Assembly (NCBI GenBank): GCA_005400705.1 | Contig: GCA_005400705.1_4079.1 | Length of the DNA: 64,000 nt | From: Escherichia coli | GTDB taxonomy: Bacteria; Pseudomonadota; Gammaproteobacteria; Enterobacterales; Enterobacteriaceae | Direction: 5' to 3' (one strand) | Position numbers and translations under genes: made by a program | In this document: positions 1 through 64,000 of the stretch, piece by piece | How positions within the stretch are numbered: the first letter of the stretch is position 1 | Layout of the letters: every line of letters starts with the position of its first letter | Notes under the pieces: generated by a model | Databases searched by the model: none | Told to the model about the DNA's origin: nothing | The model's input: the letters and a program-made list of their open reading frames with translations, nothing else

Positions 1-1
1 A

Positions 2-235
2 GAGTATGTGTTAAAAGCTATCAATCCAGATTCAAGTACAGTTGAAGAAGAACTGTTCCAGATGAGCACTGTTATACCTGAAGAGGTTCTTAGTACTGTT
101 ATTTTTTGTAGTTTAATTTATCATGAATACAAAAAGAACCAGTTCGATTTCCACATGTTAGGAACGTACATCTTCAATAATTTGAATGTAGATCGTTTAA
201 AAGCATTAAATTCAGCAATGGATAAGGTGCTATAA
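2..235 (+). CDS. hypothetical protein, 5' end probably outside window; carries FQMST motif of a paralog family
   Basis: ORF runs to the window edge; the in-frame start at 8 is GTG; contains EELFQMSTV motif shared with ORFs at 1153, 1796, 5280, 16861, 17436. Confidence 0.35.
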   Translation, partial: EYVLKAINPDSSTVEEELFQMSTVIPEEVLSTVIFCSLIYHEYKKNQFDFHMLGTYIFNNLNVDRLKALNSAMDKVL

Positions 236-663
236 TGACAAGAGATGATTGTTTGTACATATGGGATATAATTGAAACTACACTTTCAAATCCAGAAAAT
301 TATAAAACACAAAAAAGACAACGACACAAAACATGGATAGATTTGTTCGTTGAGGACATACACGCAGTGACTATTTGGGATTCACCGAGGACATCAGCAT
401 CTACTCTGTTGGACAATGAATGCATTGATTGTATTAATTCCACTTTTCATCTCCACGGTACTACAATTTTTGGTACATTTCTGGATATTGAAAGTAAAGA
501 TGATATTGATTCACTTGCGTTACAATACCAAGTACTGTATAATACTAAATTAATTTACGATTTAGTACTAGCTTCTTATGTGTATAAATTAATGATGAAA
601 TATAATCATATTTCTGTTTCAGTTTATACTAAGGATATTCTTTCATTAAGAGACAAAACATGA
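235..663 (+). CDS. hypothetical protein (142 aa)
   Basis: ORF track; tight packing with neighbours on + strand. Confidence 0.5.
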   Translation: MTRDDCLYIWDIIETTLSNPENYKTQKRQRHKTWIDLFVEDIHAVTIWDSPRTSASTLLDNECIDCINSTFHLHGTTIFGTFLDIESKDDIDSLALQYQVLYNTKLIYDLVLASYVYKLMMKYNHISVSVYTKDILSLRDKT

Positions 664-1169
664 GTTTATTAAATGCACGCGAATTGGTTGAGATGTATGA
701 GATTTTGTCTTCATATAAAAATTCTCATGGAGATGTGATTCTCGACAAAAAGTTCCATGTCAGTGTTGAAAATATATCAAATATAGATATGATTTCTTTG
801 GTGGAAAGTAATAAGTCAGGTCTTGAACGCGATATCATGCGTTTGATTTATATTCCCAAACCATCATATACTAATGATAGTTCAATTAGTAATGAGACAT
901 TCATGTATAGTCCTGGTACGGATTCTACTATAGTATCGCTGTCCAATAAATCAATGGGTACTTTCCAATTCATCTATACCAGTACTGATAACATTGAAGA
1001 AATTGAATTTCAAAACAATACATTAAGTCCATGTAGTAGTGTTATAACCTTTATGTCATATCTATGGTCAACTAAAACAAGTGCTGTTGTATATAGTTCA
1101 AATTATACACAAGATAGTATTGTTGAATCATATAAAGTTCTAAAGGAATACTATGAAAATAACAAATGA
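660..1169 (+). CDS. hypothetical protein (169 aa)
   Basis: ORF track; 4-nt overlap with upstream gene. Confidence 0.5.
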   Translation: MSLLNARELVEMYEILSSYKNSHGDVILDKKFHVSVENISNIDMISLVESNKSGLERDIMRLIYIPKPSYTNDSSISNETFMYSPGTDSTIVSLSNKSMGTFQFIYTSTDNIEEIEFQNNTLSPCSSVITFMSYLWSTKTSAVVYSSNYTQDSIVESYKVLKEYYENNK

Positions 1170-1734
1170 TTTTATTAAAAGTGTAGTACACCCTATGCTT
1201 AGTATTATGAAAAAAATACAGAATCTACCGGAAGATAACGATTACAAGTTTAATCGTTTTGATTCAGATGTGTTTTGTATTGAAATTGAAATTAATAACA
1301 ATCGCAATTTACATTTAAAATTCAAAGAATCGTCAAGTCCGTACTACAACTTTGATATGAATTTTAAAATAGATACTGACATTGAAGAAAACGTAATATC
1401 AAATCATACTAGCAAAAATGGTTTTATGCATAGAACTACTATGTACAATAATAAAAATAGTATTATATCTAAATGGAATCATCAATTCACTAAAATTTGT
1501 GAAATTGTATATAGTGATTTTGGTGAAGAGAATTACTTTCAGTTAAGTACAATTCATGAACTTCCACCGTATGATTATGTTAAAACATGGTTTGATATTC
1601 ATAATATAATTGATGATGCAATCAAACTTCCATTTGGTGTGTCAATATCATATACTGCTCCTAAAACATTTGTTTTTACTGAAGATATGATTATGAAAAA
1701 GATATGGGCAATTATCCCACTTATGATGGATTAA
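1153..1734 (+). CDS. hypothetical protein, FQLST-motif paralog family
   Basis: ORF track; motif EENYFQLSTIHELPPYDY near C-terminal half. Confidence 0.5.
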   Translation: MKITNDFIKSVVHPMLSIMKKIQNLPEDNDYKFNRFDSDVFCIEIEINNNRNLHLKFKESSSPYYNFDMNFKIDTDIEENVISNHTSKNGFMHRTTMYNNKNSIISKWNHQFTKICEIVYSDFGEENYFQLSTIHELPPYDYVKTWFDIHNIIDDAIKLPFGVSISYTAPKTFVFTEDMIMKKIWAIIPLMMD

Positions 1735-1795
1735 ATTCGTACCAGGGGTTGACTCTGGTATTTTTGTATGATACATTGTCCTAAAGGAGAATTTT

Positions 1796-2347
1796 ATGAA
1801 CTACAATCATGATCTTTTTACATTATGTGCATCCAAATGTGTTGATGGATGGACAGATAAAATCAATACCATAATTCATCGATATCTGGTCTTTAGTTCT
1901 CGTGCACGAAGTGAGGGGGCTATGGATTTCAAATATACACTATCTATTGATGGTGTAACTATCCATGCAGACGAAGAACGTCTGAGCATTAATTTGTATG
2001 ATTCCTGTGTATTTGCTATTCACCAAAAGATGGGGAAAGGATGGGGTTGTAATAACATTAACTCAAAAGCTATCTTTTGGGTTGGTCACCACCAGACAGT
2101 ACTTGATCCTTCAATCAAATCTAATCTTTTATCCGATAATATGGTTTATGATTTATTGTACTCCGAAGAACAACATTTTCAGTTAAGTACATTACATGAT
2201 CTGGCACAGTACGAGGATTGTTACAAAACATTAGAACTATGCCATTCCCTTGAACTTAAAGATAAATTGATACAAGTTTACCCTTCATTCTTTCATGAAG
2301 AAGTACAAAGTACACTAGATCATATTTTATATGGATACGATAAATGA
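1796..2347 (+). CDS. hypothetical protein, FQLST-motif paralog family
   Basis: AAAGGAGA Shine-Dalgarno before ATG 1796; motif EEQHFQLSTLHDLAQYED. Confidence 0.55.
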   Translation: MNYNHDLFTLCASKCVDGWTDKINTIIHRYLVFSSRARSEGAMDFKYTLSIDGVTIHADEERLSINLYDSCVFAIHQKMGKGWGCNNINSKAIFWVGHHQTVLDPSIKSNLLSDNMVYDLLYSEEQHFQLSTLHDLAQYEDCYKTLELCHSLELKDKLIQVYPSFFHEEVQSTLDHILYGYDK

Positions 2348-2946
2348 GAAAAAGTTATCAAGAAGCTATTGACTTAATTCGTGAAGTTATCAAGGTGGCT
2401 CCTGCTGCTATTGAGTTCAAGAAGTCCATATACAAGAAGTATGGTTCAATGTCGAGTATGTGCTTTCAAAAGAAACGTAGAGCATTCACTACCCAGTACT
2501 GGAATGATTCTATCATCCTGAGCAATGAGACTCAGCGTATTTTAACACTAGAATCTGAACCTAATGAGTACGGGGAAGGGAACATTTGTGTACCTGATTA
2601 TGATGAAATTAACTTCAACTGCGGTGATTTTGAAACAACATTATTACTTCATGAGGGTTATCCAGAAGGTGATGTATTAGCTGAGTACAATCCAAAAACT
2701 AAAATTCTCAAAAGAGGAATCCAGTTCACTATTAATAACAAAGATGATGTTCAAGCAGCACTGATGCAACTGAGTACAAGTGAACCTATCACTATTAGTG
2801 TAGAAGAGTTATGGGGAATTATTTCAGTACTCAATGAGTGCTATAAAGTAAAATCATTGCGTAAACACAGCATTATATTACATACCAATATGGCAAATAT
2901 AAAATGTAAGCACATTCAAGAAATGGTGGTTCCAGATGGACTTTAA
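2344..2946 (+). CDS. hypothetical protein (200 aa)
   Basis: ORF track; ATGA overlap with upstream gene. Confidence 0.5.
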   Translation: MRKSYQEAIDLIREVIKVAPAAIEFKKSIYKKYGSMSSMCFQKKRRAFTTQYWNDSIILSNETQRILTLESEPNEYGEGNICVPDYDEINFNCGDFETTLLLHEGYPEGDVLAEYNPKTKILKRGIQFTINNKDDVQAALMQLSTSEPITISVEELWGIISVLNECYKVKSLRKHSIILHTNMANIKCKHIQEMVVPDGL

Positions 2947-3520
2947 AGAAATTGAAAGTAAATTAAAGTACTTCAAAGATATCAAACTTCTTTGGGAAAA
3001 GTATAAAGTTGATTACAATTTCAGTGATGATGACACTGTAAAAACAATTGAGATTAATATCAAAATCAAGTTCAAGAATAATAATTATGGTGAAGTAACC
3101 TTAAATCATACTGGTATATCACTCAAGGACTATGATGGTTCAACACTCGCATATTTTGACTTCACACCAGAACCAGGTGAAACACTACTTAGTGAGATAA
3201 ATTCCTATGACATGGAAGTGTTCGGCGGGAATCCGTTACTGTTCCGACTTTCTGAAGATTGGAGTGAAGAATACTACACTTACAAAGATGGTGTAGTACT
3301 TGACATTAATGGTGAAGTTGTGAATGACTTGGAAGAACGCTTGTTCCAAGAATTGTGTGTTTCAAATACTTCATATGCATACAATCATATCCTTGACATG
3401 TTTGATTTATATAGTAAAATAGATGCTGAAATGAATGCACATGGTATTCATTATCTTACAATCAACGACTATGCTCAACTTGAAACTGTAGTGAAAGCAT
3501 TGACTAAAGTACTGAAATAG
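2936..3520 (+). CDS. hypothetical protein (194 aa)
   Basis: ORF track. Confidence 0.5.
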   Translation: MDFKEIESKLKYFKDIKLLWEKYKVDYNFSDDDTVKTIEINIKIKFKNNNYGEVTLNHTGISLKDYDGSTLAYFDFTPEPGETLLSEINSYDMEVFGGNPLLFRLSEDWSEEYYTYKDGVVLDINGEVVNDLEERLFQELCVSNTSYAYNHILDMFDLYSKIDAEMNAHGIHYLTINDYAQLETVVKALTKVLK

Positions 3521-3529
3521 GAATGAAAT

Positions 3530-3943
3530 ATGAAACTGTATCATGCGAGTACTGTAAAAATTGATAACTTTTATATCCCGTATGGTGGTCTTCATATGGG
3601 AGGTAAACACAGTGCTTTGGAAGCTGCATTACGCAAGCTCAGAAGTCCACTGAACGTAGTAGACGCATGTACAGTATACTTGCATACCTTAGAAGTTGAT
3701 GTTGATAACGTGCTTCTGTGTGAAGATTTAGGCAGTGATGATGAGTGGCGTTCACTTATTGAGAATTGCACTGCTCAAGGTTATGATGCTGTTCAGTACA
3801 AAAATGATTACGAGCCAGACAATGTTCCTAGTTTTATGATTTGGGATGCATCTAAAGTTCGCATCATTGAAGTTGATGCTATGCATATGGATGAAGCTGA
3901 AATGATTATCGAAGATTTTCTTGATGAATATGAAGGTGTATAA
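3530..3943 (+). CDS. hypothetical protein (137 aa)
   Basis: ORF track; GGAATGAAATATG context. Confidence 0.5.
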   Translation: MKLYHASTVKIDNFYIPYGGLHMGGKHSALEAALRKLRSPLNVVDACTVYLHTLEVDVDNVLLCEDLGSDDEWRSLIENCTAQGYDAVQYKNDYEPDNVPSFMIWDASKVRIIEVDAMHMDEAEMIIEDFLDEYEGV

Positions 3944-4461
3944 TGATTGAACCTATGACAGTACTAGCACGTACTAAATTATTATTGAGGATTGGTGAGA
4001 TATTCACTGATATTTTGTACAGTGGGATTGATATACTTGAATTAGGCATTAAGCAACCGTGGGAATTAACCAAGTTCTCTGCGTTCCATCGTTTATCCTA
4101 TAAAGGGGAAACGGTTCTTGACTTGAACCCCAAAGCCAGATTCATGGACTATGCAGCTTTATATGGAACATGTGGAGGAATAACAAATGATTTCAAAGAA
4201 ATTAAAGTTCAAACAGCGTCACATGAATTTAATGATTTATTATATCCAGAATTTAAGTTAACAGAAGAATCATTCTTCCAGTACTCATTGATTTTAAAAG
4301 ATCTTAATGATTTAGAGTACTACAAAGAGTTAGTAGATATTTTTATTAATACACGACTTTCAAAAGATATTGTGATATTCTGGTATACAGAGCATGTTAC
4401 GGAGGAATTGCTTACTGAATTTCTTCTAAATATGACAGCTATAAAGGAGAAGTTATGTTAG
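3943..4461 (+). CDS. hypothetical protein (172 aa)
   Basis: ORF track; start overlaps upstream stop. Confidence 0.5.
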   Translation: MIEPMTVLARTKLLLRIGEIFTDILYSGIDILELGIKQPWELTKFSAFHRLSYKGETVLDLNPKARFMDYAALYGTCGGITNDFKEIKVQTASHEFNDLLYPEFKLTEESFFQYSLILKDLNDLEYYKELVDIFINTRLSKDIVIFWYTEHVTEELLTEFLLNMTAIKEKLC

Positions 4462-4928
4462 ATATTTTAGGAAACATCGACACTGCAAATTATTTTATTC
4501 AAGATGCATTGTTTAATACAGTACAACAAGGTTTAGAAGTTCACCACAATGTTTATCAGGGTGATGGATATTTTGTTGATATTATCGAGACACGTAAAAA
4601 TACATTTAATGTTAACATTACGACGCTTGGAAGACAGAACATTGCACGAATTTTAGTAAGTAAAGATGAAATAGTACTGAGATACAGTGCTAAGTTTATG
4701 TTGACTTATAAGAAAAAAACTGATATGTTCAGTACTAATTTATTTGATGAGCCATTTGACCTTGAAGATATTGAAGCTACTTTCTTTACTCAAAGTACTA
4801 TGGTAAAATACACTGATGTTCAATTTTCTGCTGATGTAATGTCAGAAACATTACAAATGATCAAGGTATTATTTTATGCATTTGAGCAATTTAGAGAAGA
4901 AAGAAACAAGGTTAACAACCACAGATGA
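4455..4928 (+). CDS. hypothetical protein (157 aa)
   Basis: ORF track; AAGGAGAAG before start. Confidence 0.5.
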   Translation: MLDILGNIDTANYFIQDALFNTVQQGLEVHHNVYQGDGYFVDIIETRKNTFNVNITTLGRQNIARILVSKDEIVLRYSAKFMLTYKKKTDMFSTNLFDEPFDLEDIEATFFTQSTMVKYTDVQFSADVMSETLQMIKVLFYAFEQFREERNKVNNHR

Positions 4929-5289
4929 ACTAATAGAGGCGATCACTAAGGAGTCAAAATACCATAAAGGTATTCGTCTATACTTTATAGATACTGGTTC
5001 GATGGAAGGTACATACATTTATGGTTCACAATCGTTGTCTTATGATGCAATGCCAAATAAACATGTTAAAATCTTTTTAGGTTCAAGTAATAAAACTTTC
5101 TTGACAATTAATGATAGCAGTGTTATTATGAATTCGTTGGGTCATGATAAGGTGGAAATTGATCTAAACACGCTGGAGGATATTGATTTTTTTCAATACG
5201 AGTGTTTAGGTGTTGACTTACATGGCATTAGTAGCGATATGATAAAATCATTAATCAAATATTTCGAAGGTGTTCATAAATGTATCTAA
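4876..5289 (+). CDS. hypothetical protein; true start uncertain (53-nt overlap with upstream ORF)
   Basis: ORF track. Confidence 0.4.
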   Translation: MHLSNLEKKETRLTTTDELIEAITKESKYHKGIRLYFIDTGSMEGTYIYGSQSLSYDAMPNKHVKIFLGSSNKTFLTINDSSVIMNSLGHDKVEIDLNTLEDIDFFQYECLGVDLHGISSDMIKSLIKYFEGVHKCI

Positions 5290-5777
5290 CTAAATCAATG
5301 AAAAATTCATTTGATAAAATCAAGAGTTGTCTTGATGGAGAAAATATTACAAGTGTTACACAAACTGCTGACCAAATTCAAAGCAGTTCAAGTGATTGCA
5401 CTGTTATTTTTGGTTTACATAGTCTGCGTTTATCAATAGTAAATAATATTGACAACACTGCTATTGTAATCACACCATGCAATATTCAAAATGAGAATGG
5501 TGTATATCTTCATCACATGGGAACAGTATTTCACATTTTCAATTCAAACGAAAACATTGTTAAGGAATACAATACTCTTAATATTGATTCAGGTGAATTA
5601 TTTCAAATGAGTACTTTGTACTCATGTAATTTTACAGATACTTCATGTATTTTGCCATTTTTCTTGGAAATTATTAAGAAAATGGAAAATTTAAAACGTG
5701 AATACAATAAAGAAATGGTTCCTGAAGCTATATTAAATATTACTAATGCTATAGAGAAGTATAATGCAGTGACTTAA
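5280..5777 (+). CDS. hypothetical protein, FQMST-motif paralog family
   Basis: ORF track; motif SGELFQMSTLYSC. Confidence 0.5.
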   Translation: MYLTKSMKNSFDKIKSCLDGENITSVTQTADQIQSSSSDCTVIFGLHSLRLSIVNNIDNTAIVITPCNIQNENGVYLHHMGTVFHIFNSNENIVKEYNTLNIDSGELFQMSTLYSCNFTDTSCILPFFLEIIKKMENLKREYNKEMVPEAILNITNAIEKYNAVT

Positions 5778-5819
5778 TAAAAACGCACATGGAGTGCATT
5801 AGAAGATCAAGGATAGATC

Positions 5820-6293
5820 ATGGAGATTAAAACTGTTGAAAATGGGAAAATTGATGACATTTTAGAGTTGGACGCATTCAAAGTTCATGATATAATGTTT
5901 AATGTGAAGGACATTATTCAATGTCTATTTTTGTGTAGCAAGACAATGCATGATTTTTTTCACAACCCAAATACTAACGTTTTTATACTAACAATCAGTA
6001 CTGAAAACTCGTTTATCATGGGTATGCCTATGAGTACAAATGAACAATATATTGATTGTGTTATTCGTAATAACGATAGTATTACGCCACAATCTGAAGT
6101 ACGTAAAAAGAAAAACACCTACACAATCAAAGATGATAAAATTATGATGTGCTGTAGTAAAGGGTTTATATTAGATAATTTTATCGTAAAAGACAGTTAT
6201 CACGACTTTAAAGTATCTGAAAATCAATCCAATGTAGTTCTTTATGCGAGTGACATAGAAAGTCTAACAGTTAAAGATCCCAGTTTGGAGTAA
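5820..6293 (+). CDS. hypothetical protein (157 aa)
   Basis: ORF track. Confidence 0.5.
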   Translation: MEIKTVENGKIDDILELDAFKVHDIMFNVKDIIQCLFLCSKTMHDFFHNPNTNVFILTISTENSFIMGMPMSTNEQYIDCVIRNNDSITPQSEVRKKKNTYTIKDDKIMMCCSKGFILDNFIVKDSYHDFKVSENQSNVVLYASDIESLTVKDPSLE

Positions 6294-6295
6294 GT

Positions 6296-6427
6296 ATGGC
6301 TAAGAAAGTAAACAATTTCGTACAGAAACACATGAATGAGTTTAACAAGCCTCAGACACATGTGGATCGTAAAAAAGAAATGAAAAATGGTAAAGTAAAA
6401 CACAAGTCGAGATTTATTCTCGACTAA
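6296..6427 (+). CDS. small basic protein (43 aa, MAKKVNNFVQKH...), below ORF-track size cutoff
   Basis: ATG at 6296 immediately after upstream stop; uninterrupted frame to TAA at 6425-6427. Confidence 0.3.
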   Translation: MAKKVNNFVQKHMNEFNKPQTHVDRKKEMKNGKVKHKSRFILD

Positions 6428-6450
6428 TTTTTTGTATAAATTTATGAGGA

Positions 6451-7305
6451 TTGTATATGTTAGACATTTCAGATTTTCTTAATTTTAAAAAGTATTCAGT
6501 ACTTGAACATATCAACGAATTTCTGAATTCTACTACACCATTTGGTATCAGTACATCAGATGTATACGATGGATATACAATCTTCCCATACAATGACTTT
6601 CAAATTTCCGTCAAAAAAGGTTTTACAAAAGAAGTTGCAATTCGTGATGTAGTAATGTATAGCGATTCTTCTATTTCTTACTGTCATGATGTGAACAAGT
6701 TTGAATCTCTTGCAACACCTAATTGTTCATACTACAAATCCCATGACACGATGATGTATAAAGAACAACATATCAATGGTGTTTCGTTCTATAAAACTAG
6801 CAGTGATAAATCATATACATCTAGAGATGATTTTGGAAAATACACATGTACTATGCACACGGATAATGAAAAAACAAATTACACTCATTCATTCGAGTCC
6901 AAATTCCAAGAGAGTGAAGTTTCAAATATCACTATACAAGAACAGGTTTCAGAAGGCATTGTATATCGTAGCACTGCATTCTTTCGCATGAAAGATATTG
7001 TCACAGGCAGACCAATGATGTACAATATTGACATATACATGAAAGGTGATATATCCGAAGTAGTGATTAGTACTGGTTATCGTGAAAAATATACAGTTAC
7101 AATGGAATCACCAGATGCATCATTAGTTCACCTCTTTAACAATTTATATACATTCCAATTCGAACTTAGTTTCGATCCAAATGAATATCAAATATTTGAT
7201 ATATTAAAAAGTAATATTATTAATAAGTTAGAATATTACTACAAGTTAGGTGGTAAGATGTGCATAGTTAATACTATGTTACATAACATAAAAGAAACAT
7301 TATAA
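6451..7305 (+). CDS. hypothetical protein (284 aa)
   Basis: ORF track; GAGGA before start; TATAAATT late-promoter-like site at 6435. Confidence 0.5.
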   Translation: MYMLDISDFLNFKKYSVLEHINEFLNSTTPFGISTSDVYDGYTIFPYNDFQISVKKGFTKEVAIRDVVMYSDSSISYCHDVNKFESLATPNCSYYKSHDTMMYKEQHINGVSFYKTSSDKSYTSRDDFGKYTCTMHTDNEKTNYTHSFESKFQESEVSNITIQEQVSEGIVYRSTAFFRMKDIVTGRPMMYNIDIYMKGDISEVVISTGYREKYTVTMESPDASLVHLFNNLYTFQFELSFDPNEYQIFDILKSNIINKLEYYYKLGGKMCIVNTMLHNIKETL

Positions 7306-7321
7306 ATCTGGAGGATTTGGT

Positions 7322-7615
7322 ATGGATACTAAATTCAAAATTATTTTTAAAACTAAGCCGTATATTCCACATACAGCAGAACGTTTTATACCACATGGTG
7401 CTGAGGAAATTATTCACCAAGATGGTACTAAGTTATACCTTGTTCCTTGTTCTTATGAACGTGCAGTAGAAATGTTGCTAATGAATGCTAGACTATGCAA
7501 AAACAAGTACATTAGTTACCTATACAATGAACATATTTTAGATTTCAATGATGAAAATATGTTCATTCTAGCAATTGAGGATTTTGATAACTGGTACAAT
7601 ATTATTAAAATCTAA
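7322..7615 (+). CDS. hypothetical protein (97 aa)
   Basis: ORF track; GGAGGA Shine-Dalgarno. Confidence 0.5.
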   Translation: MDTKFKIIFKTKPYIPHTAERFIPHGAEEIIHQDGTKLYLVPCSYERAVEMLLMNARLCKNKYISYLYNEHILDFNDENMFILAIEDFDNWYNIIKI

Positions 7616-7625
7616 TGAAAATAAT

Positions 7626-7670
7626 GTGAACATATTAGATTCTTGTGATATAATGTTCACATCTTTTTTT
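7626..7670 (+). terminator. hairpin (GTGAACAT / ATGTTCAC) followed by T-run; an extended -10 is embedded in its 3' arm
   Basis: inverted repeat 7626-7633 / 7653-7660 followed by TCTTTTTTT. Confidence 0.5.
7646..7654 (+). promoter_or_regulatory. extended -10 promoter element TGATATAAT
   Basis: exact TGnTATAAT match ~30 nt upstream of gene at 7687. Confidence 0.4.
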
Positions 7671-7686
7671 GATAACGGAGATATAG

Positions 7687-8073
7687 ATGAATACAAGTTC
7701 AGTCCTAAAAGCAATTGGTGGTGTTTTACTCATTGAAGTAAAAGGTGAGCCAAAGCTATGCTGTTTAGAAGATATGAAGAATACAAAACACTTCAGTACT
7801 GGTCAGATTTTCAATGCCATTCGTATTCTAAATGACAAATCCATTGCTGATTATGGAAAAGTTTGGCCTGTATATCAAAATGCTGATGGTGATATCAGTA
7901 CTGATTGGAAAACAATTGAGGCGGTACGACAAAGTTGTGAGAGTGATTGGGACTTCATTGTTGAAGTTTGTGATCAACTACAAGAAGATGTTCCAGAAAT
8001 TGTTGAACGAAAAGAAGTTCTAGCACGACTTGAAAAATTCCGTCACGGAACACTACAGTATGACACAATCTAA
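7687..8073 (+). CDS. hypothetical protein (128 aa)
   Basis: ORF track; AACGGAGATATAG before ATG. Confidence 0.55.
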   Translation: MNTSSVLKAIGGVLLIEVKGEPKLCCLEDMKNTKHFSTGQIFNAIRILNDKSIADYGKVWPVYQNADGDISTDWKTIEAVRQSCESDWDFIVEVCDQLQEDVPEIVERKEVLARLEKFRHGTLQYDTI

Positions 8074-8122
8074 TCTGCTTATTAAAAATATCTAATTAAC
8101 ATTATATAAAAGGAATTTAAAA

Positions 8123-8428
8123 ATGGAAGACAATGGAATGAAATTTGATATGTTTGAAGGTGTACCAGAGTTCGATTTCAACAAACTTGAAGAAGGTGAG
8201 GAATCAGAACTAGTTAGTGTTACACTTAAAGCAGATTCTAAAAAGAAATATTCATCATCAGTACGTTCACGTTCACAAGAAGAATACGAATCATTTATTG
8301 AAAGTATTCATTATGAAACATTCCATCACGCAGATGGAACTCCATATGAAGTACGTGTAACAGTACTGAAGCCTGAAGTAAATCCAATGGAAAATCTACG
8401 TCCTGTTTACTGCTGGGCAAGTCACTAA
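8123..8428 (+). CDS. hypothetical acidic protein (101 aa)
   Basis: ORF track; AAAGGAA before start; terminator follows. Confidence 0.55.
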   Translation: MEDNGMKFDMFEGVPEFDFNKLEEGEESELVSVTLKADSKKKYSSSVRSRSQEEYESFIESIHYETFHHADGTPYEVRVTVLKPEVNPMENLRPVYCWASH

Positions 8429-8436
8429 TAAACCAA

Positions 8437-8468
8437 AGGACGGGATTTGTTATCTCGTCCTTTTTTTT
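8437..8468 (+). terminator. rho-independent terminator
   Basis: stem AGGACG...CGTCCT followed by T8. Confidence 0.75.
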
Positions 8469-8480
8469 GTCTGGAGATGT

Positions 8481-9335
8481 ATGAAACTTTATCTAATCGT
8501 TGACTACAATAAGGATTATGCTGGTAACTTCACCGAAGATTCGGATGGATATTGCACATCGACTAATGTCAATGTACGTAGCAGTAGTGCTCATGAACAT
8601 GAATCTTGTAAAAATCTAAAAGATTTTATCGCATACCGAGCATTTGAAAAGAACTTCTGCCGCAGTAGATATTCGAAGTTTGAGTACCCGTTAATTGATG
8701 TTCCTGATGATTTAATGTTCCAGTTAATGCTGACTGGAGTTCAAGATTATGATTACATAGCGTATAATCATATTACTAAGAAAATTTATATTGGTACATC
8801 ATCACATGACACTTCTATGTATGCATCATGCCCAGATGATCGAATGAATGATAGAAAATCATACTATAGTGGGTCAGTTGGTTTAAATGATTCATTAAAT
8901 AAAAATTCATTCTTTGAGTATGTTTATGATTACCATCATGAGAAAAAAGAACGTGAAGATTACTGTATAGCAATTGATAGTACTAATGGTTATGAAGACG
9001 TGAAAGAAGCACTTATGCCGTACATTATTGAAAAGTACTACAAAGATTTTCAGTACTGTAGTAATTTTCTAATCAGAAATTCTATTATAATCGGTCGCCA
9101 ATCTAGTGCATACTCTCAGTACTATAATGATTCACCAGTAGCATCGGCAAATGAAATGTGTGATATTTTACAAATTCCACGTGAAGATATGGCATTCATT
9201 TTTACATCTTTTATTGAAGATGATGAGTTGTATATTAAAAATAAACACCGTTTCATGCCAAGCAAGATTGAGGTTATTCGAAGTTTTAGTGTTGATATAC
9301 TAACAAATTTCACAGAAAAAACCGAATATAACTGA
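8481..9335 (+). CDS. hypothetical protein (284 aa)
   Basis: ORF track; GGAGATG context. Confidence 0.55.
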   Translation: MKLYLIVDYNKDYAGNFTEDSDGYCTSTNVNVRSSSAHEHESCKNLKDFIAYRAFEKNFCRSRYSKFEYPLIDVPDDLMFQLMLTGVQDYDYIAYNHITKKIYIGTSSHDTSMYASCPDDRMNDRKSYYSGSVGLNDSLNKNSFFEYVYDYHHEKKEREDYCIAIDSTNGYEDVKEALMPYIIEKYYKDFQYCSNFLIRNSIIIGRQSSAYSQYYNDSPVASANEMCDILQIPREDMAFIFTSFIEDDELYIKNKHRFMPSKIEVIRSFSVDILTNFTEKTEYN

Positions 9336-9365
9336 GACAAATGATAAGTTAATGATATAATATAA

Positions 9366-9397
9366 GGTGACAACATAATATGTTAGTCACCTTTTTT
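9366..9397 (+). terminator. rho-independent terminator
   Basis: stem GGTGAC...GTCACC followed by TTTTTT. Confidence 0.7.
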
Positions 9398-9399
9398 AA

Positions 9400-9935
9400 T
9401 CCTGAAAGGTTCCCATAAGGAAATGATTAAAAGCCTAATCCACTCGAAAATGTAGAGGGTAGATGAGTAGTCCTTTCAGTACGAACAGCAGATGAAACCC
9501 GTTAGATGATGGCATAGTTTGAACCACTCACGGCAATGCGGCTGTATAAAGAACTCCAATAGGATAAAGAGAGTTCCTCGATAGACATATAAGGATCGCA
9601 CCTTACCAATTATCTAAGGGAGATTTCATAAGAAATATGCGGTCGGAATTATACAATATAGTTGCGTCCAAATTTTGTGAAATCAAATACAAGTACTGGT
9701 CATATGGTATTTGTATTATGTGTCGGGATGTTTAAGACCGACGACCGTTGCTACAAGAACCGCGATAGAGAGAAACAGAGCAACCCGCTTTCGTCTCGTA
9801 AGAGAATTCGTGATATGAACTATGTGAAGGCCACCAGCGTCAAATTTTTTTGTTCTTTCCCCTGCGGGGGGATGAAATATGCTCAAGCAAACCCCGTCAA
9901 TATTAATTAAAAGAAAATAGTACTTGTAGAATTAG
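9400..9935. other. GC-enriched ORF-free island with nested inverted repeats; candidate structured non-coding RNA
   Basis: no credible ORF; visibly higher G+C than flanks; CCTGAAAGG (9402) pairs with CCTTTCAG (9471); hairpins GTCGG...CCGAC (9722-9742) and CCCCTGCGGGG (9860-9872). Confidence 0.35.
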
Positions 9936-9937
9936 AC

Positions 9938-10558
9938 ATGCGTAGCATGATAATTCTACTGATGTTGATGCAATCAACGTCACGTATATTCATTGATGTT
10001 TCCATAGGAATAATGATGGCATTTATTAGAAAAGAAAAAACTGTTACTTATAAAACTTTGAATTTTGATGATTGCATTAATCAATCACAAGACGAAGATA
10101 TCTTTACTGGATATGTGGTTATTAAAGAAAAAGGATGCATTTCTTATATAAAGGAATTACAAAATGGAATTGAAGTGACTTCAGTTAAATTACTTCCTAC
10201 TCAAAAACCAACAATATCAAAAGCCCAGTATGGTAATTATTTTGAAGAAAGATATAGTAATAATTCAATAAGTGTTAAGGCTCATATTATTAAAGGAGAA
10301 CTAGAAGGAGAATATAGAAAATACAACCCACAAGGAAAATGTGTTTGGGTTAAATACTTCAATTCAGGATATGATGTAACATCTGAAATTATAGAATTCT
10401 TGGGTTTAAAATGTACCCCTGAGACTATTCATGATTACAAGTTCAATACTGAAGAAGAGTTTAATCTGATGATGCGTTACGGTTCACATTTTAAATTTTT
10501 ATATGAATATAACATTGACAGTAGTACTTTTGATAAGATAGTACACAACTGTCTCTAA
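9938..10558 (+). CDS. hypothetical protein with MORN/YwqK-like repeat signature
   Basis: ORF track; GEYRKYNPQGKCVWVKYFNSG resembles MORN-type repeats; start could be an internal ATG. Confidence 0.45.
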   Translation: MRSMIILLMLMQSTSRIFIDVSIGIMMAFIRKEKTVTYKTLNFDDCINQSQDEDIFTGYVVIKEKGCISYIKELQNGIEVTSVKLLPTQKPTISKAQYGNYFEERYSNNSISVKAHIIKGELEGEYRKYNPQGKCVWVKYFNSGYDVTSEIIEFLGLKCTPETIHDYKFNTEEEFNLMMRYGSHFKFLYEYNIDSSTFDKIVHNCL

Positions 10559-10574
10559 CAAAAGGAATTATATA

Positions 10575-11096
10575 ATGTCGAAGAAGGATGCTTCGAAAAA
10601 ACATTCAGTACATTTCAGTACTGGAAAAGATAACTGGACAACTCCCAAAGATTTCTTTGAAGATTTGGATGAGTTATGGGGATTTACACTTGATGCTGCT
10701 TGTGTTGATGAGACTGCATTGTGTGATAATTTTTTCACTCCAGAAGATGATTCACTATCACAGGATTGGGGAAATAATATAGTTTGGTTGAATCCACCAT
10801 ACAGTGACTTGAAAACTTGGTTATCTAAAGCAGTAGATGCATATAATAACGGGGCAACTGTAGTTATTCTTGTACCCTCAAGAACCGACACAATTGCTTT
10901 TCAGGATTATGCTGCTAAAATATGTGATTGTATTTGTTTTATTAAGGGAAGATTACGATTTGGTATACCAGAAGAACCCGATAAGAAAACAGATTCAGCA
11001 CCATTTCCTTCGTGTCTGATAGTACTGGATAAGTACTTAACCACTGCTAAAATCAATTATCTTAAATCTCTTGGGTTGGTGATGAAGAATTTATGA
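10575..11096 (+). CDS. DNA N6-adenine methyltransferase (phage Dam-like)
   Basis: AAAGGA Shine-Dalgarno; catalytic NPPY motif (VWLNPPYSD) typical of N6-adenine/N4-cytosine methyltransferases. Confidence 0.8.
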   Translation: MSKKDASKKHSVHFSTGKDNWTTPKDFFEDLDELWGFTLDAACVDETALCDNFFTPEDDSLSQDWGNNIVWLNPPYSDLKTWLSKAVDAYNNGATVVILVPSRTDTIAFQDYAAKICDCICFIKGRLRFGIPEEPDKKTDSAPFPSCLIVLDKYLTTAKINYLKSLGLVMKNL

Positions 11097-11626
11097 AAGA
11101 AACATGTGTATTAACGTTTGGTCGTATTAATCCTGTACATCGTGGACATGGTTTAGTTTTTGAAAAGGCCAAAACATTACAAGAACAGTACAATGCTGAT
11201 TTAAAAATATATCTAAGCACCAGTACTGACAATATAAAAAACCCACTCCCACCTGAACTAAAAATGTATTATACAGAGGGATTCTATCCTTCAGTGCAAG
11301 AGAACATCTACACAGAAGACAATCTGTTTGATATAATGAGAGAACTGGATGGAAAGTACTTAGATGTTCTTTTCATATGTGGTTCTGACCGTATTGATTC
11401 TTTTCAAAAAACTCTTGACATGTACAATGGTAAGTTGTATAATTTTTGTAGTATAAAAGCAATTCAGGCAGGTATTGACCGTAATGTAAGTCAATATAGC
11501 TCAACACAAATGCGTAACTTCGCAAAAAATGAAGATTTTGATAGTTTTCGTGAGTTTTTACCTGGAAATGACGAGGACTTAAAAATACAATTATTTGAAG
11601 ACGTTATAAAATACATGAGGAAATAA
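11093..11626 (+). CDS. HxGH-family nucleotidyltransferase, NMN/NaMN adenylyltransferase-like
   Basis: TFGRINPVHRGH (H/TxGH motif) and later SSTQMRN (ISSTxIR-like) typical of NadD/NMNAT-class enzymes; ATGA overlap with methyltransferase gene. Confidence 0.55.
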   Translation: MKETCVLTFGRINPVHRGHGLVFEKAKTLQEQYNADLKIYLSTSTDNIKNPLPPELKMYYTEGFYPSVQENIYTEDNLFDIMRELDGKYLDVLFICGSDRIDSFQKTLDMYNGKLYNFCSIKAIQAGIDRNVSQYSSTQMRNFAKNEDFDSFREFLPGNDEDLKIQLFEDVIKYMRK

Positions 11627-11628
11627 TT

Positions 11629-11922
11629 ATGTCAGTACTGTTCAAAACCAATCCAGTACTTTGGGATCAAAATGAGCAATCAGGATTTCGTTCCATCCAT
11701 GTTGAATACAAAGGTAATACTGTAGTTGCAATTATTGCTAACAAAACTCTAGGAAACTGGACTGCACAGGTTGTTCCTATGGGATATTCTTACACATCTG
11801 ATGAGGTTCAATTCCTGGCTGAACTATATCGTCAAGTGCCGTTTATCATTAATGTACTAGAAGGTAATGATACATTATCACATGAAGATGTGATTAATTT
11901 TCTTGGAAACTTACATGTGTGA
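11629..11922 (+). CDS. hypothetical protein (97 aa)
   Basis: ORF track; GAGGAAATAATTATG. Confidence 0.5.
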   Translation: MSVLFKTNPVLWDQNEQSGFRSIHVEYKGNTVVAIIANKTLGNWTAQVVPMGYSYTSDEVQFLAELYRQVPFIINVLEGNDTLSHEDVINFLGNLHV

Positions 11923-12202
11923 TGAAATAAATCTTACAGGATATTTTTTACAAGAATCAATGATTAAATTTAGTGATAAATTTTCAGTACTGGATGGTAT
12001 CGAAATGTGGCATGTCAAACCACTGTTCCACACTTTCAGTAAAGAGCACAAAATGTTATTGACTGAAGCCAGTAAATCAAATAACATATGTGAAATCAAA
12101 ATTGGTGTAAATGTCTATAAAGGGATGGTTATCTTTTTTGACAATAACAGCAACTACTTTTATATTGTTAAGGAGCATTACGTTGACAAATACAAATACT
12201 AA
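11903..12202 (+). CDS. hypothetical protein (99 aa)
   Basis: ORF track. Confidence 0.5.
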   Translation: METYMCDEINLTGYFLQESMIKFSDKFSVLDGIEMWHVKPLFHTFSKEHKMLLTEASKSNNICEIKIGVNVYKGMVIFFDNNSNYFYIVKEHYVDKYKY

Positions 12203-12797
12203 TACATATTTCCGTTATCTTCGCTTAGGTCTTTCCCTACGTCCGATCCGTGGAAAGTGCGATTCACTCGCTGACCTTGACTATGCATATGCATTACATC
12301 ATGAAGGTGTACAGTATGTATTGGGTGATTATGGTGAATTTGAAGAAACAAATGACAGTACTGGAATTAATGCTGGTGTAGAAAATCTTAACAACATTGC
12401 TAACAGTTCTCGCCATGACATTGTGTTACAGATTCAAAACTTTATTGAGCAGCACACAGGTAAACGTGTTTGGTGCTATGTCGGTACGGATGCACAAATG
12501 TCAATTTCATTCGGTAACGATGAAGGATATGTTGCACAGCTTATTATGGATTTTGAATCTGAAGAGAAGTTTTTAGAATTCAAAGAAAAGATTATTCAGT
12601 CACTTGTTGATATGGGTATCCCCGAAGATAAAATGCCAGAAGTCCAAAACATTGATGAATTTGTTTTGATTCCATCTGATGAGAAATATGATGCAATGTT
12701 TACTGCTCTTAATATTCCAGGAGTTATTGTGGAGTACTTTGATGATGGTGATGATAGTATCTATATCGATCTAGATGACGATGACGACGATGAATAA
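12111..12797 (+). CDS. hypothetical protein with poly-acidic C-terminus (DDGDDSIYIDLDDDDDDE); start uncertain
   Basis: ORF track; 92-nt overlap with upstream gene; no internal in-frame ATG until far downstream. Confidence 0.4.
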   Translation: MSIKGWLSFLTITATTFILLRSITLTNTNTNTYFRYLRLGLSLRPIRGKCDSLADLDYAYALHHEGVQYVLGDYGEFEETNDSTGINAGVENLNNIANSSRHDIVLQIQNFIEQHTGKRVWCYVGTDAQMSISFGNDEGYVAQLIMDFESEEKFLEFKEKIIQSLVDMGIPEDKMPEVQNIDEFVLIPSDEKYDAMFTALNIPGVIVEYFDDGDDSIYIDLDDDDDDE

Positions 12798-12803
12798 TGT
12801 ACA

Positions 12804-12831
12804 TAGCCCGACATAAGTTCGGGCTATTTTT
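12804..12831 (+). terminator. rho-independent terminator
   Basis: stem TAGCCCG...CGGGCTA followed by TTTTT. Confidence 0.75.
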
Positions 12832-12843
12832 GTAAGGGGATAT

Positions 12844-13119
12844 ATGAATTATAAAGTTCTACAATATACATACAGTGTTTTGTTTGATTTACATCACAAT
12901 GGAAGATATCTCAATACAATACGAGAAAACACATTCACTCATACTATCTGGATTAATCACTTAATAATGATACGTGAATATTTTGTTAATAGTGAGATAA
13001 TCATTCGTGGTAAAAAACAGAAGATAGAACAAGTTAATAGTTTTGGTGGTAAATTAGTACTATCATTTATAGATAGTAATACTAATGAAAGATATAGTAT
13101 AGATTTGGTGGACATATGA
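12844..13119 (+). CDS. small protein, tandem paralog array member
   Basis: AAGGGGATATATG; N-terminal YxxLxDL-type motif shared with following ORFs. Confidence 0.5.
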   Translation: MNYKVLQYTYSVLFDLHHNGRYLNTIRENTFTHTIWINHLIMIREYFVNSEIIIRGKKQKIEQVNSFGGKLVLSFIDSNTNERYSIDLVDI

Positions 13120-13382
13120 ATTATAAAGATTTCCTACTAACATACAAGATTATTCGAGATTTAGCACACGACAATGATAGCCCTAGTCTAGAAGACACAT
13201 GCACTGAAATGATTCATACAATTCGTGGTAAGATTAAAAAAAAATTCAGTACTGTTATTATTGGTGATGACCATGCAGAATTTTCTGATATAATCATTAG
13301 ACGTGATGGTAAAGTTGAGGTTCAGTACTACACTGATTTTGGATTTACCAGTATTCCGTTGGAGATATTCCCTTGGGATTAA
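13116..13382 (+). CDS. small protein, tandem paralog array member
   Basis: ATGA overlap; MNYKDFLLTYKIIRDL N-terminus similar to upstream ORF (MNYKVLQYTYSVLFDL). Confidence 0.5.
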   Translation: MNYKDFLLTYKIIRDLAHDNDSPSLEDTCTEMIHTIRGKIKKKFSTVIIGDDHAEFSDIIIRRDGKVEVQYYTDFGFTSIPLEIFPWD

Positions 13383-13684
13383 ATTTAAATGATATACAAT
13401 TCACTTATAAGATCCTATATGATTTGTATGATTTATACCTTGTTAGTAACAAAATAGGTTCACATAACTCATCCAAAGAACAACCATTTATTGATTTATA
13501 TATTGAGTACTTAGATTCAGTAGGTGAATATATAAAAAAGAATTACAGTACTTTTAACGATGGAAATGATATATTCGAGTTCTCTGGAGTTAAATCATAC
13601 AATGGGATTATCCATGTTGAATTTCTTGAAATAACCGATAGGGGATTTATCGAGATTAAAGTTGTGAAGTTGGTGAATTTATAA
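13373..13684 (+). CDS. small protein, tandem paralog array member (TTG start)
   Basis: GGAG 8 nt upstream of TTG at 13373; N-terminus LNDIQFTYKILYDLY matches next ORF. Confidence 0.45.
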   Translation: MGLNLNDIQFTYKILYDLYDLYLVSNKIGSHNSSKEQPFIDLYIEYLDSVGEYIKKNYSTFNDGNDIFEFSGVKSYNGIIHVEFLEITDRGFIEIKVVKLVNL

Positions 13685-13694
13685 GAGGTTACAT

Positions 13695-14006
13695 ATGTTA
13701 TTAAATGATATACAATTCACATACAAATTTTTGTATATCCAATACGCTACGGTTGATGCTGGAGAATATCTCTACGGTGAAATCTATCGTTCGGTATGGA
13801 TAAAGTTTTTGGATGAATTACATGAATATTACCATGATTTGTGTATAGTTCGTGATAATAAAATATACAAATTCCGCGATATTGTTAGTCATAGCGGTAA
13901 GCTACGATTGGAATTAAGTACTGATAGTGATGTTGATTGGATTGGTGTAAATTTACTGGAGTTGGAGAATGAAAAACAACTTAAAGGAAATACAAGTATT
14001 TTATAA
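13695..14006 (+). CDS. small protein, tandem paralog array member
   Basis: AGAGG before ATG; N-terminus MLLNDIQFTYKFLYIQY. Confidence 0.5.
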   Translation: MLLNDIQFTYKFLYIQYATVDAGEYLYGEIYRSVWIKFLDELHEYYHDLCIVRDNKIYKFRDIVSHSGKLRLELSTDSDVDWIGVNLLELENEKQLKGNTSIL

Positions 14007-14253
14007 ATTCTTATACTTGTCATATGTAAAAGATGAGTACTATGAAAGTGTGTATTATTTTTTATGGCAACATTACCGTACTATAGTAAGAGATTTATAT
14101 ATAGGAAAATCTATCATATCCAATGGTGAAAAATGTATATGTACTGATGTTGTTAGTTTTAATGGTTCTTTAACACTGTGTTTCAGATGCGATAATAATA
14201 GTGGGTCATTTTCATTAAACGTATATCAGTTAGAAGGAATAAATTTTGAATAA
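13969..14253 (+). CDS. small protein, tandem paralog array member
   Basis: N-terminus MKNNLKEIQVFYKFLYLSY fits family; 38-nt overlap with upstream gene. Confidence 0.45.
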   Translation: MKNNLKEIQVFYKFLYLSYVKDEYYESVYYFLWQHYRTIVRDLYIGKSIISNGEKCICTDVVSFNGSLTLCFRCDNNSGSFSLNVYQLEGINFE

Positions 14254-14446
14254 ATGTCCATATTGTAACAGTACTCAATTAGCTCGTTTCCGTTTAGATT
14301 CAGACTGGGCGACTGGTGCTGGTGATTTCTTCCCTATTAATGATGATGCGGAATACACCGAAGAACAGCACAAAGATTTTGATAAATCATGGCGACCTGA
14401 CATTGAGTGCATTTATTGCCTTAATTGTGAGCGTGTTCATGACTAA
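14246..14446 (+). CDS. small zinc-ribbon protein (CxxC...CxxC)
   Basis: CPYCNS ... CIYCLNCERV cysteine pairs. Confidence 0.5.
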   Translation: MNKCPYCNSTQLARFRLDSDWATGAGDFFPINDDAEYTEEQHKDFDKSWRPDIECIYCLNCERVHD

Positions 14447-14702
14447 AGCTGAACTAATAGTTCATACATATAAAATGATATCAAGTACTAAGTTATCATA
14501 TAGTGAAGATAATCCAGTACTGGATTATTTTGTTGAATTATTGAAAGAGCATTATATTGGTAAATCACTGATTCTTAATAATATTAATTTCACGGTAAAG
14601 GATGTAGCACCTGGAAAAAACGTACTAATAGTATGTGTTACTTCATCTGATAACCCAGTATACCCAATATCAATAATTTTTGAGATATTAGGAGATTTAT
14701 GA
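14439..14702 (+). CDS. small protein, tandem paralog array member
   Basis: ATG 14439 overlaps upstream stop; MTKAELIVHTYKMISS N-terminus fits family. Confidence 0.45.
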   Translation: MTKAELIVHTYKMISSTKLSYSEDNPVLDYFVELLKEHYIGKSLILNNINFTVKDVAPGKNVLIVCVTSSDNPVYPISIIFEILGDL

Positions 14703-14989
14703 ATATCATTTTAATGCAGAAAACATATGCTATATTGGTGAAAGATTATTCCATTACTTTCGATTCACAAGAAAGTGCTCTACATAACCTATACAAAAAC
14801 GTAACACAAGAATACAGAAATATGTTTTCTGACTTAGTAGTAGGAAGGTATTTCAGTACTAGAAAATACCCAAAACTTCAAATAGTTGATGTTTCTTTTT
14901 ATTTCAATGGTCATATTACTATTCATAGTTTAGACCAAGATTCAACAACGTACTTAAACTTTTCATTTGATGAGGTAACATTTTTATGA
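14699..14989 (+). CDS. small protein, tandem paralog array member
   Basis: ATGA overlap; MNIILMQKTYAILVKDY N-terminus. Confidence 0.5.
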   Translation: MNIILMQKTYAILVKDYSITFDSQESALHNLYKNVTQEYRNMFSDLVVGRYFSTRKYPKLQIVDVSFYFNGHITIHSLDQDSTTYLNFSFDEVTFL

Positions 14990-15148
14990 GAACAGTATTT
15001 TTTATCTGGAGTCTTTTTTCATTGGCAGTACTGACAGTATGTGGGATTTGTTTCCTTTCATCAATTAATACTTGGTATATCAATTTACTATTTCCATTTG
15101 TCTGTGTTGGTTTAGGGTTTACTTTGCATAGTGTATGTAAGGATTACA

Positions 15149-15427
15149 ATGAGAACAAATGAAGTACTTATTGCTGAAACAATGAAGATGATTTACAATA
15201 TCACGTCAGCACAGAATATGCCCTATCCAACTAAGTCTTTATTGAGGACTGTGTATCTGGGGATAGTACAGGAGTACTACAAATCCAAGCACCGAAGCAT
15301 TATTAGTGTTTATCGTGATTATGAAAGGATTCGTATTTTATTCTGGAACAAGAATCGAGTACGTTCTGAATGTGACCTAGTGGACTTTAAATTAGAGAAT
15401 CTTTATTGCTATAAACAGGGACAATAG
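15149..15427 (+). CDS. hypothetical protein (92 aa)
   Basis: AAGGA 5 nt upstream of ATG 15149 (ORF-track start at 15131 is GTG). Confidence 0.45.
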   Translation: MRTNEVLIAETMKMIYNITSAQNMPYPTKSLLRTVYLGIVQEYYKSKHRSIISVYRDYERIRILFWNKNRVRSECDLVDFKLENLYCYKQGQ

Positions 15428-15436
15428 TTTAATTCA

Positions 15437-15445
15437 TGATATAAT
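15437..15445 (+). promoter_or_regulatory. extended -10 promoter element TGATATAAT
   Basis: exact TGnTATAAT match upstream of gene at 15486. Confidence 0.4.
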
Positions 15446-15485
15446 AATGGGTAAGGAACAATAATTAACACAAGGAGTGTGTGAA

Positions 15486-16214
15486 ATGCTTGACCGTATC
15501 CGTTTCGCTACAGAGATGGCGAATGAATTAAACATGGCAAATTTCCAAATGTTAACATCAGTAATGGCTGAACATGCATGTGCTTATTCTGTAAGTGGTG
15601 TGCAGTGTGGTCAGGAGAATATGTTAGCAGATGTTTATAGTGAAGTGCAAAGTAAGCAATATAGTGTAAAGACATATAAGGATAAGTTTGTTAGTCTTTA
15701 TATGAACGAAGATATTGCCGAAGACCGTAAATTCACTGATTTTATTATTGAACGACGAGTATCAGGTGTATCTAATCCTAATGCATCAAGCGAGGAAGTT
15801 TTTGCAGAAGTACTGAAAGATATATACGAAAATGAATTAAAAAGTAAGAATCATTACAATGTACGTGAAACTAACACAGTGCTCTTGGGATATGATGAAG
15901 ACGAAGAATACTATTATTTTCGTATGACTGAAGTTCCTTTTGAATACAAATCTCCATATACAACTACAGTGAAAGAATTTACTGAAAAAAGTAAAAACTT
16001 CATGAAGCATGAAGGAAATCGTTGTAGTATAAATGGTTACGACGAAAATGGCATTCACATTTATGAATGGGTTCACCCAAATTGTCAGACATACACTCGT
16101 TGCTTGAAAAAACGTTATAATTTAGAAGAGCATGAATCATTCTATTTTAAAGTTAAGAAGCAAGGTTACACTCGCCCCGCCGATTCTGAATTGATGGGTA
16201 TGATATATTTCTAA
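15486..16214 (+). CDS. hypothetical protein (242 aa)
   Basis: AGGAG 8 nt upstream of ATG 15486 (ORF-track start 15477 is GTG). Confidence 0.5.
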   Translation: MLDRIRFATEMANELNMANFQMLTSVMAEHACAYSVSGVQCGQENMLADVYSEVQSKQYSVKTYKDKFVSLYMNEDIAEDRKFTDFIIERRVSGVSNPNASSEEVFAEVLKDIYENELKSKNHYNVRETNTVLLGYDEDEEYYYFRMTEVPFEYKSPYTTTVKEFTEKSKNFMKHEGNRCSINGYDENGIHIYEWVHPNCQTYTRCLKKRYNLEEHESFYFKVKKQGYTRPADSELMGMIYF

Positions 16215-16224
16215 GGAAACTTCT

Positions 16225-16506
16225 ATGGATTTTTATCTACACACATGGACATACGAACAATATATTACATTATATCTTGAAATTATTAACACAGAACCTA
16301 GGTGTGGTTGTTGGTTCGCAGATATCATAAAAGAGTATGCTGACGAGTTCGAGTTTGTGTATCTTGGGTCTGATATATTTGTAAAAAGTGTAGGTAAAAC
16401 CGGACGAATCACTGATATAGATTACGACACTGTTAGTGTGAATTTCTATGTTGATTTTCCTGATGCTGGCGTTGATGGTGTATATTGTCTTTATGAAATA
16501 ATTTAA
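16225..16506 (+). CDS. hypothetical small protein
   Basis: ORF track; terminator follows. Confidence 0.5.
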   Translation: MDFYLHTWTYEQYITLYLEIINTEPRCGCWFADIIKEYADEFEFVYLGSDIFVKSVGKTGRITDIDYDTVSVNFYVDFPDAGVDGVYCLYEII

Positions 16507-16514
16507 ATTCTTAG

Positions 16515-16537
16515 GCCAGCGTTTGCTGGTCTTTTTT
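16515..16537 (+). terminator. rho-independent terminator
   Basis: stem CCAGC...GCTGG followed by TCTTTTTTC. Confidence 0.65.
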
Positions 16538-16550
16538 CGCAGGTACAAAG

Positions 16551-16853
16551 ATGTTCAGTATAGATTTAATTAACAGTACTATCAAAATGTTGGCTGATTT
16601 GGTGAGACAATCAAATGGAACTTTATATTCTGCAATGTATAAAATGTTTGACCGATATATCAAGGATTGTAACATATCATTATATGGACTTGCTGTTGAT
16701 ATAGACGATTACTATGGAATTAATACTTCATATAAAACAGGAATTTTAATTGGTATTAATATAAAGATGGGGTATTTCCCTTATTACTGTATAGGATTAC
16801 CAGATAATACTTTGGTAGAATATCCAGCCAGTACTATTAAATTAAGAGGATAA
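16551..16853 (+). CDS. hypothetical protein (100 aa)
   Basis: ORF track. Confidence 0.5.
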   Translation: MFSIDLINSTIKMLADLVRQSNGTLYSAMYKMFDRYIKDCNISLYGLAVDIDDYYGINTSYKTGILIGINIKMGYFPYYCIGLPDNTLVEYPASTIKLRG

Positions 16854-16860
16854 AACTAAA

Positions 16861-17439
16861 ATGAATGTATTAGAATTAAGTACTAAGCTGATTAGTATGC
16901 GTAATGAGTGGTACGATTGGTTTTATAATGGTACTGATATGGATTTTTCAAAATATCCATTTATGGAATCAGGATGTGATGCAAGATACCGCTGGTTGAG
17001 CAAAGATTGTTCTGGTTTACATATTCTAGTTGACGATAGTGGTCAGGGAATTATAAAAGATTTACTTCAAGTTGAACAACTCGTCCATGATAATTGGTGT
17101 GATAACGATCCATACCTTGGAAATATGATTTATGTAAGTGAAGATGATTGCATATTCGTTATCCAGCGTCATGGTAATTCTATGTTTTATGTAGCAGACA
17201 GCAGTACTCCAGAAGGTGCAGCAGCCGATGGTCTTATGCCTAAGATTGATATATTGGAATTTGGATTACCTGAGCACTTCCAGATTAGTACTTTATACGA
17301 TATTCCACCACTTGAGTTCTTTGAAGAATTTAAATTGTACTACAATGATCTTCAAAAATTGAGTACTGATCGACGCATTGAAATAACTGTTAAGTACATG
17401 GACGGAACGAAATTAACTGATACGGGGATAGAATTTTGA
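16861..17439 (+). CDS. hypothetical protein, FQIST-motif paralog family
   Basis: ORF track; motif PEHFQISTLYDIPPLEF. Confidence 0.5.
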   Translation: MNVLELSTKLISMRNEWYDWFYNGTDMDFSKYPFMESGCDARYRWLSKDCSGLHILVDDSGQGIIKDLLQVEQLVHDNWCDNDPYLGNMIYVSEDDCIFVIQRHGNSMFYVADSSTPEGAAADGLMPKIDILEFGLPEHFQISTLYDIPPLEFFEEFKLYYNDLQKLSTDRRIEITVKYMDGTKLTDTGIEF

Positions 17440-18125
17440 TTAAAGATTTAGATAGAATTTTATATGTACTAAGGGGTGTAATTACATTACATCCACAAAT
17501 CAATCGAATTGAAAGTACATTTCAGTTGGAGTCAAGAGAAACTCCATATTCACATATATCAAATGTAGTTGGTTCACTCAGTACTGAAGACTCGCCTTAC
17601 GATATTTGTGTATGTGAAGTACAACCAAGTTCGGATCTTGGATTTGCTATTTTTGATAAAAATCAAAATCTCATTAGTATGTTTCAGTGCAATAATCCTT
17701 TTTGGAAAACATGCCTGTATCCAGAGTGGGCGATGCTTGATCCAACCAAGAGTACCATTAAAGTTTATGACTCTAAAAATGATGAAGTCGTTATTGATTT
17801 GGATGAGTCAATGTCAGAGGAAGAACACTTTCAGCTAATGATGATGCGTGCTATGCCTGAGTACAATGCAATGATTAACACTGTGCAATACATTAAGGAT
17901 ACTATGCCATCATTGCGTACACATGAGTTTTGTCATCCTGTATTGTATGAACATTTGGATTTAGATTTCAGTACTATTAAATTTAAAGATAGTGTTATTA
18001 GATATATCCAAGAGGTTACTAAATTTGATTTTATTAGTACTATGAACAATAATCCAAAAACTAATTTTAGGCATCAGTACAATGAATCTTTGTCCGGTGG
18101 ACGCGATACAAGTTGGTGGAAATAA
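17436..18125 (+). CDS. hypothetical protein, divergent member of FQLST family
   Basis: ORF track; motif EEEHFQLMMMRAMPEYN. Confidence 0.5.
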   Translation: MIKDLDRILYVLRGVITLHPQINRIESTFQLESRETPYSHISNVVGSLSTEDSPYDICVCEVQPSSDLGFAIFDKNQNLISMFQCNNPFWKTCLYPEWAMLDPTKSTIKVYDSKNDEVVIDLDESMSEEEHFQLMMMRAMPEYNAMINTVQYIKDTMPSLRTHEFCHPVLYEHLDLDFSTIKFKDSVIRYIQEVTKFDFISTMNNNPKTNFRHQYNESLSGGRDTSWWK

Positions 18126-18126
18126 T

Positions 18127-18390
18127 ATGAATATTAAAGATAGATTACAATTACTATACACTATTGAACAGGCTGCTTTTGAACTTGTTAATAAAATCTC
18201 CGAAGAACTTCCCAAAGGAACTATAGTTCGTGTAATTGAGAGGGATTATGAATCTGGAGAAATTGAAGAACTAGTACTAACCGTGAATAAAGTAACATAC
18301 TATGAATCTGAGTTGGCTATCCAATGTATATCGGAAGATGGTAAAATATACTATTATGACACTGGTGTAGATATAGAGGTAATAAAATGA
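18127..18390 (+). CDS. hypothetical small protein
   Basis: ATG 18127 directly after upstream stop; ORF-track start 18082 would overlap 44 nt. Confidence 0.45.
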   Translation: MNIKDRLQLLYTIEQAAFELVNKISEELPKGTIVRVIERDYESGEIEELVLTVNKVTYYESELAIQCISEDGKIYYYDTGVDIEVIK

Positions 18391-19529
18391 CCCTTTTACA
18401 AATATATGAAGATTTAATGCACTTATGTAATACAAACGATGCGTTTTTTTATGTGGATCATAAAAGTCCTGCTGGTGGTACGTATCGTGTATTCAGTTAT
18501 CGTCTAGCATCATACACTGATTTCATGCAACCAAATGCGTTGGAAACCCGTGGCTCTATGTGGGAAATTGATGAAGAAGGTGACATGATACGTTGTGCAG
18601 CACGTACAATGAAAAAGTTCTTCAATGCTTACGAGAATCCTGCTACAATGTTCCCTGCTAACACCACATGCGATGACATTGCGGTAGTGATGCCTAAGTT
18701 GGATGGTTCGATTATCAGTACTTATCGTGATAATGATGGTGAGATTCGTTGTAAATCACATACTGCATTGTATTCTGACCATGCGATTAACAGTACTCGA
18801 CTTATTAACGAGAACCAGAATTTGTACCAGTACATCGACGAAGCGGAACGTTTAGGTTACACAGTTAATATGGAGTATACAAGCCCAGAGTACCGAATTG
18901 TATTACCATATCAGGTAGAACAACTGTTTGTACTGAACGTTCGACATCGTGTGAGTGGTGAGTTGCTATGTGGTAAAGCACTACGTGATAAGTTTCCATG
19001 TCTTGCACAGTACAGTACTAATATGACTGGAAAAGATATTCATCACACTTTTCCGGTACGAAATACCTTCCGTGAAAGCGTGGAGGAAGTTCATAAAATG
19101 CTTGATATTGAGGGTTTTGTGTGCATCCTAAATAATGGGACAATGTGTAAAATAAAGACTGACTGGTACAGTTCATTACATCTTACAAAAGATAGTATTA
19201 TTATTGATTCTCATTTATATGAAGCCGTATTAAATGGTTCAAGTGATGATTTAAAACAATTGTTCAGTACTGATGAATATGCTATGCAAAAGATATTAAG
19301 AATGGAACAATTGGTATTTTCGTGCTATAATGCATTACAAGATGAAGTAGAAAGCTTCGTCAAGGAACACAAGCACTTGGAGCGAAAGGAATTCGCAATG
19401 AAGGTTCAGGAGTGTTTAACTAATGAACTGAATCGTCAGGGCTTGGCCTTTGCAATGTATAACAATAAGAAAGTTGATTACAAAGAGACTCTTATAAAAT
19501 ACATGAAAATTGTACTAAAGGATTTTTAG
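18387..19529 (+). CDS. rnlA: RNA ligase 1 (T4 gp63-like, tRNA repair)
   Basis: N-terminal region collinear with T4 Rnl1 as recalled (FFY...YR[IV]FSY...Y[ST]D...ALE.RG); similar length (380 aa); GAGGT before ATG. Confidence 0.9.
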   Translation: MTLLQIYEDLMHLCNTNDAFFYVDHKSPAGGTYRVFSYRLASYTDFMQPNALETRGSMWEIDEEGDMIRCAARTMKKFFNAYENPATMFPANTTCDDIAVVMPKLDGSIISTYRDNDGEIRCKSHTALYSDHAINSTRLINENQNLYQYIDEAERLGYTVNMEYTSPEYRIVLPYQVEQLFVLNVRHRVSGELLCGKALRDKFPCLAQYSTNMTGKDIHHTFPVRNTFRESVEEVHKMLDIEGFVCILNNGTMCKIKTDWYSSLHLTKDSIIIDSHLYEAVLNGSSDDLKQLFSTDEYAMQKILRMEQLVFSCYNALQDEVESFVKEHKHLERKEFAMKVQECLTNELNRQGLAFAMYNNKKVDYKETLIKYMKIVLKDF

Positions 19530-19559
19530 TACTATCTAGCCTAAGCACAAGGAGAAGTG

Positions 19560-19814
19560 ATGGCTAAACCTAAGTATAAAAATGACGGTTCCCTTTCTCC
19601 GACTGAGTTCAGGAAAATACAAGAAGAAATCGATGAATTACAGCACAAACGCTCAATGAAAGGTGTGAAGATAAGTAAGAAACGAATCGAGAATACCTTC
19701 GGATGTAGTAGTACTGAATACAAGAAGAAAAGGAAACCAAAAGGTGTTAAGCCGAGAATACATGATGTAACTCGCTATACATCGAAACGTGAAAATAAAT
19801 TTGATCCACTATAA
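19560..19814 (+). CDS. small lysine-rich basic protein
   Basis: GGAGA before ATG 19560 (ORF-track start at 19557 is GTG); MAKPKYK N-terminus. Confidence 0.45.
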   Translation: MAKPKYKNDGSLSPTEFRKIQEEIDELQHKRSMKGVKISKKRIENTFGCSSTEYKKKRKPKGVKPRIHDVTRYTSKRENKFDPL

Positions 19815-19823
19815 GGAGTTCAT

Positions 19824-20054
19824 ATGAAAGTTGAAGTTCAGCATAGTATTGTTCAGGATATGTCAGTAGTTAAATTTCTTTCTCTGAAAGATTACTTCAG
19901 ATGTATCAAGTTCCTAGAAGAATCTCAATTACAGTGGACCCCATTAAAGTACAGTTCATCCAATGATACAGCTAGTATTCGTTGTGATGAATCTGTACTT
20001 GTGAAAATCTCCAAACGATTTGGAGTAGGAAAAGTTAATGAGCACAGTAAGTGA
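19824..20054 (+). CDS. hypothetical small protein
   Basis: AAGGAG before ATG. Confidence 0.5.
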   Translation: MKVEVQHSIVQDMSVVKFLSLKDYFRCIKFLEESQLQWTPLKYSSSNDTASIRCDESVLVKISKRFGVGKVNEHSK

Positions 20055-20292
20055 CCTAAAATACTACAACAAAACTGCGGATACGTTTATTACTCATTTA
20101 TATGAAGAATTTAGTCGTATCCGTAAGGAATATACAGGTAAATGTATTTTATATAGTTCTTATCATAGTGGTGGAATTGAAAGTGCTTACATTACTAAAG
20201 TGAAGTTTTCTGATGACTATCAATTACTCTTTGAATTAGATGATTGTTTCGTTATTGAAGCTTGTTTGATAGTGGATGTTCTAGATAATTGA
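20038..20292 (+). CDS. hypothetical small protein
   Basis: ORF track. Confidence 0.45.
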   Translation: MSTVSDLKYYNKTADTFITHLYEEFSRIRKEYTGKCILYSSYHSGGIESAYITKVKFSDDYQLLFELDDCFVIEACLIVDVLDN

Positions 20293-20298
20293 GGACAT

Positions 20299-20613
20299 AT
20301 GAATAAAGAACTTGCATTTGAGAGGATCGAAAAGTTAAAGTACATTGAAAAGGAACTAATAAAATCTGTCGAATCAATGGTCGAAGATTACGTTTTCGAT
20401 TTTAAGAAAACATTGATTGGATGTAAAGTTAAATGCTGGGATCATACAATCAGAGAATGGTTCAGTACTATAATTCTTGATGTTAAAGTATCGCGTACTG
20501 CTATTGGTAATTTAGTAAATGGTGAATGCTTTGTATACACTGAATACAATAACGGAACAAGAAACCTTTCAAGAGGATGGCACAAACTCGAAGATGTAGA
20601 ATTCATTGAGTAA
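20299..20613 (+). CDS. hypothetical small protein
   Basis: GAGGACATATG. Confidence 0.5.
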   Translation: MNKELAFERIEKLKYIEKELIKSVESMVEDYVFDFKKTLIGCKVKCWDHTIREWFSTIILDVKVSRTAIGNLVNGECFVYTEYNNGTRNLSRGWHKLEDVEFIE

Positions 20614-20625
20614 CAAGGAGTAATA

Positions 20626-21558
20626 ATGCCAACTATTACACTAACAGTTGGATTACCTGGGTGTGGTAAAACCACATGGGCAGTTCAAGAAATTAAAAAT
20701 GCCAAATCCAAGACTATCAACATCAACCGTGATGATATTCGTGAATCTATGGCTGGGTCACATGATGCTTACAAATTCAACGATGCTAATGAGCAGTACG
20801 TAACTAATTTACAGTTCAGTGCAGCAAATTCAGCAGCAGAGAATGGTTGGAACATCATCATATCCGATACAAACCTTAAACAACATTTCCGTAATCTCTG
20901 GAAAGTATGGGCTAAAGATAATGGTTATGATTACAAAGAAAAGAACTTCTATGATGATTTTGTACCTAATGAAGACCGTGGTGCAGATGTTCATGAATTC
21001 TTTAAGATTAAAGAGTTCGTAAAACTTTGTAAGAAATATAACCTTCAGCGTGAGCGTTCAGTACAAGATAATATCATTGACACAATGGCAGATACGTACT
21101 ATTATAGTAAGGCATTGCACATTGGTTACTATGGTAATTCACGAGAAGCTGCTGTTATCGTTGATATTGACGGTACTCTTGCTCATAAATGGGGTCGTAA
21201 TCCTTACGATGAAAGTACTGTTCTTCAGGATACACCTGATGAAGAAGTTATTTTGTCTATTATCGCTGAAGCAGTTTTTCATAAACGCAAGATTATCGTC
21301 ATGAGTGGGCGTACTGAAGGGTGTCGTACTGACACCGAACAGTGGCTTAAGAATTGGGGTGTTCCTTACGATGCATTGTTTATGCGAGGCATCGATGATA
21401 AACGTCCTGATGATGTTGTTAAATTCGACCTGTACATGAAAAATGTGGTTAATCAATACGATGTTAAAAAGGTATATGATGACCGCGAAGCCGTGACGTT
21501 CATGTGGCGTAAGCTACTTGGTTTGAAGGTATTTCAAGTAGATTTTGGACGTTTTTGA
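20626..21558 (+). CDS. pseT: polynucleotide 5'-kinase / 3'-phosphatase
   Basis: P-loop GLPGCGKTT near N-terminus, NINRDD, and HAD-type VIVDIDGTLA phosphatase motif; collinear with T4 Pnk as recalled; AAGGAG Shine-Dalgarno. Confidence 0.9.
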   Translation: MPTITLTVGLPGCGKTTWAVQEIKNAKSKTININRDDIRESMAGSHDAYKFNDANEQYVTNLQFSAANSAAENGWNIIISDTNLKQHFRNLWKVWAKDNGYDYKEKNFYDDFVPNEDRGADVHEFFKIKEFVKLCKKYNLQRERSVQDNIIDTMADTYYYSKALHIGYYGNSREAAVIVDIDGTLAHKWGRNPYDESTVLQDTPDEEVILSIIAEAVFHKRKIIVMSGRTEGCRTDTEQWLKNWGVPYDALFMRGIDDKRPDDVVKFDLYMKNVVNQYDVKKVYDDREAVTFMWRKLLGLKVFQVDFGRF

Positions 21559-21577
21559 TAAAATAAATAGTGCATAT

Positions 21578-22285
21578 ATGACAAAAAGGACTTTCTATAT
21601 GCACTATTATATTATATATAAAATAACCAATTTAATTAATAATAAAATTTATATTGGTGCTCATATGACTGATGACATAAATGATGAATATATGGGTTCA
21701 GGTGTTCTGATAAAGAAATCCATTAAGAAATATGGAATTGAAAAATTCAATAAAGAAATACTTTATATTTTTGATAATAAAGAAGAAATGTATAACAAAG
21801 AAAGAGAAATTGTTAATGAACAATTTATACAAAGAAGCGACACATATAACATCAAACGTGGTGGAGAAGGTGGCTACGGCGTAATTGATAAAGAAAATTG
21901 GAAAAAACAAATATCAACGGCACAAAAGAAGCGATATTCTTCAGGTGTTGTGGCTTGGAATAAAGGTAAATCTGTATCAGAAGAAACACGTATTCAAATG
22001 AGTCAGAGGATGAAAGGTCGTTTCCCTGGAGATAAAAATCCTATGCATGGTAAACCCTGTACATATAAAATGACAGATGAAGAAAAAACATCATGGTCCA
22101 ACAATATAAAGAAATCAAACACTGGTAAAAAGAGAACTGATGTTCAAAAACAAAAATATTCTTCGGTCGCGTCAAAACGAATTTGGTTAGTTCATAAAAG
22201 TGGTAAAGTTACTAATACACAAAATGAAAATGACCCACGTTTGAATGATCCAGATTGGCAACGTGGTCAAAAGTGGAGAGAATGA
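21578..22285 (+). CDS. GIY-YIG homing endonuclease (Seg-like) with NUMOD-type DNA-binding repeats
   Basis: YIIYKITNLINNKIYIGAH (GIY-YIG motif), WNKGK and KNPMHGK repeats; start at 21578 or 21599 (ORF-track start 21545 overlaps pseT). Confidence 0.75.
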   Translation: MTKRTFYMHYYIIYKITNLINNKIYIGAHMTDDINDEYMGSGVLIKKSIKKYGIEKFNKEILYIFDNKEEMYNKEREIVNEQFIQRSDTYNIKRGGEGGYGVIDKENWKKQISTAQKKRYSSGVVAWNKGKSVSEETRIQMSQRMKGRFPGDKNPMHGKPCTYKMTDEEKTSWSNNIKKSNTGKKRTDVQKQKYSSVASKRIWLVHKSGKVTNTQNENDPRLNDPDWQRGQKWRE

Positions 22286-22310
22286 ATATTTTTATGGATT
22301 ATAATTTTTG

Positions 22311-22340
22311 AGGGATCATAATTTGGTCCCTTTTTCTTTT
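22311..22340 (+). terminator. probable rho-independent terminator
   Basis: AGGGA...TCCCT stem followed by TTTTTCTTTT. Confidence 0.5.
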
Positions 22341-22529
22341 AAGGTACATTATAGTGAATGTAACAACACAGATGTTATTGCGAAAAGACTACTTAGAAAA
22401 TATAGAAAGATTCTATAGAATGTCTTTGTATGAAAATAAACATAAAAATTATAATTTTGATAAACTACTAAATTCCAGTACTGATGATTATCTATTTTCA
22501 TCAATGTTTTATGTGAGAGGTTTATTATA

Positions 22530-22790
22530 ATGGATAAATTTCACACAGATATAACACAGATAGGTAATCTTATCAATAGTCTAATTACTGATTTAGAAGA
22601 AAAGTATTTAGGTCGAAATGTATACGTAGAAATGTATGAAACATATGGTGTTATTGATATGATTTATTACAGTGCATTGAAGTGTGAAATACGTTTAACA
22701 GTATGTTTGTTTGAAAAAAATACATTCAACAGAAGTACTGCAATTCGCCAAGTTGGAGTTGATGATATAGAATTATACGAGGAACAATGA
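22530..22790 (+). CDS. small protein, resembles tandem-array family
   Basis: ORF track. Confidence 0.5.
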   Translation: MDKFHTDITQIGNLINSLITDLEEKYLGRNVYVEMYETYGVIDMIYYSALKCEIRLTVCLFEKNTFNRSTAIRQVGVDDIELYEEQ

Positions 22791-23041
22791 TGTTTGAGCA
22801 GGACTTAGAGATATTCAAAAGTCATATTGATTACTTGACTATATTAGAAAATGATTTAACTACAAAGTACAAAGGTATTCGTGTTCTGTGCTGGTATGAT
22901 GATTGGGATTATAAACGTGAACTCACTATTGATCGAATTTATTTCAGTGACGGTGTACTAAATGTACATGGTGTAAATGATTTTGGTCATTCATATACAT
23001 ATTCTAATAATGCTAAATTTAAAAGGATCTGCAATGAATGA
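22787..23041 (+). CDS. small protein, resembles tandem-array family
   Basis: ATGA overlap. Confidence 0.5.
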   Translation: MMFEQDLEIFKSHIDYLTILENDLTTKYKGIRVLCWYDDWDYKRELTIDRIYFSDGVLNVHGVNDFGHSYTYSNNAKFKRICNE

Positions 23042-23336
23042 ATATTATCATAATTTATTCGATTACATAAAACTAATAGATGATCTTTCTTTTGAATTTC
23101 TCAGTACTGAAAAAGTTCTTGAACCTCTCTATTATGATTGTATTAGTTCACTATCTTTAGATGAAAAAGAGATATTATCAAATAATTTACCGTCAACCGT
23201 CTGTGTAATCAATGGTTCCAAGGCTGTGGTGTCTGAGGTTAATTTTCATAAATCACTTAATACAATTGTTTACAAGTTCGATAACACTTGGATCAATCAT
23301 GTAACCAGTAATATTAAATCTGTGAGATTTTTATGA
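23034..23336 (+). CDS. hypothetical small protein
   Basis: AAAAGGA 6 nt upstream of ATG 23034; ORF-track start 22977 would overlap 65 nt. Confidence 0.5.
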   Translation: MNEYYHNLFDYIKLIDDLSFEFLSTEKVLEPLYYDCISSLSLDEKEILSNNLPSTVCVINGSKAVVSEVNFHKSLNTIVYKFDNTWINHVTSNIKSVRFL

Positions 23337-23629
23337 ATATAAAAAAATTATTTGAACAAGTAAATTTATTGTACTGGTGTTCAGACGGTTCAGATAAGGA
23401 ATATAGTGAAGTTTATTTAGAACTGTTTAGAACTGAAATTCATTATATTCGAAGATACTTAATTGATAACAAAACTAAAGTACAAGTAAGATACCATAAC
23501 GGTACTTTAAAGGATGGTATAATTATTGGATTGATAGTTGCACGATGGTCTAGTAATATTAAAGTTGCAGTAAGATTAATGACTGATGATGGTGTCTACA
23601 CAATAGAAGCTAGTGAGATTATATATTAA
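23333..23629 (+). CDS. hypothetical small protein
   Basis: ATGA overlap. Confidence 0.5.
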   Translation: MNIKKLFEQVNLLYWCSDGSDKEYSEVYLELFRTEIHYIRRYLIDNKTKVQVRYHNGTLKDGIIIGLIVARWSSNIKVAVRLMTDDGVYTIEASEIIY

Positions 23630-23935
23630 ATGGATATACAAACATTCAATAAGCTAAAGTACTATGATAATGGTTTTGCATTAATAATTAACGAACTTGA
23701 TGGGATACCATACGAATATCATAATCAATTAATGAAGATAGTAAAATGTATATGTGAAGAATTAAAAAGTATGTTTAAAAATGAATATGTTTATGATTTA
23801 GGTAATAGTAGCAAAAAACTATACATAAAGAAATTCTGGGGAACGCATTGTGGTTTAATGGTCGATTTAGGTTTAAGTTTAGACGATAATTCTGAATCAT
23901 GTTCATTATATATAGATGAAATGCGAATATCATGA
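23630..23935 (+). CDS. hypothetical small protein
   Basis: ORF track. Confidence 0.5.
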   Translation: MDIQTFNKLKYYDNGFALIINELDGIPYEYHNQLMKIVKCICEELKSMFKNEYVYDLGNSSKKLYIKKFWGTHCGLMVDLGLSLDDNSESCSLYIDEMRIS

Positions 23936-23951
23936 GACGTATCAGAATTCG

Positions 23952-23960
23952 GTGATATAA
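23952..23960 (+). promoter_or_regulatory. extended -10 promoter element TGATATAAT
   Basis: exact TGnTATAAT match upstream of gene at 23993. Confidence 0.4.
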
Positions 23961-23992
23961 TTTGATTACATCACCAATGTGGAGAAGTTGAA

Positions 23993-24319
23993 GTGAATGG
24001 TTCGTTTTTAACAATTTTAGAAAAGACATCCGAGATGCTTTCTAGTTCGTTAATGCACATTTTCAGTACTAATAATTTATACAATACCCAGGTGTTAGAT
24101 TCAATTAGTAATAACTATGTGGTAAGTATATCTGATGAAATATGTCCATTTAATGCGTATACGAATTATAGTGTAGAAGAGTTTCATATATCCGAAATTC
24201 GATGTGGTTTTGGTGCTTGGTTAGTTCTAAATGAACGTTCAGGGACGTCTTTATACATCGAAGAAATTGATAAATTTATATACAAAGGAGTAGAATATGT
24301 TAACCCCAATCATTCTTAG
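23993..24319 (+). CDS. hypothetical protein (GTG start)
   Basis: GGAG 8 nt upstream of GTG 23993. Confidence 0.45.
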   Translation: MNGSFLTILEKTSEMLSSSLMHIFSTNNLYNTQVLDSISNNYVVSISDEICPFNAYTNYSVEEFHISEIRCGFGAWLVLNERSGTSLYIEEIDKFIYKGVEYVNPNHS

Positions 24320-24926
24320 CAGTGCATATGTAATCGGTATTATTATTTCTGGTATGCTTGCATATAACTATAACAGAAGTGTTCTAGGTTATGTAGTACT
24401 TGGTACAGTACTAAGTCCAGTGATTGCTATTGGTCTTCTTGTTATGCTAGGTGAGAAAAATACAAACTTCTTTATTACTAAAGAACTTGATAAAATCACC
24501 CCAGCACCAGAAACAGTTATTCCAGAAGTTAAAGAAGAAGTTAAAGAAGTTGAAGTGCAAATGCAAGTTAAAGTGTATAATACACTTGAAGAAACTGACC
24601 CTAAAGTTGTAGTGAATGTAGTTCCAGTCGTTGAAGATGTGAAACCAAAAGCTCCTAAAGCACAGAAAAATACTAAAACTGCAAAGAAAGCTCGTTACAC
24701 TAAAGGTAAGAACAAAGGTAAATCTAAGGATGAACCACAACTAGGTGTTCATGACCATACTGCACAAATTGCAACGGCAGCGACCGCAGCAGCAATCGTA
24801 ACATCACCAATCTACAACAATGATGATTACAGTGATTATAGCCGTCACAGCAGTTCTTCCTCTGATTCTTGTTCCTATGATAGCTCTAGTTCTGATTCAA
24901 GTTCATCTTCTGGAAGTTGTGATTAA
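24297..24926 (+). CDS. membrane protein with two N-terminal TM helices and Ser/Asp/Cys-rich C-terminal tail
   Basis: AAAGGAG Shine-Dalgarno; hydrophobic N-terminus; C-terminal SSSSSDSCSYDSSSSDSSSSSGSCD. Confidence 0.5.
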   Translation: MLTPIILSSAYVIGIIISGMLAYNYNRSVLGYVVLGTVLSPVIAIGLLVMLGEKNTNFFITKELDKITPAPETVIPEVKEEVKEVEVQMQVKVYNTLEETDPKVVVNVVPVVEDVKPKAPKAQKNTKTAKKARYTKGKNKGKSKDEPQLGVHDHTAQIATAATAAAIVTSPIYNNDDYSDYSRHSSSSSDSCSYDSSSSDSSSSSGSCD

Positions 24927-25255
24927 TGTCAATGAAACCACTAATTCAACATAATATTTTTTATAGGTCATTATTCAAAATTCAAGATGATTTTTATCAG
25001 ACGTTGAGTAATGATCTTATAGGTAAAACTGTACGATATTCGGAACAATACATCAAACGTATGACAAGTCAGTATATTGACCCTGAATACGAATACGACA
25101 TTGAACACATTAATCCCAATACTAGAATGAAAATCATTGAGATATTTAAGAATGGGAGAACTATAGGTGCTGAAATTGAGTACTTGAATTGTGATTGTTA
25201 CATAGATACAGAGTTGAGTTTGGATTATCTTGTTTTAGTGGATGATGAGGAATAA
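24926..25255 (+). CDS. hypothetical small protein
   Basis: ORF track. Confidence 0.5.
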   Translation: MSMKPLIQHNIFYRSLFKIQDDFYQTLSNDLIGKTVRYSEQYIKRMTSQYIDPEYEYDIEHINPNTRMKIIEIFKNGRTIGAEIEYLNCDCYIDTELSLDYLVLVDDEE

Positions 25256-25257
25256 TT

Positions 25258-25473
25258 ATGATAACATTTTTCGCAATATATGGATTTGTAGCATTTGTTA
25301 CATTTATAACCAACTTTCTAGTACTTAATTGGGGTTGTTTTAAAGATGAAATCATGATTATCATGAATCTCCAAACAGCAGCACTGATGGCTATTATTTG
25401 GCCTGTAACGTTAGTATATATTTTTATTTCACTTACCCAAGATATTATTAACAAATATAAGAGAAAGAAATAA
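25258..25473 (+). CDS. small hydrophobic membrane protein (71 aa)
   Basis: two hydrophobic segments. Confidence 0.45.
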   Translation: MITFFAIYGFVAFVTFITNFLVLNWGCFKDEIMIIMNLQTAALMAIIWPVTLVYIFISLTQDIINKYKRKK

Positions 25474-25724
25474 TGTTCAACAACGACTTATCACATTTGC
25501 GATATCTTATGTCTTTGGCTGATGATTTTATAAATGATCTGAAGCCAAAATATATTGGTCAAGAAGTACGATTAATAAACTCCAGAGGGTATGGAAAATA
25601 TATTATTACTGATATGTATATTAGTGGTGGTGAATGGCGTTTTAAAATTAATACTTATCTTAAAGATGGTTCTTTTGCTGGAACACAAGTTACTAAACAC
25701 ACTAATATTATATGGTTGGAGTAA
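25473..25724 (+). CDS. hypothetical small protein
   Basis: ORF track. Confidence 0.5.
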   Translation: MFNNDLSHLRYLMSLADDFINDLKPKYIGQEVRLINSRGYGKYIITDMYISGGEWRFKINTYLKDGSFAGTQVTKHTNIIWLE

Positions 25725-25726
25725 TA

Positions 25727-26470
25727 ATGAAACATTTCTTAGAAGTAACCGTACCTGATGATAAAGATTTATACATTGTAGGTGATTTGCATGGTAATGG
25801 TAAACTATGGGATGCTACAGTGAAAGAATTTGGTATTACACACAATGATTATGTTTTCAGTGTAGGTGATATTATCGACCGTGGAGAACAAAATTCAAAG
25901 CTCCTTTTTGAATTTTTGTTCGGAGAAAATCGTTACATGATTGCAGGTAATCATGAGATGATGTGCGTTGATTCGGAAACACTTCGAGATTGGTATCATT
26001 GTTGGATAAGTAATGGTGGTGATAAATTCCTTGATGAAGTTGGAGGAACAGGCATTCAATTCTTTCGTCAGTACTTAAAAGATCTCCCTATGATTATCCA
26101 AATCAATCACCGAGGCTTGAAGATTGGGTTAGTTCATGCTGGAGTTCCGTTGGAATATACAACATGGGAACGATTTGTTAATGGGACAAAATCACTTAGT
26201 GCTGATATAATTGATAAGTGCTTGTGGGATAGGAAAACATTCGATTATTGTAGAACGAATAATACCTATTATGCACCTAAGTTAGATGGAGTGCATTGTG
26301 TCTTTAGTGGACATACAGCAGTTACTGATCCACTCATTTATGGTAATCGCATTTGGATTGATAGTCAGTTCTTGACGGGTGACTTAACTCTCGCTACTCC
26401 ACAAAGTGGTGGGATGAGATACTTACGTAAAGAAAAAGATGAATACTCATTCAATCGTTTCAAAAGGTAA
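25727..26470 (+). CDS. Ser/Thr protein phosphatase (calcineurin-like metallophosphoesterase)
   Basis: GDLHGN, GDIIDRG and GNHE motifs in canonical order; GGAG before ATG 25727. Confidence 0.75.
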   Translation: MKHFLEVTVPDDKDLYIVGDLHGNGKLWDATVKEFGITHNDYVFSVGDIIDRGEQNSKLLFEFLFGENRYMIAGNHEMMCVDSETLRDWYHCWISNGGDKFLDEVGGTGIQFFRQYLKDLPMIIQINHRGLKIGLVHAGVPLEYTTWERFVNGTKSLSADIIDKCLWDRKTFDYCRTNNTYYAPKLDGVHCVFSGHTAVTDPLIYGNRIWIDSQFLTGDLTLATPQSGGMRYLRKEKDEYSFNRFKR

Positions 26471-26475
26471 TAATT

Positions 26476-26745
26476 ATGCATGATGTAGTTAAAAAATATT
26501 TGAATGATAGATATATTATGAAAAAATCTATTAATTCTATCCTAAAAGATCATGCTAATCAAATACGTGAGATTCTATCAAATAAACTTATTGGTTGTTC
26601 AGTTGAGTTCAATTACAAAAAGAATGTAGTGAAGATTGGAGTTATTAAACGTGTAGTTGCTGTTTATGACCAAAATGTATATGTTGAAATTGAATATGAT
26701 GGTAAATTATCACAATTAAGTACTGAAGATTTAACATTTTTATAA
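26476..26745 (+). CDS. hypothetical small protein
   Basis: ORF track. Confidence 0.5.
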   Translation: MHDVVKKYLNDRYIMKKSINSILKDHANQIREILSNKLIGCSVEFNYKKNVVKIGVIKRVVAVYDQNVYVEIEYDGKLSQLSTEDLTFL

Positions 26746-26755
26746 GGAAATAGAA

Positions 26756-26983
26756 ATGAAAGTAATTCAAGTTATGGTAGAAAAATACCAAACTGAAGAT
26801 GGTCGTATTTTTGATTCAGCTAAACAAGCTGAACACCATGAACGTATTATTTCGGGTGCACGTAAAGTGTGTCCTACATGTAATGGAACACAACAAGTAC
26901 CGTCAGAAGATTACCGCAGCTTTTATGCTTGTCCACACTGTGATGGGAAAGGCTATGTAGAAAAACAAGAGGTATGGAAATGA
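26756..26983 (+). CDS. small zinc-finger protein (CPTC...CPHC)
   Basis: two CxxC pairs; GGAAATAGAAATG. Confidence 0.5.
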   Translation: MKVIQVMVEKYQTEDGRIFDSAKQAEHHERIISGARKVCPTCNGTQQVPSEDYRSFYACPHCDGKGYVEKQEVWK

Positions 26984-27393
26984 AATTGTATTGCTTAACT
27001 AATATGTACTGTCAAGGTGTCCAAGCTGGTATTCAAGCATTCCATGCTGGTGTTAAACTAATTAAAGAATATGAAGGTACTGCTTTCAGTACTATTATTG
27101 ATGAATGGTACTATGAACACGAAACTATTGTAGTACTAAATGCTGGTGGACATGATAAATTAAATTCTTATTATAACAACCTTAGCAAACAGGGGAAAGT
27201 TCCGTTTGCCAAGTTCAATGAAGCTGGATTGAATGATGCTATTACCTGTGTAGCAGTACTGTGTACGTCTGAAATGATTGAAGACATGGCTGTTATGCGT
27301 ATGAATCTTCCTGCTGGTGATCAACTAATGCAAGTAAAATATGGTGCATTGTTTGACACACTAAAAGCAATCAGTACAATGAGGACTATTTGA
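26974..27393 (+). CDS. hypothetical protein (139 aa)
   Basis: ORF track. Confidence 0.5.
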   Translation: MEMKLYCLTNMYCQGVQAGIQAFHAGVKLIKEYEGTAFSTIIDEWYYEHETIVVLNAGGHDKLNSYYNNLSKQGKVPFAKFNEAGLNDAITCVAVLCTSEMIEDMAVMRMNLPAGDQLMQVKYGALFDTLKAISTMRTI

Positions 27394-28592
27394 TGGATTT
27401 TCCAGAGAAGTTATTTGTTGCACGTTCCTATGTAAACCACAACCAAGTTGATGGTTTTATTATCGATGCAACAAAATCACATACAAAAGCGTTTGAAACA
27501 AAGAAAGAGAGAGCAGAGTACTGGGCAAAGAAGAACAATCTTCCATCGTTATATATTGACAACGTTCCAACTACTGGATTTTGTGTAGTTGATAAATTAA
27601 CAATTCATGCACGAGAAACATATTTCACAATCCGTCACCCAGAAGGATTTGAATTTATGATTAGTGCCAAAAACATGAATGATTTAATTATCAATAACGA
27701 TATAATCAAAGGTGTTTTTGTAGACCCAATGTTTTTCAACAATAACTTAGAATTAATTAATGGTAAAACAAAAACATTTGCTAAGTTAGTTGAAAAAGAA
27801 AATAAAAAAGAACAACAAAAAGAAACTGTAGCAGGTCTTAAAGTTGGTGATGGTTTCACGTATCTCAAAGAAGATTACTATTACTGCGGTAAAGTACATG
27901 CAATTTGTATAAAGAAAACTAAAGAATTTGCATACCCCGACAAAAGTTCTGTTTATCATTTACTTTTTAACAGTACTCGTGGAACTTATGCATTGAATCA
28001 ACGTTTGGATAATTACAATCTTGAACCTCGTGCACTCTTGAATAAGAAGACTACGGCAGATGAAGAAATTAAACTTGCTAATGAATTTTGGCAAAGCTAT
28101 AGAACAAACAGACATAACCCATTAGGTGAATCTAACATTCCAGTACTGGTACACAATAAATCATTTAAAGCAAAAGACCTAAAAATTAAATATGAAGAAA
28201 TAAATGTTGATGATCTTATGAATAATGGACGTTTCAACGAGAACGTACCATTTATGACTAAAGATAATGAACAATCTTATCGCGTATTTTTTGGTGTAAG
28301 TAATAATACAACACGTAGTTATTATGGACGTAGCGGGGATTATAATATTCATTATAATGATAAATTTGAACGCTTTAGTGCATACCCAGTTCAAATTGAT
28401 GATAATGGAATTATGTCAATGGATGTTGATATTAATGAGCACACATCATTTAGTACATGGAACGGTTATCGTTCACCATTCTTTCCACCAAATGAACGTA
28501 AAACATCAAGTAGTCGTTACTACCAAGATAAGCCGTGCCACGTCCAGCTATCAATTAATAATCCACTTTATATTGGAAAGTATTATCTATAA
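27390..28592 (+). CDS. hypothetical protein (400 aa)
   Basis: ORF track; ATGA overlap. Confidence 0.55.
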   Translation: MMDFPEKLFVARSYVNHNQVDGFIIDATKSHTKAFETKKERAEYWAKKNNLPSLYIDNVPTTGFCVVDKLTIHARETYFTIRHPEGFEFMISAKNMNDLIINNDIIKGVFVDPMFFNNNLELINGKTKTFAKLVEKENKKEQQKETVAGLKVGDGFTYLKEDYYYCGKVHAICIKKTKEFAYPDKSSVYHLLFNSTRGTYALNQRLDNYNLEPRALLNKKTTADEEIKLANEFWQSYRTNRHNPLGESNIPVLVHNKSFKAKDLKIKYEEINVDDLMNNGRFNENVPFMTKDNEQSYRVFFGVSNNTTRSYYGRSGDYNIHYNDKFERFSAYPVQIDDNGIMSMDVDINEHTSFSTWNGYRSPFFPPNERKTSSSRYYQDKPCHVQLSINNPLYIGKYYL

Positions 28593-28603
28593 AGGAATAT
28601 ACA

Positions 28604-30022
28604 ATGAGCATTTTAGCAATTCTTGAAAGCATTAAAAATACTAGCAGTACTCTAGGAAAAAAAGCTATTCTTGAACAAAATAAAGATAATGTAACTTTAC
28701 AAAAAGTACTGAAATATACACTCGATCCTAGTATTGTAAGTGGGTATAAAAAGCTACCAGACGCTGATAACGTGTATCAACATATGACATTGGATGAAGC
28801 TATTGATAAACTAGAATGCATCTATAAGCGTGCATTGACGGGACATACAGGGCGTGATTTCATTGCTTCAGTACTAGGTAGTGTGAGTCCAGATGATGCT
28901 GAAGTTCTTCGTAAGATGCTTACAAAGAACTTAGATTGTGGTATTCAAGAAAAGAACTGCAATGATGTATTTGGTAAAGGATTTATTAAAGATGAACCAT
29001 ATATGCGTTGTTCTTTGCTTGATAAAAAGACTGTTAAGAACATCAACTTCAAAGGTCATGGTTATGCTGTCTCCGAGGTCAAGATGGATGGTCAGTACTT
29101 AAACCATGTAGTCATTAATGGTGCTCTTACCTCTTCCTCCCGTAATGGTAAACTATATGACTTCTTAGGTTGTCGTGATGGTGAGATGGCAGGTCTTGCA
29201 CATCAAATTCAAATGAATGATGAACGTTTTAGTAGTGGTGTCGTCTTTATGGGTGAAGGTCTAGTACTTGATAATGACGGTGAAACTATTCTTCCACGAA
29301 CAACTGGTAATGGTATCATTCAGAAGGCTGGTAAAGATAGTATTAGTCAGAATGAAGCAATGCGTACTGTATTTGTACTATGGGATGTTGTTCCGTATGA
29401 TGCATTCTGTGAAGGTACATGGAATGTAAAACGTAAAGAACGTCGCGAACTTCTTGAATCTGCCATCAATGTATTGGGTAGTGATTTTGTACGTATGGTG
29501 AAATACCGTAAGGTTCAAAACATTAAAGAAGCATTTGAGTACAATAACGAACTCATGGATCAGGGTGAAGAAGGATCAGTACTGAAATGTGAAGATGGTA
29601 TCTGGAAATCACATACATCTCCTAAGCAGTTGAAAGTAAAACTAAAAATGCAATTGGATTTGCGTATTGTTGGTTTCAACGAAGGTGAAGGTAAGCGTAA
29701 AGGTTCACTTGGTTCGTTACAACTTGAAAGTGCATGTGGCACACTGAAGGTAAATGTAGGAACAGGTATCCGTGAAAAAGATGCAGAGTGGACATTCAAA
29801 ACCATTTGGGAACGAATGCAAGAACTAATTGGTAAAGTCGTTACCGTTGAGTGCAATGAGATTGTAATCGACAAGCGTACAGGTGAACCATCACTATTTT
29901 TACCAGTGTTTATTGAATTTAGATTTGACAAAAACACTTGTGACGATTATACTCGTATCTTAGAAATTCGTGATAGTGCTGTTGAGGTGTTCTCTAACAG
30001 TATTATTGAAGCACTTAGCTAA
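28604..30022 (+). CDS. ATP-dependent DNA ligase (T4 gp30-like)
   Basis: N-terminus collinear with T4 ligase as recalled (K[KQ]AILE[QK]NKDN); adenylation motif I KxDG as VKMDGQ; AAAGGA Shine-Dalgarno. Confidence 0.9.
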   Translation: MSILAILESIKNTSSTLGKKAILEQNKDNVTLQKVLKYTLDPSIVSGYKKLPDADNVYQHMTLDEAIDKLECIYKRALTGHTGRDFIASVLGSVSPDDAEVLRKMLTKNLDCGIQEKNCNDVFGKGFIKDEPYMRCSLLDKKTVKNINFKGHGYAVSEVKMDGQYLNHVVINGALTSSSRNGKLYDFLGCRDGEMAGLAHQIQMNDERFSSGVVFMGEGLVLDNDGETILPRTTGNGIIQKAGKDSISQNEAMRTVFVLWDVVPYDAFCEGTWNVKRKERRELLESAINVLGSDFVRMVKYRKVQNIKEAFEYNNELMDQGEEGSVLKCEDGIWKSHTSPKQLKVKLKMQLDLRIVGFNEGEGKRKGSLGSLQLESACGTLKVNVGTGIREKDAEWTFKTIWERMQELIGKVVTVECNEIVIDKRTGEPSLFLPVFIEFRFDKNTCDDYTRILEIRDSAVEVFSNSIIEALS

Positions 30023-30041
30023 TCATTTATTGGAGGTAATT

Positions 30042-30833
30042 ATGAAATTTGTTGTAACATCTGACGTACACGGTGGAACTGATTACCTCCATAGCGGTGA
30101 TTACAGTGATGTAGTACTGATCATTGCTGGTGACTTTGATGAAGTGAAGCGTAGTCGTTATCGTACTGGTATCGAATCACTGTGTAAGCAGTTCAAAAAT
30201 GTAGTACTGGTTCCAGGTAATCACGAATATTATGGTTCCAATATCATCAAAACGCATAAAGTACTGTCCGATATGCAAGATGAGATTCCAAATTTCATCT
30301 TTTTGCAAAACAAATTTGTATGGCTGGATGGAGTACTGCTTGTTGGTAGTACTCTGTGGACAGACTTCGATAAAGGTAATTCTTTGACGAAGTTTGATGC
30401 TCGTCAGAAGATGAACGATTACAAACATATCCGTCATGGAACAACATCAGAGCCTTGGCGTAAGAAACTGACACCTGATGATACTGAGTTTATGCATCAC
30501 AAAGATAAACAATTTATCAAAAATTCTATTGACACAGTTCGCTTTATGCATGATAATGATTTCAAGGTCATCGTGATTACTCATCACGCACCAAGTTATC
30601 AAAGTGTTTCACCAAAATATAAAAATGATTCACTAAATGGTTGTTACTGTTCCGATATGGATCAGTACATTGAAGATTTGGGTGCTGATGTTTGGATTCA
30701 TGGTCATGTTCATAGTAGCTTTGACTACCACATTGGTAAGACACGTATCATTTGTAATCCACGAGGCTATGAATCGTATAGTGGAGCTTGTGAGAATTTT
30801 TATTACAATCCTAAATTTGTATTTGAAATTTAA
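30042..30833 (+). CDS. calcineurin-like metallophosphoesterase
   Basis: TSDVHGG, AGDFDE and PGNHEYYG motifs; GGAGG before ATG 30042 (ORF-track start 29970 overlaps ligase). Confidence 0.7.
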   Translation: MKFVVTSDVHGGTDYLHSGDYSDVVLIIAGDFDEVKRSRYRTGIESLCKQFKNVVLVPGNHEYYGSNIIKTHKVLSDMQDEIPNFIFLQNKFVWLDGVLLVGSTLWTDFDKGNSLTKFDARQKMNDYKHIRHGTTSEPWRKKLTPDDTEFMHHKDKQFIKNSIDTVRFMHDNDFKVIVITHHAPSYQSVSPKYKNDSLNGCYCSDMDQYIEDLGADVWIHGHVHSSFDYHIGKTRIICNPRGYESYSGACENFYYNPKFVFEI

Positions 30834-30845
30834 TGTGAGGATACA

Positions 30846-31229
30846 GTGTCATTGATTTATTTTGAACTACCAGAATATACCAATTATCCAAGCCGAGTTA
30901 TTTGCTCAGTTTATAGTAATGCATATCATCACTTGTTAGTGAATAGTAATAAAGCTGTGCATTATTATCGAAATAAAGAACCACGTACATTAAAGAATCG
31001 TTATGGTTTTGACCCAACTAACACTGAAGTTGAACTCTGTGATCTGTTTGGGGAAGTAATGGTGGTGTTGAAACGAGATATTCATCTTTTCCATACATAC
31101 AAACTTAATCAGTACTTTATGGAAACACTGTCTATACGTTCCCATGCTCCGATGATTAAAGTTGATTTGAATTATGTTGATGATAAATTGAAATATGATT
31201 TCATAAATTCACTTGTTTATTTGGAGTAA
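30846..31229 (+). CDS. hypothetical protein (GTG start)
   Basis: ORF track. Confidence 0.4.
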   Translation: MSLIYFELPEYTNYPSRVICSVYSNAYHHLLVNSNKAVHYYRNKEPRTLKNRYGFDPTNTEVELCDLFGEVMVVLKRDIHLFHTYKLNQYFMETLSIRSHAPMIKVDLNYVDDKLKYDFINSLVYLE

Positions 31230-31230
31230 T

Positions 31231-31635
31231 ATGAATATACGTTCAGTACGAATATTTTCATTTGTTGATATGAATGAAAAACACTCTTATGTGTTTGAAA
31301 CTGTCAATAAGTTAAATCCTCATACGGCAAAAATGATTGAAACCATGAAGATCTTGAGTTTGCATATAGAAGTTTACTATCTTCATGACGATTCTGTTTT
31401 TGTATATGATGATGGATGGTATGACGGTGTGTTTTATGATGACATTAGCACTACTGCTGATTACTACTTTCTAGTGAGTAACCCACTATTCAGTACTAAA
31501 ACTTTGTTTGACATTACCGATACAAGCGTGTATGATACAACTCATGTTGAGTTACTTAAGTTTGATCCAGTATTATTCAACAAAGAGACGGCGTATTGGA
31601 TGACTGATTTCTTTTCAAATATTCCAGTAAAATAG
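31231..31635 (+). CDS. hypothetical protein
   Basis: GGAG before ATG 31231 (ORF-track start 31213 is TTG). Confidence 0.5.
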   Translation: MNIRSVRIFSFVDMNEKHSYVFETVNKLNPHTAKMIETMKILSLHIEVYYLHDDSVFVYDDGWYDGVFYDDISTTADYYFLVSNPLFSTKTLFDITDTSVYDTTHVELLKFDPVLFNKETAYWMTDFFSNIPVK

Positions 31636-31636
31636 T

Positions 31637-31665
31637 TTGGACATTTTAAATCTTAGTGATATAAT
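31637..31665 (+). promoter_or_regulatory. sigma70-type early promoter (TTGGAC, 17 nt spacer, TGaTATAAT)
   Basis: -35-like TTGGAC 31637-31642; extended -10 31657-31665; directly upstream of clpP. Confidence 0.5.
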
Positions 31666-31699
31666 ACTCACAACAACGAAATAATAGAGGAAATTAATA

Positions 31700-32395
31700 A
31701 TGGTTGAACAATTCATGTTTGGTGGTTATGCTAATGGCGAAGTACGTAACATTTCTATTCCTTACGTAGTTGAGAAAGTTAATGGTTCAGAACGTACATA
31801 TGATCTAGCATCTCGTATGATGCAAGACCGTATCATTTTCCTTGATACTGATTTCAATGATCAAATGGCACATATCATCAAACAACAATTGGTATGGTTA
31901 GACTCACAAGGTGATTCCCCTATTACATTCTACATTAGTTCACCGGGTGGTTCAGTACACGCAGGTTTGGGTATTGCAGATGTTGCTAAGTCTTGTATTT
32001 CGCCAATTCGCACTGTAGTAATGGGCTATGCAGCATCAATGGGTTGCTATACACAATCTGTTATTGGGACTAAAGGTTTCCGTTTAGGTGGTAAACGCTC
32101 ATACTTCATGTGTCACCAAGTAAGTTCTGGTACACAAGGTCTAATTACAGACCAGAAGATTTCCCTACAACATTCTGATGCACTGAATACATTGTTGACC
32201 AAAGAAATTGCAGAAGCTGTAGGTGTATCACATGAACAATTACTAAAAGATGCTGACCGCGATTTGTGGTTAAATGCAGAAGAAGCACTTGAATATGGTG
32301 AACATGGTTTCATTGATGGTATTATTCTTGGTCCACGTAACGAAGAAGGCAAGTACTTAGTTAAGCGTCGCGGTGGTGTAGAAGAGTGGGTGTAA
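31700..32395 (+). CDS. clpP: ATP-dependent Clp protease proteolytic subunit (ClpP-like)
   Basis: SPGGSVHAGLGI, MGYAASMG (Ser nucleophile context) and downstream His as in the ClpP S14 family; AGAGG Shine-Dalgarno. Confidence 0.8.
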   Translation: MVEQFMFGGYANGEVRNISIPYVVEKVNGSERTYDLASRMMQDRIIFLDTDFNDQMAHIIKQQLVWLDSQGDSPITFYISSPGGSVHAGLGIADVAKSCISPIRTVVMGYAASMGCYTQSVIGTKGFRLGGKRSYFMCHQVSSGTQGLITDQKISLQHSDALNTLLTKEIAEAVGVSHEQLLKDADRDLWLNAEEALEYGEHGFIDGIILGPRNEEGKYLVKRRGGVEEWV

Positions 32396-32443
32396 GATAG
32401 ATTTTGATGCCTCAATATGGGGCATCATCTTTGTGGAGATTAT

Positions 32444-32734
32444 ATGAAAGTACTAGTACGTAATAATACGGAAGTAGCAAATGTATTAGAAGATTCCGAT
32501 TTTATTAATGTTGCGTTCGATCAAATTAGTGCAGTAGCACTTGAATTAAAAAATGTAGATGAATCTGAGCGTGTGCTGAATGGTTTTGCAATTGTACTTG
32601 AATTAATGAATGAAGTACTAATTAAAAAGAACATTAATCCAGTTGATGCGGTTCAACATGCAGAAGCTGTGCGTAAAGAACACGGTACATTCTCTGACAA
32701 AAAATACATTCAAACTGATGAGGTAAAAGAATAA
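32444..32734 (+). CDS. hypothetical protein
   Basis: GGAG 5 nt upstream of ATG 32444; hairpin GATGCC...GGCATC between clpP and this gene. Confidence 0.5.
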   Translation: MKVLVRNNTEVANVLEDSDFINVAFDQISAVALELKNVDESERVLNGFAIVLELMNEVLIKKNINPVDAVQHAEAVRKEHGTFSDKKYIQTDEVKE

Positions 32735-32735
32735 T

Positions 32736-33182
32736 ATGTCCAATGCACAATATAAAGATGGTTATGACGCATACAAAGCAAAAGTAGTTCTAAGTGCTGA
32801 ACAGCTAAAAATGCAGCATCCATTCTATCGTCAGGGCTATCGTGCAGCACAAGCAGAAGCAATGAAGAAAAATAATGTAACTTTCCCTACTACACTATAT
32901 GATATTCCAAAACGTCCACACATTTTTAAAGCTGAATGGACTGATATTATGGCAGCGACAAAGCGTCCACGCTTTGCTAAATTACACACCGATGAAGGTC
33001 GCTGGTTGCTAATGGGGATTATGAAAGCAGTTGAGAATCAATCTCATAAGATTGTTCGTTATAAAGATGTTGTTGCTATGGTTGATAAAGCATTTGACCT
33101 TGTACTTCAATATGGTTATGATGAAGGTGTTCTAACTGTTTCTGATTGTGAAAAATATCAGTACACCCCATATCAAAAATAA
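32736..33182 (+). CDS. hypothetical protein (148 aa)
   Basis: ORF track. Confidence 0.5.
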   Translation: MSNAQYKDGYDAYKAKVVLSAEQLKMQHPFYRQGYRAAQAEAMKKNNVTFPTTLYDIPKRPHIFKAEWTDIMAATKRPRFAKLHTDEGRWLLMGIMKAVENQSHKIVRYKDVVAMVDKAFDLVLQYGYDEGVLTVSDCEKYQYTPYQK

Positions 33183-33192
33183 TATTGTGAAA

Positions 33193-33224
33193 AGGAATCC
33201 TATCATGGGATTCCTATTTTTATT
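33193..33224 (+). terminator. rho-independent terminator
   Basis: stem AGGAATCC...GGATTCCT followed by ATTTTTATT. Confidence 0.75.
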
Positions 33225-33302
33225 GCTGTATATCAATTTTCCATTGATCATATTTTGATCTATATGAGCTAAATACCCAAGGAATCATTGTTACTAGGGT
33301 AG

Positions 33303-33857
33303 GTGAATATGCAGCAATATAATTTAACTGAAGAACAAAGTGATATTTTTTACCATCATATGTTTTTAATTGATGAATTTGCTTTAAAAATTAATTCTGA
33401 AGCAATTGATATATTGAAGAAATGGTATAGTTGTTATAATAAAAACAAAAAGTGGTATTGGTTTAATAGAAATATAAAATCATTTCTAAAAACAATCACA
33501 TACACTGATAGTATTGAGTTAATACATAGTTCTATTGGATATAGTTACTTAACTAAACACAACAGTACTATGATGTTATCAGGGTTTAAAGTTGAAAGAA
33601 TTTCCAAGTTAACAGGTTTGTCATTAGAAACAATTCTATATGATATTGAGAAAATTTGGAAAACTATAGAATTAATGCATAAAAATATGTCATTCATATA
33701 TAGAAATTATGATATATTCACTGATGTACGACAATATCATAATAAACCGTATGTATTGGATGAAAAGTACTATAATCATATGGAAGTTTGTTCTAAACTC
33801 GTTGATGATTGGAATCTAGAGGGACATAATGAAATACACACACCTAAGTATAGATGA
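33303..33857 (+). CDS. hypothetical protein with possible helix-turn-helix segment
   Basis: ORF track; ISKLTGLSLETI resembles an HTH; very AT-rich region. Confidence 0.4.
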   Translation: MNMQQYNLTEEQSDIFYHHMFLIDEFALKINSEAIDILKKWYSCYNKNKKWYWFNRNIKSFLKTITYTDSIELIHSSIGYSYLTKHNSTMMLSGFKVERISKLTGLSLETILYDIEKIWKTIELMHKNMSFIYRNYDIFTDVRQYHNKPYVLDEKYYNHMEVCSKLVDDWNLEGHNEIHTPKYR

Positions 33858-34353
33858 TACTAATATCTGGTTAGATAACATAATCAAGACATTAGAATTA
33901 ATTAAACTTACATTACAAAAAACTACAGATATTGAAATTAATATTAAAAAAGAAATATTAAACTATTATCATAGAAACAAATATAGCACGTTTATCTCTA
34001 AATTAATTTATGGATTATATGATATTGAAGATATTTGCATCGGTTACAGTACTGGTATTTGCTTCACTGTTAATGGTTTAAAAAATGATTTAAATTTCAG
34101 ACTTTCCGATGAAGAGCAAAAGTTTCGTAGATTTTGTGATAATATTATGGATACAGATAAAATTACATTTGTTATTGAATTAAATCAAACGTGGTCTACA
34201 TATGCAGATAAACCATTTGAAATTAATGAAACAGATGTGTTAAACTATATTCGAGTTATGAAAATTCATGATTTGTGTAAAAACGCATTGTTAAGTATTG
34301 GAGCTTATAATGAAACATACGACTTGGTTGAAGATAGCAGAAGTAGTTGCTGA
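33829..34353 (+). CDS. hypothetical protein
   Basis: ORF track; overlaps start of cd. Confidence 0.4.
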   Translation: MKYTHLSIDDTNIWLDNIIKTLELIKLTLQKTTDIEINIKKEILNYYHRNKYSTFISKLIYGLYDIEDICIGYSTGICFTVNGLKNDLNFRLSDEEQKFRRFCDNIMDTDKITFVIELNQTWSTYADKPFEINETDVLNYIRVMKIHDLCKNALLSIGAYNETYDLVEDSRSSC

Positions 34354-34789
34354 GGAAAGTAAATGTATTTCACAAAAAGTTGGTTGTGTTATTGTTAAAA
34401 ATAACCGAGTATTGAGTACTGGTTACAATGGTACTCCATCAAAACAACCAAATTGCTGTGATGTGAATCAACACTTAGTCAATGATGGGCGTTTTCAAGA
34501 CTGGGTTAGTGATGAAGCAAAGCATGAACATCATGAGTGGAGTAATATTCATGAAATCCATGCTGAAATGAACGCTTTACTCTATAGTTCTCCTACTGAA
34601 CGTCAAGGTGCTACTCTTTACACAACACTACAACCATGTTATACTTGTTCTAAGTTGATCGCAGGTAGTGGGATTTCACGTGTAATTTATCTCAAAAATT
34701 ATCCTCGTACACCACCAGAAGCTATTAAAGTACTGGAAGATGCTGGAATTATTGTTAATTGCATTTATGATAAGGGTCTTGATAAATGA
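34310..34789 (+). CDS. cd: dCMP deaminase
   Basis: HAEMNAL and PCYTCSK zinc-binding motifs; N-terminus collinear with T4 Cd as recalled; GGAG before ATG 34310. Confidence 0.85.
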   Translation: MKHTTWLKIAEVVAEESKCISQKVGCVIVKNNRVLSTGYNGTPSKQPNCCDVNQHLVNDGRFQDWVSDEAKHEHHEWSNIHEIHAEMNALLYSSPTERQGATLYTTLQPCYTCSKLIAGSGISRVIYLKNYPRTPPEAIKVLEDAGIIVNCIYDKGLDK

Positions 34790-35043
34790 CAGTAATAATT
34801 ATTATTGCTTTTCTAATAACAGTGTTTTTCATTTTTATGTTATATATAGTTGCTATGGATGAACCTAATACTTCTTTTCGAAATTATGAAGTTCGTTTTT
34901 CTGCACAAAATAATAAGTACTATATTGTAAACTGTATACACCGTAGTGAGAAAAGGGTAACAAGTAGATTTGGATTTACCATTTATTATAAAGACCGAGT
35001 AGAAGCTGATATGATTTGTCAGAAGCTTAATACTGTAGAATAA
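34786..35043 (+). CDS. small membrane protein
   Basis: ATGA overlap with cd; hydrophobic N-terminus. Confidence 0.5.
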   Translation: MTVIIIIAFLITVFFIFMLYIVAMDEPNTSFRNYEVRFSAQNNKYYIVNCIHRSEKRVTSRFGFTIYYKDRVEADMICQKLNTVE

Positions 35044-35071
35044 AAAAAGGAGCCGTATGGCTCCTTTTTTG
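35042..35071. terminator. bidirectional rho-independent terminator between convergent genes
   Basis: A-run, stem GGAGCC...GGCTCC, T-run. Confidence 0.8.
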
Positions 35072-35449
35072 TTAACCAGGGAGGTTACAATAATACAAAT
35101 CCCAAGGGTGATATTTCATCGCACCAGTACTCAATTTAATTTTATGAAACTGGAATGATTCGGCAAATGCACTATCGTCAATCTTAATACAAAAAGTGTT
35201 TTTGGCTAGAGTTGGTGCAATTTCCAATGCTGTTTTAGATGCATCTAATCTGATTTTATCTTTATCAAAACTTGTTATAGTTACAAAACGATAAACATTA
35301 AAATCAGTGTCGATAAGATCGTAAACACAACTAGAACGTTGATTAAAGATGTTCAAGTTATATTTCAATTCACCGTTTATATTAGCTGCGGTTACACAAA
35401 ACCCGCCGATATTGAATGGTAGTTTACCTTGTGCTGCGATAGCTTTCAT
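35072..35449 (-). CDS. hypothetical protein (125 aa), only credible minus-strand gene in window
   Basis: no overlapping + gene; AAGGAAA before its ATG on the minus strand; convergent with upstream gene at bidirectional terminator. Confidence 0.6.
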   Translation of the reverse strand: MKAIAAQGKLPFNIGGFCVTAANINGELKYNLNIFNQRSSCVYDLIDTDFNVYRFVTITSFDKDKIRLDASKTALEIAPTLAKNTFCIKIDDSAFAESFQFHKIKLSTGAMKYHPWDLYYCNLPG

Positions 35450-35519
35450 ATTTTATTTCCTTTTTTAAATATAAGTATGAAATATATTTGTTTTTTACAT
35501 CAGATGCACCATGAACTAG

Positions 35520-35548
35520 TTGACAAAACATCAGTGGTATGATATGAT
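35520..35548 (+). promoter_or_regulatory. sigma70-type promoter (TTGACA, 17 nt spacer, TGaTATGAT)
   Basis: consensus -35 TTGACA at 35520-35525 and extended -10 at 35540-35548. Confidence 0.5.
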
Positions 35549-35675
35549 CTGTTATAAACTGTACACCTTAAGTTTTATTTTTTAAAAATTTGAGTTAAGT
35601 ACAGAAAAAGTTTGACTTAAGTGTTTAAGTACTATATTATTTATATCTTCCTAAACAAAATTGAGGACTTGTTAT

Positions 35676-36284
35676 ATGAAAAGACTATGGCTTGAAGTGA
35701 TACAAGCAGCAATGTTTCTATTGTTAATAAATTTTCCAGCCAGTGCTGGTATTGAAAGTAAAAATGTGATAAAGTATAATCCTGAAACCCGAAATGTATA
35801 TTTCATATCAGATATTACAGATGGGTCACTCAAGAGAATGATAGAGTTGTATGATAAAGAACACTATGATACCATCACAATTACATCTCCTGGTGGTGAT
35901 TTTGATGCAGGTATTCGAATGGCAAACTTTGTTAGAGACAATGGGATAAATTTAATTGTTTCTAGGTATTGCAATTCAGCATGTACTGTGGTATTCTTTA
36001 GTGTATCTCCCGAAAAGCGATATATGACAAATCGCTCAGTACTGGGTCTTCATAACATTTCGATTAAAAGTAATGTTACTGATGGTGATAATTCATTTGT
36101 ATCTGTAAGACAGCTATCAACTTTTACCGAAGAAATGGCAACAAAGGTAGGTTTCCTTTTTTCACTATATGCAGCAAATGGAATCCCACCAGAAGTACTA
36201 TTTAGAGTTAGTCGTTCTCGTGGTGAAGATGTTGTAATATTAACAAAACCAGAACTGGTTTTTTACGGTTCAGTCAAACAATAA
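35676..36284 (+). CDS. secreted/periplasmic ClpP-class (SPGG-motif) serine protease-like protein
   Basis: signal-peptide-like MKRLWLEVIQAAMFLLLINFPASA; ITSPGGDFDAG ... CNSACT follows ClpP spacing; ATG 35676 with GAGGA upstream (ORF-track start 35661 is TTG). Confidence 0.55.
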   Translation: MKRLWLEVIQAAMFLLLINFPASAGIESKNVIKYNPETRNVYFISDITDGSLKRMIELYDKEHYDTITITSPGGDFDAGIRMANFVRDNGINLIVSRYCNSACTVVFFSVSPEKRYMTNRSVLGLHNISIKSNVTDGDNSFVSVRQLSTFTEEMATKVGFLFSLYAANGIPPEVLFRVSRSRGEDVVILTKPELVFYGSVKQ

Positions 36285-36354
36285 AAATAATTAAAATAAC
36301 AGGATGATTATGATGTACTTCCTTTGTTATTAATTATATTGAGATTATATAACT

Positions 36355-36615
36355 ATGACAAACATCCAAAACTTGACATCTATTATTTTTTATGCTACTG
36401 TAGTAATGTATGCTACAGTTATTTTTCTAACAGTTTTCATTTACAAAGATTATCGCAATGGCTTTATTGATCCAACTACAATGAAGTTCAATTCAAAATT
36501 CGAAGCAATAATTTATTATGTACTATCAACTTCATACTTGGTGTGCCTAATGTTGTTAGGAGCACTAATTTATATCTTATACACAACATTATTTGCAATT
36601 GGAGCTATTTTATGA
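36355..36615 (+). CDS. small two-TM membrane protein
   Basis: two long hydrophobic segments. Confidence 0.5.
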   Translation: MTNIQNLTSIIFYATVVMYATVIFLTVFIYKDYRNGFIDPTTMKFNSKFEAIIYYVLSTSYLVCLMLLGALIYILYTTLFAIGAIL

Positions 36616-37205
36616 CCTGTATTATTGCACACACTAACGGAGTAAGTTCTTTTATTGCTGGGGATAAGTTAGGAAGCAATGGATTTACAAAAACTGTTCA
36701 AACTGAACCAAAGGTATTCGAGAAAGAATTTATCAAGTTACATGATGATGGACTAACAAGAACTAAAGAAGTAATGGCATTGGGTTATACTACATCATTT
36801 CGTATGGGTCAGTTGTTAAATTATAACCTTAATTTACCTGAACAAGATGCTAGTCAAACATTTTCACAATATTTGGTTCTTAAAGTTATTCCAATTATTC
36901 GTCAAATGTTTAAAGAAGAATGGGGTGCACGAGATGCATCACAAGATGTAGGTGGTGGACAATTTATCATTCTCCACAATCATACAATCTATGAAGTTCA
37001 AGAAGACTTTTCAGTACTACAACCTAAAACAAGAATTACCGCAGTAGGTAGTGGGACATATCATGCAATTGCAGCAATGCAAGCATATATTGAAGTTGAG
37101 AACGAATCTAAAAAACCACTACACGAACGTATCAAATCAATTTTTAAAATTGTTAGTGATAATGTAACAAGCGTAAGCGAAGAGTTTGATGTTTTAAAAT
37201 ATTAA
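36612..37205 (+). CDS. HslV / proteasome beta-subunit-like Ntn hydrolase
   Basis: MTCIIAHTNGVSSFIAGD (Thr2 then IAGD) and AVGSGTYHAIAAMQA parallel HslV N-terminus and GSGG region; GGAG before ATG 36612. Confidence 0.55.
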   Translation: MTCIIAHTNGVSSFIAGDKLGSNGFTKTVQTEPKVFEKEFIKLHDDGLTRTKEVMALGYTTSFRMGQLLNYNLNLPEQDASQTFSQYLVLKVIPIIRQMFKEEWGARDASQDVGGGQFIILHNHTIYEVQEDFSVLQPKTRITAVGSGTYHAIAAMQAYIEVENESKKPLHERIKSIFKIVSDNVTSVSEEFDVLKY

Positions 37206-37232
37206 AAGTACTAATATTATAAGAGAGAATAG

Positions 37233-37427
37233 ATGATGGCATACACAATTTATGAATGGGTTTTGAGTTTTTTTATAGTTTTTTCTATTGTTGTAATTTA
37301 TAACCATGCTAAATGCTTATATAGGGACTTGAAATCCAATGGTTATCACAAAGATAATAATTTTATGTATGCCTATCATATTGGAATCATTCTGTTATTA
37401 TCAATATATTTAATTGTTTTTTTATAA
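37233..37427 (+). CDS. small two-TM membrane protein
   Basis: hydrophobic segments. Confidence 0.45.
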   Translation: MMAYTIYEWVLSFFIVFSIVVIYNHAKCLYRDLKSNGYHKDNNFMYAYHIGIILLLSIYLIVFL

Positions 37428-37436
37428 GGATTGAAT

Positions 37437-38189
37437 ATGATATCAGAAAAATTTATAAGCAATGAAGGTAAAAAGCGATTACTGATTATATCAGGTGCAG
37501 GACTTTCTGTTGAAAGTGGTATGGAACCTTTTCGATTTGATGATGGTTTGTGGGATACATTTAAAATTAATGATGTATGTAACATTGCGAGTTTAACTAC
37601 AAAATATCATGTTGTTCATTCTTTCTATAATACATTACGTGTAAAATTGGGACAATGCGAACCGAATGCAATGCATTATTTTATAAAATCGTTAGAAGAT
37701 CAATATGGTGATTGCTTCCTTCATATGACTTCTAACATGGACGATCTTTATACTCGTATTGGTGGTCATGAGCTTAAACTTCATGGAAACTTGTGTGAAG
37801 TTATTGAAAATTATAGTATCAATTCCGATGATTATAATGTTATTAACTGCGGATACGAACCATACATACCAAAACATGATGTTTTTGCTAAACCAAATGT
37901 AGTAATGATTGGAGAATATCATCGTTATGTTGATGGTATTCGCTTACCAATTTACGAAGAACGAAATAATGTGTTGAAATCTCTTAATGAAAATGATACA
38001 GTTATTGTAATTGGTAGTAGCGATACAGTACTGGTATGGTCGAGATTAGCAGCAGCATTGCCATGTTATAGTGTTAATGTTAACATTCGTAAAAATGATA
38101 ATGATTTTTTGTTTAATGAAAAAGTTATCAAGCCAGCAACCAAAGCAATACCGCATCTAGAGACTATAATTAAGGAACGTATGAAATGA
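37437..38189 (+). CDS. Sir2-family (sirtuin/CobB-like) NAD-dependent protein
   Basis: GAGLSVESGMEPFRFDDGLW, TSNMDDLYTRIG and LHG align with CobB GAGISAESGI / TQNIDNLH / HG motifs; AAGGA before ATG 37437. Confidence 0.75.
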   Translation: MISEKFISNEGKKRLLIISGAGLSVESGMEPFRFDDGLWDTFKINDVCNIASLTTKYHVVHSFYNTLRVKLGQCEPNAMHYFIKSLEDQYGDCFLHMTSNMDDLYTRIGGHELKLHGNLCEVIENYSINSDDYNVINCGYEPYIPKHDVFAKPNVVMIGEYHRYVDGIRLPIYEERNNVLKSLNENDTVIVIGSSDTVLVWSRLAAALPCYSVNVNIRKNDNDFLFNEKVIKPATKAIPHLETIIKERMK

Positions 38190-38737
38190 GTGTTAAAGAA
38201 GTTCCCTTTGGTGAATATGGCACACGTGCAAATTTTGTATTTTGTTATTTCTTTGCAAGAAAATGCAACCCTTACAAAAACTATGAGTTGAATGATATAC
38301 CAGAAGTAAATTTAGTATTACTGCAATTACGATGGGATGGTCTTCTTGGTGGATGTGGTGGAACCGTAGAAAGTACTGATATCTCACTAGAAGATGCGTT
38401 GTGTCGTGAAGTTCAAGAAGAAATGGATTACAATATTTTTGTTTCCCATCTTCGACCACTCAAAACTTTTGAAATTTACCCAGGTGCAAACAGTCATAGT
38501 TTTAGCTATGAAGTGAGCTATGACGAGTTGAAACACATTAGAGATGGATACACTAATGCTAAACATGCAAGTGCAGAAGTTGCTGGTGTAAATTTATGTC
38601 ATATTTCTCGTTATTCTAAGGGACAAAATCGAGAAGCGGGATATCATAATCTTATGACACAGAACTTCATCGGTACAGCAAAACAAGAATTGGAGTATCT
38701 GGTTCAAAAAGAAAACTTACTAATTAGTTATCTATAG
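38186..38737 (+). CDS. Nudix-like hydrolase (divergent Nudix box)
   Basis: GGCGGTVESTDISLEDALCREVQEEMDY carries the REVQEE core with non-canonical spacing; ATGA overlap with Sir2 gene. Confidence 0.5.
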   Translation: MSVKEVPFGEYGTRANFVFCYFFARKCNPYKNYELNDIPEVNLVLLQLRWDGLLGGCGGTVESTDISLEDALCREVQEEMDYNIFVSHLRPLKTFEIYPGANSHSFSYEVSYDELKHIRDGYTNAKHASAEVAGVNLCHISRYSKGQNREAGYHNLMTQNFIGTAKQELEYLVQKENLLISYL

Positions 38738-38746
38738 GAGTTTAAC

Positions 38747-39067
38747 ATGTCTTACTCAATGTTTTTGGATGATATTCGTGATGCAAATCTATATTATCCA
38801 AACCAAGATATGGTGGTATGTCGTGACTTTAAAAGTGCATGTGAATATGTTATTGAAAATGGAATTCCAGCATTTGTATCATTCGACCATGACTTGGGTG
38901 ATGTGAGCGAAGACGAAAAGACTGGATATTCTTTTGCTAAGTTTCTTATTGATTATATGTTTGATAATAATATTAAAGAACCGTTTGAGTACTTTGTTCA
39001 CAGTAGTAATCCTGTTGGTAAAATTAATATTGAAACATACTTAAACAATGGATTTAACGCATTATGA
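38747..39067 (+). CDS. receiver-like (CheY-fold-like) small protein
   Basis: FLDDIRD acidic pair, VSFDHDLGD, HSSNPVGK: pattern similar to receiver / cyclic-phosphate-processing receiver domains; from memory. Confidence 0.4.
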   Translation: MSYSMFLDDIRDANLYYPNQDMVVCRDFKSACEYVIENGIPAFVSFDHDLGDVSEDEKTGYSFAKFLIDYMFDNNIKEPFEYFVHSSNPVGKINIETYLNNGFNAL

Positions 39068-39366
39068 TTCAAACACACATCAAAAGTCTTATTTGTACTG
39101 TTCTGTTAGGTGCAGGAGTTCTTTGGTTCGGACAGTATCACGAGAACACTAAGCGTACCAACATTCACTACAATACCGCAGAAGTTGTTAGTTTAGGACA
39201 ATGTAGCGAGTCCAAATGTTCATTTATGTATAAAACCCAAAGTGGTGAAGTACGTAATGGACTATCAAGAGAACCAGTTTCAATTGGTCAACTTGTTTAC
39301 CAGGAGTGCTGGGAAGAAAAGGTTCGAGGTTCACGTTGCTATGTTGAATACGAACCAAATATGTAA
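39064..39366 (+). CDS. small protein with N-terminal TM helix
   Basis: ATGA overlap; LICTVLLGAGVLWFG hydrophobic segment. Confidence 0.5.
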   Translation: MIQTHIKSLICTVLLGAGVLWFGQYHENTKRTNIHYNTAEVVSLGQCSESKCSFMYKTQSGEVRNGLSREPVSIGQLVYQECWEEKVRGSRCYVEYEPNM

Positions 39367-39426
39367 TAATCCGAGTCAATAACATTAGTCGAGTGCAAGG
39401 ATGTACTCATAACTCAAGGATGTTTT

Positions 39427-40866
39427 ATGAAAAAATATACAATTGACACAAACGTACTACTATCTGACCCGAATGCATCTATTGCTTTTGATGGTGCTGC
39501 AATCATTCTACCATTTACAGTACTGGAAGAATTAGATTCGATTAAGAGTCGTAATGTAGATGTTTCACGCGATGCTCGTGTTGCTATTCGTAACATTGAA
39601 GCAATTATTGCAGATGCATCACATGACGAGATTAGTAGTACTGGTGTTAATATTGCTGATGTTCATACCAATATGAATCCTGATAGCAAATTGTTTGTTA
39701 TTACAAACGAAGAAGCTGAGGCACTAATTCGTACTAAAGGTACAGAAGAGAAAGTTCAAACCCTTCTCAAAAGTACTGTACCTGATGATAAAATCATTCT
39801 GGTAGCTTTAGCAACAGAATCAGTACTGGTAACTCGTGATATCAACATGCGTATCAAAGCACTAAGTTATGGTGTCGAGGTACAAGATTATCGCCATGAT
39901 ATTGTTATTGGTGATAGTGATTTGATTCACATTGGTCAACACCATCTGGAAATCAATTTTTGGGAAGTATACAGCAACTTAACCAATACTAATATTCAAT
40001 CCGAACAAGTTGGTCGTCGTTTGTATCATTACATTTCTAAAAGCTTGATTGAACATCTGCTTCCACAAAATCTATGCATCGGTGATTATCTATATGATGA
40101 TGCTGACGTATTATTTGTGTACGAAGGACAATCAGCAATTGAGGAAGATGATGGAACACTAACACCAGAAGATATTTTGGTATTCCAAGATATTGGACAA
40201 TCAGTAGCTTTACGTGCTAAAGTATGGGATATTAAAGCAAAGAATATCCAACAAGCACTCGCCATCAACAGTATTCTCGATCCTGATGTACATCTAACAG
40301 TACTGCTAGGTTCTGCTGGTACTGGTAAAACACTAATTACGATTGCTACTGCATTAGAATTAGTACTGGAAAAATGTAAATACGACCGAATCATCTTCTC
40401 TAAAACTCAAGACTCACAGTTTGAAGATATTGGTTTCTTGCCAGGTTCAGAAGCAGAAAAAGTGATTCCATTCTGTGGAGCCGCAATTGACGCGTTAGAG
40501 TTTCTTCATAAAGATGATGCTAACCCACAAGGTAGTATTGAAGAGATTATGAAACGTAATGTTATTCAATTTAAAGCACTAAACTTTGTACGTGGACGTT
40601 CATTCACCAACACTATTCTAGTAGTTGATGAATTCCAAAACATTACACCTGCACAAGCCAAAACAATCTTGACACGAGCAGGATTAAACTGTAAAGTAGT
40701 AATTATGGGTAACTTGAGTCAGATTGACAGTAAGTTTATTAGTCCTGTTAACAGTGGTTTGACATATGTAACTGAGAAGTTTAAAGATTGGGCAGGTTGT
40801 CGTGTCATCGAACTTGAAGGTGTTGTTCGCTCACCACTAGCTGAATTTGCTGAAGAAAATATGTAA
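39427..40866 (+). CDS. phoH: PIN-domain + PhoH-like ATPase
   Basis: N-terminal YTIDTNVLL..LEELD (PIN-like); Walker A GSAGTGKT; Walker B VVDEFQN. Confidence 0.85.
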   Translation: MKKYTIDTNVLLSDPNASIAFDGAAIILPFTVLEELDSIKSRNVDVSRDARVAIRNIEAIIADASHDEISSTGVNIADVHTNMNPDSKLFVITNEEAEALIRTKGTEEKVQTLLKSTVPDDKIILVALATESVLVTRDINMRIKALSYGVEVQDYRHDIVIGDSDLIHIGQHHLEINFWEVYSNLTNTNIQSEQVGRRLYHYISKSLIEHLLPQNLCIGDYLYDDADVLFVYEGQSAIEEDDGTLTPEDILVFQDIGQSVALRAKVWDIKAKNIQQALAINSILDPDVHLTVLLGSAGTGKTLITIATALELVLEKCKYDRIIFSKTQDSQFEDIGFLPGSEAEKVIPFCGAAIDALEFLHKDDANPQGSIEEIMKRNVIQFKALNFVRGRSFTNTILVVDEFQNITPAQAKTILTRAGLNCKVVIMGNLSQIDSKFISPVNSGLTYVTEKFKDWAGCRVIELEGVVRSPLAEFAEENM

Positions 40867-40870
40867 TATT

Positions 40871-40893
40871 GTATGGGACATTATGTCCCATAC
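40871..40893 (+). other. perfect hairpin GTATGGGAC-N5-GTCCCATAC (no clear U-tract)
   Basis: inverted repeat read directly; immediately precedes an extended -10. Confidence 0.5.
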
Positions 40894-40894
40894 A

Positions 40895-40903
40895 TGATAT
40901 AAT
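40895..40903 (+). promoter_or_regulatory. extended -10 promoter element TGATATAAT
   Basis: exact TGnTATAAT match upstream of small basic protein gene. Confidence 0.4.
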
Positions 40904-40934
40904 GTTGTTATCATAATACAGAAGGAGATATAAA

Positions 40935-41123
40935 ATGGCTAAACAACCTAAGAAAAAAGAACCAGTAGCAAAAGTTAAGAAAGAGAAAGTTATTCAATCT
41001 AAAGAACAACGTATGTACGAACAACGTAAGAGTGAAACCCTATCCGGTCTACAAGCTCTACGCAAACAAGGTGTACTAACTCGTGCACAGTACCGTGAAC
41101 TAGTAGCTCAGAAAGGTTTTTGA
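40935..41123 (+). CDS. small lysine-rich basic protein (62 aa), apparently monocistronic
   Basis: GGAGATATAAAATG; own promoter upstream and terminator downstream. Confidence 0.55.
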   Translation: MAKQPKKKEPVAKVKKEKVIQSKEQRMYEQRKSETLSGLQALRKQGVLTRAQYRELVAQKGF

Positions 41124-41227
41124 TTCATTTGAAGACATATTGTGGAGTTCTTAATAAATACTTTTATAAGAATAATAATACTTTTTATTAAATTAAAAAG
41201 AACTCCATGTGTTATTTCAGTTTTTCG

Positions 41228-41255
41228 TCCCTGTCTTTTGGCAGGGATTTTTTTA
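41228..41255 (+). terminator. rho-independent terminator
   Basis: stem TCCCTG...CAGGGA followed by T7. Confidence 0.7.
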
Positions 41256-41350
41256 TATCTATATCTTGACAAAAGGAACAAATAATGAGAACATGTACTA
41301 AAGGAAGAATGACTTTCCATTAGGTTATTTTAACTTAAAGGAGATTTCAT

Positions 41351-41908
41351 ATGTTTTTTGACCAAACATTTACGTTGTATCACGATTCTGGTAAAGTTGA
41401 GATTGTAGACGATCTACTTCAATACATTGCTGACCATCAAGGGATAGATCGTTTCCACAGTAAGATGAAATTTGATTTAGCAGAATTCAACAAAAAGAAT
41501 CGTGAAACTTTTTGGAAGAACCGTTTCTATTACGAAATGTTCCCAGAAGAGTTTGTGGGTTATTATCTTTGTACTGAAAAAGGATTACTTGTATCTCCTG
41601 ATTTACTTATGGGTGAATACATGATACTCTATAATGAGTACTGGGAACATAAACGTAAAGCTCGTGATACGGAATGGCGACATAAGCGTTCGTATATGTA
41701 CAAACATAACCACTCCCGATACAAGCGTCCTAAGACTCAGCAAGAGCGTCGTATGGCTTGTGCAGTACTGAAGGATGAGGGGGAACCTGATATACGTGGA
41801 AGACGTAAGATGCGTTCATTACCATCGTATTGGGACGATATCAGAACAAGACATAGTACTGGCTGGAAATACAGTACTAAACGTAAACATCAATACAAAG
41901 GGAGCTAA
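41351..41908 (+). CDS. hypothetical protein with Arg/Lys-rich C-terminal half
   Basis: AAGGAG before ATG. Confidence 0.5.
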   Translation: MFFDQTFTLYHDSGKVEIVDDLLQYIADHQGIDRFHSKMKFDLAEFNKKNRETFWKNRFYYEMFPEEFVGYYLCTEKGLLVSPDLLMGEYMILYNEYWEHKRKARDTEWRHKRSYMYKHNHSRYKRPKTQQERRMACAVLKDEGEPDIRGRRKMRSLPSYWDDIRTRHSTGWKYSTKRKHQYKGS

Positions 41909-41926
41909 TGCTCCCTAATTTTATAG

Positions 41927-42265
41927 GTGAACTTTATGAACAAAATTGACGTTACTGTAGTGATTGGTTATATTGAAATTGAACCGTGTGGCATTGATAC
42001 CTTTATTGACACTCTTAATAAGTATCGTGCTGAATATAACGGTCCCATTAGTCTTTCACCCGACGGTGGTTACGGCGGTTTTCATGGATACAATGTAATT
42101 TGGACCAGAGAAGAAACTGACGAAGAATATAATACACGAATTGAAGCTGAATCTAAAAGATGTGAAGAAATTGAACGTCAAGAAATGAAACACTTAATGA
42201 ACAAGAAATCATTAAGTACCGAAGAGAAATCTAAACTGCTAAAATACATCAAGGATTACATGTAA
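41927..42265 (+). CDS. hypothetical protein (112 aa)
   Basis: ORF track. Confidence 0.5.
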   Translation: MNFMNKIDVTVVIGYIEIEPCGIDTFIDTLNKYRAEYNGPISLSPDGGYGGFHGYNVIWTREETDEEYNTRIEAESKRCEEIERQEMKHLMNKKSLSTEEKSKLLKYIKDYM

Positions 42266-42915
42266 TGAAAAATGTAACTCAAGAAAAGATTCTGTACCTT
42301 GCAAAGTACAATGGTGGTTTCAATATCATTAGCCGTGAGTACAGTGGTAATTTGGCTAAGTTGATTGACAGTTTGTTAGAATTTGATTTCATTAAATGGG
42401 GAACTAATGAACTTTGGTACGAATATGCTGGTCAGAAATGGGAAAGTGATTATGATAATGCAATACATTCATACACTATCACCAAAGCAGGTGAAGTTCG
42501 ATTAGCCATTATGCGTTGTGCATATACTTACAAAAATCATAAAGGTGAAGAAAAACATATTCGCAGAAATGAAGAGCTATTACTTCTCATGGAAGCAGCA
42601 AAAGTTACAATGCATGATTTGTTCCACCACCCACGTTGGTATGAAAATCTAACAAAAGCAGAGTACAAAGCTTTACGTTACATTGATGAACAAAACAACA
42701 CCCCAGTTGAAGTTGATGATGTTAGTGATGATGAACTAAGCCTCAAAAATGTATTTGAAAGTACCAGTACTGAAAGTATTACAGACATTTCTGTACAGAT
42801 GGCACTAAAAGCAATGGAACTTTTCAAGACACAATATGAAGGACACAGTGCTGAAGAAGTAGAGCGTGAGTTCATCACACGCGTACAGATTGCATTGTTC
42901 CAATCGAAAAAGTAG
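42265..42915 (+). CDS. hypothetical protein (216 aa)
   Basis: ORF track. Confidence 0.5.
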   Translation: MKNVTQEKILYLAKYNGGFNIISREYSGNLAKLIDSLLEFDFIKWGTNELWYEYAGQKWESDYDNAIHSYTITKAGEVRLAIMRCAYTYKNHKGEEKHIRRNEELLLLMEAAKVTMHDLFHHPRWYENLTKAEYKALRYIDEQNNTPVEVDDVSDDELSLKNVFESTSTESITDISVQMALKAMELFKTQYEGHSAEEVEREFITRVQIALFQSKK

Positions 42916-43122
42916 GATGATATGAAATATGAACATCAGTGATGGGTTATCATATAAAGAAGCAGGTAAAGATGGTGTCAAAGGTGAAGCTGTAGATCTT
43001 TGCATTTGTGCACTTGACATGTTCGCTTTGTAATGCGATAATATGAGTTCAGAAGAGATGGAACGTGAGTTCCTTACTTACATGAATGTTAAACTAGCCA
43101 AATGGCGTAAATCAATTCAATA
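42916..43122 (+). pseudogene. degenerate duplicate of the 3' end of the upstream gene, split across two frames
   Basis: translations ...AVDLCICALDMFAL* and MSSEEMEREFLTYMNVKLAKWRKSIQ* resemble upstream C-terminus ...ISVQMALKAMELF...SAEEVEREFITRVQIALFQSKK. Confidence 0.3.
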
Positions 43123-43132
43123 GGTATTTTAA

Positions 43133-44104
43133 ATGAAAACTAAAATTATTTCTGAACAAAAAATTGGCAATACTACAGTACTGAATCTTGAAGTTCAAGG
43201 TCTTAGTAATGTTCGTTCTCTTACGGTTTGTACTCAGAGAGATGATTTGACTGATTTCTATAGCTCAGAATACATGTCAGAAGAACCTTGGGGTATGGGA
43301 TGGTTGGACGGTAGTAGTTATATCAGTTCACGTTATAGTTTTGGTTCTCATGAAAATATTGAACAATTAAAAAATGAGTATATTAAACTCAGTGATACTA
43401 TTGAAATGAAAGAAGAAGATTGTGTAGAACTTTTCATTTTTGAATTCGATGCCGGAAATGGTAATTCATTACTAGTAAGTAATATTGAAGAACATTTAAT
43501 GTATCATGAAATTGAAGATGTAGATTTTGAAAGTATTAAAAATGTTGTTCATATGGTTGGTGGTAGTATTACTGATGATTCAGATATCGGTCATAATATT
43601 TCACTGTGCTTAATTTCTCATCCAAAAACTCGTGGTTTTAAAGTTCCACAAGATGAAACTTACGTGTCTGAAACTGCTGATGAAGGAATTTATCCTTGGA
43701 ATGATTATGTAGAATACTATGGTCATTTCTGTTCTGATACAAAAGAACTGAAAAAAGGCGAACAATATTTTGATATGTTCCGTGCTGCACAGCGTTTAGT
43801 ACTGAATAATACTGAACTATTTCCTGATCGCGGCGAAGAAAATATGATTGATATTATCTTCAAGAACTATGATTATGTACAGAACATTCCTGATAATGTT
43901 CATTTGGAATATGTTCACGGTTCTTCAAACAAATTCTATAATATTGAATTGAATGCTCCAGTGTGTGAAGTAATTATTGAGTACGGTGCTATTGGTAAAA
44001 CCAGTACTACTGATGGTGAAGAATTCGAAACTATTGAAGAAGCACGTAAGTTCTTCGAGAAGAAAGTAATTTCCAAAATTAAAAGTGGTTATAGCCCAAA
44101 ATGA
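43133..44104 (+). CDS. hypothetical protein with WGR-like C-terminal domain
   Basis: C-terminus SSNKFYNIELN...EYGAIG...EEFETIEEARKFFEKKVISKIKSGY follows the WGR-domain pattern with WGR replaced by EYG. Confidence 0.45.
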   Translation: MKTKIISEQKIGNTTVLNLEVQGLSNVRSLTVCTQRDDLTDFYSSEYMSEEPWGMGWLDGSSYISSRYSFGSHENIEQLKNEYIKLSDTIEMKEEDCVELFIFEFDAGNGNSLLVSNIEEHLMYHEIEDVDFESIKNVVHMVGGSITDDSDIGHNISLCLISHPKTRGFKVPQDETYVSETADEGIYPWNDYVEYYGHFCSDTKELKKGEQYFDMFRAAQRLVLNNTELFPDRGEENMIDIIFKNYDYVQNIPDNVHLEYVHGSSNKFYNIELNAPVCEVIIEYGAIGKTSTTDGEEFETIEEARKFFEKKVISKIKSGYSPK

Positions 44105-44481
44105 AAATCACACGCTTTGGTAAAACCTTTGAACTAAACATTGTTTCTGTTTATAAAAAAGGAAAATCAGGAAAGTTAAGCACTGATAATATTAGATTTG
44201 TTATTAGTGATTATTATGATATGTTTAATCAGGCATTTGAAGAAAATAAATTTGGTTTGATTTTATGTAAACCACAAAAACCGGAATTAGGTATTTTGGA
44301 TTTAAGAACTGATAAGTCTGATTTTATTGGTAATCTTGATATTATTGAATTTAAAGTTGATATATCAAAAGAACATTTTAGAGTTAAAAACTATAATTAT
44401 TACAAAGTTGATATTAATTCTATCGAAGTACAAAACGTACTTGATGAACTTATCAGTAATAATTCGTGTTTTACTAAATGA
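44101..44481 (+). CDS. hypothetical protein (126 aa)
   Basis: ATGA overlap. Confidence 0.5.
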   Translation: MKITRFGKTFELNIVSVYKKGKSGKLSTDNIRFVISDYYDMFNQAFEENKFGLILCKPQKPELGILDLRTDKSDFIGNLDIIEFKVDISKEHFRVKNYNYYKVDINSIEVQNVLDELISNNSCFTK

Positions 44482-44493
44482 GAAAAAAATATC

Positions 44494-44727
44494 ATGAAAA
44501 ATATATTCATTACATTAACAATATTTGTATCCATTATTCTCTGTGGTTGTGCTCCTAAAGTTGATGAGATGGATGCTGAAATCATCCGTCAAGGTTTAAC
44601 AAAACTAAATCACCAAGGAACACTATACGCATGTCATACTATGCGTCATGGGCAAGATCTTAATCTCATGTGCAGGAAGATTGTGAATCGCAAACGTCTT
44701 AATACTGTTCCGAAGGATGCACAATGA
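44494..44727 (+). CDS. putative small lipoprotein (77 aa)
   Basis: MKNIFITLTIFVSIILCGCAPK: signal peptide with lipobox-like LCGC. Confidence 0.5.
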   Translation: MKNIFITLTIFVSIILCGCAPKVDEMDAEIIRQGLTKLNHQGTLYACHTMRHGQDLNLMCRKIVNRKRLNTVPKDAQ

Positions 44728-44894
44728 AAGAAGTAATTGACTACAAATGTAAAAATTGTGGCAAAGATAAGGGTAAGCATTCAGTACAAGGGATGGCTTG
44801 CCCGAATCCAGGTCGTGGTAATTTCAGCGGGTTCAGTACTGAAAAGTCTTACGAACCGGATCATACCAAACCTGTAATGGGTTATAAATTATGA
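44724..44894 (+). CDS. small zinc-ribbon-like protein (56 aa), below ORF-track cutoff
   Basis: ATG 44724 overlapping upstream stop; CKNCG and MACPNPG; ends in ATGA overlap with next gene. Confidence 0.4.
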   Translation: MKEVIDYKCKNCGKDKGKHSVQGMACPNPGRGNFSGFSTEKSYEPDHTKPVMGYKL

Positions 44895-45250
44895 GTGATT
44901 ATGTAGCATTTCTTCATCGCTTTGGAGAAGCTAAAGAAAAACATATTATCCGTATGCCATTATATGGTGAAAAAGACTGGTACAAAAGTACTATAAGTGT
45001 AGGTGCATTTCGTGACCGTGAAGCTGGATTCTTTCTGGGTAAGCAACATGAACGAGAGGTACTTTGCTCACTGTGGCGTTTGGATGAATGGGATAGTGAG
45101 AACGTAAGAACTGCTGAATCAATGCTGGCTATTGTTGGTATTGCGAACTATCAGCACCCATATGACCTATTACCTACATTTGAACATGCTTCTTTGTTTG
45201 ATTTTTACAAAGCAGTAGGGTATGATTATAAAAAGAAACGTTACATTTAA
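44891..45250 (+). CDS. hypothetical protein (119 aa)
   Basis: ORF track. Confidence 0.5.
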   Translation: MSDYVAFLHRFGEAKEKHIIRMPLYGEKDWYKSTISVGAFRDREAGFFLGKQHEREVLCSLWRLDEWDSENVRTAESMLAIVGIANYQHPYDLLPTFEHASLFDFYKAVGYDYKKKRYI

Positions 45251-45296
45251 TATCAGTACTACCACAGTGGGCAGTACTTTTTAATTGGAGATTACT

Positions 45297-45911
45297 ATGA
45301 CTACATCTGAAAAGTACTGGTGGATTTTGGCTCATCCTAAATTCATAAACAAAGATATGGTTCCAGCTAGGATTGATATAGAACCTCATGATGTGTGTCC
45401 AATGACAAATCGAATTGAAGATTTCAAAGCATTGAATACAAAGACTCAATTTTGGGTAGAATTTCTTTCACCAATGTATATTGAGCAAGACGACGAATGG
45501 GTACAAGCACATGATTATCAATTGGATTGTGGTGGTGATACGTATGAAGAGGCGATTGATAAATTATACAAAAATGTGCTAAACACATATGGTGATTACA
45601 CCCAACAAGAAGCAGATAACACATTTAATAAGATCCATGCATTCAAATCTACTCCATCAATTTTTAATCCTACTAAAACTGTTTGGGAGGAACGACACAG
45701 TTGGAGTTCATGTGTAATCGATGAAGAAACCAAAGAAAAAATCATCGATGATATAAAAAATTTAAAAAATACGATAGAAGCCTTGCGTGAATTCATAATG
45801 TCTTGTACAATAGAACAACAGAAAGAGGCAAAGATACATTTGGAGAGTGAAGAATGTAAACTTTGGGTTCTAGAGAAATCTATTGAAAAGGGTATAGACT
45901 TAGACTTATGA
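45297..45911 (+). CDS. hypothetical protein
   Basis: GGAG 6 nt upstream of ATG 45297 (ORF-track start 45285 is TTG). Confidence 0.5.
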   Translation: MTTSEKYWWILAHPKFINKDMVPARIDIEPHDVCPMTNRIEDFKALNTKTQFWVEFLSPMYIEQDDEWVQAHDYQLDCGGDTYEEAIDKLYKNVLNTYGDYTQQEADNTFNKIHAFKSTPSIFNPTKTVWEERHSWSSCVIDEETKEKIIDDIKNLKNTIEALREFIMSCTIEQQKEAKIHLESEECKLWVLEKSIEKGIDLDL

Positions 45912-46276
45912 ATAGTAAATTGGAGAAACTAATCGAAGAATTACGCCAGATGCCACCTATTGAACAAGTAGGAAATTACAAACGGTATCGTGTTATTGCT
46001 CGTGCACTTGATAAAAAAGGTAGAGTACTGGCAACTCGCACAAATTCTTATACACAGACTCACCCAGTACAGAAGGGTTTCGCCATTCGTGCTGGGCGAC
46101 CGCAAGGTGAGTTTCTTCATGCTGAAATTTCATGTTTACTGGCTGCTCGTGCTGATGTTCATACTTTACTGATTGCACGGATAAGTAAAGATGGAATTCC
46201 TGTTCCGGCTAAACCATGTGAAATTTGCTCATTAGCAATAAAAGAATATGGGGTGAAAGAGATTATCCACACATGA
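45908..46276 (+). CDS. small cytidine/deoxycytidylate-deaminase-fold zinc enzyme
   Basis: HAEISCLL and PCEICS (H[AC]E ... PCxxC) zinc-binding signature; ATGA overlap. Confidence 0.6.
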   Translation: MNSKLEKLIEELRQMPPIEQVGNYKRYRVIARALDKKGRVLATRTNSYTQTHPVQKGFAIRAGRPQGEFLHAEISCLLAARADVHTLLIARISKDGIPVPAKPCEICSLAIKEYGVKEIIHT

Positions 46277-46494
46277 AAATTGAAAGATATGCTAAGCATA
46301 CTGTTGGGTGTGTAAATGATATATTCTATTATTATATTTTTGCACCTGAACTACGTTTTCAAATCACAACATACAATGATGGCAGATTTAAAGATACAAA
46401 CTTCCTCATAACCGACTTAGCAAAGTATGCGAATACAGAACATTTTAATCATTTAGTATTTGTGTACTGTATACCAAACCCAAATAAAAAGTAG
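46273..46494 (+). CDS. hypothetical small protein
   Basis: ATG 46273 overlaps upstream stop (ATGA); ORF-track start 46225 lies inside the deaminase gene. Confidence 0.4.
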   Translation: MKIERYAKHTVGCVNDIFYYYIFAPELRFQITTYNDGRFKDTNFLITDLAKYANTEHFNHLVFVYCIPNPNKK

Positions 46495-46504
46495 GAGATT
46501 AAAA

Positions 46505-46864
46505 ATGGCTAAAACAATTTCTTTAAAAAATGAAAATGTAGGACAACGCAAAGATGGTTTCTTTGGTTTTTCTTGGACAACATTATTCTTTGGACCGTTC
46601 CCTGCATTGTTTCGTGGTGACTTTATTACGTTCATCGGTGCATTCGTAATTTACTTCATCCTCAACGCAGTGTCATTTTGGATTGTGGGTACAATTGCAA
46701 TGGTTGTATGGGCATTTCTTTATAATAAGTACTACACCGTGAATCTCATCAAGAATGGGTATAAATTCAATGGCACACATGAAGAAAATGCTGAAGCTGC
46801 AATGGCTTTGCAAATTGATTTGAATAAAAACAACACAGTTGATAAAAATAAAGATCCTGAATAA
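46505..46864 (+). CDS. membrane protein
   Basis: AGGAG before ATG 46505; several hydrophobic segments. Confidence 0.5.
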   Translation: MAKTISLKNENVGQRKDGFFGFSWTTLFFGPFPALFRGDFITFIGAFVIYFILNAVSFWIVGTIAMVVWAFLYNKYYTVNLIKNGYKFNGTHEENAEAAMALQIDLNKNNTVDKNKDPE

Positions 46865-47083
46865 ATGGAAAAATACGATATAATTTACGATTATTATGGT
46901 AAGGCTTATATGAAGTGTGGGCGTTATGTTGAACTCTCTAATAGAGAATCAATAGACCCCCACACTCTTATAACAATTCATAATTCGTACTATAAAAAAG
47001 TTACAATAGCTAATTTTGCAACATACGTAAATAATCCTTTATTTCCTTACATTATTCAGTACTACTGTAGAGTTATCAAATAA
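46865..47083 (+). CDS. hypothetical small protein
   Basis: ORF track. Confidence 0.45.
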   Translation: MEKYDIIYDYYGKAYMKCGRYVELSNRESIDPHTLITIHNSYYKKVTIANFATYVNNPLFPYIIQYYCRVIK

Positions 47084-47094
47084 GGTAAAAAGAA

Positions 47095-47505
47095 ATGTTA
47101 GCTGATGAATTTATGTCACTAAGTATCAAGATATTTGATATACTAGGTGATGAAACAGATTTCAATCTAAGCGACAAAGATATTCCATTGGAAGATGGTG
47201 GATACTTTTTTGCGATTGGAACTACGTATAATCTGGATCTTTCAAAGCCTATCAGTGATGATAGTGATTATAATGCAACAACATATTTTGATTTCCAGCT
47301 TGATGGACATAAAGAGCGTTTACTAACGTACAGACGTAAAGGTAGTTTCAATAGAACCGAGATTACAATAATGGATTTTGAAAAACGCATTGAACTAGCT
47401 AAGAAACATCCATTCATCAGTACTCATACATTTAATAGACTAATCGATCTATTAGATAATTATCCATATACAATCCGAGGGTCGTTACGTTTAAATGCAG
47501 AATGA
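47095..47505 (+). CDS. hypothetical protein (136 aa)
   Basis: ORF track. Confidence 0.5.
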   Translation: MLADEFMSLSIKIFDILGDETDFNLSDKDIPLEDGGYFFAIGTTYNLDLSKPISDDSDYNATTYFDFQLDGHKERLLTYRRKGSFNRTEITIMDFEKRIELAKKHPFISTHTFNRLIDLLDNYPYTIRGSLRLNAE

Positions 47506-47680
47506 AATCTTCAAAAAAGAATACGATGGTGAAAGTCTCTATGATATTCAAAGAGACGTACATGAAGCATTCGATTCAAGATTTAACCCATTAGCTGAAC
47601 AAATCCCACAAGATGAGTTTGGTTTTCAGGAAGGCACTTTCACAGTGACTATTACATGGAGTCCAGATGAGACTAGCTAA
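47495..47680 (+). CDS. hypothetical small protein
   Basis: ORF track. Confidence 0.4.
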   Translation: MQNEIFKKEYDGESLYDIQRDVHEAFDSRFNPLAEQIPQDEFGFQEGTFTVTITWSPDETS

Positions 47681-47783
47681 ACTTGTCATAGGTTGTAGTG
47701 CACTTGCTGCATATATGCTTTTTTCCGCACCAACCAATGTATTACTGTTAATTTGGGCAGTTGTTATATTAGCAGTACTTTAA

Positions 47784-47806
47784 AGCACCCTAGTGGTGCT
47801 TTTTCT
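47784..47806 (+). terminator. rho-independent terminator
   Basis: stem AGCACC...GGTGCT followed by TTTTCT. Confidence 0.65.
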
Positions 47807-47875
47807 ATTTGTGCAAATAAAAACCAATGTGACTTTTCCTTGATATAGGTCAAGAGAAATAACCTGTTCTGACGC

Positions 47876-47881
47876 TATAAT
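47876..47881 (+). promoter_or_regulatory. -10-like TATAAT upstream of nrdD
   Basis: TATAAT hexamer; no convincing -35. Confidence 0.3.
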
Positions 47882-47942
47882 GTTGTCTGGTGATATTAAA
47901 TATCTTCACCCCCAGATGATTTCAAAATACAAGGAATGTACA

Positions 47943-49748
47943 ATGCAATTAGATAAATTATATACTGACGTAACGAATTTCCTCAATCAGAGCAATACTG
48001 ATCTTACCAACGAAAATGCGAACAAAGATGCGAAATGCGTCAATACACACAGGGATTTACTTGCAGGTATCCTATCTAAGCATTATTCACAAGATGTTAT
48101 TCCAAATGAGCTAATGCAGTGGCATAATGATGGTTATGGTCATATTCATGATTTAGACTACTATATCAGCCCATTAACCAACTGTTGCTTAGTTAACTAC
48201 CCAGATATGCTAAAAAATGGATTTACCATTGGTTGTGCCAAAATTGAAGAACCAAAGAGTTTTAGTGTAGCATGTACAGTACTGACACAGATTGTACAAG
48301 CTGTAGCTAGTTCCCAATACGGCGGTCAATCGTTGGCTCACATTGATGTCGGTTTAGAACCTTACGTTCAAAAGTCATGGGATAAGCTGTTAGAAAAACA
48401 AAAGAAATATAATCTAAGTGATGAGTTCATTGAAGAAGAATTACGAAAAGAAGTATACGATGGATGTCAAACATTACTTTACCAGACTAATTCAATGATT
48501 AGCACTAATGGACAAGCTGCATTCATTTCTCTTAGTTTAGGGCTTAATACTTCTAAATTTGGTAAATTAATCACTGAACAGTACTTAAAAGTTCATGAGA
48601 ATGGTTTAGGTAAAGATAAGATTACTCCAGTGTTTCCTAAAGTAATTTTCTTTTTACAAGATGGTATAAACATGAATACCAATGATAGTAATTATGACCT
48701 TAAACAGTTAGCTATGCGTTGTGCATCAAAACGAATCTACCCAGACTTTGTTTCAGTTCCATTAAATCACAAAGTGACGGGAAGTAGTAGTACTGCTGTA
48801 ACACCGATGGGATGTCGTTCATTCTTAGGAAAATGGGAAGATTCAAATGGAAATGAACAATACAACGGTCGTTTCAATTTAGGTGTGGTTTCTATCAATT
48901 TACCTCTAATTGCTCTTGAGAGTGATTCTGATGGAGAGTTTTTTGATAAGATAGACGAGCATATGAATATTGCATATCGTGCTCAGATGAACCGTGTGGA
49001 GCGTTTAAAAGGCACTAAAGCGAAGCAGAATCCAATTTTGTTCATGGAAGGTGCATTAGCACGTTTAGGTGCAGAAGAAACCATTGACAAGCTATTTTAC
49101 AATGGTTATGCTAGTATTAGTATTGGTTATGTTGGTCTTGTTGAATGTTCAGAAATCCTCACTGGTTCTATCAGTAAGGAGTTTTGTATGTCAGTACTGA
49201 ATTATATGAAAGTAAAATGTGATGAGTTCAAAAAAGAAAGTAATATTGCTTTTAGTCTATATGGAACTCCAGCAGAGTCGCTTTGTTATAAATTTGCACG
49301 TTGCATTGAAGCAAAATATCCTTCAGTACTAAAACGTGATTACATCACAAATTCCTTCCATCAACCAGTATGGGTAGAAAGTTCTCCATTTGATAAATGG
49401 AGTTATGAAGAAGGGTTTGCTTACCTAAGTAACGGTGGAAACATCAGTTATGTTGAATCTCCAAACTTAGCAAACAACATTCAAGCACTTGAAACATTAG
49501 TTAACTATGCGTACACTAAGATACCATATTTTGGTATTAACCAACCAGTTGACCATTGTTATGAATGTGGCTTCCAGGGTGAGTTCAGTGTAGATAAACA
49601 TGGTTTCCACTGTCCTGTATGTGATAATCGTAATGAGAAGACAATCTCAGTGATTCGTCGTGTTTCTGGGTACTTGGGTAATCCTTCTTCGCGTGGCTTC
49701 AATAAAGGCAAGCAACAAGAGTGTTGTGAGCGTATTCAGCACAAATAA
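47943..49748 (+). CDS. nrdD: anaerobic ribonucleoside-triphosphate reductase (class III)
   Basis: C-terminal zinc ribbon CYECG...CPVCD and glycyl-radical motif RRVSGYLGN; AAGGAA before ATG 47943 (ORF-track start 47880 overlaps the -10). Confidence 0.9.
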   Translation: MQLDKLYTDVTNFLNQSNTDLTNENANKDAKCVNTHRDLLAGILSKHYSQDVIPNELMQWHNDGYGHIHDLDYYISPLTNCCLVNYPDMLKNGFTIGCAKIEEPKSFSVACTVLTQIVQAVASSQYGGQSLAHIDVGLEPYVQKSWDKLLEKQKKYNLSDEFIEEELRKEVYDGCQTLLYQTNSMISTNGQAAFISLSLGLNTSKFGKLITEQYLKVHENGLGKDKITPVFPKVIFFLQDGINMNTNDSNYDLKQLAMRCASKRIYPDFVSVPLNHKVTGSSSTAVTPMGCRSFLGKWEDSNGNEQYNGRFNLGVVSINLPLIALESDSDGEFFDKIDEHMNIAYRAQMNRVERLKGTKAKQNPILFMEGALARLGAEETIDKLFYNGYASISIGYVGLVECSEILTGSISKEFCMSVLNYMKVKCDEFKKESNIAFSLYGTPAESLCYKFARCIEAKYPSVLKRDYITNSFHQPVWVESSPFDKWSYEEGFAYLSNGGNISYVESPNLANNIQALETLVNYAYTKIPYFGINQPVDHCYECGFQGEFSVDKHGFHCPVCDNRNEKTISVIRRVSGYLGNPSSRGFNKGKQQECCERIQHK

Positions 49749-49756
49749 GGTAAATT

Positions 49757-50089
49757 ATGGATTTAAAGCCAATTGTGGTTAACAAATACAAAGAACCGTA
49801 TGATGTGTATATTGGACGTGGGTCTAAATGGGGAAACCCATTTACCCATATTAAAGATAAACAAACCAAAGCCGAGTTCATTGTTAGTACAAGAGAAGAA
49901 TCAATTGAAAAATTCAGAGAATACATTATTGAACGTATTTCTTGTGGAGAAGTTAAGATTGATGAATTACTTGAACTCGCAGGGAAACGCCTTGGTTGTT
50001 TCTGTAAACCAAAATCATGTCACGGCGATGTTCTTGTCGAAATAGTGAGTGCAATATTAGATGAATTACCAGACGATAATCAAGGATGA
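49757..50089 (+). CDS. hypothetical protein between nrdD and nrdG
   Basis: ORF track; GRGSKWGNPF motif. Confidence 0.5.
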   Translation: MDLKPIVVNKYKEPYDVYIGRGSKWGNPFTHIKDKQTKAEFIVSTREESIEKFREYIIERISCGEVKIDELLELAGKRLGCFCKPKSCHGDVLVEIVSAILDELPDDNQG

Positions 50090-50531
50090 TTTAGTAAATG
50101 GAGAGGGCGTTCGCTGCTCTTTATTTGTTAGTGGGTGTTCGCACGGATGTGATGGTTGCTTCAATGAAGAAGCATGGGATTACAGAAGTGGTCAATTGTT
50201 CAGTACTGAAACAGTTGAGATTATACTACAGGAACTAAAAAAACCATATGTTAGTGGTTTGTCACTTCTAGGCGGCGATCCATTAATGAAAAAGAATATA
50301 GATGAAGTTTTAAATCTATGCAAAGTAGTTAAAGAAACTTATCCTAGTAAAACTATTTGGTGCTGGAGTGGGTATACTTTAGATGAGATTATGAAAAATC
50401 ATGCTAAAGATATACTTCAGTACTTAGATGTATTAGTTGATGGTAAGTTTATTGAGTCCGAAAAGAATTTAAAATTACCTTTTCGTGGTTCAAATAATCA
50501 AAGAATACTATATAAAAATAAAGATTTTTAG
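50061..50531 (+). CDS. nrdG: anaerobic ribonucleotide reductase activating protein (radical SAM)
   Basis: CSHGCDGCFN radical-SAM cysteine cluster; adjacency to nrdD. Confidence 0.85.
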   Translation: MNYQTIIKDDLVNGEGVRCSLFVSGCSHGCDGCFNEEAWDYRSGQLFSTETVEIILQELKKPYVSGLSLLGGDPLMKKNIDEVLNLCKVVKETYPSKTIWCWSGYTLDEIMKNHAKDILQYLDVLVDGKFIESEKNLKLPFRGSNNQRILYKNKDF

Positions 50532-50533
50532 CA

Positions 50534-50558
50534 TAAGCACCCGTTGGGTGCTTTTTTA
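50534..50558 (+). terminator. rho-independent terminator
   Basis: stem AAGCACCC...GGGTGCTT followed by TTTTTT. Confidence 0.75.
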
Positions 50559-50564
50559 TTATGT

Positions 50565-50572
50565 ATATAAAT
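50565..50572 (+). promoter_or_regulatory. T4-type late promoter TATAAATA
   Basis: exact TATAAATA ~35 nt upstream of first tail-fibre-like gene. Confidence 0.45.
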
Positions 50573-50607
50573 ACATTAACTAATATCTAATTTATAAGGG
50601 ATATATA

Positions 50608-53304
50608 ATGTCAAAGAAAATATATGGTGGCTTAGATGTCACACATAATGTGACAGTTAATGGTAAAAGAACAATTCAAGGAATAAATGAACAAGTTTTT
50701 GATTCCAACGGTAACTTGGAATTAGATACTTATTCCAGAGATGAAGTACTAGATATAGTAAGTATGATACCAATCTCCCATTATGGTTCACAAAACTATC
50801 TACCTGCGGGTGTTTCTGGGGATTTCAATGGTGCATCAGAAAACCAGTCACAACGTAGAAATAAAATTTTATTAGAAAACGATGGTACACTAGTGCTTTT
50901 ACGTAGTGGGACAAACGGTAGTGTTGAGGGATTATTTTATTCATATTTGGCTAACGCATTATCAGTTGATGACATGAGCCGTACAATTAACACCAGTCGT
51001 CAATACAAGCCTGGGTTTTTTGGTTCAAATAGAGTTGCGATTGGTTTATACAATACTGATCCAAATATTTTACTCGGTAGATATATTGATACTTCTAACA
51101 GTACTAATGGTTTGTTCATATCAATTACCAATGGTACATTAGATGATAAATTGCATACTGGTTTTTTCGTTAACCAAGCAGATATATCACCGGAAGGTGG
51201 TATTGAATATGCTATGATGGCAGAAGATGGTTCTATATATGTTTTTAACGTACTTAATGAAAATAACCAACTACAATTAGTTGTTGTTAAAGTTGTTTAT
51301 AATATAAGCAATGGTACTTATACTGCAACTCGAATTACTGGATGGACTACTAAAACATTTTATAACACGACATATTCTGCACAAAATAATATGGTTATTA
51401 CTAATCAGGTAACATCAACAAATATTGCTGATAAACCTTATGCTTATGTCCCACAAAATCTACGCGGTATTGGGATTTACATGACATCAATTGATTTATA
51501 TGTTGCACAGCAGCCAGGAACGCAGAATTTCCGCTTTAGAATGAACGGGGATGCTTGGTTTACAATGGCAACATATAATACACGTCCACAGCATAGTTAC
51601 AGTTTTGTGTTCAATATGAGTACTAAACAATGTACATTAGATGCAGGTAACGATATTGGTTCATATCAAGCACCATTAGTTATAACTAATACTGGTTCGG
51701 CATTAGTTCCTACTGGTAACGTTTTAAATAACGATCCATTGTATAACCATGCAAATGCAAGAAACATTTATAGTTCATATTTTTATTTGAATTCTGGTGA
51801 AGCTTTTTGTACTGCATGTCCAAACTTAGCAGAACCATTACTTATGCAAAAAGCTAAGTTTCCTATTCAAATAGTTTATAGTATGCTGAATGTCCGTGCT
51901 GTACTTTCTACTGACTTCAAAGGTGGTATAGTTCGCCCGTCTTTTGGTTCAGCGGTTGGTTCATTTATTAATGGTGTAGAATTACTACCAGATAACAGTA
52001 CTAAACAATATTCACGTGCATCAGGTAGTGGTGGATTTAGACCATCATATGCAGTTCATAAAAGTACTCCTAATTTTACATTTAAATCATTATCTTTAGG
52101 AACAATACAAGGTTATGAACCTACAGTTGAACGTGCTAATGTTGATGATAATGCAAATAATAGAATTTTTATTAGTAGTATTTCTGGGTCAACTGTCACA
52201 ACCAATGGTGGTATTTTTATGGTTGGGCAACGTTATTCACAATCATTATCCTATGATAAAAACTTAAATGGCACAGGAATTATAAGCGTTACACAATCAG
52301 TACTGGACAATTTTAGAAATACTGAATATGCCAAAGTTCTAAGTGATTGGAATTTATCAGCACAAGCATACCGTGATATGACACTATTTGTTCCACAACA
52401 AACAGACATTCCAGCTTTTGTTATGTTGAGTACAATTACTAATGATTATAGAAACTATATTAGAATTGCTGAAGTTAATGTCAATACTAGAGTTGGTAAT
52501 ATTACATCTATTACATTTAAGCGTTTAGTACTTGAGAATACGTATGGTAATAACTTTACACCAACTGGGAATGGTTCGATTGCATCTTCTTCTGTTGGTT
52601 TGACCATATATGATGGTGGTTCATTCTACTTCATTGGTGGTTCTGACCCATTATCACATCCAACAATAGGTAATACTGCAACTCATCAATTTAGAGCATA
52701 TGTAACTAAATCAACTGCACAATTTACAAGTTTTATAATTACTGGATCTCATGCCAGTTATGAACAAGGAAGTCAACCAGCAGCATTACCTGGTATTGGT
52801 TTTGGAATTTTTGAACCAATGGATTACTCAAATAAAATGACATTCAAAAAATATGGAACAACGATTGCAGACTATAATAACTGGACTGCACAAGGTAGCC
52901 CAATTAACGTAGTATCCCAGGACGTTGCTCAAGGGTTTATTGTATATTTTACAGAGGAAACACCAGTTATTCTTTCAGGTAAGTCATTTTCACTACCAGT
53001 TTCAAATATTGATTTGAGAACTATTAAGTCTAATCCAGCAAATACAACATTTTATGTATATGTTAAATTGGAACAAGGATTGGCAAACTATTACATAACT
53101 ACTGATGTTATTTCTGAAACAGGAACAACTGCATATAATATTTTTTGGATAGGTACAATTCAAACTAATGCAATTCAAATCGAAACAATTAATATACAAA
53201 AACGTTCCCGTTTAGATATATTTGGTGCTTCACTTGAATCAGCAGGTTCATCGTTCCCAGTTAGCTACGGTCTACCATCACAAACAGGAACCATAAACTG
53301 GTAA
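50608..53304 (+). CDS. tail-fibre-like / receptor-binding structural protein, paralog 1 (898 aa)
   Basis: AAGGG before ATG; long Asn/Thr/Ser/Gly-rich sequence; conserved N-terminal block (DGTLVLLRSGTNGS) and C-terminal tail (GSSFPVSYGLPSQTGTINW) shared with next two genes. Confidence 0.5.
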   Translation: MSKKIYGGLDVTHNVTVNGKRTIQGINEQVFDSNGNLELDTYSRDEVLDIVSMIPISHYGSQNYLPAGVSGDFNGASENQSQRRNKILLENDGTLVLLRSGTNGSVEGLFYSYLANALSVDDMSRTINTSRQYKPGFFGSNRVAIGLYNTDPNILLGRYIDTSNSTNGLFISITNGTLDDKLHTGFFVNQADISPEGGIEYAMMAEDGSIYVFNVLNENNQLQLVVVKVVYNISNGTYTATRITGWTTKTFYNTTYSAQNNMVITNQVTSTNIADKPYAYVPQNLRGIGIYMTSIDLYVAQQPGTQNFRFRMNGDAWFTMATYNTRPQHSYSFVFNMSTKQCTLDAGNDIGSYQAPLVITNTGSALVPTGNVLNNDPLYNHANARNIYSSYFYLNSGEAFCTACPNLAEPLLMQKAKFPIQIVYSMLNVRAVLSTDFKGGIVRPSFGSAVGSFINGVELLPDNSTKQYSRASGSGGFRPSYAVHKSTPNFTFKSLSLGTIQGYEPTVERANVDDNANNRIFISSISGSTVTTNGGIFMVGQRYSQSLSYDKNLNGTGIISVTQSVLDNFRNTEYAKVLSDWNLSAQAYRDMTLFVPQQTDIPAFVMLSTITNDYRNYIRIAEVNVNTRVGNITSITFKRLVLENTYGNNFTPTGNGSIASSSVGLTIYDGGSFYFIGGSDPLSHPTIGNTATHQFRAYVTKSTAQFTSFIITGSHASYEQGSQPAALPGIGFGIFEPMDYSNKMTFKKYGTTIADYNNWTAQGSPINVVSQDVAQGFIVYFTEETPVILSGKSFSLPVSNIDLRTIKSNPANTTFYVYVKLEQGLANYYITTDVISETGTTAYNIFWIGTIQTNAIQIETINIQKRSRLDIFGASLESAGSSFPVSYGLPSQTGTINW

Positions 53305-53315
53305 AGGATTACATA

Positions 53316-53903
53316 ATGGCATATAAAATAAGAGCAGACCTTAAGGCAATGCAACAAGTTACAGTTCAGGGTAAAAGTACTGGTCTTGGTGTATTAGGTA
53401 ATAATATGACTTATTACCCAACAAATTCAAATGGGGAATGTACATTCCCCTCTATTACCAAAGATGAAGTTAACTTTATTGTCAATGGATTACCACTTAC
53501 ACAATACGGAGAATTGTATGATGACGCTAGTCTAAATATTACTTCATCAGGCTATAGTCTTACATTTAATAGACAGATACCATCATTTATTGGTGGTTAT
53601 CTTTATAAATTTCCAGCAGTTTCTATTTTTGCTTCAACTGTTTCATCTGGAACACAAACACAATACGTATATGCAACGTTAGTTCTCGGTGAACCAATTT
53701 ATAAAATATCACCAACACAAATACAAGAATCTGAAATTATAATGTTTATTGGAACACTGACCGTTGGTACAAGTGGTATTACAAATATAAACATTAATAA
53801 AGTATCCAGATTTAGTACATATAGACCTAGTGTTACACAAAAAGGTTCTTCATTCCCAGTCAGTACTGGAAAACCATCAGAAACTGGTACAATTGGTTGG
53901 TAA
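53316..53903 (+). CDS. short paralog of tail-fibre-like family (195 aa)
   Basis: AAAGGA before ATG; C-terminus GSSFPVSTGKPSETGTIGW. Confidence 0.5.
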   Translation: MAYKIRADLKAMQQVTVQGKSTGLGVLGNNMTYYPTNSNGECTFPSITKDEVNFIVNGLPLTQYGELYDDASLNITSSGYSLTFNRQIPSFIGGYLYKFPAVSIFASTVSSGTQTQYVYATLVLGEPIYKISPTQIQESEIIMFIGTLTVGTSGITNININKVSRFSTYRPSVTQKGSSFPVSTGKPSETGTIGW

Positions 53904-53919
53904 ATTAAGGAAAAGAAAG

Positions 53920-56649
53920 ATGTCATCAAAACGAATTATAGGAAGTGCCGAGATCCTTGGGAACTTGGCAATTGGACAAAGGTACGCTATGCGTACTTTT
54001 AATGGAACCTCACCGAATGCCAATACTGGAATTGTTCAATATCCAATATATAAGCGTTCAGAAGTTCAAAGTATTTTAGATATGTTGCCTATATCACGTG
54101 TAGGAGAAATGGATTACTTACCATTAAACGTAAGTGGATCGTATGAAGGTGCTACACCTATGTCAAGTGACCAAGTAGTTCAGCCAACAATTATTGAAGA
54201 TGATGGAACCGCCGTTGTTCTGCGTAGCGGAACCAATGGTAGTACTAAAGGTTTTTATTATTCATTTATACGAGATCTCCGAAATATAACTATGATTTCA
54301 CAAGAAAGTGTTATTTCAACCAATTCAATGTATAAACCTTCAATTATGAGTAGTACTGAAAATATTAAGTATTTTATTGGCTCTAATGGTTATGAGATGC
54401 TTGGATGTTTAAGTACTGAAGATAATTATATTTTTACTATAACCAATGGCACATTTAACGAAATATCACATATTCATGCTAAAGTTCCAAGTACTTCTTT
54501 TGGTAATGATATGCCAATATATACACATATTGTTGGGACAAAGGTTTATATTTGGTGTAAAGATAAAAGTGTTTCTAATTTAGGATTAGCACTTTCAATT
54601 TATACAGTAGAGCTAAGTGATGTGAAAGCAAGCTCAATGGCATCATTAACAAAAGTTACTGGGTTATCAGGTCAAACTGTTCGAAACACAAGTTATTCTG
54701 CATCTAATAACATAAGAGTGTTCGATAAATTATATAGTGTTGGTACTAGCTCGGATTCATTATTCGAAGTTACATCACCAGTATCACGTGTAGAATTTTC
54801 AGACTATACAGACTTTAACATTCAAGCCAACGTTAGTCCTGATTTATCAAAAATACGTGTAACTTTATATCCAACACATCGAATGGTTACACCTTTGTAT
54901 ATTTCAACAGTTTATGGTACTGGAATAAGTTTTGTTTATAATATAAACTCAAAATCTATGTCACTAGATGGTAGTGCTCGTGCACCTGCAACTGTTTCAT
55001 ATAATAATGGATTTCAAGTTTCTAACCCATTTGAAATTAATATGGTCAACTTCACAGGGACAACTGCTGCTGGTGTATTAGGAAACGCAGGTGGTTTATG
55101 TCAAACTAAAGATGGTTTGGTATTTGCATCTAAATTTAGATGGAGTTCAACTGAATTTTATGGTCTACAACGATATAAGGTTAGTGGGACACCGTTTGAT
55201 TCATGGGTTGCCAGTACTAGAACCGCAAGTAACGTTATAAATGCAAACGTTTTACCAGTTTTTGGTAGTGCTGTTGGTGCAAACCTTTTAGGTGTACGTT
55301 TCATCGATAATAGAAAAATATTATTAGCATGTTCTGGTACGTATGATGATGTAACATATAATTATAATAATACTGTTTTTTCTGAAATAGGTTCACAACC
55401 AACATATCAATATAACTCAGTTCAAAATAATACTACATTAAATGGTTTTGCACCACAATCTAATCGTAAACAAATAGGCGATGATTTTACATACACTGCT
55501 ATGATTTCTCTTGTTGATACCGATGGTAGTGTTAGATGCTATGGAACATCATTCATTGAAGGTGTATATAAAACAAGTGGTGGATTATTAAACCCAGATA
55601 CTTTAGAATTTGATGAAACATATACAATAGAACCAACGGTATTAGAATCATTAAAACAAGATATTTTTGCTAATCTAGGAAACTCTGGCATTGTTGGTAC
55701 ACTATCTGGACAAATTGTATTATATTATGTACCTGATAATACTTTTTCTAAATCCATCGCAGTAGTTTCAGCATATAATCTTAACAATAACCAAGGTTAT
55801 GCAATCTATGCCGAAGTTGATGTTGTATTATCTGGAACTAACATAACTTCAGCTACATTGGTGAGTACTAGATATGAGACACTTAGTTCTGTTACAGGAA
55901 TTATTACTGAAGCATATATGAAACGTTGTACTGGTCTAACAGTTGCAAAATATTCAGGATTTGGTTACATTGGTGTTGATGCTGTTCATCAATTTTCACA
56001 ACCAGGTAATGCACAATTTAAGATGATGATAGCTAAAACAGTAGATGGTGTCATAACATCAAATCGTTTTTTATCATCTAGTTACATCCAACTTGGTGCA
56101 GCATATCAACATGGTGTTATTCCTGGTGTTGGTTTTGGATATTACAATTTTCAAGATTCTGACTATCAAACCAAATCTGTATTCAGCGTTTTTGGTACAA
56201 CATCTGCTGAAATGGATGGTTTAATTAGTGGAAATGGTAGCGTTAAAGAAAAGATTGTGGTAGTATCACAAGACGTTGCACAAGGATTCTCAGTGTACTT
56301 TACACGTGAAGTTCCGGTGTTTTTAGGTGGAATTTTCGACAGACTACCTATACAAAGTGTTGATTTAAGTACTGTAAAAAGTAACCCAGCTAATACTACG
56401 TTCTATTTGTATATACAAATGAACAGGAATACTAAGAAGGCGTCATATGTTATTAGTACTGAAACAATTGATGAATCTTTAACTAGCACTTACATTGGTA
56501 AGATAGTTACTGGAACTTCAGGAATAACTTCAATTGATACAGAAAAAGTAACTCGTTTTTTGACATATCGTCCAAGTACAACGAAACGTGGTTCAGCGAT
56601 ACCTGCCAGTACTGGTGTACCATCAGGTCCAGGTACACGTTGGAAATAA
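53920..56649 (+). CDS. tail-fibre-like / receptor-binding structural protein, paralog 2 (909 aa)
   Basis: AAGGA before ATG 53920 (ORF-track start 53830 overlaps upstream gene); DGTAVVLRSGTNGS and C-terminus GSAIPASTGVPSGPGT. Confidence 0.5.
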   Translation: MSSKRIIGSAEILGNLAIGQRYAMRTFNGTSPNANTGIVQYPIYKRSEVQSILDMLPISRVGEMDYLPLNVSGSYEGATPMSSDQVVQPTIIEDDGTAVVLRSGTNGSTKGFYYSFIRDLRNITMISQESVISTNSMYKPSIMSSTENIKYFIGSNGYEMLGCLSTEDNYIFTITNGTFNEISHIHAKVPSTSFGNDMPIYTHIVGTKVYIWCKDKSVSNLGLALSIYTVELSDVKASSMASLTKVTGLSGQTVRNTSYSASNNIRVFDKLYSVGTSSDSLFEVTSPVSRVEFSDYTDFNIQANVSPDLSKIRVTLYPTHRMVTPLYISTVYGTGISFVYNINSKSMSLDGSARAPATVSYNNGFQVSNPFEINMVNFTGTTAAGVLGNAGGLCQTKDGLVFASKFRWSSTEFYGLQRYKVSGTPFDSWVASTRTASNVINANVLPVFGSAVGANLLGVRFIDNRKILLACSGTYDDVTYNYNNTVFSEIGSQPTYQYNSVQNNTTLNGFAPQSNRKQIGDDFTYTAMISLVDTDGSVRCYGTSFIEGVYKTSGGLLNPDTLEFDETYTIEPTVLESLKQDIFANLGNSGIVGTLSGQIVLYYVPDNTFSKSIAVVSAYNLNNNQGYAIYAEVDVVLSGTNITSATLVSTRYETLSSVTGIITEAYMKRCTGLTVAKYSGFGYIGVDAVHQFSQPGNAQFKMMIAKTVDGVITSNRFLSSSYIQLGAAYQHGVIPGVGFGYYNFQDSDYQTKSVFSVFGTTSAEMDGLISGNGSVKEKIVVVSQDVAQGFSVYFTREVPVFLGGIFDRLPIQSVDLSTVKSNPANTTFYLYIQMNRNTKKASYVISTETIDESLTSTYIGKIVTGTSGITSIDTEKVTRFLTYRPSTTKRGSAIPASTGVPSGPGTRWK

Positions 56650-56655
56650 ATTTAA

Positions 56656-56684
56656 AGCTCGTCTATTGACGGGCTTTTCTTTTA
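56656..56684 (+). terminator. rho-independent terminator
   Basis: stem AGCTCGTC...GACGGGCT (one G-U pair) followed by TTTTCTTTT. Confidence 0.65.
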
Positions 56685-56688
56685 TGTG

Positions 56689-56694
56689 TATAAT
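56689..56694 (+). promoter_or_regulatory. -10-like TATAAT
   Basis: GTGTATAATTG upstream of gene at 56717. Confidence 0.3.
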
Positions 56695-56716
56695 TGAATA
56701 AAAATAGGAGGAAATT

Positions 56717-57283
56717 ATGGTCAAATCTTTATTACCGCCACCAAAACGTCACAAAATCAAAGAAATGAAAGAACAACGTACATTAAAGATGTACATCAAT
56801 TTAGTTAAGTTACTGTGTAAAAGTCCATCGCTCAAAGCAGAGTTTAAAACTGATGATGACCGCAAAGCACTAATTGAGATGAAGTATATGCTCAGTAAAA
56901 TGTCCTTTTACAAATTTGTAAAAGAATACGCATCTGACCCATTTAGTCCTCGTTGGAGAGCCAAACCAAGAGAGTATTTTTACGGTGGTTCATATACGGA
57001 TATCATTCAAGACACAGTGATGGGAGTTGAATTTGAAATCGATTATGATCCGAATGGTGTGGAAAGCTGGCCGATTGAGAAACGTTTACCAAGTGAAGAA
57101 GAAATTTATGTTTATGCAAGAAAACTTTCAAATTTCAGTTCAAGAATTACTCTAGGCAATTTAGATTCATTTATTATTTTCTATACACGTGTTGGTGTAG
57201 ATAAAATGGTAACTAAACTCAATGAACTTTCATTACAACAAAAACAGATTAATGCATACAAAGACATTACTGATTTATACTAA
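56717..57283 (+). CDS. hypothetical protein, first of three tandem paralogs
   Basis: GGAGGAAATTATG; shared block KSPSLKAEFKTDDDRKALIEMKYMLSK. Confidence 0.55.
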   Translation: MVKSLLPPPKRHKIKEMKEQRTLKMYINLVKLLCKSPSLKAEFKTDDDRKALIEMKYMLSKMSFYKFVKEYASDPFSPRWRAKPREYFYGGSYTDIIQDTVMGVEFEIDYDPNGVESWPIEKRLPSEEEIYVYARKLSNFSSRITLGNLDSFIIFYTRVGVDKMVTKLNELSLQQKQINAYKDITDLY

Positions 57284-57289
57284 TGAGGA

Positions 57290-57811
57290 ATGGATATGTT
57301 TTTTGGATCAGTTGGAAAACAAAACAGTACTTTAATTTGGCATGAAATTATCTTTAAAATTATATCTAAAAGCTACTCACTAAAGGATATTATTACCACA
57401 GATAATGATAGACGTATCCTGTTAGATGCAAAATATAAATTGAGCAAACACCCTTTACTTTCTTTAATCATTGATTACGTTAATGATTATGAATCTAGTC
57501 GTTGGAAGTGGGAAGACGGCGGTTTATTTCGTGGAAAAACATTCTACGGTGCGGAACGATATGTTTTCAGTGATACATCAAATGGCGTTAAGTTTGCTAT
57601 TAGAAACTTTAACTCCAAAGAAAATGATTATCTTGAAAGTGGAGTGAAAGTATATATCGATAATAATAGCAATGTACTAACATATGACGAATCACTAATT
57701 ATGTTACAAATAATGCGTGGAGTTGAAGGTGTAAGAAACAACCTTACTAAATTGAAAATCCAGCAAAATGATATACATAATAGACAGAAAATTAAGGGTT
57801 TATATAAATGA
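57290..57811 (+). CDS. hypothetical protein, second of three tandem paralogs
   Basis: shared block KSYSLKDIITTDNDRRILLDAKYKLSK; start 57290 or 57296. Confidence 0.5.
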   Translation: MDMFFGSVGKQNSTLIWHEIIFKIISKSYSLKDIITTDNDRRILLDAKYKLSKHPLLSLIIDYVNDYESSRWKWEDGGLFRGKTFYGAERYVFSDTSNGVKFAIRNFNSKENDYLESGVKVYIDNNSNVLTYDESLIMLQIMRGVEGVRNNLTKLKIQQNDIHNRQKIKGLYK

Positions 57812-58317
57812 TTTCATTTTTCAAAAAGAAACAAAAAGTTGATGAAACCGGATTAGAATCGTTTCTGTGGACTCTTATCATCAAAAAAAGCCCATTGATG
57901 AAAGAATATGCTATCAATGATGCTAATAGAAAAACTATCATTGAATACAAATATGAATTATCTAAATGTGATCCAATTGTTTATCACTTTGCGAAGTACT
58001 GTTCAAAAAATTTATCGGATATCACAATCGACCACGAGTCAGTCCCGATGAGTTTTCCTTATGGTGATTGGGTAGATACTTTTGATATTTTTGATGGGTC
58101 AAATGGTTTCAGTTTCTTTTACTCGTCAAATAAAGCAAATGTTCGTATTAAAACAGACATAGGTTGGACACAGCATAGCTCAAATAAAGAAGATTATAAT
58201 TTATTAGCTGACGTATACCGAAGTGTGAAGAATTCAAAGGATATTGATGAAAGAATTAAAAAGCAAAATCGTATATCTTTATCACTTGAAACATACAAGT
58301 CAAAGTATGGTGGTTAA
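57808..58317 (+). CDS. hypothetical protein, third of three tandem paralogs
   Basis: shared block KKSPLMKEYAINDANRKTIIEYKYELSK; ATGA overlap. Confidence 0.5.
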   Translation: MISFFKKKQKVDETGLESFLWTLIIKKSPLMKEYAINDANRKTIIEYKYELSKCDPIVYHFAKYCSKNLSDITIDHESVPMSFPYGDWVDTFDIFDGSNGFSFFYSSNKANVRIKTDIGWTQHSSNKEDYNLLADVYRSVKNSKDIDERIKKQNRISLSLETYKSKYGG

Positions 58318-58319
58318 CT

Positions 58320-58721
58320 ATGACTACAGTTGATGATATCTATAGCACTATACGCAATATGAGTACAGATAGAAAAGTATTTGGCGATAAAGAAAAATCT
58401 AAGTGTTATGGTATTGATTCTTTTGATATAATTTCTTATGAGTACAATACAAGTGGAAATAGTTCACTGAATATCGTCTGTCCTCGTGACCCAGAAAATA
58501 ATTTTATGTATGTTGAAATTAATAATGATGGAATGTTTTTTACAAAAGTTTTCAAAGGTGGAATTAATTACGAACCTATTGAATGTATGAATGAAGAAAC
58601 TTTCTTTCAAGAAGATACAATTATCAATTTAGGTTTTAGTTTTGATGATTATAAAACATTAGAACATGACTTTAATCGTTATTATAATGGTTTCTTAAAG
58701 GAGTTAACAATTTATCTATGA
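58320..58721 (+). CDS. hypothetical protein (133 aa)
   Basis: ORF track. Confidence 0.5.
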   Translation: MTTVDDIYSTIRNMSTDRKVFGDKEKSKCYGIDSFDIISYEYNTSGNSSLNIVCPRDPENNFMYVEINNDGMFFTKVFKGGINYEPIECMNEETFFQEDTIINLGFSFDDYKTLEHDFNRYYNGFLKELTIYL

Positions 58722-59950
58722 ATAACCAATATATTGAACAAACAATAGTGAAACACTTGGCTGGGTCACAAGCCTACGGAACCAGTACACCTGAAAGTGA
58801 TACTGATTATCGTGGTATTTTTCTTGCTAATAAAGAATTTATTCTTACACCCTTCTATAAGGTCAAAGAGGTAGCTGATAAAAGCGAAGAAGATACTAAA
58901 TTCTATGAGTTGAATCAGTATTTAAAATTATACACTGAAGCTAACCCTAATATTCTTGAATCACTTTGGGTTGAACCTGAACACATTGTTGAAAGTACTG
59001 AAATTTATGACTATCTTCGTTCATTTAACCAAAAACTTCTTAGTTCCAAGATTGCATTTTCATATACTGGTTATGCATATAATCAGATTAAGCGTATGAC
59101 AAATCATCACGGTTGGATGGATAAAGAGCGTATTGCTGAAAAACGATTAAATGAGATTTTAGAAGAACACCCTGTCGATGAGGTTCTTGCGTGGATGTAT
59201 GATTCATTCCCACAGTATCTTGTTGAACGTTTAGATACATCCAACTTACATCCATTTAATGCTAAAAAGATTGATTTTGAAAAATATATGCGTGATACAT
59301 CATTGCAGTTAGTTTCGAAAAATCCATTAAAGCAATATCATTTCGTAAGATTAGTGCATAACTACACTACTGAAAAAATTCTTGATCGTGATTTCAATTT
59401 ATTGAATTTTAATAATGGTTATGAACTAATTCATTACGGAGAAAACATTTTTGCGATTGTTAAGAATCCTAATGAAAGCACTATTAACCATGATGGTTCA
59501 TTGCGTTATTTTTCAAAAGAACGTAGTACTGAAGAGTTGAAAACCAAACCAGAACTAATTGTAAAATTTAACGAAAAAGAATATCAGGAGAATAGTGAGA
59601 ATAGGAAAAGTTATCATAAATGGAAAGAAAATCGTAATGCCAAACGTGCTATTTTAGAATCACAACACGGATACGATTGTAAACATGCTATGCACACAAT
59701 CCGACTTTTGAATAGTGCAGAAGAAGCATTACAAAGTGGAATTATTCAAGTTAAACGACCAGATGCACAAATGTTGATGGATATTCGTAATGGTAAATGG
59801 AAGTATGAAGAAGTATTAGAATATTTCGATGATAAAGTACAATACATTCGTGATGTTCTATATAAGAAATCAGTACTTCCTAAAAAACCAAACATCAAGT
59901 TAGCATCAAAAATTATCATTGATATTAGAGAAATGCAATGGTATAAGTAA
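58718..59950 (+). CDS. Pol-beta-superfamily nucleotidyltransferase-domain protein (410 aa)
   Basis: N-terminal GSQAYGTSTPESDTDYRGIF = G[SG]x9-13Dh[DE]h nucleotidyltransferase signature; ATGA overlap. Confidence 0.55.
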   Translation: MNNQYIEQTIVKHLAGSQAYGTSTPESDTDYRGIFLANKEFILTPFYKVKEVADKSEEDTKFYELNQYLKLYTEANPNILESLWVEPEHIVESTEIYDYLRSFNQKLLSSKIAFSYTGYAYNQIKRMTNHHGWMDKERIAEKRLNEILEEHPVDEVLAWMYDSFPQYLVERLDTSNLHPFNAKKIDFEKYMRDTSLQLVSKNPLKQYHFVRLVHNYTTEKILDRDFNLLNFNNGYELIHYGENIFAIVKNPNESTINHDGSLRYFSKERSTEELKTKPELIVKFNEKEYQENSENRKSYHKWKENRNAKRAILESQHGYDCKHAMHTIRLLNSAEEALQSGIIQVKRPDAQMLMDIRNGKWKYEEVLEYFDDKVQYIRDVLYKKSVLPKKPNIKLASKIIIDIREMQWYK

Positions 59951-60027
59951 CATACATGAGTATAATGGTACTAAAAATGCCATTATACTCGATAAATACT
60001 CAATATAAATTAACGCAAGGATTAAGT

Positions 60028-60156
60028 ATGGCACAACAAATTTTCACAGATATCCACACTACCGGAGTTATTAAATTTCAAAATAATTTTTCAGGTGCAA
60101 CTGGTGTAGACATTAAAAATGATGGTTTTAACATTGTCAGTACTCGGATCTATTGA
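60028..60156 (+). CDS. short ORF, possibly the N-terminal part of a frameshifted gene continuing at 60119
   Basis: AAGGA 7 nt upstream of ATG 60028; TATAAATT late-promoter-like site at 60005; ORF-track variant starts at 59956. Confidence 0.3.
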   Translation: MAQQIFTDIHTTGVIKFQNNFSGATGVDIKNDGFNIVSTRIY

Positions 60157-60655
60157 TGGTGAAGATAGTTCTCTTAGTGATTCTGTGATTGCATCATTCG
60201 GAACTAATAAAAACAGTTCTTTTATTATATCTGGATGGACTGGAATGACTGATTCTGAAAATAATGTTAAGATAAAAGCTAAATCTACTAACGAGAATCA
60301 TGAAACAGAATGGGTAACATTATATGATAGTGCAAGTAATAAGTTATATAATGTACTAAGTTCTAATAACATTTTAATTAATCCACTGTCGGGTAATGCT
60401 GTTTTTAATATTAATTTATCTGATAGAAATACTACTATTTCGATTGGTGCGGCTCCTACTGAAGTTTATTCAATTACCATCCTATTAACACAACAAACAG
60501 GTTCAAACCTAGTTAATTGGGGTTCTAATGTTAAATGGTCATATAACAGACCAGTTGTTCTTTCTTATGAAATTGGTGAAAAAGATATTATTTCATTAGA
60601 AACATATGATAAAGGAGTTACATGGTACGGTGCATTAATTAGAGCAGGAGTATGA
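60119..60655 (+). CDS. probable virion structural protein (Ser/Asn/Thr-rich)
   Basis: ORF track; start overlaps upstream ORF by 38 nt in a different frame. Confidence 0.45.
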   Translation: MMVLTLSVLGSIDGEDSSLSDSVIASFGTNKNSSFIISGWTGMTDSENNVKIKAKSTNENHETEWVTLYDSASNKLYNVLSSNNILINPLSGNAVFNINLSDRNTTISIGAAPTEVYSITILLTQQTGSNLVNWGSNVKWSYNRPVVLSYEIGEKDIISLETYDKGVTWYGALIRAGV

Positions 60656-60656
60656 T

Positions 60657-63446
60657 ATGTTAAACAATAATATTGATAATATTGTACAACTTCTTTATGG
60701 GCATCACAAATTTATTGAAAGAAATACTGGTGATACAATAGACCCAACAGTACAACATTATGTGGTGAACAATCAGGGTGTTTTGGCGAACAACCGTCAT
60801 TTTATTAACTATTCTGCAATGGAAGGTCAACCAAACGGTGACGGAACAACAGAAGGTCAAAGTCTATTAATTTTAGGATACATTTATGCGTATCTGGCAA
60901 CAAATGATCCAATGTTTTTAGATAAGGCAAAGTGGTATTGGGACGCATATCATCAGTACTTTTATGCTGGACGTGAATTACCAGATCCACCTACACCACT
61001 ACAATGTAACTGGATAGTTAATGCCAAAGAACCTATATTGGCTAACTGGCCTTTAGCTGATGATGGCTGGCCCACACATGGTGGTTTCAAGGGTGTAGAA
61101 TTTACATTTACAAATGGACAATGTAAAATACCACATGGTGCACCTTATTATGGTCAGTTCTTGGATAAAGTAACATTTGCATTCAAAGGTGCTTTAGCAT
61201 GGAACCAAATAAATGCGTCAGTAAAAGCATTATTACCAGATGGTAGTGTTGATTGGGATACACCAGGTGAACAATATGATGTTGACTGGATTATCGATTT
61301 CATGGGTAGAAAAATCGACTGGGATGGTAATATTTTAGCAGAAGGTTTTGACGAATCTGAAAAAGGAACTGTTCAATTAAAGAATACAACAATTAATGGT
61401 GTATATAAATTAAATTTTGCAAATCGTCAACCAGTAGAATATGGTGGTGTGATAATTCAACGAAATGAAATGCAACACAACCGCCCTCTTCATGTTCCAA
61501 TTGATTTGGAATTTGCTGATAACGCATCAGATGCAGAATTATGGTTTAGTGATGCTTCTTATTTGTTATATAAAATAACAAAAGAAAGAAAACATTATTT
61601 GGGTTGGAAATGTTCACTACTAACGTGTTATGCTTATGGTGATATTGACTCCAGAGATAAATTTTTCAGACAAAGTACAATTGTAACCACACCATTCACT
61701 GATGGTATTTCCTATGAATATTTTTATCCTAGTGATGCTATTGCTAAGTTTGGTAGAAATTCTCTAGGATATATTACTATCAGGCAAGACCAAAGTGCAC
61801 AAAGTACTATGGAACAACAAGCTATTTGGTTCAGGGTCAATGCTGATTCTAAATTACTTGTAGACTATGGTGGTGTATGTGATGATGGTAAGCCGTTATC
61901 ATTTAAACCAGTACTGGAATTGTCAAAAACAAAAAATGACCATGATGTTGTTCGTTATCGTTGTGGCTTACCGGAAAGTAAAGACCAAAATATCACACAT
62001 TCATTAACACCTTTAAGTGCATTTGTTAGAGAAAAGAAAGCAGATGGTTCCCCTTATATAATTGCTGATAGTAGAATTGTTGTTCCTTATGGTGCAGCTA
62101 CATCCGAAATGATATATAGTACTGATATATTAGTTACACGCCGAGATACCATTAATCAGTTAGTTTGTGGTGAAGATGATGGTGCTGTTATTGGATTTTG
62201 GCTATTAGCAACAAATAAGTCTGAAGTTAAATCTTTTACATATCGTTCATATGAAGATGATTACAATATAAGAATTGTAGATGATAATGGTTGGAGATGG
62301 TGGTGGATGATTCCTGCAACACACGGGGAATGGACTACAATCACACTAAGTTCCGATACATTACGTTTATCTGGGTATCAGCCAAATCATCCAAGTTCTG
62401 ACCCAAGACCAGATGCACCAGTTTATAGTGAGCTAGAAGATATTACTATTTTACCTGATACAACCCCAGTAGATGGTGTTGCTGCAATAATTGATTGGTA
62501 TTGTATTAATGACATTCCAGAATTATATACGGATGCTGATGGTGATGACTATACTATGACATTTTCAATAACAATTGCAGGTGAATCACCATATACTGCA
62601 CAGTTAGGGGATTGTGTAATCAAAGATTATTTGTTAAACTCATTGCATTACACACCAGGAACAATACCATTTTCTAACATCACTGACCCGTATGCGAACC
62701 AGTATTCAGGATGGCGTGGTTTACCGTATCCAGGTTATCAATATCCTGTGATATATTGTTTTAAAGACCAGCCAGTAGATAACACACGCTTAGGAAACAT
62801 GTTAAGCTTTATGAAAGATTCCCAAACATGGTTTACTCAACAATTCGGTACTGTTGGTCCGTGTGCACAAGCATATGTTTGGAACCGCTGGGATAACTTA
62901 AAGTATGGTGAACCAGATACATTTACTATGCTACATTGGGGTGATCAAGCATGGAGTGGGTATGAACCACGTGCGTTCTTTGGGGCTGCCAGAGCATGGC
63001 AAGAACTCGCAGAGAGAGGAATTGAACCACCAGCAGATCTTGTTGAATTTTGTGAGAATTGGATTCACTTTTTAATTCAATTTCAAAAAGATAATGATGG
63101 TCGTTCACCAACAATCTTCAATAAAGATGGCACAGTTGAAGGTCCAGATTGGGACTTTACGGGTCATATGTGTGGGTTGTGGTTAGCTGGGGCTTGTGCT
63201 GCTGGGTTGGCTGGATGTAAAATAGAAGGTCTAACAACACTCGCTGATAACTTAGTTCTCGAACTTCAAAAGAATTATGTTATTGTAAATCCAGGTTCAC
63301 CAATGAATGGTTCATGGAGTCCAGCAGTTAGAGAAGGTACTGATAATGGTATGTTTTTTGGTTTCTGGGCAGGTGAGAATATGCGTGGATTGGGATTATA
63401 CTCAATGTACCGCTTAAACACACCAAATCGTTTCCGTGATTTATAA
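60657..63446 (+). CDS. large Trp-rich protein (929 aa); possible carbohydrate-active or tail-associated protein
   Basis: GCAGGAG before ATG; C-terminal third is Trp/Gly/aromatic-rich in a way reminiscent of glycoside-hydrolase toroid domains; weak inference. Confidence 0.5.
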   Translation: MLNNNIDNIVQLLYGHHKFIERNTGDTIDPTVQHYVVNNQGVLANNRHFINYSAMEGQPNGDGTTEGQSLLILGYIYAYLATNDPMFLDKAKWYWDAYHQYFYAGRELPDPPTPLQCNWIVNAKEPILANWPLADDGWPTHGGFKGVEFTFTNGQCKIPHGAPYYGQFLDKVTFAFKGALAWNQINASVKALLPDGSVDWDTPGEQYDVDWIIDFMGRKIDWDGNILAEGFDESEKGTVQLKNTTINGVYKLNFANRQPVEYGGVIIQRNEMQHNRPLHVPIDLEFADNASDAELWFSDASYLLYKITKERKHYLGWKCSLLTCYAYGDIDSRDKFFRQSTIVTTPFTDGISYEYFYPSDAIAKFGRNSLGYITIRQDQSAQSTMEQQAIWFRVNADSKLLVDYGGVCDDGKPLSFKPVLELSKTKNDHDVVRYRCGLPESKDQNITHSLTPLSAFVREKKADGSPYIIADSRIVVPYGAATSEMIYSTDILVTRRDTINQLVCGEDDGAVIGFWLLATNKSEVKSFTYRSYEDDYNIRIVDDNGWRWWWMIPATHGEWTTITLSSDTLRLSGYQPNHPSSDPRPDAPVYSELEDITILPDTTPVDGVAAIIDWYCINDIPELYTDADGDDYTMTFSITIAGESPYTAQLGDCVIKDYLLNSLHYTPGTIPFSNITDPYANQYSGWRGLPYPGYQYPVIYCFKDQPVDNTRLGNMLSFMKDSQTWFTQQFGTVGPCAQAYVWNRWDNLKYGEPDTFTMLHWGDQAWSGYEPRAFFGAARAWQELAERGIEPPADLVEFCENWIHFLIQFQKDNDGRSPTIFNKDGTVEGPDWDFTGHMCGLWLAGACAAGLAGCKIEGLTTLADNLVLELQKNYVIVNPGSPMNGSWSPAVREGTDNGMFFGFWAGENMRGLGLYSMYRLNTPNRFRDL

Positions 63447-63477
63447 CTTGACATAGAAAAAGTAATTATGTATAATT

Positions 63478-63507
63478 AGAGAACTTCATATGGAGTTCTC
63501 TTTTTTA
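63478..63507 (+). terminator. rho-independent terminator
   Basis: stem AGAGAACT...AGTTCTCT followed by TTTTTT. Confidence 0.75.
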
Positions 63508-63519
63508 TAAGGTGATAAA

Positions 63520-63939
63520 ATGTTAAATGAACGTATTAAAAATGCACTACATGTATTGAACCAAGAAGTTAATTCTATCGATAAAAGTACTGACCGTTAT
63601 AAAGTAATGCATGAAATCAAACAAGAATTGGAATCTATTAATAAGGGAGAATGGTGGTATCTTCAGCCCGAATATCAAACTCGTGAATTAAACGATGTTG
63701 AAAAAGAAATTGTCAAATTCATCACTACTCGTTACTGTGATACATCAGAGAATGATGTATCAGCGAACTTCAATCTTACTAAATTGGAAGTAGAAGAAAA
63801 ATTCAATTTTGATTGGCTTGATTGGCTTGAAATGGTGATGGAACTAGAAGAAAAATTCAATGTTGAAGTTGATGAAAAGTTCGAGAATAATGAAACTAAG
63901 CTGTATGAACTAGCAGAACATATTCAAAACATGTTGTAA
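63520..63939 (+). CDS. hypothetical acidic protein (139 aa)
   Basis: ORF track; contains near-duplicated EEKFNFDW / EEKFNVEVDEKFE segments. Confidence 0.5.
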   Translation: MLNERIKNALHVLNQEVNSIDKSTDRYKVMHEIKQELESINKGEWWYLQPEYQTRELNDVEKEIVKFITTRYCDTSENDVSANFNLTKLEVEEKFNFDWLDWLEMVMELEEKFNVEVDEKFENNETKLYELAEHIQNML

Positions 63940-64000
63940 ACCTATACAATTGTATGCTCTAAATAATATCATCAACTATAGGAGATATTATTATGAGTAT

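Follow-up and report, generated by a model that had tools for sequence, protein, structure and literature searches.

An Arg-less WGR domain joined to an acidic orphan module in a variable cassette of Asteriusvirus-type jumbo coliphages

The gene at 43133-44104 of the window (the whole stretch of 64,000 nucleotides of DNA that was analysed) was found to encode a 323-aa protein composed of two modules, an acidic orphan domain at the N-terminus and a WGR domain at the C-terminus. The gene behaves as an exchangeable accessory element, and its two halves have moved independently of each other. The reading that we consider most likely, held tentatively and with less than even confidence, is that the protein works as a non-enzymatic two-module adaptor binding nucleic acid inside the infected cell.

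The window is that of an Asteriusvirus-type jumbo coliphage. Positions 41000-46000 are 97.5-99.3% identical (megablast) to coliphages of this type with genomes of about 350 kb, including BF17, slurp01, UB, PBECO4, phAPEC6, G17 and Sharanji. The DNA is AT-rich (about 33% GC) with a positive GC skew throughout, and all the assignable genes in the stretches examined (33.3-50.1 kb) lie on the plus strand, to which all the window coordinates given here refer. The gene, delimited by the ORF list and its homologs, starts with ATG and has orthologs such as phAPEC6 gp336c and fEgEco12 g228. Its product is 93-99.7% identical in 17 Escherichia jumbo-phage records, a homolog with 39.6% identity is present in Erwinia phage Hallingskeid, and 27 full-length homologs were obtained by a metagenome protein search.

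The earlier note had proposed a WGR-like domain at the C-terminus of this ORF, and the proposal was borne out. The Pfam profile PF05406 aligns to aa 256-322 (43898-44098) from position 3 to position 74 of its 79 positions; the score is 41.9 bits (gathering cut-off, 22) and the E-value 1.1e-10. The same domain is present in all 27 homologs and in three distant relatives. The AlphaFold2 model of the full protein, built from the 27-sequence family alignment, reached a mean pLDDT of 90.4 and a pTM of 0.89, and its C-terminal part shows the antiparallel beta-sheet followed by a C-terminal helix that can be superposed on solved WGR domains. When the PDB sequences were searched with a profile of the family C-termini, matches to 2ra8 (E-value of 1.6e-7), PARP3 and PARP2 were obtained, in agreement with the likeness to the PARP family suggested previously. 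The C-terminal module is a genuine WGR domain.

One detail of the earlier description had to be corrected. The triad was thought to be replaced by EYG, but the HMMER alignments of the family C-termini to PARP3 and PARP2, together with the translation, place W-G-R on Y284-G285-A286 (43982-43990). All members of the family have an aromatic residue at the first position (Tyr, or Trp in P0011) and Gly at the second, and the Arg always gives way to Ala, Gly or Pro; the phage domain does not carry the central Trp-Gly-Arg motif. The closest solved WGR domain, that of the bacterial non-PARP protein Q64V53 from Bacteroides fragilis (PDB 2ra8), also has Y-G-K at these positions. Therefore, the variant core is not unique to the phage family, and the W-G-R motif is not strictly required for membership in PF05406. 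The two proteins differ in that the Arg position is occupied by Lys in 2ra8, and also in their architecture, since the WGR of 2ra8 is N-terminal and followed by an unrelated domain of about 290 residues, whereas that of the phage protein is C-terminal, behind the orphan acidic domain.

The WGR label of this gene is already known from public phage records. The copies in BF17, slurp01, PBECO4 and phAPEC6 (98.5-99.7% protein identity) are labelled "WGR domain protein" or "WGR domain-containing protein", and the G17 record cites COG3831. Because several GenBank phage records already label the same gene, the WGR observation adds nothing to the public annotation and is not new. What is added here is the orphan N-terminal module seen only with WGR, the residue-level differences from the PARPs, and the cassette, mosaic and domain-deletion behaviour. 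No paper discussing the Asteriusvirus WGR gene was found in the literature search, and the G17 and UB orthologs carry accessions other than QAY00573.1, the example cited by Iyer et al. (2021).

The WGR domain was then compared with that of PARP2, once six residues identified by Obaji et al. (2018; PMC6294510) had served to check the chain offset of the alignment. In PARP2, K130, Y132, K179 and K183 contact the DNA backbone, W151 is stacked against the ribose at the 5' terminus, R153 touches the break on its 3' side, N127 is hydrogen-bonded to R153 and Y201 binds the 5'-phosphate; stable DNA complexes and activation are lost in R153A, N127A and Y201F (Obaji et al., 2018; PMC6294510). The four backbone-contact positions are kept in the phage protein, where K130 corresponds to K267 and Y132 to Y269 (both invariant in the family), K179 to K311 (at least 90% conserved) and K183 to K315 (invariant in the core family and replaced by Gln in two of the three distant relatives). 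The counterpart of W151 is Y284, with the aromatic character maintained. The break-recognition residues are not retained, as R153 is lost (A286; Ala, Gly or Pro in the family), N127 falls on a variable position (S264) and Y201 has no counterpart, the phage protein ending at about PARP2 residue 191 and three residues beyond the WGR domain.

No ART, PARP_reg or any other Pfam domain besides WGR was found in the phage protein. In comparison with human PARP1, PARP2 and PARP3 (PDB 4dqy, 6f5b and 2eoc), it lacks the ART and helical regulatory domains that stand C-terminal to the WGR of DNA-dependent PARPs, as well as the WGR Arg, its Asn partner and the 5'-phosphate Tyr. Its WGR is also neutral and not basic, the net charge of the aligned core being -2 versus +3 to +6 in 2ra8, PARP3 and PARP2. 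The phage WGR cannot act as an allosteric break-activated switch. With the break-recognition residues lost and nothing catalytic after the WGR, the module looks like a backbone-binding anchor at most, and not like a PARP-like sensor-switch. We infer binding to nucleic acid from the kept positions K267, Y269, K311 and K315, and the near-neutral charge of the domain argues for caution on this point.

The N-terminal part of the protein had been left unassigned over about 250 residues. That it belongs to no described family still stands, as no match was obtained in Pfam, PHROGs, NCBIfam, PADLOC or the PDB sequence profiles; it can now be described as an acidic orphan alpha/beta module (aa 1-250, 43133-43882) with a confidently predicted fold. 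The predicted structure consists of a 3-stranded beta-meander, a ferredoxin-like beta-alpha-beta-beta-alpha-beta core and a helical sub-domain, and the domain modelled alone had a pLDDT of 89.2. A Foldseek search against BFVD gave no match at E <= 0.001, and no similarity to known anti-defence folds was seen in the PDB or BFVD. For the protein as a whole, PHROGs gave no family match and PADLOC only WGR_XIII (E-value of 0.022), over the WGR part. An HMM of the N-domain, searched against 1.84 billion representative proteins, recovered its own family together with three distant relatives (342-354 aa in length), each ending in a WGR domain; the remaining match, to an fn3-repeat protein, was spurious. 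All the known copies of the module, in some 30 proteins from phages or metagenomes, are fused to this WGR, and no paralogs of either module were found within the window.

The N-terminal module has a net charge of -27 and a pI of 4.4, and its charge density of -0.108 per residue is among the lowest 4% or so of the proteins of this window. The N-domains of the family are acidic throughout (net -24 to -34, pI about 4.2). Seven residues (G60, G71, N117, G144, D148, D149 and P164) are invariant when the distant relatives are included. N117, encoded at 43481-43483, is the end of the motif LLVSN and is maintained even in the most distant relatives. The invariant acidic pair D148-D149 (codons at 43574-43579) forms part of G144-x3-D148-D149, within the motif GGSxxDDxD (43562-43579), and these invariant alignment columns mark a candidate ligand- or metal-binding or interaction site.

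As judged from the alignments, the two modules have independent recombination histories, with a discordance that runs both ways across the family. Between Hallingskeid (L002 7001-7957) and contig L006 (8001-8960), whose flanks are 85-96% identical in DNA, the WGR shows 100% protein identity (dS 0.20) and the N-domain about 55% (dS 1.2), with the recombination breakpoint near the inter-domain linker. The pair P0013/P0015 shares 55% identity in the N-domain and 99% in the WGR, and the pair P0014/P0023 87% and 83%, respectively. Moreover, in contig L015 (ERR2738550_6342) the syntenic slot of the 320-aa gene is occupied at 8001-8240 by a 79-aa WGR-only gene (P0032) that begins within the inter-domain linker and is a natural N-domain deletion. 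The small stand-alone WGR proteins of jumbo phages (P0032, P0033 and P0034) are 49-63% identical to the C-terminal module; P0032 is without any N-terminal domain, and P0033 keeps only the last N-domain helix. A tyrosyl-tRNA-synthetase-like gene is also present on contig L015, at 11323-12564. Purifying selection acts on both modules and is stronger on the WGR, with dN/dS values of 0.12-0.40 for the whole gene and of 0.05-0.16 for the WGR module versus 0.16-0.49 for the N-domain.

Despite its conserved position, the WGR gene is an accessory gene. According to the megablast coverage, the protein is encoded in 18 of 36 closely related phage records. The coverage and the annotations define a variable cassette at 42929-44536, with blastn breakpoints at 42928 and 44537, which takes in a gene relic, the WGR gene, a 126-aa ORF and the initial codons of the gene that follows. 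A segment of about 216 bp, with the coding sequence of a 59-aa signal-peptide protein, stands in place of 42929-44536 in 121Q (L005), CRJP21 (L004 2130-2345) and similar phages. This replacing protein starts with a signal-peptide-like N-terminus (MKFLLVLIAVLMVLSC...), and each form of the cassette occurs in about half of the 36 related records.

The beginning of the cassette, 42929-43123, looks like an intergenic spacer and is made up of the 3' end of a gene, now broken. Two broken ORFs, at 42929-43033 and 43043-43123, read MNISDGLSYKEAGKDGVKGEAVDLCICALDMFAL and MSSEEMEREFLTYMNVKLAKWRKSIQ, each closed by a stop, and are identical in part to the C-termini of the products of a gene of about 290 aa (L009 7099-7992 and L006 6935-7804) that is the immediate upstream neighbour of the WGR gene in divergent relatives. 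The first fragment is annotated as a 34-aa hypothetical protein in GenBank records. The 216-aa ORF at 42265-42915 is an intact, shortened homolog of the same gene, so that part of the gene is present twice. The relic at the start of the cassette points to acquisition or replacement by recombination. A MazG-like identity for the 290-aa gene, considered for an EExxE...ExxD pattern in its C-terminus, was set aside, with no support from PDB profiles or Pfam.

The promoter scan placed the best sigma-70-like match (TTGACA-17-GATAAT with TG, 11 of 12 matches) at 43014-43042. This match may be accidental because it lies inside the relic coding sequence, in which its TTGACA forms part of the codons for ALDMF. 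A dedicated early promoter was rejected, given that sigma-70-like sites are no more numerous in the region than in shuffles. Downstream, the 126-aa ORF (44101-44481) has an ATG that overlaps the stop of the WGR gene (ATGA), and no family match was found for it. Being translationally coupled to the WGR gene, it was considered as a partner, and this idea was rejected: the ORF is absent from fEgEco12, and therefore not an obligate partner, and unrelated genes take its place in other lineages. It is an independently variable small gene.

The order of the genes around the WGR gene is conserved in divergent relatives, namely Erwinia phage Hallingskeid and metagenomic contigs of 41-78 kb, and runs Acb1-like, SIR2, Nudt16-like NUDIX, cREC_REC, PIN-PhoH, the 290-aa gene, the WGR gene, dCMP deaminase, NrdD, DUF4326 and NrdG. 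In the window, a conserved block at 37431-40866 comprises a SIR2-like gene (37431-38189), a Nudt16-like NUDIX gene (38186-38737), a cREC_REC gene (38747-39067), next to which is a 100-aa ORF, and a PIN+PhoH fusion gene (39427-40866). This order is the same in all the divergent relatives. An Acb1-like 2H phosphoesterase gene lies immediately before SIR2 in L006 and L007 and is found one gene further upstream in L015; it was not seen in L009, and none was detected directly upstream of SIR2 in the window. Such genes have been interpreted as NAD+/cyclic-nucleotide conflict or RNA-repair genes (Iyer et al., 2021; PMC7824862). A functional link between the WGR gene and the SIR2/NUDIX/cREC/PhoH block was considered and rejected, the context being weak with five or six unrelated genes in between. 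The 121Q-like phages keep this block without the WGR gene.

Additionally, the phAPEC6 ortholog gp336c is absent among the 62 virion proteins of this phage detected by mass spectrometry; therefore, the most likely site of action of the WGR protein is the interior of the infected cell. Among the proteins that were detected in the virions of phAPEC6 is its PhoH-like protein (gp341c).

In the adaptor reading, the protein would have an accessory, non-structural role in Asteriusvirus-type jumbo phages and consist of two separable modules. The WGR would hold it on nucleic acid through a PARP2-like face, formed by Y284 together with K267, Y269, K311 and K315, and the acidic, faster-evolving and exchangeable N-domain would be the specificity or effector part, which may bind or block a protein of the host or the phage, or bind a small ligand at N117/D148/D149, at the place where the WGR sits. 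In bacterial ATP-dependent ligases, WGR acts as a portable nucleic-acid-binding appendage (PMC7470946). Several points weigh against this proposal. The charge of the N-domain, added to the near-neutral WGR core, should disfavour DNA binding, and the positions of PARP2 R153 and N127, needed for stable DNA complexes, are lost in the phage WGR. The high pTM of the full model suggests that the two modules pack together, so the nucleic-acid face of the WGR might be occluded. Finally, if the invariant N117/D148/D149 cluster were catalytic, as it could be, the term non-enzymatic would be wrong.

A second explanation, for which there is a case but which we consider unlikely, is that of a counter-defence or host-takeover protein working without nucleic acid, in which the acidic N-domain would be a decoy or inhibitor of a host protein, in the manner of a DNA mimic or a sponge, and the degenerate, Arg-less WGR would serve only for scaffolding or for interaction with proteins. 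The charge density of Ocr, ArdA and other classical DNA mimics is roughly -0.2 per residue, and the N-domain is well short of this value. Neither its charge density nor its fold is of the Ocr/ArdA type, and the DNA-mimic idea was discarded, the acidity being notable but not extreme and having no support from the fold. No likeness to the folds of known anti-defence proteins (PDB, BFVD) and no meaningful PADLOC match were found, the genes intervening before the SIR2-PhoH block separate the WGR gene from it, and the conserved backbone-contact lysines argue that nucleic-acid binding is retained. On the other side, a decoy would fit an accessory cassette of the presence/absence type, an allele replacement centred on the N-domain, the higher dN/dS of this domain (up to 0.49), an acidity conserved across the whole family and a neutral WGR without the R153 and N127 equivalents. 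It would also fit the location in the same conserved region as the Acb1-like, SIR2, Nudt16-like NUDIX and cREC genes, which are NAD+/nucleotide-centred conflict genes according to Iyer et al. (2021; PMC7824862).

It is doubtful that the protein is a phage transcription factor, in which the WGR would bind specific DNA sites and the N-domain, through contact with RNA polymerase or the sensing of a ligand, would tune the early or middle gene programme. MolR-like proteins have an N-terminal WGR and a large extra C-terminal region (DUF4132). The phage protein does not share the architecture of these regulators, WGR being its sole Pfam family and C-terminal. The gene is dispensable in about half of the very close relatives with the same flanks, which would be odd for a regulator of conserved genes, its N-domain is swapped and even deleted, and no WGR with sequence-specific DNA recognition was found in the literature searched. 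Consistent with a regulator are the position of the gene among early/middle-type nucleotide-metabolism genes, the absence of the ortholog from virions and the ferredoxin/ACT-like core of the N-domain, a common ligand-sensor fold. Furthermore, Iyer et al. (2021; PMC7824862) classed the WGR proteins of jumbo phages as DNA-binding (transcription) factors, and the WGR of MolR-like proteins has likewise been interpreted as DNA-binding.

Two further proposals are improbable. In the first, the N-module would be a rapidly exchanged phage effector delivered by the Arg-less WGR to DNA or RNA ends or nicks, where it might, for example, mask phage ends or nicks from host nuclease-based immunity or capture a host factor. 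If this were true, it would be the first function for a viral WGR and a new class of modular anti-defence protein; an N-domain proved to be a host-directed effector would likewise be a new module in the counter-defence repertoire of phages. The second, which we rate lower still, makes the N-module a new enzyme with a metal-dependent active site at N117/D148/D149, directed by the WGR to DNA or RNA ends as in WGR-ligase and WGR-PARP fusions. N117, D148 and D149, along with G144 and P164, are invariant down to 20-26% identity, and in PARPs and ligases the WGR is typically fused to enzymes acting on nucleic-acid breaks.

A role as a PARP-like sensor of DNA damage, or within an ADP-ribosylation system, is highly improbable and effectively refuted by the architecture already. 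In its favour, WGR is the signature domain of PARP1-3 and there are SIR2 and NUDIX genes some 5 kb upstream. Against it, the protein stops right after the WGR with no ART catalytic or helical regulatory domain, the R153, N127 and Y201 equivalents required for PARP2 activation are missing, and the nearest WGR is the bacterial non-PARP 2ra8.

The residual value of the WGR finding is modest but real. To our knowledge, no experimentally defined role exists for WGR domains outside the PARPs, and this phage family is a minimal natural system for studying the role of a lone WGR, which it presents with and without its partner module, with the 121Q-like phages as natural knock-outs and with domain-deletion variants.

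The most distant proteins with both the N-domain and the WGR (P0029, P0030 and P0028) are encoded on the short contigs L012, L013 and L003, whose probable source is another, so far unsampled, group of large phages. The GC content of L013 is 27.5% and one of the neighbours on it is an adenylosuccinate synthetase gene. The other genes of the three contigs have no Pfam match, match only PHROG families of unknown function or, in L012, match a metal-dependent phosphohydrolase.

In the nucleotide-metabolism region of the window, a DUF4326 gene (49757-50089) is located immediately downstream of nrdD, and its counterpart in fEgEco12 and in L009 stands between the anaerobic ribonucleotide reductase genes and that of the activase (nrdG). 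DUF4326 has been predicted to be an enzyme linking NAD+-utilising systems with DNA modification (Iyer et al., 2021; PMC7824862). Two genes of the cytidine/dCMP deaminase family are present in the window, at 34298-34789 and 45908-46276, the former of which also matches, more weakly, models of toxin-type deaminases, MafB19-like ones among them.

Follow-up and report, generated by a model that had tools for sequence, protein, structure and literature searches.

Canonical dCMP deaminases (EC 3.5.4.12; T4 Cd, DCTD and ComEB types) are homohexamers that convert dCMP to dUMP under activation by dCTP and inhibition by dTTP. Their G-Y-N-G motif belongs to the allosteric dCTP/dTTP site, and homotetrameric cytidine deaminases and blasticidin-S deaminases (BSD) carry C-A-E and P-C-G-x-C-R-Q motifs together with an N-x-E ribose-binding motif. 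Phosphates are bound in DCTD-like enzymes by the Lys that immediately precedes the PC motif and by further Lys/Arg residues (PMC12088426). Two virus-encoded PF00383 enzymes, the phage 5mC-selective 'dCMP deaminase-like' mSCD-B5 and the dCMP/dCTP deaminase bi-DCD of PBCV-1, have substrates extending past dCMP to triphosphates and ssDNA, so that a 'dCMP deaminase' annotation leaves the substrate unfixed. The phage deaminase described here is likewise a PF00383 protein, but differs from these two, which are of canonical size (140–154 aa) with a full dCMP-deaminase fold and are tied to thymidylate-synthase homologues that modify cytosine. Neither a linkage of this kind nor DNA modification was seen for the present protein. 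In phage CBB, two CMP/dCMP deaminases have already been noted, both assigned to dUMP production.

The window analysed here, a 64,000-nucleotide stretch of DNA, is Escherichia phage BF17 (Asteriusvirus), a jumbo coliphage, with BF17 locus coordinates converted to window coordinates by adding 28999. As the original prediction held, the phage has two zinc deaminases: a six-frame search of the 64-kb window for the pattern [HC][AV]E...[PS]CxxC returned two matches only. The first is cd (34310..34789, + strand), a canonical dCMP deaminase of 159 aa with HAE...PCYTC, annotated 'deoxycytidylate deaminase' in BF17 and 41% identical to T4-type Cd; it matches ComEB and anti-phage dCTP deaminase models, ComEB and related models below their cut-offs. 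The second is an exact ORF (45908..46276, + strand, ATG start) whose translation contains both HAE and PCxxC and whose 122-aa product, much shorter than that of cd as had been claimed, is a 100% match to BF17 QXN76209.1, annotated 'hypothetical protein'. Some relatives label this gene 'dCMP deaminase', and annotation across its family is inconsistent ('hypothetical', 'dCMP deaminase', 'TadA'). The protein, hereafter the mini deaminase, matches PF00383 (dCMP_cyt_deam_1) with 29 bits (E 1e-6, above the gathering cut-off of 25) and PHROG_174 'dCMP deaminase' with E 3.3e-13, and the CDA-type fold that AF2 predicts for it is modelled with confidence (pLDDT 92.5). Completeness of the zinc triad, set beforehand as the decisive check, is clear from 199 family sequences. 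The predicted zinc-ligand His and catalytic Glu of H71-A72-E73 (46118..46126, + strand), at the start of helix 72–80, are present in 198/199 and 199/199, respectively, and P103-C104-E-I-C107 (46214..46228, + strand), at the start of helix 105–114, retains its Pro in 198/199 and both predicted zinc-ligand Cys in 199/199, so that an objection from a missing ligand falls away. Both motifs are likewise conserved throughout alignments of 24 and 40 sequences. Values of dN/dS between 0.03 and 0.07 against close orthologues indicate strong purifying selection and, with the invariant catalytic residues, rule out a nonfunctional remnant. The gene is real, if somewhat unusual in architecture, and its purpose is probably ordinary. 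For that purpose we favour, at about an even chance of being right, an unregulated cytosine nucleotide or nucleoside deaminase contributing to dTTP supply in AT-rich phages.

Sequence comparison places the mini deaminase nearest to dCMP deaminases, yet apart from them. Searched singly against sequences of solved structures the protein returned only noise, and a family profile was needed; its best match was the cyanophage S-TIM5 dCMP deaminase (PDB 4P9C, E 1.9e-10). A TadA-like deaminase of Mycoplasma ranked second (1e-7), ahead of the T4, S. mutans and human dCMP deaminases. Alignment with hhalign to canonical phage dCMP deaminases (dCDs) gave a probability of 98.5% (E 1.5e-15). With T4 Cd, the S-TIM5 dCD and the S. 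mutans ComEB-type enzyme the family shares HAE and PCxxC, a conserved Asn ending strand 2, an insert that separates this strand from the HAE helix, and a phage nucleotide-metabolism setting beside ThyX and dCD genes. There are also differences. Where canonical phage dCDs, including the cd of the window, retain G-Y-N-G, the mini deaminase has T-N-S-Y (family consensus g-x-N-S-Y), overlapping the signature of its family, N46-S-Y-T-Q-T-H52-P53-V-Q55 (46043..46072, + strand), which leads into insert helix 53–61 between strand 2 and the HAE helix. Its family consensus is N-S-Y-x-K-T-H-P-x-Q, with N, H, P and Q found in 196, 189, 189 and 179 of the 199 sequences. Between strand 3 and PCxxC, R91 (196/199) and a loop of about ten residues, S-K-D-G-I-P-V-P-A-K102 (together 46178..46213, + strand), form what the hhalign alignment shows as an insertion absent from canonical dCDs. 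The C-terminal unit of helix 4 and parallel strand 5 is missing altogether, the hhalign alignment ending before it, and, to judge from the alignment, this unit would also carry the pyrimidine-wall Tyr of DCTDs. Finally, family members are shorter (~100–140 vs 135–190 aa) and more basic (pI 9.6 vs ~6.6, the latter being also the value for cd). Judged by sequence, then, the mini deaminase is not a canonical dCMP deaminase but has a signature and family of its own. Given that the two CBB deaminases were already known, it is the family membership, the signature and the missing dCD elements that are new. NCBIfam models agree with this separation: the mini deaminase matched none of those for dCMP deaminase or ComEB, its only match being TIGR01354 with 13.7 bits against a cut-off of 113.65.

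TIGR01354 is a model of cytidine deaminases. Compared with homotetrameric cytidine deaminases (e.g., B. pseudomallei CDA, PDB 3DMO) and BSD, it has HAE rather than CAE, PCEICS rather than PCGxCRQ, and N-S-Y in place of the ribose-binding N-x-E. It also lacks their strand 5, since DSSP analysis of the AF2 model finds neither strand 5 nor helix 4, and the chain ends with strand 4 (K-E-I-I-H-T, 46259..46276, + strand, stop codon directly after). The fold of the superfamily has three α/β/α layers and five strands in its sheet. A long-form relative adds an antiparallel β4–β5 hairpin reminiscent of CDA/BSD, whereas the short tail of 15 residues after PCxxC occurs in 65/191 family sequences. Searches for toxin-like features were negative, with no match to polymorphic-toxin deaminase families (MafB19, DddA or SsdA types), no N-terminal delivery domain and no adjacent immunity gene.

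The basic charge found across the family (pI near 9.6, compared with 6.6 in cd) would also be in keeping with a polynucleotide as substrate, and a small, open-sited, very basic enzyme might edit host or phage RNA, tRNA or ssDNA early in infection. We consider this unlikely. The mini deaminase has no helix past strand 4 and hence none of the C-terminal tRNA-binding helices of TadA/ADAT2, it matched no TadA model (PRK10860, NCBIfam), and no member of its family is fused to a nucleic-acid-binding or any other domain. TadA-like editing of phage tRNA as a general role is ruled out by the phiKZ tRNAs, which lack A34 although phiKZ gp260 belongs to the family, and by the tRNA-Arg of Asteriusvirus (Sharanji), which is UCU. 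Eighteen records of Asteriusvirus include a tRNA-Ser(ACU), which a search of BF17 itself did not reveal, and the host tRNA-Arg(ACG) is a formal possibility as an A34 substrate. The recurrent neighbours of the mini gene are dCD, ThyX and DHFR rather than RNA enzymes, and an unregulated DNA deaminase would endanger the unmodified DNA of the phage itself. The Sharanji protein annotated as 'tRNA-specific adenosine deaminase' proved to be the cd orthologue, and is neither a third deaminase nor the mini gene product.

The mini family is large and apparently confined to phages. Clustering at 50% identity divides it into more than 1000 clusters, its members are without exception single-domain proteins of 96–166 aa, and a structure search of BFVD matched only viral proteins that were unnamed or generically called 'dCMP deaminase'. 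It accounts for 469 viral-contig matches vs 2 MAG contigs among bacterial species representatives, but the bacterial scan used a narrow pattern, so that the description 'phage-only' rests mainly on the viral-contig matches and on source labels. Such phage specificity would fit an anti-defence enzyme deaminating a nucleotide-derived immune signal, for example Pycsar cCMP or a cyclic oligonucleotide that contains adenine. This notion gains from the position of the mini gene within an early accessory gene train, the early primary TSS of phiKZ gp260, a role apparently non-redundant with dCD or Dcd, and a locus (L088) with Acb3-like and Acb2/Tad1-like genes no more than 6 kb away. Even so, we regard it as very unlikely, as the protein matched neither PADLOC nor any known anti-defence family, the breadth and conservation of the family contrast with the typically patchy distribution of counter-defence genes, the genes that recur beside it are dCD and ThyX, not anti-defence genes, and no precedent for signal deamination was found in the literature. 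Literature searches likewise yielded no functional data on phiKZ gp260 (PHIKZ260), on a characterised small phage deaminase or on the amidoligase module mentioned below. The broader proposal, that the family is no dCMP deaminase but a new class of minimal deaminases with polynucleotides, (d)CTP or cyclic-nucleotide signals as substrates, seems to us unlikely.

In the window, the mini gene is embedded in a + strand gene train. Its start overlaps the stop (ATGA) of an upstream ORF of 204 aa (45297..45911, + strand) belonging to PHROG_16370, which has no assigned function and sits immediately before the mini gene in 10 related loci of jumbo phages, and its stop similarly overlaps the start (ATGA) of a 73-aa ORF without a PHROG match (46273..46494, + strand). 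A promoter scan near the gene gave background levels (24 promoter-like sites vs 22.5 expected), and the sole terminator-like hairpin (47782–47802) precedes nrdD. The nearest nucleotide-metabolism genes are nrdD and nrdG, encoding according to the BF17 annotation the anaerobic ribonucleotide reductase and its activase, which together with an intervening small ORF occupy 47943..50531 (+ strand), 1.7 kb downstream. Of 80 viral loci, 11–12 have a canonical dCD no further than 5 kb from the mini gene and 5 have it directly downstream, its start overlapping the mini gene stop in L029–L031 and L034. ThyX is nearby in 6 of the 80, in arrangements such as MINI-dCD-ThyX and MINI-ThyX. In marine phages the mini gene adjoins a canonical dCD, with ThyX. 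DNA ligase and RNase H also recur in these loci, and in L088 a DHFR gene follows 1.2 kb downstream.

The mini deaminase might also be a partner subunit of the canonical enzyme, altering its activity or regulation in the manner of ADAT2/ADAT3 or the two CDADC1 domains. This is the least probable of the explanations considered. In the window 11.6 kb separate cd from the mini gene; phiKZ has gp260 and a dCTP deaminase and no canonical dCD; and in KLEP7 (complete, 117 kb, 35% GC) a single ORF has the CDA fold, namely gp40 of the mini family, and neither a Dcd homologue nor a canonical dCD is found in the genome. Moreover, strict conservation of its catalytic residues sets the mini deaminase apart from inactive partner subunits. 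The mini gene is flanked in 16 loci by an uncharacterised ATP-grasp/GATase/amidoligase module and not by nucleotide enzymes. Another candidate substrate is a different heterocycle or metabolite (guanine or guanosine, a pterin, a riboflavin precursor, a blasticidin-like nucleoside, or the product of this module). This too we hold to be quite unlikely. The module is absent near the mini gene in the window, phiKZ and KLEP7, dCMP deaminases rank first in the sequence profiles, and the module loci also hold replication and nucleotide genes, so that the linkage may merely reflect a shared 'DNA metabolism' region.

A contribution to dTTP supply is thus the reading that we develop further. In the proposed mechanism, the mini deaminase would be a stand-alone, catalytically competent CDA-fold zinc deaminase, with H71, C104 and C107 as predicted zinc ligands and E73 as the putative proton shuttle. 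Its substrate would most likely be a free cytosine (deoxy)nucleotide or nucleoside, be it dCMP, dCTP, CMP or dC. The conserved basic residues K50, H52, R91 and K102 may bind its phosphate, K102 being found at a position comparable to that of the phosphate-binding Lys of DCTD-like enzymes. In view of the small size of the monomer, several subunits probably have to assemble before the active site is complete, as they do in tetrameric cytidine deaminases. Since G-Y-N-G and the C-terminal helix–strand unit of hexameric dCMP deaminases are missing, the enzyme should escape dCTP/dTTP feedback, and it would work alongside the regulated cd, not replace it. The added C-to-U flux would proceed through dUMP to dTMP, meeting the demand of a 33% GC phage in a 50% GC host, and would be consumed by the phage's thymidylate synthase, DHFR, thymidine kinase and ribonucleotide reductases.

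Several lines of evidence support dTTP supply as the role of the mini deaminase: the complete and invariant catalytic apparatus, dCMP deaminases as closest sequence relatives, the dCD, ThyX and DHFR neighbours with nrdD-nrdG 1.7 kb away, the precedent for K102 in phosphate binding, and the roles assigned in the CBB paper. Its carriers are AT-rich (GC content is 33.2% in the window and 36.8% in phiKZ, and its median over the viral loci is 39.8%), and KLEP7, where it is the sole deaminase, also encodes a thymidylate synthase, NrdDG and a MazG-like enzyme. This reading is weakened by the absence of G-Y-N-G, of the α4–β5 unit and of any NCBIfam dCMP-deaminase match, as well as by the 16 loci with ATP-grasp/GATase/amidoligase neighbours. 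Furthermore, the phage of the window already has cd, and phiKZ a dCTP deaminase, so that in these genomes an enzyme simply deaminating dCMP would seem superfluous.

Were the substrate a different one, this would explain why the mini deaminase persists beside a canonical dCMP or dCTP deaminase. Base editing or methylation sequencing would also gain a scaffold of ~100 residues, the smallest natural CDA fold (four or five strands), and work at NEB has already put phage dCMP-deaminase-like enzymes to practical use of this kind. Both phiKZ gp260 and the gene of Asteriusvirus are tractable test cases. Should the ordinary reading be true, a very common and unnamed phage family, which Pfam and PHROGs so far group under 'dCMP deaminase', would now be documented and its inconsistent annotation corrected, and AT-rich phages would possess a minimal means, probably free of regulation, of turning cytosine nucleotides into uracil nucleotides.

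The original prediction of a second, minimal CDA-fold deaminase holds up: an ATG-initiated ORF, listed at 45908..46276 (+), encodes 122 aa with HAE and PCxxC motifs, in a translation reading ...GEFLH71-A72-E73-ISCLL... and ...AKP103-C104-EIC107-SLAIKEYGVKEIIHT before the stop. A six-frame search of the window with the expression [HC][AV]E...[PS]CxxC returned two matches only, this ORF and that of cd, the mini deaminase being by far the shorter of the two CDA-fold deaminases (122 vs 159 aa). It exceeds the gathering score (25) of Pfam PF00383 (dCMP_cyt_deam_1; 29 bits, E 1e-6) and matches PHROG_174 'dCMP deaminase' at E 3.3e-13, and since its catalytic machinery is intact it is predicted to be an enzyme. 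Within a long + strand gene train its start overlaps the upstream gene's stop, and its stop the downstream start at 46273, both via ATGA; Nei-Gojobori dN/dS is 0.07 against Sharanji (dS 0.23) and 0.03 against the 121Q-type sequence (dS 0.54). The mini deaminase is thus a real, expressed-looking gene, and an early primary transcription start has been mapped for its phiKZ homologue gp260 (PMC8244752). Further along, a 72-aa ORF at 46865-47083 is annotated in Sharanji (gp465) and not in BF17, and the nrdD ORF opens at 47880, the start annotated in BF17 corresponding to 47943. Just 5' of nrdD lies a terminator-like hairpin (47782-47802, an 8-bp stem followed by a T-run), the sole one in 43.5-48 kb, and the train of small genes to which the mini deaminase belongs may finish there.

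Escherichia phage BF17 (MW822008.1, Asteriusvirus, 383 kb; window position = record coordinate - 49274) matches the window region at 100% identity, other phages including phAPEC6 and PBECO4 at 99%, and 121Q at 92%. The mini gene is a 'hypothetical protein' in BF17 and a dCMP or CMP/dCMP deaminase in 121Q, JP4, E9.1, Turkey3 and ph0011, so that at the annotation level the second deaminase is already known; a literature search found no experiments on it. Its companion cd (34310..34789, +; 159 aa with G-Y-N-G, HAE and PCYTC) hits ComEB and related models, below their cut-offs, as well as dCTP-deaminase ones, and shares 41% identity with T4-type Cd. Labels of its orthologues differ among near-identical phages, from 'deoxycytidylate deaminase' (BF17) to 'tRNA-specific adenosine deaminase' (Sharanji), and the published Sharanji paper carries the label over, listing the product as a translation factor. 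The Sharanji entry, considered as a third deaminase or as the mini gene itself, proved to be the cd orthologue.

Searching 1.84 billion representatives with the family profile retrieved 4294 clusters at E<=1e-3, of which 1030 reached E<=1e-10, the best 150 matches listed all being 96-166 aa long, and a second, word-indexed search found 2025 proteins at E<=1e-5; NCBIfam, PADLOC, Pfam and PHROG have no dedicated model for this family. In 199 sequences D35, G38, N46, T/S51, H52, P53, Q55, A59, L70, H71, A72, E73, R91, G96, P103, C104, C107 and A110 are near-invariant, yielding the signature N-S-Y-x-K-T-H-P-x-Q ... L-H-A-E ... R ... G ... A-K-P-C-x-I-C. HAE itself varies, to H-S-E in phiKZ gp260 (phage segment L094, 46758-47117) and H-V-E in KLEP7 gp40 (L099, 34566-34985), while one representative, P0146, reads R-A-E and may be inactive since it lacks the zinc-ligand His. 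An AlphaFold2 model of the window protein, built on a 24-sequence alignment (pLDDT 92.5, pTM 0.85), comprises helix 3-14, strands 28-34 and 40-45, an insert helix 53-61, the HAE helix 72-80, strand 86-92, the PCxxC helix 105-114 and strand 118-121, where the chain stops with four main strands only; the customary fifth strand is missing, and so is a helix 4. This short form, ending directly past strand 4, accounts for 65 of 191 sequences, the other carrying some 11 extra residues, 'T-T-x-x-G-x-x-E-x-x-x'. In the AlphaFold model of the long-form member P0201 (pLDDT 90.6) strands 117-122 and 125-130 flank a 2-residue turn, a C-terminal beta-hairpin. Following Iyer et al. 2011 (PMC3239186), the modelled topology is of the 'C-terminal hairpin' type, not of the 'helix-4' type to which dCMP deaminase and TadA belong.

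By family profile the dCMP deaminases are nearest, led by that of S-TIM5 (1.9e-10) and followed by a Mycoplasma TadA-like protein (1e-7) and then the T4, S. mutans and human enzymes; hhalign against eight phage canonical dCMP deaminases gave 98.5% probability (E 1.5e-15, 111 columns). In that alignment the family differs from these in having x-N-S-Y in place of G-Y-N-G, a 10-residue insertion before PCxxC that opens with R91 and closes with K102, and no canonical C-terminal unit. These results place it within the CDA-fold superfamily, yet outside canonical dCMP deaminases, tetrameric CDAs, TadA and toxin deaminases alike, whose defining features it lacks.

Among GenBank phages tblastn found the family in 197 records, including Asteriusvirus and related jumbo phages of Klebsiella, Erwinia, Pectobacterium, Yersinia and Salmonella, phiKZ-like Pseudomonas phages (gp260 at 32% identity), Salicola SCTP-2, Aeromonas phages and Synechococcus myoviruses. 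In IMG/VR 469 stretches were confirmed, their contigs measuring 4-370 kb, and a one-genome-per-species bacterial and archaeal scan gave two MAG contigs only, a weak negative given its narrow search pattern. In phiKZ (280 kb, 36.8% GC) gp260 is the sole CDA-fold ORF, accompanied by a dCTP deaminase homologue, gp214 (phmmer 5e-16, with an E. coli Dcd query), thymidylate synthase, thymidylate kinase, DHFR and RNR. Pseudaeromonas phage KLEP7 (117 kb, 35.3% GC) likewise has one CDA-fold ORF, gp40 (139 aa), with thymidylate synthase, NrdDG and a MazG-like pyrophosphohydrolase and no detectable Dcd homologue in its genome. Asteriusvirus carries both the mini gene and a canonical cd, along with thymidylate synthase, DHFR, pyrimidine 5'-deoxynucleotidase and NrdAB/NrdDG. 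From these gene contents, the family occurs alone (KLEP7), with Dcd (phiKZ) or with a canonical dCMP deaminase (Asteriusvirus), and thymidylate synthase is present each time.

The mini gene's flanking ORFs in the window include none of known function, cd lying 11.6 kb upstream and nrdD-nrdG beginning 1.7 kb downstream. ORF calling, clustering of neighbours and annotation of recurrent clusters in 80 viral loci revealed two themes, pyrimidine/replication genes and an uncharacterised ATP-grasp/GATase/amidoligase module. A canonical dCMP deaminase (135-148 aa) lies within 5 kb in 11-12 of the 80 loci, spanning five mini-deaminase sequence clusters; it is immediately 3' in five, its start overlapping the mini stop in L029-L031 and L034. 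ThyX is close by in six (orders mini-dCMP deaminase-ThyX in L056, mini-ThyX in L063), and further recurrent neighbours are DNA ligase and RNase H. The repeated proximity of dCMP deaminase, ThyX and DHFR, the kinship to dCMP deaminases, the sole candidacy in KLEP7 and the AT-rich genomes point, as the best-supported role, to an enzyme that deaminates free cytosine (deoxy)nucleotides or nucleosides and so supplies dUMP and hence dTMP, a reading to which we give an even chance; AT-richness (33.2% GC in the window, median 39.8% over 85 loci) is weak support, since many phages are AT-rich. In CDADC1 and related DCTD-like enzymes, phosphates are bound by a Lys immediately preceding the PC motif together with other Lys/Arg, of which triphosphate-specific enzymes carry more (PMC12088426). 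Conserved K50, H52, R91 and K102 would be consistent with such a phosphate-binding role, and this precedent makes dCTP or CTP as plausible a substrate as dCMP. At the nucleoside level, a 5'-deoxynucleotidase with the thymidine kinase reported in relatives would permit a dCMP to dC to dU to dUMP route, which a deoxycytidine deaminase could join. Sharanji has an NT5C-like pyrimidine 5'-deoxynucleotidase and a phosphoribosyl-ATP pyrophosphohydrolase/MazG-like gene near DHFR and NrdAB (L096 5090-5716 and 23727-24458, i.e., Sharanji 123089-123715 and 141726-142457).

Alternatives stay alive because the family persists beside a canonical dCMP deaminase or Dcd, its modelled topology is CDA/BSD-like, its charge is very basic (median pI 9.6, 10-90% range 9.0-10.0; 9.67 in the window protein vs 6.64 in cd), and triphosphates and ssDNA have been shown to be substrates of phage 'dCMP deaminases' (10.1101/2024.12.05.627091). 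A polynucleotide deaminase seems unlikely. The second neighbourhood theme combines ATP-grasp (RimK/R2K-like), Peptidase_C26 GATase, phiEco32-like COOH-NH2 ligase (PF14395) and Amidoligase_2 (PF12224), a four-gene module found in 16 of the 80 loci and eight clusters (L015, L016, L018, L020, L036, L040, L043, L047-L050, L082, L083 and others), in varied orders some 0.1-3 kb from the mini deaminase, which sits between ATP-grasp and GATase in L015, L016, L018 and L020. Action on another heterocycle, or a tie to this module, is quite unlikely. That the mini deaminase is a partner of cd, with which it shares Asteriusvirus genomes and which is missing from those of KLEP7 and phiKZ, is the least probable of these readings.

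The Asteriusvirus Sharanji encodes a tRNA-Ser with anticodon ACU, hence A at wobble position 34, in a C-U-A-C-U-A-A loop, called by both the record and ARAGORN outside the window (L098 471-562, Sharanji OR545507.1 95470-95561, -). To our knowledge, A34 tRNAs in bacteria are otherwise essentially confined to tRNA-Arg(ACG), whose anticodon loop differs at position 36 only. As a general function a TadA-like role is disfavoured by the tRNA data: phiKZ's seven tRNAs include none with A34, and tRNA-Ser(ACU), 100% identical in 18 Asteriusvirus records, was not found in BF17, which is absent from the 19 matches.

An anti-defence role, in which the enzyme would deaminate a signal molecule, is very unlikely. 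Three more contigs have the mini gene surrounded by small early genes; in one, L088 (Logan contig SRR22731810_13517, a 152-kb phage contig), a metallophosphoesterase gene overlaps its start, the gene for a DHFR-domain protein follows 1.2 kb downstream, and within ~6 kb there are Acb3-like (PF25187; 2830-3543) and Acb2/Tad1-hairpin-like (PF24729; 14447-14833) genes. The window's early region on the + strand encodes, besides RNA ligase (19383-20525) and polynucleotide kinase (21349-22281), a PhoH-like protein (39428-40867), a WGR-domain protein (43133-44104) and a Sir2/CobB-like NAD-dependent deacylase (37438-38190) with a Nudix hydrolase (38187-38738) directly after it. These functions, relating to tRNA repair and to NAD, could be relevant to host defence.

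What is new is a large, unnamed, phage-specific mini-deaminase family, recognisable by its own signature and by an architecture that is either truncated (four-strand) or hairpin-type. Under the cytosine-nucleotide reading, the missing allosteric motif would let the mini deaminase escape dCTP/dTTP control, which would give the phage a reason to retain it beside a regulated cd. The purpose of the gene is likely ordinary nucleotide metabolism.

Follow-up and report, generated by a model that had tools for sequence, protein, structure and literature searches.

Three ancient paralogs of a PBECO4/121Q-type jumbo coliphage as probable host-adhesion proteins of the tail or baseplate

Shoulder domains anchor the receptor-binding proteins (RBPs) of lactococcal phages, and T6SS TssK, to the baseplate; the comparators considered here are p2 ORF18 (PDB 2wzp), phage 1358 (4l92), SPP1 gp22 and the TssK N-terminal domain. 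In the p2 protein the shoulder is N-terminal, and the head of lactococcal RBPs is a small jelly-roll. Among jumbo phages, phiKZ encodes the paralogous fibre proteins gp131-gp135, which share an N-terminal anchor and of which gp131 ends in a seven-bladed propeller; as an array with a common anchor, and with a propeller proposed for host contact at the outer baseplate (PMC13250141), these offer a jumbo-phage likeness to the genes described below. At the level of expression, gp55-dependent late promoters of T4 carry the octamer TATAAATA, and in CBB the heptamer ATAAATA lies upstream of structural genes in a genome that also encodes a gp55-like sigma factor (PMC5259590).

Here we describe three tandem genes, g1, g2 and g3, whose true homologs are found in PHROG 3573, 7449 and 26864 (function unassigned; full-length HMM match and a C-terminal module in common) and include Goslar gp026, CBB gp147-149, GAP32_143-145, Agricanvirus gp19/gp20 and the tandem ~1180-aa proteins of EL-like phages. 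The trio does not represent a novel type of system. Given a shoulder-like attachment module, combined in g1 and g3 with a large propeller body of predicted sugar-binding type that g2 has lost, these are probably host-adhesion proteins of the tail or baseplate and not fibres that swap unrelated centres. We moderately favour a fuller reading, in which the genes form a late operon of adhesion proteins at the tail or baseplate periphery, a function and a location that we infer.

Locus layout and late promoter

The window, by which we mean the whole 64,000-nucleotide stretch that was analysed, comes from an Asteriusvirus-type jumbo phage with 99.7% identity to phAPEC6/BF17; PBECO4/121Q-type jumbo coliphages are the kind of phage that carries the trio. 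The three open reading frames marked in the first-pass annotation hold up, all lying on the + strand between two terminators with gaps of 11 nt (g1/g2) and 16 nt (g2/g3). At 50608-53304, g1 encodes a full-length paralog of 898 aa in the lineage of CBB gp147 and corresponds to phAPEC6 gp323c; g2 (53316-53903) encodes a 195-aa paralog that lacks the predicted propellers; and g3 (53920-56649) encodes a second full-length paralog, of 909 aa, in the lineage of CBB gp149, with a tail ending in GT-RWK. The g3 start is an ATG with an AAGGAAA ribosome-binding site, since a longer form from the GTG at 53830 would overlap g2.

Upstream, an intrinsic terminator on the + strand (50535-50553; 8-bp stem with 5 GC pairs, then a T-run) ends the nrdG unit, and its hairpin (aagcaccc...gggtgcttttt) is kept in G17, WPEC3, Kae01, A4, CBB and Yen9-04. 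A second + strand intrinsic terminator (56654-56677; 10-bp stem), also kept in relatives, closes the three-gene unit, and the G17 annotation places a terminator at both counterparts. The neighbours of the cassette in the source phage are nucleotide-metabolism genes; more generally, Rak2-like phages differ from other members of the family in that the genes adjoin nrdDG and do not sit in a baseplate module. Separate tail-fibre genes lie close by, at 60119-63446. In isolates from both E. coli and Salmonella the cassette is found at 99.6-99.7% identity.

A late-promoter-like motif of the T4 type, TATAAATAC, is located on the + strand at 50566-50574, 34 nt ahead of the g1 ATG. Its first eight positions (50566-50573) spell TATAAATA, identical to the T4 octamer and, as in T4, forming a -10-like element before virion genes that is conserved in relatives; the difference is that the conserved core in these jumbo phages is ATAAATAC, which is invariant and unchanged in spacing across 8 divergent phages. 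Within the window ATAAATA is roughly 9-fold depleted (5 observed vs 46.1±7.6 expected), and a second copy of the motif, at 59992, again precedes virion and tail-fibre genes. Motif conservation together with depletion elsewhere in the window thus supports, from sequence, the earlier suggestion of a late-type promoter ahead of the paralogs, and adds phylogenetic support for ATAAATAC as a putative late promoter in this phage group. The whole would form one late transcription unit running from terminator and ATAAATAC promoter through g1-g2-g3 to the closing terminator.

Shared termini, homologous centres and the origin of g2

The first-pass annotation described three tail-fibre-like proteins with conserved ends and unrelated centres. 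The ends are genuinely homologous. Over the C-terminal ~120 aa, g2 is 43% identical to g3 (E = 7e-24) and 36% identical to g1 (E = 9e-17), and the N-terminal ~62-67 residues are likewise related (g2 vs g1, E = 5e-7). Shuffling gives z = 6-14 for the N-terminal segment, with 0/500 shuffles attaining the score, and z = 6-22 for the terminal similarity overall; the resemblance is therefore not compositional, and the alternative that it might be is ruled out. The proposed C-terminal tail signature, GS[SA][FI]P[VA]S[YT]G.PS..GT, is present in all three proteins. By contrast, the N-terminal block said to be common to the trio, DGT[LA]V[LV]LRSGTNGS...YS[YF], occurs only in g1 (from residue 92) and g3, and is missing from g2. 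The description of g2 as a minimal version proves apt: its residues 1-67 match family positions 1-62..68, and residues 77-195 match ~773-898.

The centres, too, turn out to be related. A single full-length HSP joins g1 and g3 (945 columns, 28% identity, E = 4e-63). With the comparison restricted to the centres (654 and 663 residues), the two still align at 23% identity over 688 columns with E = 4e-11; termini are simply better kept between paralogs (46-49%) than centres (22-28%). The same fold is predicted for both centres. An exchange of unrelated specificity modules is thus largely refuted, given homologous centres, a shared predicted fold and positionally conserved lineages.

All three proteins appear to be ancient paralogs from a still uncharacterised family of jumbo-phage virion proteins (PHROG 3573/26864). 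Against PHROG 3573, g1 matches over residues 1-898 (E = 3.5e-274) and g3 with E = 3.3e-267, and g2 matches phrog_26864 over residues 1-195 (E = 4.4e-115). By position, g1 pairs with CBB_147, g2 with CBB_148 and g3 with CBB_149, and g2 groups with full-length middle genes at 95% bootstrap. In another trio, of 902, 914 and 912 aa, P0048 holds the middle position. By sequence comparison, then, the three paralog lineages are ancient and positionally conserved, and g2 is orthologous by position to CBB gp148, a middle paralog of full length, but lacks about 730 central residues; it would have descended from such a full-length middle gene by losing exactly the propeller insert. Family members elsewhere likewise come as tandem paralogs, and what sets Asteriusvirus and its allies apart is the middle paralog cut down to 195 aa. 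A propeller-less paralog arose independently a second time, and its junction falls at an identical position. A motif, E-x-DGT...LR-x-x-T[ND], is common to the family, reading GTN in g1 and g3 and SATN in Goslar gp026, which differs in lacking the GSSFPVS...W tail. The family is syntenic with baseplate and tail-fibre genes in Desertfox, EL-like phage MIZ-Pa99, Goslar, Proteus phage 10 and metagenome contig L015, and has such neighbours in Agricanvirus as well.

Several apparent relatives of g2 were set aside. The ~250-aa "tail/virion structural" proteins that precede long paralogs in Kc263 and MIZ-Pa99, considered as shoulder-only relatives, gave an hhalign probability < 1%. In Proteus phage 10 and pEa_SNUABM_48, the stretches that match nearly all of g2 fall inside the C-termini of 1005-1154-aa proteins, and in pEa_SNUABM_47/49/50 and Serratia phage BF the g2-like matches join the C-terminus of one gene with the N-terminus of the next.

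The genes are under purifying selection, with dN/dS of 0.04-0.09 for g1 and 0.05-0.13 for g3. Between the source phage and WPEC3 the values are 0.09 (g1), 0.20 (g2) and 0.13 (g3), and the farthest comparisons, which are saturated, reach 0.42 at most; on this sequence measure g2 is still under purifying selection. Comparison of orthologs shows the termini changing more slowly than the centre. In g3, the first propeller (54286-55269) is only 67% identical to WPEC3, lower than every non-cassette window and the most diverged kilobase across the ~50-kb comparison. In g1, the segment from 50599 to about 53000 is 84-94% identical to G17 between flanks of 99-100%; compared with G17, recombination has put a diverged ortholog allele, 96% identical, in place of the body (dN/dS 0.04).

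Predicted architecture and its likeness to RBP shoulders

An AF2 monomer model of g1 (pLDDT 85.5, pTM 0.79) divides the protein into four parts. The N-terminal segment (residues 1-62; 50608-50793, + strand), common to g2 and g3 (shuffle z = 12.9-14), is modelled with a helix at 44-53 and a strand at 56-59, and ends in an invariant P55...G60 (PISHYG) motif. The central body (residues 63-772; 50794-52923, + strand) is all-beta, with about 13-14 four-stranded sheets that we interpret, from the model, as two beta-propellers. It contains the most conserved block of the family, E90-x-DGT...LR-x-GTN. Such conservation within a propeller would not be typical of a variable receptor-binding site. A C-terminal beta-sandwich domain follows (residues 773-870; 52924-53217, + strand), a widely conserved module present in 539 clusters, and the protein closes with a tail (residues 871-898; 53218-53301, + strand) ending in GSSFPVSYGLPSQTGTINW, disordered in the monomer model (pLDDT < 50 for 872-898) yet carrying invariant G880, G888, P890 and W898 and resembling the g2 tail (shuffle z = 15.6). 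In g2 the N-terminal segment (1-67) passes through a short linker directly to the C-terminal domain (77-167) and tail (168-195). Both the assignment of two propellers and the view that the N- and C-terminal halves make up one domain are based on the secondary-structure strings together with the lengths of the alignments and the deletion boundaries.

Taken this way, the N-terminal ~65 residues, the C-terminal ~95-residue beta-sandwich and the conserved flexible tail would constitute an attachment module, and in g1 and g3 its halves would be separated by an insert of about 710 residues, for which two beta-propellers of a carbohydrate-binding or -processing type are predicted. The modelled helix plus beta-sandwich can be superposed on the p2 RBP shoulder or the TssK N-terminal domain, and the module resembles the domain anchoring those proteins to the baseplate. 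The likeness has limits: we found no sequence similarity between the trio and the lactococcal RBP or TssK shoulder, and the order of parts differs. Where the p2 shoulder is N-terminal, the sandwich of g1 lies at 773-870 of 898, with only the ~65-residue segment at the N-terminus, which apparently completes it across the insert; a predicted double propeller takes the place of the small jelly-roll head. The earlier notion of RBP-like ends stands as regards termini resembling an attachment domain, and falls as regards exchange of central modules. Domain order also separates the trio from phiKZ gp131-gp135, with which no sequence relation was found (tblastn matches EL-like phages and Goslar, not phiKZ).

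Fold similarity of the predicted propellers extends to beta-propeller glycosidases (GH33 sialidase, GH43/32/62/130), and lectins and glycan-processing enzymes head the propeller matches; a Foldseek search of g1 against the PDB returned generic propeller matches only, at low TM-scores and with no phiKZ chain. Sequence searches of the trio against Pfam, NCBIfam and the PDB gave no match, and neither recognised tail-fibre domains nor a fibrous repeat shaft were seen (Pfam, NCBIfam; globular all-beta model of four-stranded sheets). In place of the tail fibres first suggested, the models predict globular beta-propellers. Annotation of homologs as membrane proteins was rejected, the maximum 19-residue Kyte-Doolittle average being <= 1.59.

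Virion association and competing readings

Nearly all records annotate the trio genes as "hypothetical". Mass spectrometry (MS) of two relatives supports the family being virion-associated. The g1 ortholog phAPEC6 gp323c was detected in virions (98.62 kDa, only 4 peptides, 5.6% coverage) in a search that, of the trio, covered g1, as the phAPEC6 record carries no g2 or g3 annotation. For Goslar gp026, 21 peptides were detected (31.8% coverage), with an estimated 8.5-20 copies per virion (about 12-13); the protein has no place in the Goslar cryo-EM model. For the trio of pEa_SNUABM_12, the computed masses (97.3, 99.1 and 99.8 kDa) agree with three MS entries from Eneladusvirus (97.3, 99.0 and 99.7 kDa), a match by mass alone. 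The MS table for CBB does not list CBB_147-149, and the "structural protein" label attached to CBB gp148/149 was accordingly left out of the proteomic evidence. With a low copy number, the proteins would sit at the tail or baseplate periphery, where the propellers of g1 and g3 may touch host surface glycans and g2 may take a structural or adaptor position within the same assembly.

A rather unlikely alternative would make the trio purely architectural, peripheral-baseplate proteins like the phiKZ gp26/gp27/gp130 scaffold that form or brace the outer baseplate, or offer docking sites to the true fibres, without binding the host, with g2 as a small brace. The outer baseplates of phiKZ and Goslar do contain many large, low-copy proteins, much still unmodelled, and Goslar gp026 (about 12 copies) is unassigned; the most conserved block in the propeller with polar residues invariant across lineages, the near-identity of the cassette in E. 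coli and Salmonella isolates and the distinct tail-fibre genes nearby fit as well. The lectin and glycan-processing matches speak for host contact instead, as do the extreme divergence of the first g3 propeller and the recombined g1 body, both more typical of host-contact proteins, and no sequence or fold match to modelled phiKZ baseplate chains was found save an insignificant one to gp49. That the propellers are virion-borne glycosidases or depolymerases degrading surface polysaccharide at adsorption seems less probable still: residues invariant in 17 long members (E90, R99, Y111, H183, Y211, K340, R509) could form an active site, but the Asp-box and FRIP motifs, signatures of sialidases, were sought and are absent, no Pfam or NCBIfam hydrolase family matches, and the fold similarity of 5-6-bladed propellers is generic.

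We give very little credence to the original model of tail-fibre RBPs with constant attachment and trimerisation ends, whose exchanged central modules would serve multiple receptors or host-range switching. Termini better conserved than centres, in paralogs and orthologs alike, and the g1 segment differing from G17 between near-identical flanks are what it would predict; yet each lineage retains its own, homologous centre across genera, the g1 swap brought in an ortholog allele and not another module, the predicted shape is globular rather than fibrous, and g2 lacks the quoted N-terminal block. Equally improbable is a role in the hair-like whiskers that phAPEC6 and CBB carry on sheath and capsid, be it as their bases or as subunits. 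Whisker proteins of these phages lack identification and the family is virion-associated, but in Goslar, EL-like phages and Agricanvirus its genes adjoin baseplate and tail-fibre genes, the family is scarce in virions (some 13 copies in Goslar, 4 peptides in phAPEC6) and its predicted fold is globular.

Host adhesion at the tail or baseplate is thus the reading we retain. For the family, it provides a testable structural assignment, an RBP-shoulder-like anchor with lectin-like propellers, accounts for the unusual 195-aa gene, a conserved derivative without propellers, and makes the trio candidates for unassigned density in jumbo-phage baseplates; Rak2-like jumbo coliphages are themselves candidate therapy phages whose adsorption proteins are poorly defined. 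More speculatively, and with a low chance in our estimation, the trio may exemplify an unrecognised jumbo-phage receptor-binding architecture in which a shoulder is split by a double propeller, the co-transcribed paralogs form one hetero-oligomer (e.g., a g1:g2:g3 heterotrimer built on the shoulder module) and one subunit lost its propellers on repeated, independent occasions, yielding an asymmetric adhesin. If true, such a split-shoulder family would explain part of the unmodelled peripheral baseplate in Goslar-like and Rak2-like phages.

Organisation of the g1-g2-g3 cassette and its putative late promoter

The three plus-strand open reading frames reported by the first-pass annotation were confirmed: g1 (50608-53304, 898 aa), g2 (53316-53903, 195 aa) and g3 (53920-56649, 909 aa) each have a Shine-Dalgarno sequence and are separated by gaps of 11 nt (g1/g2) and 16 nt (g2/g3), with no noteworthy ORF found on the opposite strand of the region. 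The unit is preceded by nrdD/nrdG and bounded by intrinsic terminators at 50535-50553 and 56654-56677, both also annotated in the G17 record. Across 50000-57000, the window shares 99.5-99.7% identity with the Asteriusvirus jumbo myophages PBECO4, phAPEC6, BF17 and SP27, among others; identity is 95% with 121Q/G17 and 78% with WPEC3/Ecwhy_1.

Upstream of g1, TATAAATA at 50566-50573 is identical to the T4 late consensus. Its core, ATAAATAC, is shared by the window, G17, WPEC3, fENko-Kae01, A4, CBB and Yen9-04, where it stands 29-34 nt upstream of the first ATG, immediately behind a terminator hairpin, with the flanking bases varying among them; its distance is the same in a metagenomic relative (L010). 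ATAAATA is about 9-fold under-represented in the 64-kb window (5 found against 46.1±7.6 expected), a scarcity consistent with avoidance of a promoter signal, and TATAAATA occurs twice against 12.9 expected. Furthermore, the CBB paper describes ATAAATA upstream of structural genes as well as a gp55-like sigma factor (PMC5259590). Taken together, motif conservation, depletion and the CBB data make the predicted late promoter upstream of the trio well supported by comparison. No gene is evident at promoter distance from the ATAAATA copies at 21563 and 41154, and the minus strand of the window carries a single copy.

At 56654-56694, the terminator hairpin after g3 includes a -35 element, TTGACG, followed after a 17-nt spacer by TATAAT; the two elements together match sigma-70 at 11/12 positions, and this overlap is kept in G17, WPEC3, A4, Kae01 and Yen9-04. 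Judged from the conserved overlap of terminator and putative promoter, the late cassette appears to be wedged between early/middle units. Further downstream, 56717-58317 encodes three small tandem paralogs of 188, 173 and 169 aa (PHROG 18641/7868), which share the motif ...D(D/N)(D/N)R(K/R).(L/I)(L/I)..KY.LSK and are unusually conserved relative to WPEC3 (93% nucleotide identity).

Relatedness and predicted architecture of the three proteins

The first-pass description of paralogs with conserved ends and unrelated centres is real in its core and partly misdescribed. The C-terminus of g2 matches that of g3 at 43% identity over 120 residues (E = 7e-24) and that of g1 at 36% over 125 residues (E = 9e-17), and the first ~65 residues of g2 and g1 are also related (E = 5e-7). 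The scores of all terminal segments exceed those of shuffled sequences by 6-22 standard deviations, and 0/500 shuffles reach the observed value, so the similarity is not merely compositional. The DGT..LRSGTNGS block attributed to all three is confined to g1 and g3, and the centres are themselves related: a single HSP of 945 columns joins g1 and g3 (28% identity, E = 4e-63), and their centres alone (654 and 663 residues) retain 23% identity (E = 4e-11). Along g1, identity to g3 runs from 31% at the N-terminus (residues 1-62) and 46% over residues 63-118, through 22% and 28% in the first and second predicted propellers (119-440 and 441-772), to 49% in the C-terminal domain (773-870) and 36% in the tail (871-898).

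In an AF2 model of g1 built on an alignment of 31 homologs (pLDDT 85.5, pTM 0.79), residues 1-25 and 872-898 at the two ends are disordered. A helix spans 44-53 and a strand 56-59; some 13-14 four-stranded sheets make up an all-beta body (about 85-770), and a beta-sandwich occupies 775-870. The body is predicted to form two propellers whose fold match is generic; a motif check of the trio proteins found neither Asp-box nor FRIP motifs, and Pfam and NCBIfam searches with them returned no matches. Structural matches, with their scores, comprise the lactococcal phage p2 RBP (8.8), the Cyanophage A-1(L) long tail fibre (7.8), the phage 1358 RBP (7.0), SPP1 gp22 (6.8), the HFTV1 tail fibre (6.2 and 6.0), TssK (5.9, 5.3 and 4.8) and a phi812 baseplate protein (5.5). 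Because the N-terminal segment of g2 leads straight into the C-terminal sandwich, and another short class, of independent origin, is joined at these same two positions, we infer that the termini may constitute one attachment module within which the propellers are inserted.

Origin of the short gene and divergence of the cassette

Three full-length genes of about 895-946 aa occupy the same position after nrdG in CBB (Mimasvirus), in Yersinia fHe-Yen9-04 and pEa_SNUABM_12 (Eneladusvirus), and in L010, whereas the long-short-long order is found in Asteriusvirus, fENko-Kae01, phage A4, Salmonella phages Munch, PHA46 and SE_PL, and Erwinia phage Hallingskeid. At both ends, the best full-length match of g2 is the middle gene CBB_148 (1-67 to 1-67, 79-195 to 798-916). 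In a tree of 186 shared columns, the short genes cluster with the full-length middle genes CBB_148 and MG_2 (95% bootstrap), apart from g1-type (95%) and g3-type (87%) clades, and short and middle genes have a 4-residue N-terminal insertion in common. On these comparisons, the three lineages predate these genera, and g2 is most parsimoniously a middle paralog minus about 730 central residues. Since it is retained as a 195-202-aa ORF in 12 clusters (46-100% identity), with dN/dS against WPEC3 of 0.20 (g1 0.09, g3 0.13), g2 is not decaying.

A profile search with the terminal module recovered 539 clusters at 50% identity, 316 of them with E <= 1e-10. By length they group at about 190-200, 225-250, 900-1000 and 1150 aa, some being as long as 2488 aa; the family is widespread, although uncharacterised. 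The ~235-aa class (e.g., P0077) has a different, fibre-like N-terminal extension, common to its own long neighbour on metagenomic contig L015. Its ...PVSRYG.L is fused to the C-terminal domain with the junction points seen in g2, so propeller-less paralogs beside full-length ones arose at least twice. Such recurrence argues for a role of the bare module in its own right. Positions 1-4960 of L015 (Logan SRR27386400), from an unrelated metagenomic phage in which the long-plus-mini arrangement has an independent origin, hold, in this order, the genes for a long member of the family (at least 947 aa), for the 235-aa propeller-less paralog and for a tail fibre.

Among orthologs, conservation is highest at the termini and lowest in the first propeller; for g3 compared with fENko-Kae01, identity is 93% in the tail and 35% in the first propeller. 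The cassette is more diverged from WPEC3 than the rest of about 50 kb aligned (Mann-Whitney p = 0.0014), with the g3 first propeller (67%) falling under every non-cassette window and g1 average. Against G17, the flanks, g2 and most of g3 are 99-100% identical, and a sharp mosaic block of 84-94% identity begins at the start of g1 (50599) and ends near 53000; dS is 0.51 for g1, 0.02 for g2 and 0.09 for g3, and g1 dN/dS is 0.04. The block and its dS indicate that, among Asteriusviruses, recombination has replaced the body of g1 with that of a diverged orthologous allele. This, the closest case to the exchange of different modules that had been proposed, is homologous allele replacement rather than a module swap.

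A second late unit at 59964-63519 is entirely missing from WPEC3, whose flanks abut (subject 45610 to 45615). Here, a hairpin is followed by a second ATAAATAC at 59992, which stands 29 nt ahead of a 42-aa ORF (60028-60156), equivalent to the MS-detected phAPEC6 virion protein gp315c; tail-fibre and tail genes come next (60119-63446), including a 178-aa tail-fibre protein (PHROG 32568) and a 929-aa tail protein (PHROG 2871; phAPEC6 gp314c). For host range, this presence/absence tail-fibre cassette is a better candidate than the trio.

Virion association and proposed role

The phAPEC6 counterpart of g1, gp323c (DNA 99.7% identical; computed mass 98.54 kDa against the published 98.62 kDa), was detected in purified virions by MS (4 peptides, 5.6% coverage). 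The phAPEC6 record (MK817115) leaves g2 and most of g3 unannotated, except for a spurious 37-aa CDS, at 11305-14112 (window ~53304-56111), and its virion proteome therefore could not report them. Goslar_00026, a family homolog with the ESDGTIVLLRSATN signature, appears in the Goslar MS table as gp026 (93.6 kDa, 21 peptides, 31.8% coverage, with 8.5/12.8/20.1 copies estimated per virion), an abundance like that of known 12-copy proteins listed there; the Goslar cryo-EM model is without gp026, and its peripheral baseplate is largely unmodelled. The Eneladusvirus MS table lists three consecutive entries (99.7, 99.0 and 97.3 kDa) in all three phages at similar peptide counts, which by mass alone match the pEa_SNUABM_12 trio (99.8, 99.1 and 97.3 kDa). 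CBB gp148 and gp149 are labelled 'structural protein' in NC_041878 yet missing from MS Table 4 of the CBB paper; as CBB_147-149 are not listed there, the label was not used as evidence.

Outside the Rak2-like group, family members are tandem paralogs adjoining baseplate or tail-fibre genes: Desertfox gp19/20 adjoin a baseplate assembly protein, the Goslar member lies between the S74/YomR-like fibre genes gp25 and gp29, that of L015 is immediately followed by a tail-fibre gene (PHROG 6921, E = 2e-45), and similar neighbours occur in EL-like phage MIZ-Pa99 and Proteus phage 10. The MS detections and these neighbours point to a low-copy tail or baseplate-periphery component, and argue against abundant sheath/capsid whiskers.

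We propose that a late operon would make three related proteins anchored to the tail/baseplate periphery via a module resembling the shoulder (the attachment domain of phage RBPs) and a conserved flexible tail. The lectin-like propellers of g1 and g3 would be presented to the cell surface, and g2, in an equivalent anchoring position without a propeller, may act as an adaptor or contribute one subunit to a mixed oligomer. Glycan binding by the predicted propellers is a tentative proposal, and a hetero-oligomer including g2 seems rather unlikely. The main rival, to which we give a similarly low probability, is a purely architectural baseplate role, favoured by the invariance of propeller residues E90, R99, Y111, H183, Y211, K340 and R509 and by the nearly identical cassettes that E. 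coli and Salmonella isolates carry. The trio would belong to a known kind, RBP or baseplate proteins with a shoulder-type anchor, as a variant in which a double propeller splits this anchor and a conserved propeller-less paralog stands alongside. On balance, we favour a late operon of shoulder-anchored proteins at the tail/baseplate periphery, whose propellers would face the cell surface.
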